64,000 bases of DNA, taken from assembly GCA_964035545.1 (NCBI GenBank), contig OZ037765.1, forward strand, positions 30,069,504 to 30,133,503. Reading direction: 5' to 3'. Numbering within the stretch: position 1 is the stretch's first letter; each line of letters starts with the position of its first letter. This document shows positions 1-64,000 of this stretch, piece after piece. The stretch is from Bugula neritina (lineage: Eukaryota > Animalia > Bryozoa). The position numbers were made by a program, and so were the translations under genes. The notes beneath the pieces were generated by a model that worked only from the letters and a program-made list of their open reading frames with translations, was not told where the DNA came from and searched no databases.

Positions 1-252
1 TTATTTGGGTTATCATTAATGACCTTTAGAACAATATTGATTTCATCTTCCAAACATGTGACCCACTCTTGGTAAACAGAAAATACATTTTCCTAAACAA
101 GTTGATTTTTTTTCTTTCGAGCAAAACAGTTTCCACCTGCTTTAGTCATGAAAATTTCTCTTATAGCGTCCTCCACTTCGAGCTCCCTTTTTTGCCAAGT
201 GTGTTAGAAATAGGTTATAATGTAGAGTATGTATTGTAAGATAATCACAAAC

Positions 253-1381
253 CTTTCATACAACCAGGAAATCTTTCATCAAACTGCTTACTAAACTCTT
301 CTGGAGACATCCATTTAGCCAATTGACCTGCAATGCCATTGAGGGTAGTTGGAGTTGTTTGCCTTTTCTCCTTGGTTACAATGAACGTCTGCTTTTCAAC
401 TCTAGCTACGTCAGCTGGATCAGTTAAGGCCAGCCAACTAAAACATTGCATTTAACCTTCATAACACCTCCATGTAATAAATGCTTACATCTTAGTAACA
501 CTTTGAGTACTTCTTCAGGTGATAAAATTATTACAACTGTAAAGGTGTATAAGCTCTCAGACATAAATAATCAATAAAAACCTGTACTTCATCGCTTCTA
601 GTAATGAAAACCTATAATACTTCATAGCTTCTAGTAATAAAAGACTTACTGCATGTGTGTACACAGTCCCTGCTGCAGCTGTTAGTTTCTACATCAATTG
701 CACACACAGTATAGTTTATTTGTTCCCAGAAAAGAATACATGCTAGAAGCTGAAACATGATAGAGAGGTTGAGGACATACCAGTTGTCATATTTAGGTAG
801 AGCTTGTATCATGCCATTTTCTAGTAGAGTGTCTATCATCTGCTGATTCTCCTCATCAGATCCATCACAGATGTACACATTGTCAGGCTGACATATTGCT
901 GCCTTCTCCTCTATAAAACTGCGTACTTTAGGAGCTAGACTGCTCAGATTGCCTTTTACAACTGTGTACAGCCTCTTCTGCTCTGATGCTGCAGTTGTGG
1001 ACTGGTTACTGAAACAAATTGGGTCATTGAACAGCAAAACTTTCATAGTAATACGACATCTTGTATATGCTTGTGCACATACATGTTGGCATGTACATGA
1101 ATGGCAAATATCCTATATGGATAGCCATAGCAAAGTATTACCTTATTATTATATAGCCTAAGCATAATATTAATATAATAATAGTAGTACTATACATTTT
1201 AATCTTTTTTAGCTAAGCACCAGCTAAAATTACAGGGCCTAAGCTATAAAAACCATATGTCATCATACTTGCAGTTGTCCTAGTGTTAATTAAAATTAAA
1301 ACTTTCATGTCCTGTTTTCCAAAACAATATCCCCAAATTTCTAAAGTAAAATAAGTAACCTCACCTGTTAGTATTGGCCAT
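253..1381 (-). CDS. PCK: Phosphoenolpyruvate carboxykinase (GTP), paralog A, 5' part only (continues past the left edge)
   Basis: Exons 1381-1365 (ATGGCCAATACTAACAG|GTGAG), 1008-781 and 437-253, all GT-AG and in frame: MANTNSNQSTT...[17 protein letters not shown]...[18 protein letters not shown]...RFPGCMKG. These are typical N-terminal motifs of GTP-PEPCK. Confidence 0.93.
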
Positions 1382-1472
1382 GGTTAGCAAAAGCAACTTC
1401 TTTCAATACACAGTGATGCGAGTAGCAGCTGGTTTTGAATGAAGCTTTATCGTCCTGAAAGCTAATAGCAAC

Positions 1473-1520
1473 TTATATACATCAGTTGTGCAATCATGCG
1501 TGCAGGTTTCATTGGCCAAT
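1473..1520 (-). promoter_or_regulatory. TATA box (1479-1473) and CCAAT boxes (1511-1520) upstream of PEPCK A
   Basis: Minus-strand TATATAA about 92 bp upstream of the ATG, plus palindromic ATTGGCCAAT. The same layout occurs upstream of paralog B. Confidence 0.5.
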
Positions 1521-2879
1521 AGATTAATCCGTGACACTAGGCACGTAGATATTTATGCATGCTTGTCAACAACGAAGAAATCTAATTGGTTGATTGCAAC
1601 GTGTTGACATAAATATGCATCACGTTTGTTGGTGAAGTAGCATTATTAATAAACAATGCGCGAGTATGATTATACCATTATCTGTTATCAGCGTTTCCCC
1701 TGCAGCAATGCATGAGATCCTTTGTGTTTATGAGAATGGTATTGGAGCTCATAAGATTTAGAAATTATATTTAAACACAGTCAAGATACTACAACTAGAA
1801 GACTGAACACTGTAAGTTATAAGACTATTAGTATTGTAACATGTAATTACATTAATATTATTATTTACTCCCCTAGCTGCTAAAAATTTACTGATATGAA
1901 ACAAGTGATTATTTTTGGTACTCCAATAGAGAATTTGATTTTTATTGCAAGGATCTAGAATTGCAACTGTTAAAGTTGTCTTTTTGTGTTTAAACACTTC
2001 TCAATATATTTTAAAATATCAAAGTTAGTTGGAGCAGAATAATATATTATTTATTTATAGGCTACTGGCATAACCCCGACAAGAGGTAAGTATTTTGGTC
2101 TGTTTTATACACTACTAAAAATATTGTATGCGATTATTTTAATGCCTTATTTTAATCAATCTTCCATTAAATACTTTATAGTATTCAGCTCAATTTATAA
2201 AAAAAAAACAAATTTGGAGCACTTGTTTATCGAACTATTGCAAGGATCAGAAAGAAGCTCATACAATTGACACATCGAACCAGATAAGCTTGGTTATAAT
2301 CAAACAGGAGATCACAAAAGATATATAATCAAAATAACTAAATCAAAATGAATGGTAAATAGTCGATTTTATTATTAATCAGCATAGTATTATAATAATT
2401 TTATTATTATGAATTGAAAAAGTTCCTTACTGCTTACAGCCAGTATTTTCAATATAACATATTTAAAAATGAGTATCTCAACAAGACTTTGACAAAAACC
2501 TCACAAAAAATAAAATTTGCTATATTAAAGAATCTGCAACAGTAAAAATACCTAATATAGGCATAATACAGTATAAAAAAATTATGTGTTTCTACACAAA
2601 GTTTCACTAAATGGAATGGAATAACAAAGCCAGCAACACATGGAGAAACACGTGCCAAAGCTGTTGAATGCTTGAGATTGTTGAAGCACCAGAAAGAGAA
2701 ACACAGGTATTATAATTAACAGTACAAAGTATAAGGGTGATGAGATTACAATGTTGGATGTCATGAGTAATTGCAAAGCAGCCTGTAACGTGGACTGGGG
2801 TGTAAACACTGTCTAAGGTCAACTAACAAGTATAAATCTGCAAATTGTTATTCCACATGCTAAAAATATTGTCATTAGT

Positions 2880-5800
2880 TCACATGCTCTCAGTTCTATC
2901 CTGGAGATTCAAAAGCTCCTCCCACATTTCTCGAGGTAGATCTTCATTTACCTGTTCTTTAAAATATTTATCTATTTTATTACACTCATCTTTCCAGAAC
3001 TCGGGTGATAGACTAAACAACTCCTTCATGTCAATATCACCCAAACCTTCCACATTCAAAGACCCAGGCTTAGGAATAAGTCCGATGGGAGATTTCGTGG
3101 CCACATCTTTATCTCCAACTCTTTCTAGGATCCATTCTAACACTCTCACATTGTCTCCAAATCCTGGCCACAAAAAGTCTCCTTGATTGTTGGTACGAAA
3201 CCAATTTACATGGAAAACCTTAGGAGTCTTGACATCTTTACGTTCTCCAAAACTCAGCCAGTGTTTAATATAATCTCCAAAATTGTAGCCGAAGAAAGGT
3301 CTCATTGCAAATGGATCGTGCTTTATCATCTTTTTCTTTCCTGAAAACATTTGTGATGAAATTAGCTTTCTAAACAAAGCAATTAAATTCAATTTAAATA
3401 AATATTAATCTTGATTCCAGCCAACAGTTAAACAATAAAAATATATTGTTGAGTAATTTTATTAATTAAAAAGTTGTCAAACTAATTCATTGAAATTGAT
3501 TTCATTAATTGAATATATTTTAAAATTGCCAAATTACTTCATATAACTATATTGATTATCAATTTCATCTACACATGAAAGTACAGCGTGAACTACTTTA
3601 ACTGATGTTCTGGATGGAAAATTCACACAGTAAATCGCTGTGTAACATTAAATAAACTTATAAACAAACACCAAAACTGTCTAGTGGTAGCAAAAATAAA
3701 TATCAAAAAATATATTTATTTGAAAACATCTTATGGAATTAGTATTTATTGTGTGAAAACAAAAAAATTGTGGTGCTTGCAAGCAAAGTTAACAAAGTGA
3801 GTGCAAAGACAAATTTTGCAGATTTTTAGTTTACATTATTTCAGAAAGGCAAAATTAAAAATCAACTGAAAAAAGATGGAAAACAAATTGTTTACAGTAA
3901 AACTGACTCACCGCCAGCTTTATCTGCTGCCGTAGTTTCTGATCTCATAGCAGCTCCAACAAACACTCCATGCTGCCAGTTGAAGGACTCATATACTAGA
4001 GGGACACCCTTGGGACGTCTCCCACCAAATATAATAGCATCGATAGGAACACCAGCACTGTCTTCCCATGCTGGGTCCATAATAGGGCATTGGGCTGCTG
4101 GAGCACAGAATCTATAAATATTAAGTATAGATTTGTTAATTATCAAATATGTGGTAGATTTCATGATGAAGCTGTAAACAATAGAATTTCAGTAGCAAGT
4201 TTAGCTATCATCAATTATAAGTAAAATAGAAATAGGCAAGTGGTTTTGAATTAATTTTTTTGTAAAAATATAAAGGAATTTGATGAAAAACCATTCTATT
4301 ACACATATTATTATGAAATACATTGAAAGGCACATCAAAATATTGAAATAAACTAAAATAAAAAAATATTAAATAACAATTTTGGTGCTCAAATTTACAT
4401 ATAAACAAGGTGAAAATTTCCAGATTAGGGTTTATTAGCTTGTGGCTACAAGACTGATTAATAAGGCAACTCCTACTATGTAGTGGGAACATGTGAACAG
4501 CTAAATGTTGGTCTGTCTTACATATTATGTTGGTGTATTAACAACCGGACATAACAGAGCTAATCTAAATATTACTAAACTAGATTGCATTTTGGACAAA
4601 ATCACAAAGTAAACTTGAGATTATATTAAATTGATGCTTTACAGTGGATCCAAATTTTAGAAAAAATTTCTAATTCATGAAAACACATATATTAAATTAG
4701 ACAGCCTAGAAGGAAACATGCAATTGTATTTTTGTATATTATATAATCGGTAAACCTGTTATTTTCAATATAAAGTTTGCTCTTGTGTATAAAAAACACA
4801 AGGTAACAGGAGTTGTCTTCACATATATAATGTTCATTAAATAAAATGTATAGACGTTTACACCTCAAAAACCTGTAACCTTTAAAAAATTACAAAATCA
4901 AATTCTTACAATAAATTTTTAATTCAATTACCTGGCATTAGGGTGTGCAGCAGGATTTTTCTCATCTCCTGGCTGCCAGTTTTCTTCTCCCTTCCATGAG
5001 GTGATAGTAGCTCCGGGAGAAACTGCGTCATCATCTATTCCTTTCCAGTAAACCCCACCATCACTGGTTTTAGCCACATTTGTAAACACTGTGTTTGACT
5101 GAACAAGCTTCATTGCTATTGGGTTAGTGGCCATGGAAGTCCCTAGAGAAACATCATAATGATAAGAAAATACCACCAAAGAGGTTTTTGCTAACAGAAT
5201 TGGCCAGGACAGCATAACTTTTCGCATGAAACTCAGTTCCAATAATAGCAACAAGACATCCTAATTCGTAGCACCAACTCGGGGCTTCCCCGCTGCTTCC
5301 TGAGATATTACATATTAGTGAGCAAAGAGTGGAGCCGTATTAACTGTTGAATTCAAATGTTCAAACAATACATTTCTATAAACTAACCTGGGGCAACTCC
5401 GAAAAATCCTGCTTCTGGATTGATAGCTCGGAGTTGTCCTTCAGAGTCGAATCTCATCCAAGCAATATCATCACCAACACACTCGATCTTGTAACCTGGC
5501 AATGACGGTGTCATCATGGCTAGGTTAGTCTTTCCACAGGCACTGGGGAATGCAGCTGCTATGTACTTTTTAACTCCTTGTGGGTTGGTGATCCCCAGGA
5601 TCTGAAGTAAACAACAAATATGCATTTATATAAAAGGAAATGTTCTGTTAAAATATTCTGGTGATCAAAGTTCACATCAACTTACCAGGATCTTGCATGC
5701 TAAATTTAGACATGTGGTTTTTTGCAACTTGTTACAAAAACAAGAATGCACCAGATTATAAGCAAAATGAATTTGGGTACAGATATTCCTCGAATCTTGA

Positions 5801-8800
5801 CAACCTACCAGCATGTGCTCTGCCAGCCAGCCCTCTCTCTGGGCCAGAATACTACCGAGGCGAAGAGCAAAGCACTTTTTACCCAGCAGAGAATTTCCAC
5901 CGTAACCACTTCCAAATGATGCAATCTCATTCTTGTCAGGTATATGAGCAACCATGATCTCATCAGGTTTACATGGCCAGTTGTTCACCAGAGGTTCTAT
6001 AATGGTATTCACCAGGCATGATGTAGAAATCAAACTGATATTTATGAAACCTAAATTAAATCCTGCCAAAATTAAGGTAAATAAATTTGTTACCAAGCAA
6101 GGAAGTTTTCACAATTTTTCCAAACAATGAAATTTCATTTGTTGATTAAAGGGACTACCATGCACTAGCACTCTCACCCAAGCTCAATGATTCACCTTGG
6201 TTTTAAATATATGCGTTCTCCATTTCATTTATAATGATTGCCTTGAAGTAAATGCCATACTGTTATTGTACCCAAGCAAAGTAAACAAGCAATATTGTTA
6301 CTTATTTGAGTGTAGATATTTCAATTTTTTATATTTACACAGTTACATGCTCCATAAAAAGAATGCGAATGAAAACATACACTGCATAAATTTTGTTCCA
6401 ACAACATATGAAGTTATTTTTCAAAAAAGAAATAAACATTTTTGTGAAATTTTCTTAGTAGCAAATAGCTAGTAACTTAGTAAAGATGTATTTAAATAAA
6501 TTCAATTGAAAATTTTCACCTGACTAATGTCCATCGAAGCATATTTCAAAGCTGACAAAAAGAAAATAATTTTCCATAAAATGAGGTGACAACACACCAA
6601 CCTCTGATTTGCCAACCACACACGCCCCTCCCCCAGGCGTGACAAGAAAAAAAACACTGATTAACCAAACACAATACAACTTTTCTGTTTATTGATTTCA
6701 ACTCATAATTGAATGGAAATTCTAGCTAACCAACTGAGTTGCATAACCAGATGAGCATGAGTGCTGACTACCTATGATGTCCTTAAAGTATGTGTCAATA
6801 AGCCTGAATAGAGTCAAATTTAAAATAAATCAGTGACCAATACAATGCAATACAAAACATAAAACCTACTAGAATGTTGGTGGTTTGGTGCTCTTGTTTT
6901 ACCAAAACCTTTCTTCTACACCCCTACAACTAATTTATTGCTAACAACTCATGATGTTGTCAACTGAATTGTGCAAGTAGGGATATTCAGTACAAGTTCA
7001 TGTTGAACATTGCCCAATTAGTCTTTGGTTACGGAAACAAAACACACTCAGTCATGTTCTACTAATCAATTGTTTTATGCAATATTTATAGTGGAGTGAA
7101 TCAAGAGACCACATTTTTGCCATGTCACACTTTTGAAAGCTGCTTTCTTTCAGCAACTGTAAACACTTTCTAGCTGTGCTCTAGCATGGGATTGGATGCT
7201 GCGCTAGCTAGGACAGTGAATTACGCCAACCAGAGTTATTAGTTTGTAAAAAAAATTATGCAAAATGTTTACAACCCTTCAGCGATGTCAGTATAGTTTA
7301 AGGTAAAGTGCAGCTTAAAAGTAACGCAACTGATTTATTGACGTTTTCAAAAATTATCGTCACTTGTGTAGATAAAAACACAGTATGAATATGCAAGAAA
7401 ATTAGTCAAGTGATTCAAGAGCTAAAGTAAGTTGCTTACTATCGAGAGGTAGAGGCCGGCCCACAGAGTGTAAAGCTTTTACAAATTCACTGTCCCCGAG
7501 TGTCTGGAGTACGTTTGCACCCATCCTAGTCATAATTCTCATACTAGCCACTACGTATGCGGAGTCGGTTAACTCTACCCCAATCTTCGACAATGGTGAG
7601 CCAACTGGGCCCATGCTAAATGGTACCACGTACATTGTCCGTCCTAAAACAGCATAAGAAATTAAAAGTATGTAACATGACAGCTTTGAAAACTGCTACA
7701 AGCCGTGTCTTGTACATGCCTGTTGCAATATATTCATCCATGCTATATAAAGACAAACTAGTTATGCTGAAAATGTAGAAGATCAATTGGATAGATGATG
7801 TGAAAATATTTGGTCATCTTCAACAGTGATTTGTCATAACTTGGGCCTTACCACATTGCATCATTTCGTCAATTAGGCCTTGATTAAAAACTATTCATTT
7901 CATAGTTACAAAATCATTCATACTATTATATTATAGACTTGATGAGTGGAAAGTCAAATATGCTTTACAAACCTTTCATACAACCAGGAAATCTTTTATC
8001 AAACTCTGTTTGAAATTCTTTAGGCGACTTCCATATTGCCAGTTCCCCCTTAGCTTCATTAATAGTAGTTGGAGTCGTCTGCTTTTTGCCCTCGGTCACA
8101 ATGAATGTCTCTTCCTCAACCCTAGCTACATCTCCAGGATCAGTTAAGGCCAGCCAACTATAACAGACACATTACATTAGTAAGAACATACACTCTAGCT
8201 GACCACAAATACAATACATTCAACCACAAATACAATACATTCTACTACAGATACAATACATTTTAATAATTTTTACCAAGGAAAAGTTACAATCGTATAA
8301 ACTTCAAGACTGCCTACGTCCATCAGAAGATTTCTGGTGAATCATCACACCATCATTTTCCAAATTAATTATTATGAATTATGAATGATAGACAAATTTA
8401 TTTATAATAATTAAAACATGATAGAGAGGTTGAGGACATACCAGTTGTCATATTTAGGTAGAGATTGTATCATGTGACTTTCAAGTAGAGTGTCTATCAT
8501 CTGCTGATTCTCAGCATCAGACCCATCACAGATGTACACATTGTCAGGCTGACATATTGCTGCCTTCTCCTCTATAAAACTGCGTACTTTAGGAGCAAGA
8601 CTGCTCAGACTGCCTTTTACAACCGTGTACAGCCTCTTCTGCTGTACTGATACTGAGTTCAAAGGTGATGCATTGATTCTAAAACAATCGTACAGTAAAT
8701 TAACATAAACATAAAAATAGTGTTAATGAGGTTTTTAAATGACAATATTTCCTTCAAATTTCTCAGTTATCAAGAGAAAACACCAAAAATCAACAGCCTT

Positions 8801-9023
8801 GTATAGTTAACCTATTTCATTAGCAACCAAGTTATAGATCAAACACAGTTGCCAAAGTCAAAGTGAAAAATTAATCAACACTTTTATACTGGGAAACTGT
8901 ATATTAAGTTAGTTTATAACCACAGTGAGTTTACGCAGTAACAGCACTAAATCTTAGAGTATGATAACTTTCAAAATTGAAAATATTCTGAAAGCTTATA
9001 TCAAACCTTTCAGTGATAACCAT
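2880..9023 (-). CDS. PCK: Phosphoenolpyruvate carboxykinase (GTP), paralog B, short (cytosolic-type) isoform, 9 exons, 638 aa
   Basis: Exons 9023-9007, 8678-8442, 8157-7973, 7643-7440, 5996-5809, 5601-5388, 5142-4932, 4111-3912, 3340-2880. Sum 1917 nt, open frame, GT-AG introns. Motifs [16 protein letters not shown]-loop [42 protein letters not shown]. Confidence 0.96.
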
Positions 9024-9129
9024 TTCTGAAGGTAGGAGAATAAAGTCAGATAATAAAAATTATTGATGCAGCAATTGCACTACTTTCAACAATCAATAAA
9101 TAATATAGCACCACACCAGTGGGCTCATA

Positions 9130-9210
9130 TTATATACGATTTGCTGACTGCATACACTGCATTCTATTGGTTGAAAAAAAGGTGTGAGTACATCTCTTTG
9201 CTTTCATTGG
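9130..9210 (-). promoter_or_regulatory. TATA box (9136-9130) and two CCAAT boxes (9166-9170, 9206-9210), proximal promoter of PEPCK B
   Basis: Minus-strand TATATAA about 107 bp upstream of ATG 9023, with two minus-strand CCAAT motifs further upstream. Confidence 0.5.
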
Positions 9211-9909
9211 CTGGAATGTAGGCAACATATGGGTCCATTGCATGACAAACGCACTCAGTTGCCTAGTGGAAAGTTCCCCGTATAAATATTAATGCACTGT
9301 AAACGCATGGTCGCTTGCATTGCATCATATTATTTTACTTTTGTAACTTGTTTTGAACGCGAAGGGTGTGATGGAGGTGTGTCGCTAACCGAGCACCGCT
9401 ATTGGCTGCAGGCTAATCACGATTCCGTTGTCAACGCTCTGACTATAACGAAATCATTCTGCAATACAGCTCCATTGCCTGTTAATCCGGGTTAACAAAT
9501 ATTATTGCAATTCAGCCATTGTTATGGGTCAAGTAGAATCATACTATCCCAGCAACTGTTGTTGCAAATATTGCTACTGCCAAATTTTCTATTTGGGTAT
9601 CCAGTTTATTGAATAACTCCAGCACTTAGATGGCTTGCCCTCAGCAAACAAACTAACTGGCATTTTTCACCCAATATTACTGCGCACACTGAAACTGTAT
9701 ATAATATTTTTCAAATGCAAGGTAGTAGTGCTTGGAGAGTCAATAGTATAATAACAAGATCCAACAGTCAGTGATGTTGGCATACAACTCATAAGTAGCT
9801 CAGCAATGGTGGTTATAAAGAGTAATCGAAGTCAGGCCTAGTTTATTAAAATCATACAATTTTTATTCCGAAAGTTGCAAAACTTAAAGCAGAAATGAAA
9901 AAATGTCAC

Positions 9910-9950
9910 AGTCAGTCAGTTGATTAGTCCGTCAGTCAGTCAGTCAGTCA
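9910..9950. repeat. (CAGT)n microsatellite, imperfect
   Basis: cagtcagtcagt...gtcagtcagtcagtcagtca read directly. Confidence 0.8.
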
Positions 9951-12900
9951 ACAAGTAACATGGAAGGAGAGGGAATTCTCTGAAACAATAAAAATTTCAC
10001 AGAGCTTCCCTAAATTCCAGCAGGATGCAAATTCCTTGTCCAAATTAATCAAATGAAGAAACACAGTTGCAATATTCACTCTAGCTAACTACATCCTAGA
10101 GTGCCTAAAAAATGCATCACTGAAGAGTTAATGAGAACACTAAACCAACTAGCCTTTTTATTGAAGTTTCAGGAATTCTCACGTCCACAAACTTGAAATT
10201 ATGTCCATCAGTTTGTCACATTTACCATTGATTGAAAAAGCTTGATGGAACAAGCTGATTTATGAAATGAGTTTCAGAATCATTGGAGTTGGAATATTAT
10301 TGCATTAGAGATGACAACTCCTCTGCGTGTATTTTTTTTAATAGAGAGGGCAAATATATAATAGATGTTTTTAATTCAAAGCCTTCAGTCTTTGTTTACT
10401 TTGTACACTGTGAGTTCAGATTGCAAGCTATATGCTATACAAACAGCCCTTGGCTCAATTAAACTATTGAACTCTATTTTCATATCCATAAATTTATCAG
10501 ATTTACTAAGAATTAAGACTTTGACCAAAGGACAAATAACTCCAAGAAAGAGTTACTAGGATCTATGAATGTAGCCCGAAGGAGCAGAATTTAGTACTTT
10601 TACACAACACCAACATGATTATATTCACAAGCAAAGTCATTTGATATAAGTTGGTAAAATTGTTGTTTTTTATTCTAATCAGCAAGATTTTTGCAAACCT
10701 CTAAAATTAGGCATCAGCATTATTTTGAGAGTAACATTTCAAATAAATTAAATGCAACATTGAATAATATTTTTGAAATCAAATTAAAAGATTCAAGAAA
10801 CTATGAAAACAAAAAAATCAAATTTTTGTCTGGAAACTCCTAGAACTAACCTCGGAAGCTTTGTATGATTACATGAGTATAGCAAAGACCTCCTACAACA
10901 GAGCTAATCAATCTTACTTCCTTTATAAAAAAAAACGAAGTACCCCTCCCGTATAAAAGTTATATATCTAGCAAAAAGGCTATTATATGAATCTAGCAAC
11001 TATACTAGTGATCATAGGTAAATTTACTGAATAGACGGTGCGTATTAATATCTTACAGACATCTCCATTAAGTGGTATATGCTAGGTACCTTCAACACAA
11101 TACTGCAGAAATATCTGTGCTAAATTTAACATTTGCATTACTAGCAGGTATAAAAACCGCACATGCTGTCAAGAGTTAATTATAGAAGCTGTTAGCTGAA
11201 AGGTAATTATGCAACCTGTAGCCAGCTATATAAAAGAATAGTACTGACTGCAAATCAATAGCAGTAATTTGAATCAAGACCTCATTCCTTAAACGGTATG
11301 AATAGGGCTGCAAATCTTGAAGAAGCATAAGCACAATATTTTACAGTGGTGATGGTAGCTACAGAACTGAAGGCAATGATTAAGTAGCACCTAGTACTTG
11401 TTTACCTACTAGCCTACTAAATTTAGCTAGATGGTTTCCTATAATGGCTCAAGCAAATAATTATATGATATCTATATGCATGGTTTTGTTATTTAAGTCA
11501 CGTGACAGCTCAAGTAGAATGAAAATTAACGCTAGCAACTATTGCATAGGGCCATCACTGTTCCAAGTGATGAATTGGTAGCTAAATTCAGACTTAACAA
11601 GAAAACTATTTATAGGTGAACTTTAAACCTTTTTGTTATTGCAATTACAAACTTCATGTATGAATGAAACAATATATAACTGTCCTAGAAAGCAGGATTT
11701 CTATTACATATGTTGCCCTGCAGTAGACCGGTAAGAAATCACCTACAATAGAGTATGAAAAGTAATAAAGTTCATTGGGCTATTACAATGCTAAGTCGAT
11801 AGCATGCTGTTCAGATTAGTTTTTACTCAGTCTGAGTGATGGAGTTTAATTCATCAAATATTTGGCTTAGTCTACGGGTCTGTTTACCCCCCCCTCCTTC
11901 TGTATACGGTGACAGTTCACATTACTTCAAGCATTTTGGGCCTACTTTGTTCTTGAGGATATTGAAAATTCAACTATTCACAAATAAAGCTTACTATGTA
12001 TATGGCATTATATGACACTGAAATACTTGGATAATAGGTTTTATTTATTTTTATCAGTAGTTTTTAAATTAATCTAAATTATTGTTGGCACTTTGGGGTA
12101 CAGAATAATGCTATAAGAGTTGCCCCACCTTTCCCTTGCAAGTAGTTCTAATGTTCACATTCATCAATATATAAGCTCATATTTTATGTCCAATTTTAGT
12201 TTACTGCATTTCTTACATGCATATCTGTATATTTGTCTGGAATTCAGGTTGAAGTTATAAATTGAACACTTGTAGTAGAAAAGATCACAAGAGCAGAATC
12301 ACAGTCTTTTATAGTGTTATCAGATATTTTTGTAAGACTAAGAAGTTGTCCACTTTCGAAATAAAGAATTCTCCTCCATAGCTAATTAAAAACTATACCT
12401 CAAAGCTATAGAAAGTCAATAATCTCGGCACCTAACGGAGACCAGGACAAGTTTTGGAACTATAAAATATAATTGCTATCTTGTTATAATGCTATCAACA
12501 CTATCTCATCTGTAGAAAATGAAGTAAATTTTCCGCAAGGTTAGATGCTGCGGGTGGGGCTAGAATGGAAAATTACCAACTTGGTTTGTTGACTGCTCTA
12601 AACAAGGTGACAGGTCTTAAGGTGCTTCCACATGCAAGTATCTCATTCATCATTTGTCAGACGTGGCATGAATAAAATAATGCTTGCTGTGATTTTTTTG
12701 CAGAAAGAAATTAATTAGTACAAAGTCCATTGCTCTAATGACGTCACCTGGCTAGCTCAAGGAGTAGCCATGGCTATGAAACAATAAATTCAGCCTTGAC
12801 CTTACAGATAGAACAAGAATGCTTCATAACTATACCAGTACATAATTTGTACTTCAAGAACCGCCCATTGCTTGTGAGATTTACATCCTAGCTTCAGCCA

Positions 12901-14954
12901 CTGTTAAATCATGAACATTACTAGCAGTAGTAACAGCGCACTGTCTGTATAGTTTATAACTGTAATGAAGACAAAGGACTAACAAAAGAGCATGAATAGA
13001 ATAAGCTAGTGTTTTCATTTTTCTATGCAGTATATTTGGCTGGTTTACTTCGTTGATTAAATTGACCACAATAAGGAGAATGCAAGCATAGGGTGCCCCA
13101 TGAGAGCAAACGGTGCAATTTTTTCAGACTACAGAATTGGAATAAAACACTTGAATAATCATAGGAAAAGTTTGCAGGCCAGATGCCAAGAAAAACATGT
13201 GTGGAATGATCTCAATGCCAAAATTAATATACTGGTACACTTGGCAATGAACTTTTAGCCATTGTTTAGGTGGGAGAACTAACTTGAGGTTTTTAGAGAA
13301 GTAGAAATAAACGATTACCAACCGGCAGAAACAATAATTAACATATTATGTAAATTTGGCAGGTTACTGATTAGTAGTAGTGCTGTAGTTTGCTAAGTGC
13401 CGGTAACTTCTTGAAACAAGGCTTAGCCTAGCAATCCTCCTGTTGTCCTGATATGCTAGAGCTGCTGGTGTAGAAAATGTAGACCAAACCCTTTGGCCTT
13501 TATTGCACCAGCTAAATCCCAATTCATAACCAATATGATAGTGCATGCGGATTTGGCAGCCCATAATTGAAAAACTGAATAAAATTTGTTCTTACACAAT
13601 TAGCAACAGACCAGCTAAAAAAAGCTATTCCATGCGGTGGTATAACAATAGGTAATAATGGAACTCCTCACAAAAGCAACTCAATGTTTTTTGTATAATC
13701 AGAATAAACGTAAAGTAAAACTCAAGATTTTTAGATGAACTATTCCTGCAAGCCTCCGAGGTTGAATGGCTTTACAGTATTATATTTCAGACATCTAGAT
13801 TTACAGTCAATATTTTTAAATGTTAGCAGAAATATCAACAGGAATTGACTATGACTTCTTTGGCCATTCTTTGGATATAGGCCAAAGAAATAAAAAACAA
13901 GAAACATTCATTTAGTAGTTGAAAAGGCATTTAGAATTGCAATATGCAACACCAGCTTTTCATTCTATATCAAAATAAATTTTAAAATATTTCAAAATTC
14001 TGAGACTAAGCATACTTACTTGTTGCTAAATACAACTAAAATCAAATAAATAAAATTACTAGTCACCTTATACTGTCAGTCATAATCAGGGTCACAGTGA
14101 TAGCTCTAATAATATGGTGATATCACTTTTATAGTCAATTTGGACAATGAGTTTAGCATAACAAATCAAAATATTGTAAAATTTGTATCATCTTACAATT
14201 TAGCAAGCATTGTTGGACGTGAAATTTTACACATATTTTGTATATATACAAATTCTCAGTTTTATAGTCATACTCATACTGATATTCATATTTATACCAG
14301 CTTTTACTGGCACCAGTAAACTGGACTGTATGTTGACCAGCGGTCAACGTAATGCCAGTCTCAGTGACTGTGATTCAACATTATTCACTGGCACAGATAA
14401 CAATGCTGATACTGAGTTGATGTAAACGTTGCAGTAAAACCAATTTATTAAAGGTGCCAGTGTGTGTTACTGTGTAAAAAGTATCTTGTAGCTATAATCT
14501 TCCTTTCAACAAATCAACTCTAAGCAAGTTATTTGAAATTGATTTAAAATTTTATTAAATGTTGGTGACTATGAGAACTAGTCTAGTGAGAGTATATTTA
14601 GTATTTACTACTAAAAATATTAAACTCACAGTCACAGTAATATTCATACTATCAGCATCACTGTCATTAATAATTAATAACTGTCAAGTAAACGAAGCTT
14701 AAGTATGACAATAAGTTATTAACTTTGAGCAACAGCATTACTATCACTACGAGTATGAGTATCAACTCTTTCACTTCCACGTGACAGTATTAGTATAACT
14801 ATAACTATAAGGACTTCCATTTATTTTTAATGAATACTGTAACAATACTGTATTTAATGAATACTGTCACAAGAACGTAAGACCGGTGTCAAATAGTATT
14901 CCTATAAACAAAAATAAGTAAGTAAAAACATTTACTTTTAGCATTTAACCATAC

Positions 14955-15094
14955 CTTGCTATAAGGCCCAAACACGTAGGGGTTGCTTGCCTACTAGTAC
15001 TTGTAGTACTTCTACACGCGCTTGCAAAGCTGTTGCACTGAAAAAGTGCCCAAGTCTTGCACCTCGAAACACCAGCTAAGAATCTGACAACCAT
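14955..15094 (-). CDS. PCK: Distal alternative first coding exon of PEPCK B encoding a putative mitochondrial transit peptide
   Basis: acaATGG start context; 140 nt = 46 codons + AG, then donor GTATGG. Phase 2 matches exon 2 (8678). Peptide MVVRFLAGVSRCKTWALFQCNSFASACRSTTSTSRQATPTCLGLIA(R) has no D/E and is rich in R/S/T/A. Confidence 0.78.
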
Positions 15095-16020
15095 TGTGAC
15101 TCTTGAGTGTACAAGTAATGTTTCCCGGTCAAGAAAAACTAGTGAGTAAAATTGAAAGAATGTGAAACTGGGCGCTGAAGGCACAGTAGCACAACTTTTA
15201 CAACAGTCACAACTGCAATGACGCACAGCTGATCGGACACCACACCGGTTTGTTTTGAACGTAACCCCGTTACGCCGATTTGAACTTTGTAAAAATGCGC
15301 AAATAAACCAATCCCGCAATGACCGACTTATCATTGCGTAACCAAAGGGTTAGAGAGCATAACACGCTGATTAAATACGCTATATCCAATAATGCTAAAT
15401 TTTTCAGCTGTCCCAATTTCCAAGAACTTGAACTTAAAAATTATCAACGGCAACCCATAATAAGTGATAAAGCCGAGTGATATCTAGTTCAAATTTCAAG
15501 GCCAATATTAAGATTAAAAAGCTGTAAACAAATCTATCCTTCTCACTTGCTCTAACTACTGCACTTTTGAAAAGATTTAGGTCCCAAGGAAGGTGCATCT
15601 ATTCGCTTTGTAGCATTTTCTGAGTTCAATTGTTTGTGACAAACTTCCAAACTATGTTGTAGAAAATAAATATTTAGGCCATAGGACACAAACTATTATC
15701 TGAATAAACTTTGCGAAAAAAACTTCTTCAGACAGCTTGTGTTAAAAAAGCAAACCTGAAATCATTTTTATAATTGTCGATTATTGAACGAAGTTGCAGT
15801 GGGTTGAATAGTTGAGACATGATTCCCATTATGTCATTCCCGGCACCGGCTATTCAAATATTTAAACAAGGTTACATGAATATTTTACAGTGTATTTTGG
15901 CAGCTGTAGTAACTAGCCCACTAGCTAACCCATTATATATTATTATTATTATTATATATATTATTATTATATATGTGAATGTCAGGTATGAGTAATGCAG
16001 CAGGGACGTACTTAGCAGGA

Positions 16021-16231
16021 AATGGTGCAGGTCATTTCGTACACAAGTTTTTTCATATCCACTTTTTCAGGTCATCTTTTAAACATTAATATAAATTAAC
16101 TAAAATACATAATTTTTATATTTATTATTTGGGTTTGGGGTTAGTTCATTATTCATTTTGTGTACAGCAGTTTGTGTACTAAACAACCATTTTGTGTAGG
16201 AAACCACTTGTGTACGAAACAACAGGAACTC
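16021..16231. mobile_element. Small MITE-like element
   Basis: Perfect 14-bp inverted repeat TTTCGTACACAAGT (16035-16048) / ACTTGTGTACGAAA (16206-16219). Flanking 7-bp direct repeat AGCAGGA (16014-16020, 16232-16238). AT-rich noncoding interior. Confidence 0.6.
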
Positions 16232-17282
16232 AGCAGGAGAAACCAATAAACTAATATTTCCTTATTGGGAGTTATAGTTCAATGGGAAAAGCCTATTGCT
16301 AGACACACCTACAGAAGTTTGACTAAAGGGTGGTGCTCAGTTTCTATACACAAGTAAGAAAGCCCTGACCCAAACTCAAAGGTGGTTTATTCATAATGGT
16401 CGCCAGCAAGAGGTAAAGCTATATCTAAAACTAAAAAACTGTTTCTGTGCTATTTGAAAACCACAACAATTAGTCTATATAGCCTATTTGTCAGCCCTTA
16501 GTACTATAGGTGTACCCACAGGTCTGGCAACAGAATGCAATACAGTAAGTATGATTTGAATTATTAACTTGCTAGAAATTTTTTCAAAGAAGAATTTTCT
16601 TAACTTTAAAAACGCTCAGCACAGTATTGTAATGAGATAGGTACCATTGGTGTGGAACAATAAATTTTTTGTGTTTTACAGTCCAACTATGCAGAAGGAC
16701 TGTGGTTGAAATTTAAAATTCTTCCCCAAAGAGCCAGAGCGTTAAAGCCTGGAATAACAAGTTGACAATTAAACTGTTTTATTTGTATTTGACACCTTTA
16801 ACCATAATATAATGCAAGATTTCACTTTATGACGGAGTTATCCTTACTATTACTTTCTTTTAATTATCGTAAATGCTGATATTAGCTTAGTTTCATAAAA
16901 AGGGCTGCTAGACAAGAAAAGTTTTCCGCTACAATTTTGTTATTTGTATCAAACATCCGTTTTAGTGCAATGTCGATTGAAGAGTGTAGATTGTAGAAAC
17001 TAATATTAATAATAAGTAGTAATTTCAAAGATAATTAAATTATAATAAAATTATTTTATTACTCATCTAAATGATAAGATAGTACATGCTGAAGATTGTA
17101 AGTATATGCAAAAATGTAAATAAGTATAACAATTGATATGATAATCATAATGAAAACTCAAACTATTAAATTCTTAACGAATAATATTAATAATATTAAT
17201 AATAATGTTACTGATTTAAATTAATATTATAATTAATATTGTAATTAATATCATTATTAATATACTATAATATCAATATTAA

Positions 17283-19307
17283 TACTTGACTTACTTGACT
17301 TACTTGAAGATGCAATCACGTTAGACCACTATATTAGTGTAAGCGACGTGCCTCGTTTGGTGAACAGAATTATTAAATGTAGTTAATACTTTTATCGCAT
17401 AAGTGCAGTTCTGTTTTAAGACTTTGGTGCCAGTACAGGGCCTTATGAGTCCTGTCTGTGAGCAGCATTTGATGTTATTTTCATATCACGTATTGTTCTG
17501 GGTAAGAAGCTGGCATGAAATAGTGAGGTGTTAGTTCTAAAAGTGGTGGGCATGCCATTTGACTGGGACCTGGTGGTAACTGATGTAGTGGGCTGATCGA
17601 TGAGGTGTTCATACGACTTTGAGAGTGAAGGATGATATTCCTCTTTGGCCAGGATCCGCATCAAGAGACTAAGTCGTAGGTCTTTGCGCCTGTTTTGCAG
17701 GGGGTTAATCCAAGCCTAGATCTTGCCTCATCTGAGCCAACCCTGCCTTTAATACCTGCCACAAATCTCACAGCCTGCTCTTGCACTTGCTCAATATCTA
17801 CTACAGCCTTCTTGGAGCTCGGGTCCCACACAGCAGCAGCATATTCTAGGTGAGGACGACACAGGGCTTTGTATGCTATTAACTTCGCCTTTTCTGGTGC
17901 CCAATACAGTGCCCTTTTAATCATCCCGAGTTGTCGTTTTGCTGTGAGTAATTTCTGCTGGATATGCATGTCGAACTTCAGGTCTGATTGTATTGTGACA
18001 CCAAGATACAACGCGTGGTCAACAACTGCGAGAGTCTGGCCTCCAAGTGAATAGTTATGTGTGAATTTTTTGTTACTAAAGATGATGATCTTGCTTTTTT
18101 TCACATTGAAAGACATACCCATCCTACATGCCCAGGAGTCCAAAGAGTTCAGGTTGTGCTGAAAACGGGCTGTGTCCTGCTGGCTTGTGATGGTCTGGTA
18201 CATTAAGGTGTCGTCTGCAAATAGGGCGACTGGGCAATCTACCTCGTTTGGAAGGTCATTGATAAATATCAGGAAAAGCACAGGCCCGAGAACTGATCCC
18301 TGAGGTACCCCTGACGAAACTGGGAGACTGCTTGACACCTTACCATTAAGTATCACCCGCTGGGACCTATCAGTAAGGAAGTTATGTATCCAGTGAAGTA
18401 TATGTGTGTCAATTGTTCCGATCCTGGAGATTTTTTCCATTAGAAGTGCATGCGGCACCTTGTCAAAGGCTTTTGTGAAGTCAAGCACCGCAGCATGAGT
18501 GCTCAAGCCTTTATCTGCCGCACTGAGAATATCATGCATGGTGGCACAGAGTTGTGTCTCACATAATAGCCCTTTTCTAAAGCCGTGCTGTCTGCTGTGG
18601 AGGAAACCATCTATTTTCTCTAGTAAAATACCAAGAACAATGTGCTCTAGTAGCTTACATGGAATGCTAGTTAGGGAGATTGGCCTATAGTTATTGGCAG
18701 AGCTCCTGTCACCACTCTTGAAGATAGGGGTGACATTGGCAGATTTCCAACTGTCAGGGAGTTCACCATGCTGTAGGGACTTGTTATAGATCTGGGTCAG
18801 GCATTCTGCAGTCAGATGTGTATCAATTGTAAGGTCAGCTTTACGTAGTTGGTCTGGCCCTGGAGCTTTCCCATTTTTAAGGCCTGCCAGTAGCTTCTTC
18901 ACTCCCTCGATTTCAATATGGGTGGTGGGTTCATTAGCATGTGTCTTTGGTAGCTTTTGAAGCTGGTGTCCACTGTTGAATTGCTTGTGAAAGTGGTTAT
19001 TTAGGATATCTGCACACTCCACGGCATCATCTGTGGACGAGTTGTTTGGCTTGGTTAGACGAATGAGCTGTTTACTAGTTCGCGTACCCTTTAGGTGTTT
19101 GTAAAATGGTCTGCAGTTGCCTTCAGCCAGAGGTTTGCATATGCGTGACTCCAAATATGCCTTCTTGTGCTGTCGCATATTTTTCTTTGCCTGCTTTCTG
19201 TACTGCGCATATAACTTATGATCAAAAGGGTCACCTGTCTTTTTAAATCTGTTATATAGGGAACGCTGCTTTTTAACCATTTTCCGGCTATCCTGGTTAA
19301 ACCACAT
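17283..19307 (-). mobile_element. 5'-truncated non-LTR retrotransposon (LINE, CR1/L2-group-like) with reverse transcriptase ORF
   Basis: 548-aa ORF with RT motifs KAPGPD, NYRPISL, QHGFR, LDFTKAFD, GVPQGSVLGP, LFADD, YLG. It starts at the WF linker, so the endonuclease and ORF1 are absent. A frameshift near 17700 separates the C-terminus (17443-17664). The 3' tail is a 9-bp tandem repeat (AAGTAAGTC)n at 17283-17307. Confidence 0.92.
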
Positions 19308-20695
19308 AATAATTGGTGTTTAATGTTAATCACTAAAACTTAAAGTTAAACTAATACTAATAGTAATAGTAATAGTAATTCTAAAAGTAAAACTAAAAAT
19401 AAATACTAAGAGTAAGAGTAAGAGCAAGTGTAACACTATGAATATGATTATGTGACATAGTAACACTAACTGTTAGTAATACTAATAGTAATTGATATCA
19501 GTATGTAAAACTAAATAGACATGCTGAGCCTGATGTTTTGTCTCATACTGATACTATCAGGCATATTCATACTCATAGTCATTTATTAAAACTAAATAGA
19601 CATGTAATTGTAAAATACCGTTTAACTTCAACTTCAAAGCATTTAAATTTTAGTATATAAATATGATAATCATAATCATAATGTTACTGATAATTAATAA
19701 TTAACAGTAACTCAGCCTCATAGTTATAGTAATAATCATAATACTCATATATTGATGATGATGCTAATGCTAATACTCATAGTCATAGCAATAGTTGTGT
19801 GTGAATCACTACAGGTTCAAGAGTTAGCTTTTAAAGCTTATGGAGTTTGAGCAATTCACTAAAGTTATTGGTGATGTCTCTATAGGCTATTGTTGAAGTA
19901 ATTGTAAACAGTTTTAGTTTTACAGTTATGCAAACAGTTGTTTTAGAGTGTACTTTAGTCTATGCACACGGTTATAAAATAATTCATGGGAAGAAAATGC
20001 CCTTGAAGTTAAATTGAAGTACAAATCATTTGTCGAGCTGTGGCTACATTCTAAACTGCTAACTGAAAAAAAGACAAAGTTACTTTGGTAACTAGAAGTA
20101 GTATACAAGACAGATTGACGATAGAAAGGCAGAGTAGAAACAGAGAGGCAAAGTAGTAACAGATAGACGGAGTTGGTCTTAAAGAAACAGAGTAACAATC
20201 GATAATATAGTACAAAGCAGCAGATCACCATAATGGAGTTATTTAATAACTTTTACTTGTTATACCATTTATTATTGTTAATTACCTATCACTGGGAAGA
20301 TAGTCTTTTTTGTTATTTTGCTTGTCATAATTAATCAATTATTTTTTGCTGTTGCAATTTTACAATACATTGGAGTTATTACTCAGTGTAAACACTAAAA
20401 TAATTTCCTCCATAAAATTTTAATAGTTATTTTAAATTTGTTTGTATGTAATGTTGATTTATTAGAACTAACTTAAAGTTTTAGTTTAGCTTTAAAAAAT
20501 TAACCTATGATAACAAATATAATCAAGACCAAGACAATGCAACTATTACTTTGACAAAAAATTGTAAAATCAGCAATATGATATAAACGAAATGCTATCA
20601 TGAGCTCAATTTCACTTAATGTGTTTTTTAGTTATCACAACTGTTTGCTACTAGCTAAGTTTACTGAACCCCCCCCCCTCAAGTGTTGATTAAGA

Positions 20696-21244
20696 ATGTG
20701 TGGGATACTCTGCTTGGTTACTGGCTCTGATTGTAGTGACAGCTTCTTAAGGGTAAGGTTGTAAGCCGCTGACATGAAAATTGTTTATAAATAATTTTAA
20801 AATGAAATGTTGAATAGTAAATTTCTAATGTTGACATACTTTCAACTTTGAATACTTTAAAATTTAAATTGACATTGCGCAGTAAGGTTAGTAAGAACAG
20901 GTTAGAAATAATTATATGATTTTATAATCATGTAATATTACTATAACGCTGCTTTAAATAAACTATCAGATGAATTGTCAACAGGGTATCATCAGCAATG
21001 CTGGAAATGGTGGACTGCTTGAGAGAAGAGGCCCTGACTACCAGGGTTACATGGAGACAGGGCTAGACTCAACATGGAAAGTTCTATCATACAGCACTGT
21101 GTTACATATGAGAGGAGAATTGTGTAAGCAGCCAGTGTGCAATTCTACTTCTGGTGGTATTTTGCTATGGAATGGTGAAGTCTTTGGTGGAATTCAGGTA
21201 AAGTTTACGTAAAAGTATTAGGATTTAAATATTTATTCATTTAA

Positions 21245-21281
<37 letters not shown>

Positions 21282-24200
21282 TATAAATAAGTATACGAGA
21301 AACATTGTTGATTTATTACTTTATTAGGCAAAGTAATTATACTGATATTTCGGGTACCACTGTACCCATCTTCAGAGTAGCAATGAATGAAATTCAAAAA
21401 TTATTATGTTATGTTAGACGTTATGCATGACACAAAGAATAGAGAGTGGCAGTTATTGTAAATTATTGAAACTTAGGGAGATAATCTTATTTTATATATT
21501 ACGCAGGTCAAAAATTATACTGATTTTTTTTGCATAAAAAATAAATTAGAGTTGACAAAAAAAATAGATATCTAAATATAAAAACAGCAAGAATTAGTGA
21601 AACTATATATTATATATACTATGCAAATAACGCTTCTGATGGGTTTTTAGGTTTGAAGAGTAAAATATATATGAACAATTATTTTACAGTAATGTTTTTC
21701 TAATTATGTATTTAAATAGTATTTTTGCCACTTTGAAATTGTGTAGGCATTCTATTTTAGGTACCCGACTTGGATAATGATACAGAGGTTCTGATATCAC
21801 TTTTAGATAACTGTAAGGATGATGAGCAGATGTTAAGTGTGTTTAAACAGATACAAGGTCCTTATGCATTTGTTTACATAAAGGTATTATAATCATGCTA
21901 CTGTTTTCATGCCTTCCTCTTATCATTCTTGTATGCAATGTATGCAATGATGTATAATCTAATGTTTTATTTTGTATATTCTTCATAATATAGTGAGTGT
22001 AGTAAAGATTTAAAATGCAGAAACAGGTGTAGACAATTTCTGATTTTAGAGAAATCAGCGTGAACTATGGTTTGGAAGAGATGTATTTGGTAGACGTAGC
22101 CTCACATTTCTGCTTAATCCCGACTCAAAAGACCTGTATTTGTCATCAGTTGCTTTGTCGCAAATCACAGAGGTTAGCTATAGTGGATGATTTATTACGA
22201 GGGTAGCTCCGAAAAATTGAGAAAAGAATAAACTGAATTTTAATATGATTGTTGTCATTAACTATATAGTGTCTTCATGTTAGATTCACTCAATTGATAC
22301 TATCTTGTAAGAACTGATAATGATTACAGTTTAGTAATGAGAATAAAATCCCAAGCTAAAAAAATGGAGAACTATGAATTATTGAAACAAATAGTGAAAT
22401 AGTGACAAAATTTATATAGTATATGAAAAAGTTTTCATTGTTAAACTGATATATGACATGATACAAGTGTTATTGTTACAGCTAAACTCTGGTAGCCAGT
22501 GGAAGGAGCTTGCCGCGGCTGGTATCTACAAGTTAACGGTGGAAGAGGGTGGTTATAAAATAGACTGTTTTCCATGGAAACACAACACCATCATGCCTAA
22601 TGAAGAACTCAGATCATCTATTGTACACGATTCATTGTTGGAACTTCCTAATTTTCATTCCTTAAACTTAACCATTCCGAGCACAGACGACCTCATTGTT
22701 CTACCAGATAGTGTTGATATTGACAAGGTGTTGACTTTAACAGCTACAAATTTTCAACAAGAGTCTGAAAAGCTTTTGGAGAAGTTAAAAATGGCGGTGT
22801 ACCGCAGAGTGGGTGGACATTCCTACGTCTGTGATAAGTGCAGAATCAACAGTAACTGTGCGATGGCACATATATCAGTGATGTTTTCTGGGGGTATAGA
22901 TTCGATGATGTTAGCATACCTAGCTGACCAGTGTGTGCCAAAAAATCAGCCTATTGACTTGTTAAATGTAGCCTTTGAAACAGGAAGTGGTGGAAGCTAC
23001 GATGTTCCTGATAGGGTGACTGGACGACTCGCCCTAACTGAATTGGCTACTGACAGAGTATGGAACTTTGTTGAGGTGTGTAAGTGCCAAATTTGTAGAA
23101 AATATGCATTCAGCTTTTTTAAAATATAAAACATAGTTTTTGTCGGTAAACTTTATAATTGTAGTATTAGGTAGAGATTAGAGATATATTAAAAAGTTAA
23201 CTATTGAACAAATAACGAAATCATCATTAAACATTTCCCATGGTAAATTTTCAAAAAATATCAACATCACCGCTTATGTTGCAAAGTTGCATAACAGCAC
23301 TTTTTGGCATCTTCCATTGCTCTATTACTTTAGAGTTTGTTAAAAGAAAGACAACTCCAATTAGGTTTCTAATAAACTCATTCACATCAGATTATCAATT
23401 GAAAAACAGTAAAAAATGCAATGCCGTTGCTGATAAACAATTAGTTGTTATTTCAACTTTAATGCTGGTTTGTAGATAGATGTAACTAAAGAAGAGTTGC
23501 AAAGATACAGGTAAGTTTCAATGGTAAATTGCAAGCATTTCAACAACTACATTATTTATTTTCATCTCAATTATGAACTTTTTTGATATTGCTCGTCAAG
23601 AGCGAAACTATTGATCAAATGTGTGGATAAAGTAGAAATCCTCAATTCAATTTATATACACAGTCTTTTATGTTGAAGAAAAGAAAGAGTGTCAGAATTG
23701 ATTTGGCCCTTAAATTCTGTGTTAGATGACAGCATTGGATGTGCAATGTGGTTTGCATCTCGGGGGCGTGGCTCAATAGTGTCAGCAGATGGTAGCAAAA
23801 TATTGTATACTAGCACATCGAGAGTTGTCTTATCCGGCCTAGGAGCAGACGAACAACTTGGTGGATATTCCAGGTGAATGTTGGCGACTAAAAGAGTTTT
23901 AGGTTTGGGTTAATTAGTTTTAGCAATATTAAATACTAAATAGCTGAATAAGTAGGAAAAAGCATGGGAAATCCAGCAAAATTAAAAAGAACCTTGATTA
24001 TTTAAGTGTATTTAATGATATTTTACTAGTTTTGAGCAAAAACCTATGTTCATTAGCAGTTGAATTGGGATAAATAGCTAAAACCTGGAGATTTCCAGTG
24101 TGTACTAAATTAAGTAAAATGACCCATATGTATTCTAAGCTTCTATAGTTAATGTTTTAAGTAAATTATAAATTTTACAAACATGACCTTTTCTATAGAT

Positions 24201-25692
24201 ACCTAAATATTATATATCAATTATATGTAGGAATAACTATAATCAAATTTTGCCCATCAACACTGATCACTAGCAGACAAGCTGGCAACTACTCTACTAT
24301 GTTGCATAGAATATATAACTATTTTAGACATAGATCTAGCTTTCAACAAAATGGGTTTGATGGCCTACTAGCAGAAATTGATTTAGATGTTAGTCGTATT
24401 TCAGCAAGGAACTTGGGTAGAGATGACCGGTAAGTTGAAAAAGTAAAAATAAACTGCTAAATCTATAATAACTTTTGAAGCAATTTACAAACTAATTTTA
24501 TGGCAGTACTCGGATATAAAATTTTCAAACCGACATATTAAACTTGTAACATGGTAACCAGCATTTTTCTACAATAATCTGCCATCATACAAACCAATAA
24601 ACTGAAGTTTTTTCTTTGTCACTTGGATACAGTACCAATAATTCCAACTCTGGTAAATTTTGGTGCTGCTATATTCCACACCAACTCTTGATTACTAGCT
24701 GGTCGAAAAATTGTTTCTTTATACTGATCAGGTAGTTGTTCAAGTGTTCCAAGTCCACTTTATTCAGTTTAATACAAGAAACATGAACTATATATAAATC
24801 TAGCTGTCTATTTTAATGATTCTATTACATAATTTTATAAGACTAGTCAAGATGAAAAAGACTACAGTCAGTTTCTAAAAGCTACTTATAAACTAGTGAA
24901 ATGTTGATAATTCATGAGAAGACAGTTATAGAGTTCGTATATGTGTTGGGTCATGAGTTCCAATCCCAGCAGAGAACATCCGGTTACGCTTTTGTTCCAC
25001 AACTATGTTGCTATCGTGGGTGAGGCACAATCTATAGACCACCTAAACCGTTAGGGATACTCGCAGGGACTGCAACTCTAAAGCAATATAAGTAGAGATA
25101 ACTTCAAACATAGTAGTGAAGAAGAGCATCAAGATTTAATAATAATTTCTGTGGTTGCAGAAATACATTTGCTTAAACGTTCCTCAAAAATATAATGATT
25201 TTGTAATAAGCAGGTGATGCTCTAAATTAACTTAACATCGCACTGTACATTCACAGGGTGGTAAGTGATCATGGTAAAGAAGCTCGATTTCCATTTCTTG
25301 ATGAAGAGTTTGTGTCATTCCTTAACAGTTTGCCAATTGAAAAGAAGGTAGGATACACGTATTGTAAAATGAAGTATAATTAACTGGAATTGAACCATGC
25401 TTATTCACTACTTGCAAGCAAGAAGTTTGTAGACCACAAATAATGGTTTGTGACAAGTGGGAATTTATATCCATGTTCTCATGTTGTGTAGATGGATTTG
25501 AGACTGCCCCGAGGCGTTGGCGAGAAGCTGTTATTGCGTGCGTGTGCTACGAAGTGTGGATTACATTCGACAGCTAGACTCGCCAAAAGAGCCATTCAGT
25601 TCGGTTCACGCATAGCCAAGTGTGAAAACAGAAAAGAGAAAGGCTCAGATGTTTGTGATAGATTACATCATGTGCAGGGACATAAAACTTGA
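20696..25692 (+). CDS. ASNSD1: Asparagine synthetase domain-containing protein 1, 10 exons, 582 aa
   Basis: Exons 20696-20752, 20970-21197, 21761-21883, 22050-22172, 22482-23075, 23476-23510, 23679-23873, 24328-24429, 25257-25347, 25492-25692; sum 1749 nt. Ntn-type start MCGI; motifs [73 protein letters not shown]. Confidence 0.95.
21247..21278. repeat. (TA)n microsatellite in ASNSD1 intron 2
   Basis: Continuous TA run. Confidence 0.9.
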
Positions 25693-26734
25693 GACATATG
25701 TGTAATATATGTAAACAATAAACACAGTATTTTTATTGAAAAATATGCATTATGGCACACATACTATAATTAAAAATAAGATTTTTACAATTTGAACAGA
25801 ACTAAGAAGAATGAAAGTTACTTTGGCTATAAAGTAGTTAGCATGCATTGGAATGTGGATCATATTTTACAGGCTTTACTCAAAGAGGATTGTTTTGTTA
25901 GAAGATTTTGCTGACCACTAAGTTGTGTGTAATACTGTATACAGAGGCATACGATATAAATACTCATCATACAGACATCTACAATGACAGATTGTGGTGA
26001 ACAGTTAATATCACGCTAGTTGAGGTTTTACTACATATTTATAGACTGAAAAAAACTGAAAAATATAGAAGCACCAAATGAATATTTCACATGGCCTGAT
26101 ATGACGACTTTTAAAAGCACCATTTACAGAAATCATAGCTATATATAGTAAGAAAAGATTAGGAATAATGATTATGACTGTTGTCCATTGGAAATAAATT
26201 AAAGTTCTCTTTCAAATGTAGTTTGAAGTTATTCTTGTGACTACTATTTGTGACTTTATTATTTGGCTCCATATAATTCCTAGATCTTTGAGAATGAAGA
26301 ATTTACTTGGCCTACAGAATATTAGCAAGTAAACATGGAGTATACGTGTGTGTATGTCCATCAATGAGAAAAATATACATTTAATTCAGAGAACAAAATA
26401 TTGTGTCCGAAAACTTTTAAGTATAAAATTTCCCTAACAACATTTAAACTCTTTAAATATCAAGTATAATAATTTTACAACCATTAATATAATATTGAGA
26501 ACAGTTTCTCTATTTTCAATAATATCCGAATACTACTCATGGTCTTGCAAACCTGTCATTTTTAAACTTAGTCAACATCCACCGATGGCCAAAAGTGCAA
26601 CTAACTTCTATCAAATGTATAACCCTTCTGGCGTAAAGGACAGCAACAATCCATTATACAGCTTTTTTTATATACTTACTGACTTATTATGCAGCATTCA
26701 ATTTGGAGGTGAGGAATAAATAAGTCATGTGACG

Positions 26735-29700
26735 TTAGCTAATTGAACATTTCTTCTGCTTTTTCCGTGAGGTAGGTTGGGCAGCTGAGTGGCTAGCTTC
26801 ATTTCCTGGCCTTACCGAGTTGTTAACATTCACTGTGTAAATAATAACCATTATATATAATGTAATGCCATATTTTCTAAAGTATTGCGGTATTACGGAC
26901 ACCTACATTTCCACAAAGCGCAAAACATATATTAGTTCAGATATAATTTGGTAAATATTACAAATATAATGTCGACATCCCAACACTTCAATGATAATCT
27001 TGAAATATACATATTTATGCCCTTGTGGTGAATAACAGCAAATATAAAGAAAAAGGGTAAAGTTGGCATTAGCAGATGAATTTTGAATTTGTTTTTAAAT
27101 TTTGGTTGCTATTGAAAACAAAATTTTGTGAACATTATAAAAAGCTGTACCATCATAAGATTCTGTTGGCACTAGTTCACCATCAGACACATTGTAACAT
27201 TCAGTAGCTCCGAGTACTACTTCATTATCCGATTCATATGCAGGGCTTTGGCCATTGGCTGTCATTATTAATGCTTTCAAGTTTGGAAACATGGTCATTG
27301 CAAATGCTCTATTGTCAGCGACAGTAGGCATCAGCACATTGTCATCCTCCATAGGTTTCTGCTGCCGGAACCATCTGTTCAACATGAGAGAAAAACTCAG
27401 CCTACTCAGACATTTGACTCAAACTTCTTCCACAAAGAATGAAGGAGTTAGCAATAAAAAACGAAGGAGTTAGCAACACATAAAACAGGTTTTACAAATA
27501 AATAACAGGTCAGTTGAACAATTAAAATTGGCACTTGAAAGGCTTGTTGTAATATCTATAGAGCCAATATATAATGTTAAAATATGCTAGCTACTTACTC
27601 AGTCCTTCTAATATCTGCTATGGTTAATCTGTCATTGGCTGACTTGGCCAGCATGCCTGCATATATAATATATATAATATGATTGCATAATGAGTCATGG
27701 TTACTGCTTGTGGTCAATATGCAATTTAATTATTAAGTTATTTGGCTTTGCTAACAGTTTTAGACATACAATTTGCAACAGGAAATTTGATATTTGTAAT
27801 AGTGTGAATTGAATACCGACTATCACAAAGCATTACTCAATATTATTAGACCCTAGTGACTGCCCAGCCACGCTCATAAACAAAGGATCAAACTTTAGGT
27901 AATAATCTTAAAAAACTATCTTGACTTTTCACAAAATTATCATATATGCACATGTATCTTGTCTAAGTTATAAAGGTAGAAAACGCGTTAGGCCCTGAAA
28001 AATGGTCAACATCCACAATACTAAAAAAGCATTAGAAAATGACTTGCATTTATTTACCTTTAATCAGAACTTTGGCTTTGTCAGAGAGATGGTCAGGGAC
28101 GGTATACTCGGCTTTGGCTATGTTATCATATAACTTGCATATGGTTTCTCCGTCAAACGGATATTGTGTAGTACACATTCTATATCTAAAACCGGATGTT
28201 ACTAAGATGTTAATCAGGAACTACATGTGCAAACGAAATGATGGTGCAGCAAAAAGTAACTGCAAACAATAGAAGAAGAATTGACAACAAATCATGTTAC
28301 ATTATACCATCTCATTAAAATGGCAGTTTTATTTTATATGTAGATTAGGATATAATATAACTTACAAAGTAACACCACAAGACCAGATATCTACTTTGTA
28401 GCCTGAAAAACTGTCATCGCCCGCTGCTATCTCAGGTGACTGCGAGACTGGAGATCCTTGACTAGTGGTTATTGTGTCATCTTTGGCAAACTGATCCAGC
28501 TCCTGTCAAATATACATTCGCATAGGAAAGACAACTACAGCTGAAAGGTTTCCTGCTTGGCAAACCATTGATTTGGATAATTTAGCGAAAGTTCCCAAAA
28601 TGTAGCAAAGATCTACGGATGTTTTTTATAGAGCAGGCATGCTGCAAAAGAGCCTTTGCATTTAAAAGGTCTTTAACTGACTGGTAGTAAATTTATTATC
28701 TTTCATAAATAAAATGAGTGTGATCCATTATTACTTCATTACCCAGTGTTTTAGTATATTCATGATAACTTTTATAATGTAACAATATTAGTTTAATAAT
28801 TTTGCTGGCCATCATTTTGATTTAATTTCATTATATTACAACTCAAATGCATAGCAAGTTATGTATGCCGTAAGGCGCAATTTTATATACACATTTTCGC
28901 AAAGACAGATCCTTAGAATACTTAGAGCAATAAAACACTTCGACAGATATACTTTCCAATGCAAGTTCATTCAACTAAAATAATATTCAATGCAAGCAAA
29001 TGTTCAAATCTAAGTTACTCTAACACCCATGACATTTGATTTTGAGCCAAGCCAATAAAGACAAACCATACGTGATACTGTTCACACAATGGCATAACAC
29101 CATCACATATAATATTACGAGACACACCTCTGAAACACCCAAATCTGTTATCTTTAGAACCTGGTCTATAGTAAGTAGGAGATTGGCAGGTTTAATATCT
29201 TTGTGAATAATGCCTCTAGAATGAAGGTATTCCAATCCATCTATCAGTTGCATGAAATAGTAATGAGCTTGCCATTCCGGAAACTTCTTCTGGTCACATT
29301 CATCTAGCATAGCTTGCAGGTTGCAGCAACAGTACTCTAATACTATATATGTAAGCTTAGTTAAGGAGCCAATATTGAAATGTATATGCAATGTGATGAT
29401 TTATGATACAATAAATTTATATACTGAGCTTAAAATAAAAATCCTGAGGATATTGAAACCAATTAGATGTGAAACTATTAGTATTTTAGCATTTAATACT
29501 TAAAATTCAAATATTACAAACACAATAAGCAATCATCCATAAATATGAGCTTCTTATAGCTTAAGAAAAAGGATATTTTTTCTGTTTTTCGTCATTAACG
29601 AACTCTTCTATCAAACGAATGACATTCTTGTGCTCTAGTCTTTTTAGTATATTAATTTCTCTAAAACATACATCAGATGCAAACAGAGTTAACTTCACTA

Positions 29701-30112
29701 GGTTGAATAAAAAAGCTGCTTCAAGTTAAACTCAAGCAAATTCTTTATAATAACATTGTTAATTTCACTTTCAGCTATGAAATTACCTTTTCACGTTGGC
29801 TAGGCCATTTGGTATTTTTCTTATTTTCCTACATTTTACAATCTTGACAGCCCTTCTACATAGAGTATTTATATCAAGCACTTCTTTGACTTTGCTGTAT
29901 GAGCCCTCTCCCAAAAGATCTCCTTTTAAATATTTGTCCCCAATGAAAGAAGCATGCGTGTCTGGAGTGTATATTATTTCAGCAGAGTCTATTCTAATTA
30001 TATTGGGAAGGAAGTCATCAGTAGAGTTCATGAAATCGTTCCATTGAGCCGATGTAGAATCATGAGCATACCGATCTGCTGAGAGATCATCCTTTTGAGA
30101 ACCCAGATCCAT
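26735..30112 (-). CDS. STK11: Serine/threonine kinase STK11/LKB1, 8 coding exons, 425 aa
   Basis: Exons 30112-29787, 29660-29577, 29350-29128, 28502-28366, 28185-28058, 27656-27599, 27374-27151, 26832-26735; sum 1278 nt. Motifs [22 protein letters not shown], the LKB1-type DLG, SQGSP, KVDIWS; ends [10 protein letters not shown] (CAAX). Confidence 0.95.
29351..29576 (-). other. U12-type (minor spliceosome) AT-AC intron, STK11 intron 2
   Basis: 5'ss ATATCCTTTT, branch site TCCTTAAC (29367-29360), 3' end AC. Splicing gives EKQKK-YIVLEYC in frame. Confidence 0.93.
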
Positions 30113-30271
30113 AGTCACACATGGAACAAACAGCTTAATTTTTCAGCACTTGGCTTACAAATTTGATAAGCAGTTGCTTTAGTTGAATCTGCTTGTTTTC
30201 TTGGTAATCCAGCGGTGACTTTCGTATGCCCAGTTTACTGCATATAAAACTGAACAAGTGACTTATGATTA

Positions 30272-30731
30272 ATAGGGTTTGTCAGGTTGACTAATATTAG
30301 CACGAATTAAAAGAACACAGAAATATAAACAAATAAGAATTTTTTTGCTTTTACTATTTGCTGAAAAAAGTTGAAACCTTACTTTCGAGCTTAGTTCATC
30401 ACAATTGAAAATAGAAGAATCATCAAAATTACCAGGCACTTCCAACAATGAAACTGATTTCAAGGCAAGTTGAAGTGTCTGTTGGGTTTAAACTTCAGTG
30501 CTTACCATAACTCTCCAGAAGTGGCTCACCTATTATAGTAGATATCAAAAAGGAATTACGGTTGTGATTATCATAATATCAATTATGTAGATAACGGATA
30601 TATAAAACACTACAATAGGCAACACACAATTCCAACTATGAAGATAAAATTTCCCCAATAGCTTGATAGGGTTCGACAGGTTGACTAATATTAGCGCAGA
30701 TTAAAAAAACACAGAAATATATGGAAATAAG
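30272..30731. repeat. Diverged ~65-bp direct repeat pair (30272-30337 and 30666-30731)
   Basis: Shared atagggtt..caggttgactaatattagc...ttaaaa.aacacagaaatata. Confidence 0.75.
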
Positions 30732-32329
30732 TAAAAATTTTATGCTGTTTTCTTGATAGGGGTGAAAGTTGAAACCCCAGTCTACCCCAGAATGAGAATT
30801 TACGGTTTAAACAATAAACTAAGGGTTTAAATCTATCATACCAGAACTGTAGCAATAGCTACGCACTACACAGGTTGTATAAAATAATAAAACTTAATGC
30901 AATGTTATATGCTTATGCTAGTGCTACATTCACATTGTCATTGTGACTGGGCTTGTAATTGTATAAATCAAAATGATTAGTGAATGTCATAACTCATATC
31001 TCATATGCAAGTGTATATAGTTAAAGTACAACATTAACTATAATTTAAATTTAAACTAATAATACTATGACTATGATTAACACTCAACAATAACTAAAAG
31101 TTAGAGTAAAAGAGACTCTAACAGTAACTCTTAGTCTTACTCTAACAGACAGAGTGAGAGTCAGAGTGACTCAGGCTGTGAGTGTGAGAGTCAGAGTAGA
31201 CAGGTTTACTTTCGTTGTGCACGAATGACTAAAACCAACAATATTAATATTGAAAATTTTAAACTTAATGTATTGTGAAAGTTTTAGCGCTTATGTTTGT
31301 TATAACAGTCAATGTCACAGACACGGACAGTTGAGGTTAATTATTTTCATTTTGCAATTAAAAAAACTTTCCAAATTTGTTGACATTGAAAACGAGTCTG
31401 CAGGAAGTTAGCGTAACTATAAAATATTATTGTTTTGTTGAAAAAATAATGCAACGTTTTACATCTTTTTTTCAAAATAAAGACTTATGGTTTTTTTTAA
31501 ATTTTTCGGTAATTTTTTTCATATTTTAATAATAACTATTTGATCAAGTTTCTGTTAGCTTATGTTGAACACACAACTCTTGGTAAATGAAAAAGTGCAT
31601 TGTTTTCTTCCGCGTGCGGTCCTATTTGCATTTATAGGTATAATTATGACCATTGATGTGTACACTGTACACTTCTTCGCGTGAACTCAATCGCACCTAC
31701 ATTGAATGCTTCAAGCACATTGTCATATAATGGCACTAATTGCTATATCATAATCACAAAGCTATAATTATTACCCATATACCTGGTTGACAGGTTGAAA
31801 GGCAAACTCTTTTCTCTCAAACTCTTTTCTCTCAAGCCAACGTCAATGTAGAACACTATATTATTATTTAATACTGTAAATTTCAATAGGCAAAACACTG
31901 AAGTATAAATTAAAATATTATATTTCAGCAGCGTGATAAATACTACCTTTAACCAACCCTTTGTATTTCAGCGAGTGAAAATTGAATCGAAGGCCTTTTG
32001 CTAGTGAAGCGGCTTTAGGAAGTAACAAATTATGAATAAGTTTGATTTTATTGAATGGCCAAATATAAAAATTTAGGTGGTACTGAGTTATCTGTCCAAA
32101 TTGTATCATTGATCGCTGATCATGCTGTAATTCCCTACGCTGTAACCTCACTGGCAGAAGTGCTATCGAGTGATACCCCGATCGTAATTTCTTATCGTGC
32201 GTGCAGAATAAGAATTAGAATATCAATATAAATAATATTTGAAATTGACAGCAGTTGCAGGGTAATTTAACATATAAATGAAATGCGTATCGCAACAAAG
32301 GTATAGTTATACGTTTATGGTTATCTCTA

Positions 32330-33090
32330 CAACTCCAAGTCAATGTTGAATTTGAATATCAAATTCAATAGACTAACAGTAACTCTAAGACAATCACATT
32401 GACATTCACAATACCGATACCGTACCGCGTCCACTGTGAGTGTGATAGTCAGTGTGAGTGTCACACCCACTGTGACATATTCATATTGATAATGATAGTA
32501 ATTAACTGTATTACTACTATTACTAGTAATATTCAATTTCATGTTAATGTTATACTATAAGTATAGGTATAGTCTTTAAGTATAACTTATGGTTATACGT
32601 ATACTAATACTAATAGTAATAATACTTATAGTTATACAGTTATAGTTATACAAATAGTGAAATACAGTTTAAGTATTAGTGACTATTACTATTAGTATTA
32701 GTATTACTACTAGTACTACTAGTATTAGTACCTGTTAGTGTTACTATTAGTATAACTATGAGTATGAGTATTACTATTAGTATAACTATAAGTGTGAGTG
32801 TAACTCTAAGTCTATAAAACTAAGTATAAGTATAACTAATAGTAATACTTATAGTATAACTCTATAGTATAAGTATAACTTTGAGTTTGATATGACTATC
32901 AGTATCACAGTATGACTATGAGTATTAGTATTACTATTAGTATAAGTATTGCATTAGTATAACTATAAGTAGCAGTCACCGGTATCGCTATGAGTATGAC
33001 TATCGGTATTACTATTAATATCACTATGACTATTAGTATTTGTATAACTATAAGTATCACTATCACTATCGGTATGCTAATCGCTAATTA
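32330..33090. repeat. Low-complexity triplet/hexamer-periodic tract (AGT/ACT/ATA/ATT words)
   Basis: For example agtataactataagtatgagtattact. Yields spurious ITITI and TLTLT ORFs. Confidence 0.85.
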
Positions 33091-33166
33091 TCTAATGCAA
33101 TGGTCATGGTGCGTTATCAACACACTTCAGTCTCTTTCATCATCATGTAATATTTATATTATTATT

Positions 33167-33238
33167 GGATCCATTCAAGTAGAAATTATAAATATTAGTG
33201 CTATTAATAATATTTATAATTTCTACTTGAATGGATCC
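33167..33238. repeat. Perfect 31-bp inverted repeat with a 10-nt loop
   Basis: GGATCCATTCAAGTAGAAATTATAAATATTA - gtgctattaa - TAATATTTATAATTTCTACTTGAATGGATCC. Confidence 0.95.
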
Positions 33239-34331
33239 GGAATGAAAATGCTTGTTTAAATGCATAATAAATTTTTCTCATTTGTGTAATAGTATTAAAA
33301 TTATTACAATGTGAATATACTATATATAGTTAGTTAGTTGGTTGAAATATTTTGTGTGTGTATCAGTCATCACTTCAGATTTGACTTATGTGCAGATATG
33401 CTATCACCTCCACTAGCACCAAAAACTTTTAATAACTATTACTTTTAGAATATACTTATAGGTATAGTGTGTTATCAATATTGTTGCTCTACTTTGAGTT
33501 ACTTTACTGAAACTTGTTTAACTAAAAGGCATGCTGTGTAACTCAACACTAAAGTTTCACTTCTTAAGACAGAACTTAGAATTAGTACCTTGGTAACTAT
33601 AACTGTCAAATTTAACATAGGTGTTACTATTAAATAGTTATACTCATTGTCACAATCATTATTAGGAAACACTCATTCACTGTCACATTAGCCTTTTGGG
33701 ATGATAGATAATCTTAAGTCACTATAAAACTTTTGAAAACTATATAGTTGTAAATATATTCTAATTTGATAATCATGGTATAACAATAGCTATGAATAGC
33801 AGGTTACTGATATACCTATTGGGTATATGTCTTCATTCACTTATGAATAATATAGCCATAGGGGGTACCTTAAAGTGGGTGTATTTGCTCAGTCATTGAT
33901 ATGTAACTGAATCTGCTATTTTGCTATCTGCTATCACAATTAATTAAAAGCAATGTTTATTGCTGCACATAAAATTTGTTCCGTTCCACTTTATAGTCAG
34001 GAAAATACCAACTGTATAAACAATATCTTCAAAATGAAGGTGGTCACTTTCAAAAACTGAGATACTAAACCTAGAAAAAAGTAGAATAATCAACATTAGT
34101 TTGACATACTGTTAAACTAGAGATACTAGGTTATAAGTGGCTGCTTTTGCCCATTCTAGCATAGACACAAATTCTTCTGGAAATAAATTTGTATTGTATT
34201 TTCCATATCAATAATTGTGTATTTCATATTAAGAATTTGGTTTTTAGGTCATGAAGTATTAGATCAATTCAAGCTACCAAACGTTAGAATATGCAGTATT
34301 TTTAGCGCTTATCTAGACTAGCTACACTTTC

Positions 34332-37300
34332 ATGTCTTCCAAGCAGAACTTGCCGGATACTTGTGACAAAACAGATGCTATGGCAGTAACTGTTCCCCCA
34401 GCAACTCGTAACTCTATTGGTCACATCAACGACGACCCTGCAGGGCCAAAAGCATCCTCCCTCGAGAAAGATTTTAGGTCCATGTCCGGTAGTTTACAAG
34501 ATTACAATCAAGAAAGTTTAGAAGAAGTCAGTCGTGAAAACTCGCCAACCGATTTCGGCGACTCTGATCAGGTCTTCTTGGAAAATGGTGAATCTCAGCC
34601 AAAGATTCAAGAGGAAAAAGTTCATAGCAATGGCTTAGCGGAGAAGTCGAGACGAAGATCTAGTATTTTAAGTAAGAGTGGTCGACCAAGGAAGGTTAAA
34701 AAGTCTGTTAGTTTCTGCTCTATGCCTACTGAAAGAAGAGTTGCTAATGGTAGGTTTGAGTGTGATTTTGGCAGTAAAGAGCTAGTTTAAGTATAAGTTA
34801 TATACTTTAGTGAATTCTATAGCATTCTTGAATAACTCTATTTCTTGTAGCTGAAAGTGATAATTGTTATCAGAAGTTTTAAATGTGTAATAAAATTTCA
34901 GGCAGCTCTCCTAAAAGAAAAACAGTTGTTATGTCCATATGTATTTGGACTCTTACAGTACTCCTTTAGAATACAGTCATACTTTACCAGATGCCAAAAA
35001 GCTATATTTTTTATATCTCGTTGCATAGTTTTTTTTATATCAACCCCCATTAGCTTTCCAGGAAATAACATTTATAGCATTCCTGTAATCAAATATTCTT
35101 CTGCCATTAGTGTTGTTGTAATATTTTTCCTGTAGAGTGTAGACCATTCTTCTCTAATGCTCATAGAAATGTTTTAAAAAGTTAATGTTAAACCTGAGCT
35201 TCACCATATGTTTCCAGTATCTGATGAATCCTCATGCTTAGAACAATTCATCTTTTGTTTTTTAATTTTTAGTTGTATGTAATATAAGTCCTTAGCCCTC
35301 TTTAAAAGTTCTCTTTTCATCAGGGGTTCTCACAGGGGTGGTGACTATAAACTGCCGTGAGTGTTTATAATGCAATATCTGGTTGTTTCATATATTATGT
35401 TCTACTAGTCAGCTGGGAAAGGTCTCAGCATCGTCCCTTTCATTAGTCAAGGTCATTCTAGTGTTACTCAGCACCTAAGTCAGTCTAAGTAAAAGGACTG
35501 GGCTATTACTAGGGCCAGTCTTGAGGGAAATGGCTGTATGTAAAGTCAGGCTGTATTTTATGATGAGTTTCTTCAGCCCAACCCGTTGTACTTTCAGCAT
35601 AATATATTCTATTGACTGGGACTTGTTTTGATTGATAATCTCTAAGTTAATATGTGTCTGTAGTCGCTTGTATCTGCAACGTTCAGTCATAACACTACTG
35701 TCTGTAGTCTAAGAGTTTTTGCGTGGTGAACGTTATGACCGTTTGGAAAAAATGTGTTACATTTTTAGCATTGCACTTGAATGTTGATTTTGTCTGTGTA
35801 AACTGTTACAGTAGGTTTTAGTTTTATTGCTATTTATTTTATAGATATATTTTGTAGTTTCTATATACTATTAGCCGTACTAACTTTTGGAAATTATGTA
35901 TTCACTTGGAGTAGCTATTTAACTCCGTAGCTGTTGAATCTGCCCAAGTTGCTGTGTATAGCTCTGGTCATCTCTTTCTAGCCCGCGACTGTTTAGCCTG
36001 TATGCAAGAAGGCACTGAGCTTACCAAACTGAAACCTAACGGACGGATGTACCGCAGATACTACTGGCTGGAGAATGACTTGTCTGAGATTAGATGGATG
36101 CCCACTTCTAAAACATATAACAAGGCTAAAAGTAAGAAACACCTGTTTTGTGCAGCTGTAGCAGGTACTATTTAGTTGTGGAGTCGGTATGCAAGGATGC
36201 AGCCCAGACCAATGTGTGTTTTCTATAAATAATGGAGCTCCTTTACTGAGGTTATATTTGGCTGCGCTGTGTATACAGTATGCATAGGGCAGCAGCCTTG
36301 GCTATTTATAATATTGCATTGTTACCAGCTCCTTGTGTTATCTGTTTATAGGAACTTAAAAACTTGCTAGTTCAGGTCTTATCTAAATCATATTATTTGC
36401 TCCTAGTAAATGGCAGATACATATACATTGTCTTCATGTTTCGTAACAGCAGTTCAACACTGAGGTGTTGAATCCTTACATGCATGTATGTGTATACATT
36501 GTCTGTTAGACTGGTGGTTCGCTGCTTCTATCTACGGTGTACTGTAGTTTTAGTTAGTCAGATTAAGGAAGTTCAGAATGGCAAGAACTCTGAGGCTATG
36601 AAGAACAAGGATGTAGAGATGCTGTACCAGGAGGAGTGCATGCTCACCATACTGTATGGTAACAACTACACTCCTCTAGACCTCGTTGCTAAGTCACCTG
36701 ACGAGGCCAATATCTGGCTGGCTGGATTGAACCATCTAATAGCCAAGCAGGATGACCTTTCCAATGGAGGTTCGTGTATGAGTAATACTCCAATGTGTTG
36801 TTCTTCTGTCAGAGTAATTGCTGTAGTCATGCTCAAGAAGCTATGGACTCACGTAGGTAACCTTTATCTTTATATCTTTGAGTTTTGCTGATTCACTCTC
36901 AATCAGTTGGCTGAGTTTAATTGGTATGATAGTATGGTAACCTGTAATACAGTTAGCTGCTGCACTGTAGACTGTGGAAATGCACAACATCTTCAACCAG
37001 GGCCTATGGAATCTGGTACCTGATTTTCTGCTTGTTAAATTGGGTAAATTCTGACTGAATTTTCAAAATTGCTGCACGGGCTTAGTTTGCCTGCAATTTA
37101 TTTGGCCTGCGCTGACTATAAAACTAGAGACTCCTTCTTGGAGCAGCAGCAAACCAATTTCTAATAAGGAGATGAAGTTGTGGAATATGTATAGACAAAT
37201 TTTATATCAACTAGGGCCGAGGCTTCATCTAGTTATTAAAGAACTGCAGATTTTCAAGACAGCATGTAAATCTAAAATTTCGAATTTGAAAATAGGTCCT

Positions 37301-40300
37301 TTGCTTATTTTAAAAATATTTTAGTTTAAGACAACTGAGATGATATATAGTTGGAGAAAGTGTCTCATCTTTTTAATTTATGTTATATGCTAATTTTTAA
37401 ATCAAGATATTTTATTGCTTCAATACTTGAGGTGGCCTGGGCCAGTTCTGCTCTTTGCTGGGAAATAATGTTTAGAGGTTGAATATACTTTGACTTTTCA
37501 CTACAAACTACAAAGTGGTTTAAGTTGTTAGCAACTGACTGTTTTGCCACTTAGGCAAAGCTATTAATTAGATTAGTTTTGGTTTGAGTTAGATTACTGG
37601 TTGAAAGAGTTGATGTAAGTTAGAAGGTTGATAAGTACTGTTGATAGCTGCTTTATATTGTAGAAAGTGTCCATTGTCTTCCAGATTAACTTGTCATTGT
37701 GTTGTAGGATTAATTCAAATAATCCTCCTTTATAGAAATGTAAGGGATTCTTAAGTCATTCCCACAGCCTTTCCAAAGAGAGACTGTAAAATCCAGTGGG
37801 ATATACACTGCAGCTGCTGTTGCAGTAGTAATTTCATTAGCTAGTTGATTGTAGACTAGAAACTAGTAATCAGTAATGCATATTTTTAATTGGCCTGATA
37901 GTATTCTCTCAACTGAGGGGGGAATTTATTTATTATTTCTCTGATGCTTTGAGCTGTAAAGAAAATACTGCTAATTGCAGCGCTGTGTAGTGTACTAGTT
38001 GAATTCTCTCTATTAATACATCAGCAGTTATTGCTAGCAATTAATACTGTGCTGGCAGTTGAGATTACAACCAATCTTGTTACTTCGTGATAGATGCCTA
38101 ACAACAAAGTGTTAACTCACTAATATTCACTCAATGTGTTCTCTCAAATCTTCTATTACTTTTATGCTTCTAAATTTCATTTGTTTGCTTTTGTATAGTT
38201 GATGGCACAGAGCAAGAAGACCCTGAGCTCAAAAGAAACATCCGGGACAGATATCCTTTGCTAGACTGTGTATTGGCCTTATTGTTTAGCATGCATTTTA
38301 ATAGCTTCCTGTTTGAATGCTAAAGTATTGCTACACTTTGATCTGTGTTGAAATTTCAGTGAGAGGTTGAGTGGTTTTCTAATAGGATTAGTTGAGAATG
38401 CCTCTATTTCCTAGTAAAGAGTCAGCCACTGGGACACTGCTGAGATTCTTAGAACCTCTCTTCCAGATAACCGCCTCTGTCTGGCCTTTGCTTATAAATA
38501 AACACCTCTTTGATTTTACCAGAAGTGCTAGCCATAGCAGCATGCAACTTGCTCAGTCATCATTGTCTAATTATTGACTGGGTTTAAAGCCAGCAGCAGT
38601 AGAGTACTTAATTCCACTGGAATTTTAGAGATAAACCCCGATTTATAAGTATTTGGTTTAAGATAAAAGAAGATAAGAATATGACATTCCCTAGACACCT
38701 AACAACATAGTCTGGTGTGGAAATTGAATAGCCGATTAAAGTAAACTTTTCTCTTGTAATCCAACCTAAGTCTCTCAGTCAGGACAACCACTGCCCACCA
38801 CTAGGACATGACCACCATAATACTAATGATCAGCTATGATGTTAACCTGTTATGTATATCCTATTGTAATACACAGACAAATGTGTATCAAATTCCTATT
38901 CATTAAAGATTATTTCTCCTTAACTGTTTTTAATGAACGTGGTTGACGGAAATCTTCATAGAACGATCAGGAAGCGTTGTTGGCGTCTTACCAGAGAGTG
39001 AAGTCATCAGAACTGTACTTGGTCTGAGTCCCGCTGTAGACACTCAGTATATTCATCAGAGACTCAAGGTCGGCAGCGTGGCAGCGGTGCTACTTTGTTT
39101 TTGCCAAGTTGGCTCAACTAAGCCTTGGCAGCCACTTAATGTTCAGCTAAGATAGAGCAAACAGCTGGGCAGTTTTTACAGCTCCTAAATACTAAGATGA
39201 TTTAACTAATTCTTTGCCGAATTACAATTGTGCCTGAAAATTCTGACACTCATCCAGTCATTGGTAGTAGTTACTAGCAGTAGTCACTGATAGTAACAAC
39301 TTGTAGTAGTTACTATCAGTAATTACTGATAGGATAGTAGTCACTGGTAGTAATTACTCTTAGTATTTACTGGTGGTAGTTGCTGATGACTAACCACCGG
39401 TAGTAATCACTGATAGACCTTAGTAGAAATAGTTGCTGCTGGTAGCCACTGTTTAAGCTAGCATTATACATCATTGGCAATACTTTTCTGCTTGTACAAG
39501 CATCTGTCATATGGTTGTAAGGAAAGATTGATTTTGCTGCAGGAACTGTACAGCACTGACAGAAGTAACGCCAAGGGAATGCTCAACTGTGATGAGTTTA
39601 TCTCTCTGTATAAAGACGTAGCTAGTCGGCAAGAGATCTACTTTCTTATGACCAAGTAATCTTTAGCTCCTCTAGCTCAGTGCCTTTGTCCTAGTTTGTG
39701 TAAAATATTCATGTGATAGATGAAATATGTGCTGCAGTCACTTCTTTCTGTCTGAGGATACATTTCTATGTAGTGAAAAGAAGTTTTTGTAAAATAATTA
39801 GTGATATTAGTGAGTATTTTTTCAATTAGTAGAATTGTTCTATAAGCAGCTTTGAGTTGGGGATTCTAGAGTTTGGAGTCGGGTTTAGGTTGGAACTTTT
39901 AACCCCCAACTTCAAGCTCGAGAACCCAAACTACTGCATTCATTCACCCTCAACTCGGAGCTGCTTATAGATGATTTCGTAAGAGTGGCTCCTGCTGCAT
40001 GTCTCCCGACTATTTCATAGGTATGGCAACTCCAACGACTATATGAATGCTGAAGAACTGATGCTTTTCTTGGAAACTGAACAAGGGGTATGTATAACTT
40101 TAGTGAAGTGTATGTATAACTTTAGTGAAGTGTACGTGTTACTATAGTGAAGTGTACGTATAACTGTAGTAAAATGTACGTATAACTTTGAAAATAGGGT
40201 GTATAAATTTTACAAGGAGAATAATTTTCACAAAAAAACTCATTCATACATTCACTAACAGATTTGTGCAGCAACTAAAACTGTCATGAGTAGTTTGTGT

Positions 40301-43300
40301 AAAGTTTTATTTAATATTAGCAATAATAACGTTGATAAAGTGTCAGAATGGTGTCTGCATGCCGCTGAGCTCATCTGTCACCTGCTGTAAAGTGTCTAGT
40401 ACATCAGATGTACTCTCATTAGTTGTGTTAGACTCTGTGATGTAACATTATGCTATAGAACATGTTGTTTAGAAGAATCTTGTACTAGTAGATCTGTAAT
40501 CTCAACTGAGTAATTGACAGAACTTTATGATACAATATCTGCTACCATTATAACATTAGAAATATATGAGCTCTTCTAGGATGTGTACTAGATCATGGTC
40601 ATTTTAAGTGTAGAACTCATAGGTACTGTGGGATAGGCCAATGCTGTATTCCTAACTTAAACAATTTCAGTTATTGACTGTTGGATAATCTAATTGCAGA
40701 TATGCGATATGTCTAAAACATGCTGTGAAAAGCTGATTATTGATTATGAGCCATCAAGAGAAGGCAAAGCTAAGATTTTACTGGGCATAGATGGTGAGTA
40801 TATTACTCTGCTATGTTACTGTACTTATTGTACTTACTGTACTTACATAGTAAGGGTTTCCACTTGTTCAACTCACAAACCTCATCGCTCAATCAAATTA
40901 CTGTCATGTTGATTGGTCAATTCTCTCCAATTGCCACTTCTCTGGTCATCAAATCTAACATACAGAATTTGTACAAGTTTCTCATTACTGTTTTCTATTC
41001 ATCTATTCAAATTTAGTTTCTAACAACGTTATGTAATTTTCTTTTGTTAGAAGCCTTTCACCTCTAGGCAATCATTTTCTAACATAAAGGAATGAATTAC
41101 TTCAAATGCTACAATTTATAATTTGAATTTTTTATCTGATTAACTTTAACTCTGCTATTTATAACTTTACGTAGCATCTCTGTTCTATATCGCATTCCTA
41201 TATACATTCCAATGTCATAACGCATAGGTTAAAGCCACGTATAACTGTTTCTAGTTTTTTAATGGAACTATTTCTAGCTCTCATTGCAATCTAGCTCTTA
41301 GTATACTGGTAATAGCAACTCACATTGTTTAATTTGTCTAAATTTATATTTTGCTAACGGGAAAAATTGAAAATAAAGATAGAAGATGATTTAACTTTTC
41401 AACGGCATTTTCTTATGTTATTCTCATTTCGGATAAACTAAACTATTTCAGAAATTTCTAAGAGTTGAGATTATGGAGCGATTTCTAAATTGAAAGTTAT
41501 AAAGAATGGAGGATGGCGTTTTCAGTAGCTTGAATGACCTAGCATTATACTTTTGCTAACTCTAATCTTCCTACAATTTATACTTATTGTTTACTAGAAG
41601 TCATTGTTCTGCAGAAGTTATTGCCAAATTAGAGATATTTCTATTAGTGTCATATTGACACCCGAATCATGTAGATAATATTGGACTTCTTGCAACACCT
41701 TGGTAACATGGTAATAAACTACCTTATTGCTGCAGACAATGCAAAGAATCTTTTTCTTCAATTAGCAAGGACACAAAGTATTTGTTATCAACCAAGTCTA
41801 ATTATTCTGAACTTGCAACTTGCTTTGTATAGCAACTAAGGCTCTCAGTTGTTTTGGAGCTTCTTCTTGGATTTTATTGAGAACTAATACCTGGATGTAG
41901 TAAAATGAATGCACATGAGTCGAAAATTCAGTAATGAATTTGTTTTAGTACATATATGCAGTTTTTTTCATTATGAATTTTGGAATTTCTGTCTAAAACA
42001 CAGCTAAGATAATCTTTTATCACCTTGCTGAACTGTGGTTGGCTAATCAATTTGTTCTCTGGAATGCCACTCTGGTCACCTTCCAGTATACAATAGTCAG
42101 CTAGGATGTTGACATTTAGCTGTAAAGGTCAATTTACATTTCAGTGTCAGGTGCTTATTGTGAAAGTTGAATGATTTTAGAGTTAAAGTCAATAAAAAGT
42201 TATTTTATCTCAAATAATAATGTTGATGTAGAACGGTTACTGTAATAGGCTATAATATATTTTAAAATATATTATATGAATGTTATCTTCTTGGAATTGG
42301 AAAAATAGTCGTTTTATTTTGTATTGAATTACAAGATTTGCTCATATTCTTATCATACCTACAAGATTTTTTAAATCAAAATTTTATTAGTTTTGTATTT
42401 TATTGTTTTCTAAATTTTCATCACTCACATTCAAAAAGCTTGCCTGTAAATTTTTTTCTTAAAAATCAACATTTAAATATTCCAAACATGGCGGTCTATG
42501 CCTGAATAGATCCTCCTCATTATAGAATGTAGAAAATCTCTCAAATCATATGTCGTTACCGTTTCGTCACCCCGCAACCTAATCAACAGCTTGCTGGACT
42601 GTGTATTCTCAGTCATACTGAAATATTTTGTATTTATTTAGCTTACGTCATTCCTTCACTGGTGTATGTTATATGGCACGTGTTTACAAGTGTTTATATT
42701 ATGTTGGACAGGTCTGCTGGCGTACCTTCTCAGTGATACCTGTGATATATTCAACTCTAGACTACATGCTGTCACACAGGATATGGACCAGCCTCTCTCT
42801 CATTATTTCATCAACTCTTCTCATAAAACGTGAGTTCAAGTCCCGTAATGAGACCATCTTAATAGTTGCCCAGTCATACTTCTGTTTGTAGTAAACATGC
42901 ATGGAAACCGCAAAGTCTTTTACTGTAATATTTATTGTTTGTTATATAATGGTAATATAAGGTTTGTATTTAGGAGGTCTAGGAACGTTGCCAAGAGCAA
43001 TAGTAAAAGTCACAATTGCTGGCAATTTGCAATTTTTGTTTTGGAGGCAAACTTTTTGTTCAGATAGTATATATTGTATAAATCCAGTTTAATATGCAGT
43101 CGTAATTTTATTCCCATATTTTTTCCATGCATAAAGGCAAGACGAGTGAGAAAAATGCTTCTTTTTAAATGACAGGTGTCTTCCATTGAACTGCAAATTC
43201 TAGCTAAATTTCTAGTTCAACACTTTTTTGTTAAAAGTTATCAAGTAATTTTATTTGCTGAGTTGCTAGGCATTGCTATGCTTGATGTCCTGTTTGGTGG

Positions 43301-46300
43301 TATTACTAAGTTCTTCTGTGCACCAGTCATTAGGTGTCAGTAATTATGACCCGTATATGGCATACTTTATGAGATTTTCTAGTAAAATTATCACCTAATA
43401 TTGCTCTGCCTACTGATTATTAATACAGGAAGTTGTGAATGTTTCAGATACTTGTTAGAGGACCAGTTGAAGGGACCTTCTTCTGTCGCTGCCTACACCA
43501 GAGTGTTGAAACAGGGCTGCCGGTACATAGAAAGTGAGTCAGCGACATGTTACTGCATTGCTGCCACTGTGTGTAATACTTAGTAAGCAATGTAAGTAAA
43601 TTCATTGTAATATCTGAGTTATCTCCCCGTGTAGTTGACTGCTGGGACGGCCCCACCGAGCCCATCGTGTACCATGGCCGAACTCTCACCTCCAAGATTC
43701 TCTTTGCAGATGTTATTTCTACTGTCAATGAATACGCATTCCTCTCTTCTCCGTACGTACAGTTGAATATATATATATATATGTATGTACGTACAGTTCA
43801 AGATATGTGTATCTGTATGTACAGTTCAATAGATATGTGGGTCTATCATTTCTCTGCTACAATAAAGCTGTGCATATTTTATAAATATATACGTACAGTG
43901 TAGCATGTCCAGCTATGATGCCTAATCACCTGTAATATTTTATTCATCATAATATTATTCTAGTTATGTTATAATAAAACACTTTATAGTTGTTATTAAT
44001 AGCATGACGTAATGCTTGCACTACGTCATATTCCAGGTGTTGGATTGTATTTTATTGCTGTGTATTATGTTTAACCAATTTCCTCCTATGTGATGATGCA
44101 GCATTCCTTAGTCTTTAAAGATGCTTTTTCTTTTCAGCTAGGCTCTTCACACACATGTAGTAGTTTATGGTTTTATACAATGTGTTGTTATAGTATAGTT
44201 TTATCTGCGGTTTATGCTACATATCTTTTGCTACATGTTTATTTATAAGAAAGGACCGCTAACCTCTCTAAACTTGTGCAAATTAGTGTAGTTTTAATAC
44301 TCCAGCTCTGCGAATACCATATTTATTAGAACAATATTGCGATGAGTAAATTTGTGCACCAATGCGTGTAAAATGGTAATATGAAAATATTTTCACAACA
44401 AGGTGTAACAACCTACACTTTATTATAACAGTATATAGGCAGCATATTAATGAAGGTAACGTTGTTTGGCAGCACCTACCAATGTGTACAATGGCTCATA
44501 CTGGTGGTTGTGTATGCCCTGTGTATGCCAGTGTTGGGTGCTGAAGAACTAGGCTAAATTGACATTTTTACTGCGCATTTTCTGCTCTGATAATAATAGT
44601 ACTAAGTACATTCTTCTTTAGCTAAAAATATAGAGGTGGTTGTTCCAACTACTGCATATATTACATAAATTGCATTACATAAGGCATTTACTACCACCAG
44701 CAGTTGTAATTTGGTATGAATGAGTAAGCTATTAATTGAATGTACTACATTAGTATGGCCTTTACCAGTTGTTACCTAGTGCATGTACTCCATTACATCT
44801 ACAAGTGGTAATAAATAGGAATTTTATTATATGCATTCTTTGCTTTACCTTAGAAGTTGATGACCCCATAGAAAGTTATTGCTTTAAGATATATTAGTGC
44901 AGCAAACACTACTTTAGTTGGTTCGGCTATAATCACTCTTTTTATATTGAAAAACTGTTTTCAGTATATTGACTTTCATGATTTTCAGTTGATACATATG
45001 GAGTCAAATCTCATAGAACTGAAATGTAATGCAAGGTGTTTGTTGACATCTTACAGGTACCCTCTGATAGTATCTCTAGAAAACCACTGCTGCCTGGAGC
45101 AGCAGCGAGTTATAGTTGACATACTCAAGACTAAGCTGGGAGATAGGCTCTACACAACCCCCATCAATGGCAACACCTCCGTTCTTCCCAGTCCAAACCA
45201 ACTCAAGTATAAAATCCTCATCAAGGTGTGTTGAATCTTAGTCGCTGTAGAGGTTAAATGTTTGCTAAAGACTCCAACTCTTGTTCCAAGATACTGATCA
45301 GAATGCTGCTGAAGGTCACGAACTCCAGTTATTGTAAATTATGACTCAAGTTGAAGTGTTGTAGATTTGCTGTGCAGTCAAACAGCAATGTAAGCAAATT
45401 GGTAGAAGCTTTTCAGCTTCGCTGTTGCTGAAATTGCTATAGGTTTGCTAATGGCTGATGGTAGGCAAAGTTCACCCTTCAAAGGTTGTACTGTATTGTT
45501 CTAGTGTAAGAAAATTGAAGACACCAGTGATATTATCTCTGCACACGGATATGTGTCAGAGGAAGACAATTCTGTTGAAGCCGACTGGAAGAAAATTACC
45601 CGGAAGGTAAGAAAATTCGTCTGCGTTTGCAGTATGTGCTGGTCTTTAGCAGCTTTGTTCTCTTCGTGAGCTTCTGTTCTCAAGTGTGAGTTTGTGGATA
45701 GACATCATTGAGTTTTTATGGTTTTATGTGTCTTACACAGACTTGTTAGCTATCTGCTTTACTAGTAAGTGGAACTTCAAACTGGGATGAGATTTAGTAA
45801 GGGACGGGCTGCATTTAGCCTCCGAAATTATTTGGTGCTCAATTTTTGATGTTGTTTATTTTACAACGAAGGTTCATAATGTTAATATATTCAGTGCCAT
45901 TTTATGTAGAAGCATTAGAAAGCATTTTATGGTTATTTTTAAGACTTGTTATATCTTTTTTCATTATTTGTTTTGGTACAATTTAATTCTGTGTAGTTTC
46001 ACTGCACACCTACGCTACTTGTCACCCAAGTGTCATTCACTTGAACTTGCATTTTGAGTTGCTTTTGGTGTCTGCACTACCTTCAGATACTACCATGACA
46101 TGATGTATTATGCTGGTGCCTTTGCTTGCCTCGTGTTGCTACATTGTCTTATTGTGTGCATTTTAGAGCTCCTTTAAGTGTAGAGCTAAACCTGCTAAGG
46201 TAACTTTTTATTTAACTTGGTTCTGCTTGGCTCTGTAATCACCTCTTCTGGCATTTATAAGTACCTCTGGGTTATACAGCAATATACATTCCCCAGTTGC

Positions 46301-49300
46301 ACTCTGCTCTTACCACTCCAACTCACTCCACTGTGTCATGGTTTGGCCCAAACCGCAACACCCAGTGCTTAGTCCTTGACGTTGAGTAAATGCTGAGCAC
46401 GTGTTAGTTTAGTTTAGTTTTTGTATTCAATTTACTTAAATATGTTATAATTTATATATATTTTTTGCTTCCATTCCCATAGCTTAGTATATTCTAGTAC
46501 ATTCTAGTATATTCTAGTACATTCTAGTATATTCTAGTATATTCTAGTATATTCTAGTACATTCTAGTACATTCTAGTATATTCTAGTAGGTGAGCCTGG
46601 GATACTCATAGTGTTCACTTAGGAACTCTTACAAGCAATGAGTTGGTAGTTGCAATGCTATGTTAGCTGGTTTGTTTGAAATCCTAGCAGCTGACGAAAG
46701 TTGTTGAACTCTTTACTATATATAAAAGCGAGCAATAATCCCTTAGCTTAACCTGCACACTAACACCCTGGGACTGCTGCTGTATTGTGTGTGTGCCTCT
46801 TACTGCAGAGTGACTTCCTTTGTGCTGCCTTGTGTAGTGTGTGTGGCTATGCCCGTTATAGTCACTATCAACTCCCTCTCATGGCTATATGTAACCACTT
46901 CGCTGTCAGTTTACTTATGGAGTTGTTGGTTCAAATATTCCTCCTTTTTAAACAAATTAATCCTCTTTTTTAAACAAACTATAGTCTTATTATTTTACCT
47001 TATACAGTCTAGACTGTTGATAGATACCTGCATACGTGTAGCACGGTCTATTTCTTCACTTCTATTAGCAAATGAGGGTATTATTCTATAGTTATTAATT
47101 GAAGTCAGGAAGCCTAGTACTGATACTGTAGTTGTAGTTTAGTTACCACTGAATGCATAGGTATATACTACACTCTACAGTATCTATATGCAAGCCTTGT
47201 TTTGTTTCCAATAACATTTTGGGCATAACTTTTTGGTAAGATTCTAATTATGTGGTTAGAAGAATAATTAATAAAAAAGCATTACTTTAAGGCAGCCATT
47301 ATAGTCATTTATAGTACAATTTAAATGAAAAAATATAAATATCATGAGAAGATAACTGCCTGACAGTATGGAGCCACTCTTGTGCATCTTGTGTTATCAG
47401 CATATTAAAGTTGTTATATTGCTGAGTGTAACAGCACAAACCTTTCTCATTCTGGTGGGAAGTAAAGAAATAAGTAGGAATACACACAATGTGCTCAACA
47501 TATTGATCACTTTTGATCTTGTTCCAGTTTTTTGGATACATTAAACCAACAAAATATGTTATTATTTAGAATTTGCGCTCACAACTTAGATTTTGAGTCA
47601 CGTTTATGCAGTTTTTAATTTTTCAAGCTACAAAATCTGATGAAATACCAGTTTCTATGTTTAGTGTTTGTGGTGTAAGCTAATTTATCAACTGTAATAA
47701 TGTTATTCAAATTTGTTCACCGTATAAAACTTTTTATCAAATTTATTCAAATAAGTTATGGTGTCCCTTCATCTCTACTCTATCAAAGAATTCAAAAACG
47801 TGCTTTAAACTTTATTTAAACAATTGGTACATTTCTAGTTAATTTGTGCCAAATATTTGATTTATTGCCACCATAGACTATATAGTTTAGATGTGAGTCT
47901 GAACATATATAGTATGAATACAAGTCGGCTACCTGAGCTAGTGGTGTTACTGATAATAACAATCAGTGTTTTCATCTCGATATCTCGTTAATCCAATTAC
48001 ATCTGTAACCAGCCACCTGGGAAATTAAGTAAACACACTATAAATTACTTTCTCTGTTATATCAGGGATGATATTTGCTGAGATTCAATGTTATTGACCT
48101 GTTAATGCTCAGTTATATAATTTGTTTACATCAGGAGCCTTCCAAACAGATGCCTATGTTGAGAGAGTTATCTGACCTTGTCATTTGGTGTCAGTCGTCT
48201 TCCCTTGAACAGTTTGCTCAACACGGGCAGTCCCGTAAGTTTAACTTTGAGTTTGGGAGATTATCTGATGTGTGTTGACTGTTTACCAAAAATGTGCATC
48301 AAGAATTGTTTTTCTAAATTCCAATTGCCGGCCTATAGTTCCACGTGTTTTACTTTATAGCAAAGCAGAATTCATTAATTCAAACTTAATTTATGACTGA
48401 CTGAGTATAAAACTCTGTTATTCACCCAGTCTTGGCTCTTTCTAATAAAACATGACTCATAGTACCGTCTGCATAGGATATTCTGCTGCAGAGAAGCCGT
48501 GGCATGTTACATCAATGAGTGACACTTTGGTCCATCGACTCATGGAGTCGTCATCTGCACTGATGGAGGAGCGAATAGCCTGCAATAGACACTGTCTGGC
48601 CAGAGTTTACCCCAGCTGTTCCAAGGTGGACTCCAGTAACTATAACCCACAACCTATGTGGAACTGTGGCTTCCAGATTGGTGAGGAAATGTAATTCTGA
48701 CTCTTTGGTTTTGTGAGTGGCTGACGTGTCATATATGTTCCATGCCAAGTTCAATGGTGGTTTTATGCTGTACTCTGTATGAAACCTATTGATGTTATAT
48801 GTTAATGAAAACAGGGTCTATCTTTGAGATGTGAGGAAAATTTGCAGAAATCAGACAAATTTGTTTTTAGGTTCCAGTTTATTCAAAGCAACGGTGAAAT
48901 TATAAAAGTAGATTTATCATTTCTCATATACTCTGTTATTGTCTAGCTTGTGCCACAGATATTATAAAAGTAGAAATGTCATTTCTGATTTCTCAGATAC
49001 TCTGTTATTGTCTAGCTTGTGCCACAGATATACTGTCATTTATAATATCAATAGTTTTATACGGAATGTAACCGGAAAGTGTCAGCACAACTTAAAATGT
49101 GTGATAGTCTAGCAGAGCTACAACTCAACTCATTTCCAACTGTGACTCTCAGTTTGACAGATATATAAACTTGTTGTGTAATTGGAGTTGCCTTTTCAGG
49201 TTAAATTGGATGTTGCCAGTGATCACCTATTCTTGGAATATTTGCCAGTGTCTTGTTATAATGCAATAATGCAAGGACGTAATGTTGTTACATAGGGGTA

Positions 49301-52300
49301 TATAATACACTGGTGGTGTGAGAGTTTTCCACTCTAACAACCTGAGTCAGGGCAGACAACTACCATTTCCATGATTACTCTTATAGTTGCACTCAATCAG
49401 CAAACCCAAGGGCTAGACACGGACCTGAATATTGCCAGATTTAAAAGCAATGGCAGTTGCGGGTATGTGTTGAAACCAGCCATTCTGCGCCAGCCTTCAG
49501 CTGTCTTCAATCCTGAGGCTACAGGTCCCCTTAACCTTCCAGGAGTTGTCCCTCGTGTCATACAACTGAAGGTAATGTTAGTGTAAGCTGCATAGCCAAG
49601 TGGGCACTGTACTTCATCTTAAGTTCTTTTTGTTATTCACATTATCCAGGTCATTGGAAATTTGTCATGTGCTCAAACTTTACAGTTTCAAGTCTTTCAC
49701 TATTCGAAATACATTCGATTTTTTTATTATATATAGTAAATATAGTACATATATAATATGTTGTTTATATAGTTTATTGTATAGTACTTTTCTTGTGTAA
49801 TGCAGGTTATTAGCGGTCACAGATTTCCCAAGCCCCTTGGCTCAACCACAAAGAGCTCTATTATTGATCCCTACGTGCTTATAGAGATGTTTGGTATTCG
49901 GGCAGATTGTGCTAATTTCAGAACTAAGACAGTTCCTGGTAATGGTGAGTAGTGAGTATACACCATTATATGTATGTAACGGTTACACATATGGTGATGT
50001 GTTGAGTAACTACAGAGATGTGTTGAGTCACTACAGAGATGTGTTGAGTCACTACAGAAATGTGTTGAGTCACTACAGAGATGTTTTGAGTCACTACAGA
50101 GATGTGTTGAGTCACTACAGAGATGTGTTGAGTAATTACAGAAAGGTGTTGAGTCACTACAGAAATGTGTTGAGTAACTACAGAGATGTGTTGAGTAACT
50201 ACAGAGATGTGTTGAGTAACTACAGAGATGTGTTGAATTATCACACCTACTTTTGTAGGTCAGAATCCCTTCTTTGACGAGAGTTTCACGTTCTACACTC
50301 ACTTCCCTGAGATGGCTCTGTTGAAGTTTACTGTGTTGGATGATGAGTTCATAGGGGATGAGTTTATTGCTCAATACACCATCCCTGTTGACTGCATCAA
50401 CACCGGTTAGTCTTTTGTTCAGGATGACAACATATATTTAATCTACTGCAATATGGTTTATAGGTGGTGTTTTTAGATAATACGTCATTTTATCTTGATA
50501 CATTTGATATTATACTTAATTTATATTGCATTTCTTATAGAAATGTTTCAACTCTTGTCTAATATTTTTTGCTGTAAAAACTCTTTTACTAATAAACTAT
50601 GTCTATGAGACAATATTATTCTCTATGTAACTTTGACCTTTGACCTAGTTGGTGGTCAAAGCACATATCCCTGTGTATTGTCAGTATACCATGGACACTG
50701 TGTGTATGTGCTGTAGGCTACCGCCATATCAACCTGCTCTCTAGTGCCGGCAATAAGCTGGCAGGATGTACACTCTTTGTACACATCACGGCAACTCACG
50801 GAGCTGACAAGGTACGTTTTTCTATCTCCACATCTCATTGGACAATGACTATTTGATTTTAAATAAAATTTAGATTCAAAGATGCATTCTAAAGTTTAAA
50901 AGTTTCTTTCATTTTTAGACATAAAAATGTGCACCATTACATGTATGTAACAACTTGGATATGCAAATAAGTATTATTTGTAGCTTCCATGTGTACTAGC
51001 CATATATTGTATACTTACATGTTACTAAATGTAAAGAAAGTCACACTTATAGCTTAGTAAGTGATGACAGGTTCATAGTAAGTGTTCAGTGTAGGGAAGC
51101 AATGAACATGCCATTTGAAATCACAGAGTATTGCTGCTGTAATAATTGATCAGGCGTTTTTAAAGTAAAAGTGGCCCAACACTCATTTCAGTGAAGAGTT
51201 AAGTTGTTCTCATTATGGCGTGTGCTACGTCTTTTCTTAGAATCAGCTTTAGAGTTTTCAAATTCTTAATTTTAGTACAATTTGCGGAATATTAATTGGT
51301 AATTGATGTTATTTATCTCATGATATTTATACATTGTAGAAACCGATGAAGCGGGGTAATAGTACACTGAATAGACTGAGAGTAGTCAAGGAAGCTATCG
51401 CCATAAAACTTGTTGGTATCAAGGCTATAGATGACACTACTAAGGTAAATATAAGGCTAAACAAATAAATTAAATAGTCTTTGTTTATTACTGCTTTTTT
51501 GCACTTTAGAAACCCTGTTATAATTGCAACACAAAATATATACCTGTAGTCACAACGCCCTCTCTCTACTCGTAACTCTCACTCTTGAGTTTTTACAGCA
51601 AATAATTTTGTTTCATTACAAGAAAATATTTGAGTCATTAGAGGTTTATTAAATGCACACTATGACCATAATGGGCTAAAACTTATAATACACATGTAGT
51701 AGTTGTCTACACATGACGCGTTTGTAGTGTCTAATCAACAACCTCAGTGAACTGGCGGAGCTAAAGTTTAATGTGGAGACGGCGCTGATAAAGTTCAAAG
51801 AGGCGTGCGATGTGGGCAGCGTGGCTAACATCAAGTACTGCGTCAGGACAATTGCCAACAGAGCGTGTAATGCTAAGGGACTCACTATCAAACTAGTGAA
51901 GAGCAGTGGACTGGTTAGTATTGACAACAGATATAATGAGAATTAAGATTTATCTTCTCTGTAGTGTATGTATTGTAATATAAGTATTTCTTGCATGCTT
52001 CTAATATGGAAAAATGACTTGCTATTGGAGTTGTGCTCTAAAAATATATGTATTTATCTTGTACTCCTCTCTCTATCTTGAATTGAAGGAAAACACTCAG
52101 TGCCTTTGGTAACTTTAGGTGTAACGGTAGCCCTAGTTCTTAGTAAAACCAGGGCTACTCTTTAACCTGCCCTTACTACATGCTTAGCCTTGGTTTTTGG
52201 AAAATATTTACCACCTTACACTGTGTATAGTAATATTTACCGTCTCTTTTAGCCAACCTTTATCATCTCTGATGGAACTCCTCCAGATATCCTGAAAAAG

Positions 52301-53342
52301 GCTCTGCAGGCATACCTTGCGGTAATTTATTTCCTACTATATGCTAGTAACCTCTGTATAGACTGAAATAAAGTCGTTATACAATATATAACATATAATT
52401 TCTATGTTATATACTGTATTATAATTGCTCTAATAAAGAGTTACGTTACCTTAACCGGTGATAAGTGGAAAGGGTGGGCGGGCAGATGCAGTAGTATAAA
52501 GTTCCTGGTATTTCCCACGTGTGTTGTGCAGTTTAGTAGAGCTGCTCTGTTGCCCAGGTGTCACTCAATTCTGATATATTGTAGTGGTGTAAGGAGTGCA
52601 AGACTTTGATAGATAATGGAGAGCCAATACGCAAAACGGTGAGAGATTTTATATAATTATATAATTGTAGTTTGTTGTGATATGTGATGGTTAGCAGACC
52701 TTGGCGAATTTTATGCCTGGTTTCTGGTGTTGAACCAAATTTTCTTTTAATGCTAAATAATGAGAGATTTACGTGACAATTTTTAGTTGCTTTTGAATTA
52801 TTAGAATTTCTTGTTGAGATCTGATGTAATCAAAACTGAGTTTGTTTCACTAGCGAGTTTATTACAGCAGCATATCACCTATCCTATGTCCTTGCTTTAT
52901 GCTCTCGAAATCTTTTAGCTTTTGGAGATTCAGGCACTTCTTCAAACTATTCAGTCTGAAATGAATTCTTATGTAGAAGAAGCGAATCTGAGTGAGAAGA
53001 AATCACAAAAGGTGACTCAACATTATGTTTTCTCTATAGTCCTTCTAATCACTTTACCTGTCGTATGCTATATTTTAATATATTTATACATTATATACAT
53101 ATAAATCTGTGCTGATACATATATGTATATGTGCACACACACTCACGCGCACATTATTGATAGAGATTAATTCTATCAACACGTTGTAGGCGTTGGAGAA
53201 CTTCAGTTGGAATATGCGTGTGCTGAAGGAACAACTCACCTCTTTAGATCAGTACACCGAGACCTGTCACAGCTCATTTCTCAAGGTCATTGAGGCGGCA
53301 CAAGTCAATGGCGTCGAGGTTATGACTGAGACAGAATCATAG
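34332..53342 (+). CDS. PLCL: Phospholipase C-like protein (PLCL/PRIP family): PP1-binding motif, PH, EF region, X, Y, C2 and PLCL C-terminal domain; about 1117 aa (1128 with the optional microexon)
   Basis: Exons 34332-34749, 35982-36131, 36548-36769, 38199-38250, 38939-39068, 39543-39655, 40021-40087, 40700-40793, 42712-42829, 43448-43533, 43635-43752, 45057-45225, 45505-45606, [46167-46199], 48135-48234, 48492-48680, 49387-49571, 49806-49944, 50259-50405, 50717-50811, 51340-51444, 51728-51913, 52253-52321, 52585-52638, 52919-53011, 53190-53342; sum 3354 nt without the bracketed exon. [10 protein letters not shown] resembles PLCL KKTVSFSSMP. Also [59 protein letters not shown]. Confidence 0.93.
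38251..38938 (+). other. U12-type AT-AC intron in the PLCL gene
   Basis: 5'ss ATATCCTTTG, branch site TCCTTAAC (38917-38924), 3' end AC. Joins IRD-R-WLTEIF in frame. Confidence 0.92.
40088..40190 (+). repeat. 22-bp tandem repeat (~4.7 copies) starting at a PLCL splice donor
   Basis: GTATGTATAACTTTAGTGAAGT twice, then diverged GTACGT... copies. Confidence 0.85.
46167..46199 (+). CDS. Candidate 33-nt symmetric microexon in the PLCL X-Y linker ([11 protein letters not shown])
   Basis: gcattttag|AGC...AAG|gtaact; phase 0-0; no stop codon. Confidence 0.55.
46485..46589. repeat. 10-bp minisatellite (ATTCTAGTAY)n, about 10 copies
   Basis: attctagtat/attctagtac arrays read directly. Confidence 0.92.
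48899..49031. repeat. Tandem duplication of ~62-70 bp in a PLCL intron
   Basis: attataaaagtaga...tactctgttattgtctagcttgtgccacagata occurs twice. Confidence 0.85.
49996..50236. repeat. 21-bp minisatellite (GATGTGTTGAGTCACTACAGA)n, about 11.5 copies, filling PLCL intron 49945-50258
   Basis: Read directly. It explains the spurious repetitive ORFs at 49871-50374, 49891-50277 and 49966-50244. Confidence 0.95.
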
Positions 53343-54457
53343 TGTCATTCAGCAATACCACTTCCTGCTAGTATTGTCACGGTTCATTTTTGTTTGGTTA
53401 AACCAGTACTGAATGTTGATTATGTAATATAACTGTTTTGTGCAAATTTTGCCAGTATGGTGCTGATTTTATAATACATTGATGAATTTTAGGCTAGCTA
53501 TTCTATACTCATCTCTTACTACTCTATTATAATAGCAGCTATAGGTTAGAAAAAGTCTTCTATAATCGATATTTTTATTTTTTATTTTATATATATTCTA
53601 TTAATTTTATTTTATGTTGATGTGCATTTACTGTGTCGAGCATTGACACCTGAAGCTAAGAGCAATGCTTTTAGGACAATGTTGTTTTCAATTTTATTTT
53701 ATTAGTTTTTTATTTATGTTGTTAGAAAGAAGTTTTTCAATCGATTGTTTTTATCTATTTTTTCGCACTTGTAGTCTGGCTTTTTATTTATTCCTATCAC
53801 ACTCTAATGTCAAAAATGCTTTGCTGAATTTTGTACATAATTATTACACCAAATGCTTCCAACTTACATTTTTTATATTTTTCTAGTTATCAATAGTGTT
53901 GAATTCTGCTGCTACCTGGTCACCATAGATGTGTGCTATTCAATTTTGAATGAAATTCACTTTACTTTAATAGTTAAACTTGTGTATTTGTCAAGGTCAA
54001 TAGACAGTTTGTTTCTGACATAATAATTTATGGTCATTAAATGAAGTTCAAATGCTTATTTCAGTCATCAATCACACCATTCACGAGTCACGTGCAATCA
54101 CACCGTATATTCATAGATTTTATTTGCTTTACGTCATTCAAATTATTTTTCTGACAGTACCCACCATTTTCTATCAATGTCATGAATATAATATTACGTT
54201 TCTAAATTATGTAATTTATATATTATAGATGATGTACTTTTTTAATTTATGGTGGTTATTTTTATAGATATTATTTATAACTGTGTGGAATTTCTGTGTG
54301 ATAATATATTATGATTACCCAGTACTATTGTTTAGAAAATAATGAGTTAATAAGTTTCACAGCACTACTACTAACAATTCATTTTCATCTGCACAACATG
54401 CCACCTTTATCTCACTACAGAAAGTCAACAAACTAGCATATAATACATTTCATAATA

Positions 54458-56511
54458 ATGCCGGCCCATGCTACTGGTCTTCTCAGATCAGTTGCTTGTC
54501 CGATCTGTTTTAAGATGCTTAAGGACCCAACTATACTAGACTGCGGACATACATTCTGCTGCTCGTAAGTTGTGTAGCAACAGTGCAAGACTCCAAGTCT
54601 AATGAAGCTGTAACAGGCAAGCCAACGTGCATAAGACTAAGTGTTAGAGATTGTTGCAGGATAATGAAAATAGTTGTTATTGAATAATTAATTGGTTGGC
54701 ATAAAGCTTGAAAGTTGCTAAGCAAATAATGGAACAAATGCTCCAAAAGTTGGCAGCGTGTTTAGTCGAGATGCTGCTACCTTCCATTAAGATACTGTAA
54801 TATTTATTTAACATCTTCATGAAAATACATCAAGTGCAATAAATGGTACAGTAAGTTGTTATAAACATGTGTGTATAAACAATATCGTACCTCCACAGTT
54901 TTTTGAAATACTGACTATATAACTATATGGTTGAGTGTATATAGAATGCCGGTGCCAAAATGTAGTGAGAACACAAAAGATAGTATAAATATTAAAACTT
55001 GTTTAACTTATCATATAAATATAATATAATCATCCGAAAATGATCAGTTCCAATTTTTTGCTTTATACTTGATTTAATACAGATGGTGTTGAATGCTTTA
55101 TATCTTATCTGTTAGGTGTTTGTTCATCTGCTACTTAAAACACAATTCTGTTTGTAAATATAACTGAAGTTATGAACTCTTGACAAAAATAAGAATAATA
55201 ACTACAATGTTTTAGTTGCCTTAAACAGCTACAAGAATCGAGTTGCACAGTGTTTATCTTTTGTCCTGTTTGCCGGAAAATAAATTATGACTCGCTTTTT
55301 AAAAGAAAAAACTATTGCGCTGCTCAAGTTGTTGAAGTGATAAAAAGCAGCCAAGCCAAGTCCGTCTCTCCACCTTTGATATTGAAACCAGTAACCAGCT
55401 CCACCAGCCGGTTGAATCACAGGTACCGTACCACCTCTTTTATGTAGTTATAATAAATATAATAGGTAGAGTCATGTTCTATTATATATATACCTATGTT
55501 GTACTGCTATAGTCATGTTTATAGTTAAACTGCTTTTCTGGTTTCACCTATAAATGTATGCATATGCAAACCTACGAACTCAAACAAGATTCCCATGCAT
55601 ACACTATGCACATCTTTTGTATATATGATTGTATTTCATTTAGCTGTAAGTCAAAGCAAATCATTTTAGATGTTGCTTTGGCTCTAGGCACGGGTAGATC
55701 TCTATCATAGGGTTTTGTGGATTAAGGTATTAGTAGTACTCACACAAGCTAATTCACATTATTTATTTAATTTACTACTTTCGTTTTTTATCAGTATGTA
55801 CAATATTTTATTGGTGAATGCTAATAACAAACAGTTGAATAACAGTCAGTTTTACTTACTAAAAGCCATCTATAAACTTAAAAAAACACAATCAATATAA
55901 TTAACAATATTTAAATAATAGAAAATTACTTTTTTCAAAATATCATATTATTTTTTAATAAAAGTGTTAATTAAAGCTATATTAATAATGCTAAGTATTC
56001 GAACTCACTATGCTCTCAGATTGAGCAATACACTGTAACTATAGAGTTGGCAGCAGCCATTTACATATAGTTGCTGGCAGTTAATCTTTCATTTAAAGGT
56101 ATACATACACATCAGAACAAGAAGTAACAACAATTAGCATATATTACCCACATAGTTTTAATAACCTTCTTTAGTACACTCAAGTTCTAATGTAGGTACA
56201 CCAATAAAGATGGTGGAGACCAGGAGATAAGATCACCACTTCAGTCTTATTCAACTATTGAAGATGACAACAAAGAGAACACAACTACAAGTGATTACAT
56301 TCCAAACAATATACAGCAAGAAAAGACAGAACTAACCAATGACGAGCAGACGACCAAAGATGAAAGTCCAGGATTTGATGAAATCAATGAGACAGCTAGT
56401 GATGAGTTATCACCAACTGGCAGCATGCCATGGTGGCTGTACCCAGCAATGACAATATTAAGAGACTCGCTACTGGACGAGTGGTTGAAACTAGGAACAC
56501 TGCAGAACTAA
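54458..56511 (+). CDS. C3HC4 RING-finger protein (putative E3 ligase), 3 exons, 209 aa
   Basis: Exons 54458-54564, 55216-55422, 56196-56511 (630 nt, GT-AG, both introns phase 2). CPICFKMLKDPTILDCGHTFCCSCLKQL...IFCPVCR forms a complete RING-HC. Confidence 0.85.
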
Positions 56512-57207
56512 ACAGCGTGTTACATATTAGTTACTTTAGGCGGAGACACTGGTCTTGCATGCATAAATACTTGCTTTATTATTATATTAATAAACAACAA
56601 ATATTTCTAAAATATATAATACTATAGTATTAACTAAAAGTACTTTTTAAGTTGAAAATTGGCGAAAACATCTTCTGCTCACATGAATTATGATGCATAT
56701 ATAAAACACTGAACATAAATGCATTGGGACTTTTCAAGCTTTTACAATATTTGGTAAAAATGAGTTGCACAATAAAAATCATGATATTTATTATCTTAAC
56801 AACACTTGGTGGCACAAAATGGTGATAATATCAAAAAATTAATATTGCATAAAACATGGCAAAAAGGGTATGAATTTAAGACATGTGCAAGACTATTGCG
56901 ACAATAGTAATCTCAATATACTGTATCTACTCAAACTACAAAAACAAATTAAATACTAAGTTACTAATAGTGGCACCTTGTTGATATTGACTGAGCTGGA
57001 TATTAAAACTTCTACAATACTAAGTAAAACAATATTTTAATAAATAGCACAACCTCAAGATGTATAAATAATTCTGTAATATATTGCCAACAAGTGGTTC
57101 AATGAGACTCAATTCAATACTGTAAACCCACATGAGATTACATGATAATTCAGATTCTAAGAAGTAGAGTTTAAGTTTTTATAAAATAGAATGTAACCAA
57201 TTAGCAT

Positions 57208-63629
<6,422 letters not shown>

Positions 63630-64000
63630 GTTAAAACTCCAAAACAGAGTCAAGCAAAGAGCTGGACAGACTGATGAGACAAAGGAATAAATACTGAAGG
63701 ATAATTAATACTAGAATTGGTCAACCAAATCCTGTTATTTAAAATATGCCATTATTCAGAATTAATATAACGGAATGCTGTAATATTTACGAAATTGGGG
63801 GTTAGACTTTGCGATAGCCTCACAGGTGAATCAATTATAAACTTTCATCTCATCAATAAACATCAATCACATTATTGATCATTAATATGATTAATGATAA
63901 GATTCTGAAGGAAAAATTGAGTGAACTTGAAATAACATGTAAAAGTATTCTTTGCATGCAGTGAACTTCATAATTACTAAATCAGAGCAGATAATACTAG

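Follow-up and report, generated by a model that had tools for sequence, protein, structure and literature searches.

Can a single gene for GTP-dependent PEPCK supply two cellular compartments through a choice between two first exons? Animal PEPCK is known in both the mitochondria and the cytosol. In vertebrates the cytosolic and the mitochondrial GTP-PEPCK are encoded by separate genes, PCK1 and PCK2, and an N-terminal presequence sets the mitochondrial form apart. For other enzymes, from unrelated families, the choice of promoter sets whether a presequence-encoding exon is included and so gives two locations. The question is raised here by a GTP-PEPCK gene (gene A) on the minus strand of the window, by which we mean the whole stretch of 64,000 nt of Bugula neritina DNA that was analysed. 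Gene A has nine coding exons, a stop at 2880 and two candidate first exons. Probably, these two exons are served by a promoter each and lead to a mitochondrial PEPCK of 679 aa and a cytosolic one of 638 aa.

The exon map of gene A was built by tblastn against the full-length PEPCK P0010, combined with GT/AG and frame logic. The representative protein library gave mostly fragments and was useful just for this full-length reference. Exons were searched singly, and joined models served only for length, motif and identity counts in scripts.

2880 to 8678, minus strand: common exons 2 to 9 of gene A, including the TGA stop (tblastn, GT/AG, frame)
8678 to 8442, minus strand: exon 2, with its acceptor after ttttag
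8157 to 7973, minus strand: exon 3
7643 to 7440, minus strand: exon 4
5996 to 5809, minus strand: exon 5
5601 to 5388, minus strand: exon 6
5142 to 4932, minus strand: exon 7
4111 to 3912, minus strand: exon 8
3340 to 2880, minus strand: exon 9, TGA stop included
9007 to 9023, minus strand: proximal alternative first coding exon, 17 nt, MVITE + AG, phase 2 (from the sequence)
14955 to 15094, minus strand: distal alternative first coding exon, 140 nt, 46 codons plus 2 nt, phase 2 (from the sequence and contigs)

Each exon of gene A matches Pfam PEPCK_N or PEPCK_GTP, in order. The exon peptides span positions 2-217 of PF17297 and 7-356 of PF00821, with both the N- and the C-terminal domain complete. 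All of the active-site and nucleotide-binding motifs of animal PEPCK that were checked are present in gene A as well as in a neighbouring paralog, gene B. The proximal form is an open model of 1917 nt, and the distal form exceeds it by 123 nt. The initial annotation had described an acid-free distal peptide of 46 aa with five R/K encoded at 15094-14955, a 17-nt exon at 9023-9007 with TATA and CCAAT boxes upstream, a CpG-richer distal promoter and the joining of either exon, both in phase 2, to exon 2 at 8678 to give 679 or 638 aa in frame; the sequence agrees on all of these points. As in the genes of Colias and Bombyx discussed below, each of the two 5' exons has its own ATG and upstream region and is phase-compatible with the common exon 2.

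The junction 14955->8678, which that annotation had singled out for checking, is present in a contig that crosses from the distal donor into exon 2. In run X4, contig 21 (427 nt, depth 96.7) aligns to 14955-15338 and continues for 27 letters past 14955. These match 8652-8678 with two mismatches (25/27), and no match to them within seven mismatches was found elsewhere in the window or in the paralog region. Because the extra letters match 8678-8652 only, the junction exists, and the distal exon is confirmed as real, transcribed and spliced in frame to exon 2. The support for the junction is one contig, with 27 bridging letters (fewer than the tool's 31-letter rule), from a lineage diverged by 7%, that is, about 93% identical to the assembly; the kind of runs X1 and X4 was guessed as RNA. 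RNA-type contigs of these two runs cover the distal exon at a depth of 42-97, compared with scattered contigs at a depth of 2-8 inside the intron.

8679 to 14954, minus strand: intron of 6276 nt removed in the distal form (from the junction), within which the proximal exon and its promoter lie

Run X2 ('symbiont metagenome') matched low-complexity repeats only, near 14264-14290 and 14740-14790, and no contig of run X5 was placed on the stretch examined around the distal exon; neither run is taken as evidence.

The distal exon begins with an ATG at 15094-15092 (context gtcacaATGg) and ends in GCAAG/GTATGG at 14955. Its peptide, MVVRFLAGVSRCKTWALFQCNSFASACRSTTSTSRQATPTCLGLIA(R), is presequence-like, with no D/E and five K/R, or six when the split codon AG/A is read as Arg. 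The first 47 residues of the long form accordingly contain 6 K/R, 0 D/E, 12 S/T and 6 A (net charge +6), and the first acidic residue stands at position 83, with none in the preceding 82. This fits the composition of a matrix presequence, in which, over 20-60 residues, Arg/Lys, Ser/Thr and Ala abound and Asp/Glu are absent. For this DNA it is moderately unusual at most: no D/E together with at least six K/R occurs in 1.7% of stop-free stretches of 46 codons. The maximal hydrophobic moment of 0.69 (residues 2-12) is reached by 17% of shuffles, and the Arg-X-X sites at R28, R35 and R47 are none of them diagnostic for MPP cleavage.

In the RNA lineage, which is about 7% diverged, the distal exon carries 4 substitutions in 140 nt, compared with about 22 in 244 nt of the upstream leader. 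It also carries an in-frame +3 nt that adds an Arg, and no acidic residue is gained. ATG 15094 is the likely translation start of the distal form. In the reference, ATG 15334 lies upstream in the same frame, which stays open over 129 codons. A start there was considered and rejected, since in the RNA lineage this frame is closed by a stop located 12 codons ahead of ATG 15094, and the sequence upstream has diverged about three times as much. A search with the 129-aa open frame that includes the distal exon gave no match among 5.8 billion proteins. Within the genome the distal region occurs once, and a search of 8000-17000 against Rfam gave nothing relevant.

Upstream of the distal exon the surroundings differ from those of the proximal one.

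15095 to 15668, minus strand: 5' leader of the distal exon and CpG-rich promoter region (X1/X4 contigs, CpG o/e)
20696 to 23129, plus strand: divergent ASNSD1-like gene, starting with MCGILC at 20696, a conserved neighbour of the distal exon
9024 to 9330, minus strand: proximal promoter region, with TATATAAT at 9136-9129, CCAAT at 9210-9206 and 9170-9166, and TGATGCAAT at 9327-9319

The CpG o/e is 1.14 at 15095-15400, against 0.46 ahead of the proximal exon and 0.41 over the window as a whole. Transcription of the leader reaches at least 15338, as contigs of both X4 and X1 follow the genome without a break up to that position; it may extend to about 15668, as X1 runs on to 15551 with a further 117 loose letters. 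The collinearity of X1 over at least 570 nt upstream of the ATG implies that the leader is long and holds upstream ATGs, or else that a second transcript overlaps here.

The proximal exon, ATGGTTATCACTGAAAG at 9023-9007, is followed by the donor GTTTGA. Its length and phase are those of exon 1 of gene B and of a first exon in the bryozoan Watersipora subatra (isoform X3), and the box architecture of its promoter recurs upstream of both. The transcript-like JGI protein P0162, of 74% identity, begins with MVVDV/K, likewise of the proximal type. As a shared promoter motif TGATGCAAT was rejected: both bryozoans have it in front of the proximal exon, but it is no more frequent than chance would allow. 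The X4 contig that carries the distal junction ends exactly 27 nt into exon 2. An assembly graph with k=31 would branch there if a second exon ending in AAG joined exon 2, whereas with an unspliced intron, which ends in TAG, the expected length is 28. The position of the break therefore seems to fit a second upstream exon ending in AAG, like the proximal one, in the same run. Taken with the conserved 17-nt exon and the promoter boxes, it suggests that the proximal exon of gene A is a putative functional start.

The arrangement has a counterpart in W. subatra, the nearest named relative found, whose RefSeq entries XP_067927790-92 are isoforms X1, X2 and X3 of a single gene, identical apart from the first exon. 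They are automatic models, and no published description of them was found. X1 has an acid-free, basic N-terminus of 29 aa encoded 18.4 kb upstream, 607 nt from ASNSD1, while X3 starts with MVKVD + AA from a 17-nt exon. The latter lies 310 nt ahead of exon 2 and is preceded by two CCAAT boxes and CATATAAG. This PEPCK, about 73% identical in aa to gene A, thus shares with it a 17-nt first exon with CCAAT/TATA about 0.3 kb before exon 2, and a distal first exon in phase 2 that encodes a basic peptide free of acidic residues and neighbours a divergent ASNSD1-like gene. It differs in having a third alternative first exon (X2), in the 18.4-kb distance of its distal exon and in being a single gene, without a tandem copy in the 44-kb locus. 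BLASTP found no similarity between the distal peptides of gene A and W. subatra, and the distal regions gave no trustworthy alignment outside the boxes. What two lineages and a second genus keep is an N-terminal stretch of 30-47 residues, open and in the same phase, that is rich in Arg/Ser/Thr and lacks acidic residues.

Directly downstream of gene A, in tandem, lies a second intact PEPCK gene. Gene B encodes 637 aa that are 84.5% identical to gene A and has the same exon structure, and its sole first exon is of the short, cytosol type.

1 to 1381, minus strand: 5' part of gene B, with exon 1 at 1381-1365 (MANTN + AG), exon 2 at 1008-781 and exon 3 at 437-253

Its remaining exons lie beyond the start of the window (locus L009). 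TATATAAG stands at 1479-1472, and the TATA/CCAAT promoter of gene B has a CpG o/e of 0.94; no trustworthy alignment of the promoters of genes A and B was obtained outside the boxes. An ortholog of gene B is found on a Bugula neritina contig that begins at its exon 2 and so does not bear on the conservation of the first exons of gene A. With exon 2 alone as the query, two short models only were returned, one a Logan genomic ORF and the other a fragment from Bugula neritina, neither of which shows the N-terminus of gene A. The initial annotation had proposed that one gene makes both enzymes. The spliced distal exon and the two unlike promoter regions speak for that proposal, which had overlooked the intact tandem gene. 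As gene B has the short first exon only, the compartments may be divided between two genes and not set by one switch.

The explanation that we prefer would run as follows. Of the two tandem GTP-PEPCK genes, the upstream one would use two promoters, each with a first coding exon of its own, and these exons join exon 2 in one shared phase. When transcription starts at the distal CpG-rich promoter, beside the divergent ASNSD1-like gene, translation would begin at ATG 15094 and the product gain a basic, hydroxylated, acid-free N-terminus of 46 residues, with which the 679-aa protein would most likely be imported into the matrix of the mitochondria. Use of the proximal TATA/CCAAT promoter would place the start of translation at ATG 9023 and yield the 638-aa protein without a presequence, predicted to be cytosolic. 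The compartment of each form is suggested by composition and by precedent in other animals. The layout with two first exons would be ancestral for this bryozoan group, and a later tandem duplication would have copied the proximal promoter and exons 1p-9, leaving the downstream gene limited to the short form.

A division of labour between the genes, with gene A dedicated to the mitochondrion through the distal exon only, gene B cytosolic, and the proximal exon and promoter of gene A a silent or near-silent relic, is possible and on the whole doubtful. It would draw on an intact gene B with its own CpG-richer promoter, a strong donor (GTGAGG) and a short first exon only, a gene that could by itself provide the whole of the cytosolic enzyme, on the weaker donor of the proximal exon of gene A and the background-level CpG of its promoter, and on the abundance of the distal transcript in two runs. 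The duplication is also old enough for subfunctionalisation, to judge from the aa identity, the unalignable promoters and the ortholog of gene B in Bugula neritina, and Drosophila has tandem compartment-specific paralogs (PMC3556304). However, the proximal exon of gene A retains its ATG, length, phase and GT donor, with TATA and two CCAAT boxes at the usual distance, and the keeping of these features despite the age of the duplication suggests continued selection. A GTTTG donor is moreover employed at exon 3 of both genes, and the X4 contig appears to break where a second AAG-ending exon would join exon 2.

It is improbable that the distal exon is real and its peptide does not target the matrix, in which case the long form would stay in the cytosol, be dual-localised or be translated poorly, and the choice of promoter would be a matter of regulation (constitutive versus inducible). 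The only moderately unusual composition for AT-rich DNA, the non-significant amphipathicity, a leader that may exceed 570 nt with several upstream ATGs in the reference, and the lack of similarity to the W. subatra peptide would all accord with it. Against it stands the acid-free Arg/Ser/Thr-rich N-terminus, kept open and in phase across the two lineages and the second genus. Presequences typically keep composition and not sequence, and PEPCK occurs in both compartments in animals. The Lepidopteran forms, too, are split between them by TargetP (PMC3556304). An artefact at the junction, due either to chimeric assembly of the contig or to a processed DNA copy carried by the sequenced lineage, is very improbable: set against the single contig, its 27 bridging letters and the guessed kind of run, the break falls exactly at a predicted GT donor and AG acceptor, in frame, with a match unique in the locus, the exon is covered far more deeply than the intron, and the orthologous splice is annotated in W. 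subatra.

Two promoters and two forms of the enzyme, as preferred here, place gene A among known systems. Vertebrate and Drosophila PEPCK genes have one N-terminus each, whereas gene A carries both kinds of first exon. No confirmation that penaeid shrimp make both forms from one gene was found in the papers searched. In Colias eurytheme, C. meadii and Bombyx mori, alternative 5' exons, in which alone the forms differ, give mitochondrial and cytosolic PEPCK from one gene (Watt et al. 2013; PMC3556304). These exons have their own 5' UTR each and are spliced to common downstream exons; the forms were confirmed by cDNA and assigned to the mitochondrion and the cytosol by TargetP (PMC3556304), while for gene A it is the distal junction that is shown. 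The novelty implied by the initial annotation was thus overstated: gene A is a further example of a known mechanism and involves no new principle. The mitochondrial exon 1 of Bombyx is found at a great upstream distance, 15 kb past a second PEPCK copy in tandem, which resembles the distal exon and tandem copy found here, although that second copy was judged an apparent pseudogene and gene B is intact. Further differences are the phylum, the 13 exons of the Lepidopteran genes as against nine coding exons plus the alternative one, and the shortness of their alternative exons (splice after residue 11) compared with the 46 residues in gene A. The compartment-specific tandem paralogs of Drosophila (PMC3556304) are closely linked, like genes A and B.

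Tentatively, the locus may be a living intermediate between two ways of making mitochondrial and cytosolic PEPCK, in which alternative first exons were ancestral and duplication followed. Watersipora would then retain the ancestral state, and a cytosolic-only copy would free gene A to become a dedicated mitochondrial gene, with its cytosolic exon redundant. If gene A is expressed mostly from the distal exon and gene B is cytosolic, the locus would show how pairs such as PCK1/PCK2 or those of Drosophila can arise from an ancestor with one gene and two promoters. The choice of a presequence by promoter and first exon in PEPCK would be extended from Lepidoptera to a lophotrochozoan phylum; since the layout is kept between two bryozoan genera, the mechanism is probably old and widespread and not an insect oddity. 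The younger tandem duplicate without a presequence exon would offer a convenient natural case of alternative-exon targeting giving way to compartment-specific paralogs.

A complete gene for a GTP-dependent PEPCK (gene A) lies on the minus strand of the window, and the peptides of its exons match the Pfam domains PEPCK_N and then PEPCK_GTP in order. Exons 2 to 9 were mapped by tblastn with the full-length PEPCK reference protein P0010, combined with GT/AG sites and a check of the reading frame. A slash marks the exon end.

Features of gene A
15094-14955, minus strand: distal first exon, from the ATG at 15094 to ...GCAAG/GTATGG at 14955
9210-9206 and 9170-9166, minus strand: CCAAT boxes of the proximal promoter
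9136-9129, minus strand: proximal promoter box TATATAAT
9023-9007, minus strand: proximal first exon, ATGGTTATCACTGAAAG/GT
8678-8442, minus strand: exon 2
8157-7973, minus strand: exon 3
7643-7440, minus strand: exon 4
5996-5809, minus strand: exon 5
5601-5388, minus strand: exon 6
5142-4932, minus strand: exon 7
4111-3912, minus strand: exon 8
3340-2880, minus strand: exon 9, with TGA at its end

Both first exons end with two bases that are completed by the first base of exon 2, giving model proteins of 638 aa (proximal start) and 679 aa (distal start). The two first exons, their coordinates, common phase and product lengths, as proposed in the initial annotation, are thus borne out by the sequence and the exon map. 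The same holds for the proposed TATA/CCAAT promoter of the proximal exon, whose boxes were found, and for a CpG-richer distal promoter: the CpG value is 1.14 at the distal promoter of gene A versus 0.46 (background) at the proximal one, and 0.94 at the promoter of the tandem paralog, gene B.

Public sequencing runs bear on the use of the distal exon. In a search with 14955-15260, runs filed under the same organism label shared only a few 31-mers, because the sequences of two of them, X1 and X4, differ by about 7% from the assembly; this divergence likely means that the runs come from a cryptic sibling lineage or that polymorphism is very high. Run contigs were placed on window positions 9701-15700, a stretch that ends short of exon 2 and the proximal exon. 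Each of these two runs, from different studies, yielded one contig on 14955-15338 (X1, 710 nt, depth 42.5; X4, 427 nt, depth 96.7), and the 5-kb intron stretch carried just scattered contig pieces at depth 2-8. The X4 contig extends 27 letters past 14955, and 25 of the 27 match exon 2 over its first 27 bases (window positions 8652-8678); no second match at up to 7 mismatches was obtained in the window or the paralog region. Since these letters match the start of exon 2 alone, the junction from 14955 to 8678, which the initial annotation had set as the decisive check, is present, on the basis of one contig with 27 bridging letters from a diverged lineage and runs guessed to be RNA. For a 6.3-kb skip whose ends fall exactly on GT and AG, explanations other than splicing are hard to find, and the distal isoform of gene A almost certainly exists. 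In the same runs, the 115-nt stretch 15338-15454 of the assembly is absent and 106 different letters stand in its place. X1 and X4 contigs at depth 4-8, 93-96% identical to the window, also cover 12487-13030 in the central part of the long intron, one of them ending in Illumina adapter; these contigs may come from precursor RNA, from a transcribed repeat or from an exon absent from the annotation.

The translation start of the distal form was assessed by introducing the sequence differences of the RNA lineage into the reference. In the frame of the ATG at 15094 the reference has no stop for 80 codons upstream, as far as an ATG at 15334; in the RNA lineage, that frame is closed by a stop 12 codons before the ATG at 15094. 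The 140 coding bases of the distal exon carry 4 substitutions in that lineage (two synonymous, L6F and W15L) and one additional in-frame codon, which adds an Arg, and the 244 bases upstream of the ATG carry about 22 substitutions. This pattern of substitutions and the stop fit coding from the ATG at 15094. Up to 15338 the X1 and X4 contigs run collinear with the genome, and X1 goes on to about 15668. The leader is then either long, with ATGs ahead of the start, or overlapped by another transcript.

The first 47 residues of the long form include 6 Arg/Lys, 12 Ser/Thr, 6 Ala and no Asp/Glu, and the first acidic residue is at position 83. Among stop-free 46-codon windows of this AT-rich DNA, 10% are free of acidic residues and 1.7% combine this with at least 6 basic ones. 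For residues 2-12, the amphipathic moment does not exceed that of shuffles. The composition therefore fits a matrix presequence without proving it; the distal peptide is probably a mitochondrial presequence.

Among named relatives, the bryozoan Watersipora subatra ranks first, with about 73% identity to gene A and gene B alike. Its RefSeq annotation holds one gene with three isoforms that differ at the N-terminus only: X3 (638 aa) begins MVKVD/K, X1 (662 aa) has an N-terminal 29-residue basic peptide without acidic residues, and X2 (640 aa) has a third N-terminus. The exon of isoform X3 is 17 nt long, with two CCAAT boxes and CATATAAG upstream of it and exon 2 310 nt further on, and that of isoform X1 lies 18.4 kb upstream. 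A transcript-like JGI protein of 74% identity begins MVVDV/K. Together with the W. subatra isoforms, this N-terminus indicates that the layout with two first exons is conserved. No alignment was obtained between the distal peptides of the two bryozoans, the usual situation with presequences. In RefSeq, PEPCK isoforms differing at the N-terminus alone are also found in the scorpion Centruroides sculpturatus (P0186/P0183, 680 versus 646 aa), and several ticks have them too (about 670 versus 649 aa); because of these, alternative first exons of PEPCK may be common among invertebrates.

The two bryozoan loci also share a neighbour, an ASNSD1-like gene (plus strand in the window, start MCGILC at 20696). 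In both species this gene (start MCGIL) and the distal PEPCK exon are transcribed away from each other; on the Watersipora locus (L012) the gene is at 9394, minus strand, and its start is 607 nt from the exon of isoform X1. The shared arrangement suggests a bidirectional and CpG-rich promoter region of long standing. In the window, a 548-aa open frame with an RVT_1 domain (17661-19307, minus strand; E 8e-35), a LINE-type retroelement, sits in this interval, which is so short in Watersipora. Farther along are a protein kinase domain exon of a neighbouring gene (29020-30118, minus strand) and exons of a phospholipase C-like gene with PH_12 and PI-PLC-X domains (36484-36891 and 44947-45234, plus strand). 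Long open frames of a repeated heptapeptide-like unit on both strands of 49871-50374 (STHLCSY... / DVLSHYR...) point to a 21-nt tandem repeat array. The contig that carries the PEPCK locus is 35.6 Mb long and has genes of animal type.

Gene A is followed on the same strand by a second PEPCK gene, gene B, which starts about 1.5 kb past the gene A stop codon.

Features of gene B
1479-1472, minus strand: promoter box TATATAAG
1381-1365, minus strand: first exon, 17 nt, ATGGCCAATACTAACAG/GTGAGG
1008-781, minus strand: exon 2
437-253, minus strand: exon 3
Past the window start, minus strand: later exons, in the adjoining locus L009 (G000:C1:30060001-30070000)

Gene B is intact (637 aa, all motifs), has the exon structure of gene A and is 84.5% identical to it; its first exon is of the 17-nt type only, with its own TATA/CCAAT promoter. 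An assembly-wide search of the 216 Mb found PEPCK loci at genes A and B only. A Bugula neritina contig has an ortholog of gene B at its start, aligned through introns at about 86% identity, and genes A and B are nearer to each other than either is to Watersipora; the duplication is therefore younger than the Watersipora split and older than the split of that Bugula lineage. The animal itself is probably a bugulid.

The claim that one gene makes both enzymes stands as far as the distal splice of gene A is concerned; it missed the intact, short-form-only gene B and is therefore not the whole picture. Gene B alone might be the source of all cytosolic enzyme, with gene A serving the mitochondrion. 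The point at which the X4 contig ends, exactly 27 nt inside exon 2, would speak for use of the proximal exon of gene A: if a second upstream exon with AAG at its end, such as the proximal exon, made the k=31 assembly graph branch, the contig would end at 30 - 3 = 27, and an intron-retaining precursor with TAG at its end would put the end at 28; polymorphism could have the same effect. The proximal exon of gene A retains its ATG, length, phase, donor, and TATA and CCAAT boxes despite the age of the duplication, which is old enough for the promoters of genes A and B to be unalignable, and this retention speaks in favour of its use. Its donor, GTTTGA, is weaker than that of gene B, and this weakness, with the background CpG, counts against it. 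On balance, gene A seems somewhat more apt to make the short form as well than to have given it up. The tandem pair can also be read as a transitional state, in which alternative-exon targeting is being replaced by compartment-specific paralogs. In both bryozoans, TGATGCAAT, a C/EBP-ATF-type composite motif, occurs 200-300 nt ahead of the proximal first exon (window 9319-9327, minus strand; L012 27924-27932, 27625-27633 and 26189-26197, plus strand); its 3 copies per locus versus about 1 expected are within chance.

Overall, the observation of the initial annotation is confirmed and its interpretation partly supported. Watt et al. 2013 (PMC3556304) confirmed with cDNA and TargetP that Colias and Bombyx use alternative 5' exons with their own UTRs to produce mitochondrial and cytosolic PEPCK from one gene; the mechanism is therefore already known. 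As a contrast to this lepidopteran arrangement, the same authors point to vertebrates and Drosophila, with their paralog pairs. The Bombyx gene has its mitochondrial exon 15 kb past a second, tandem copy (PMC3556304), an order closely resembling that of this locus. The gene A locus and the Watersipora models carry this known alternative-5'-exon mechanism of PEPCK into the Bryozoa.
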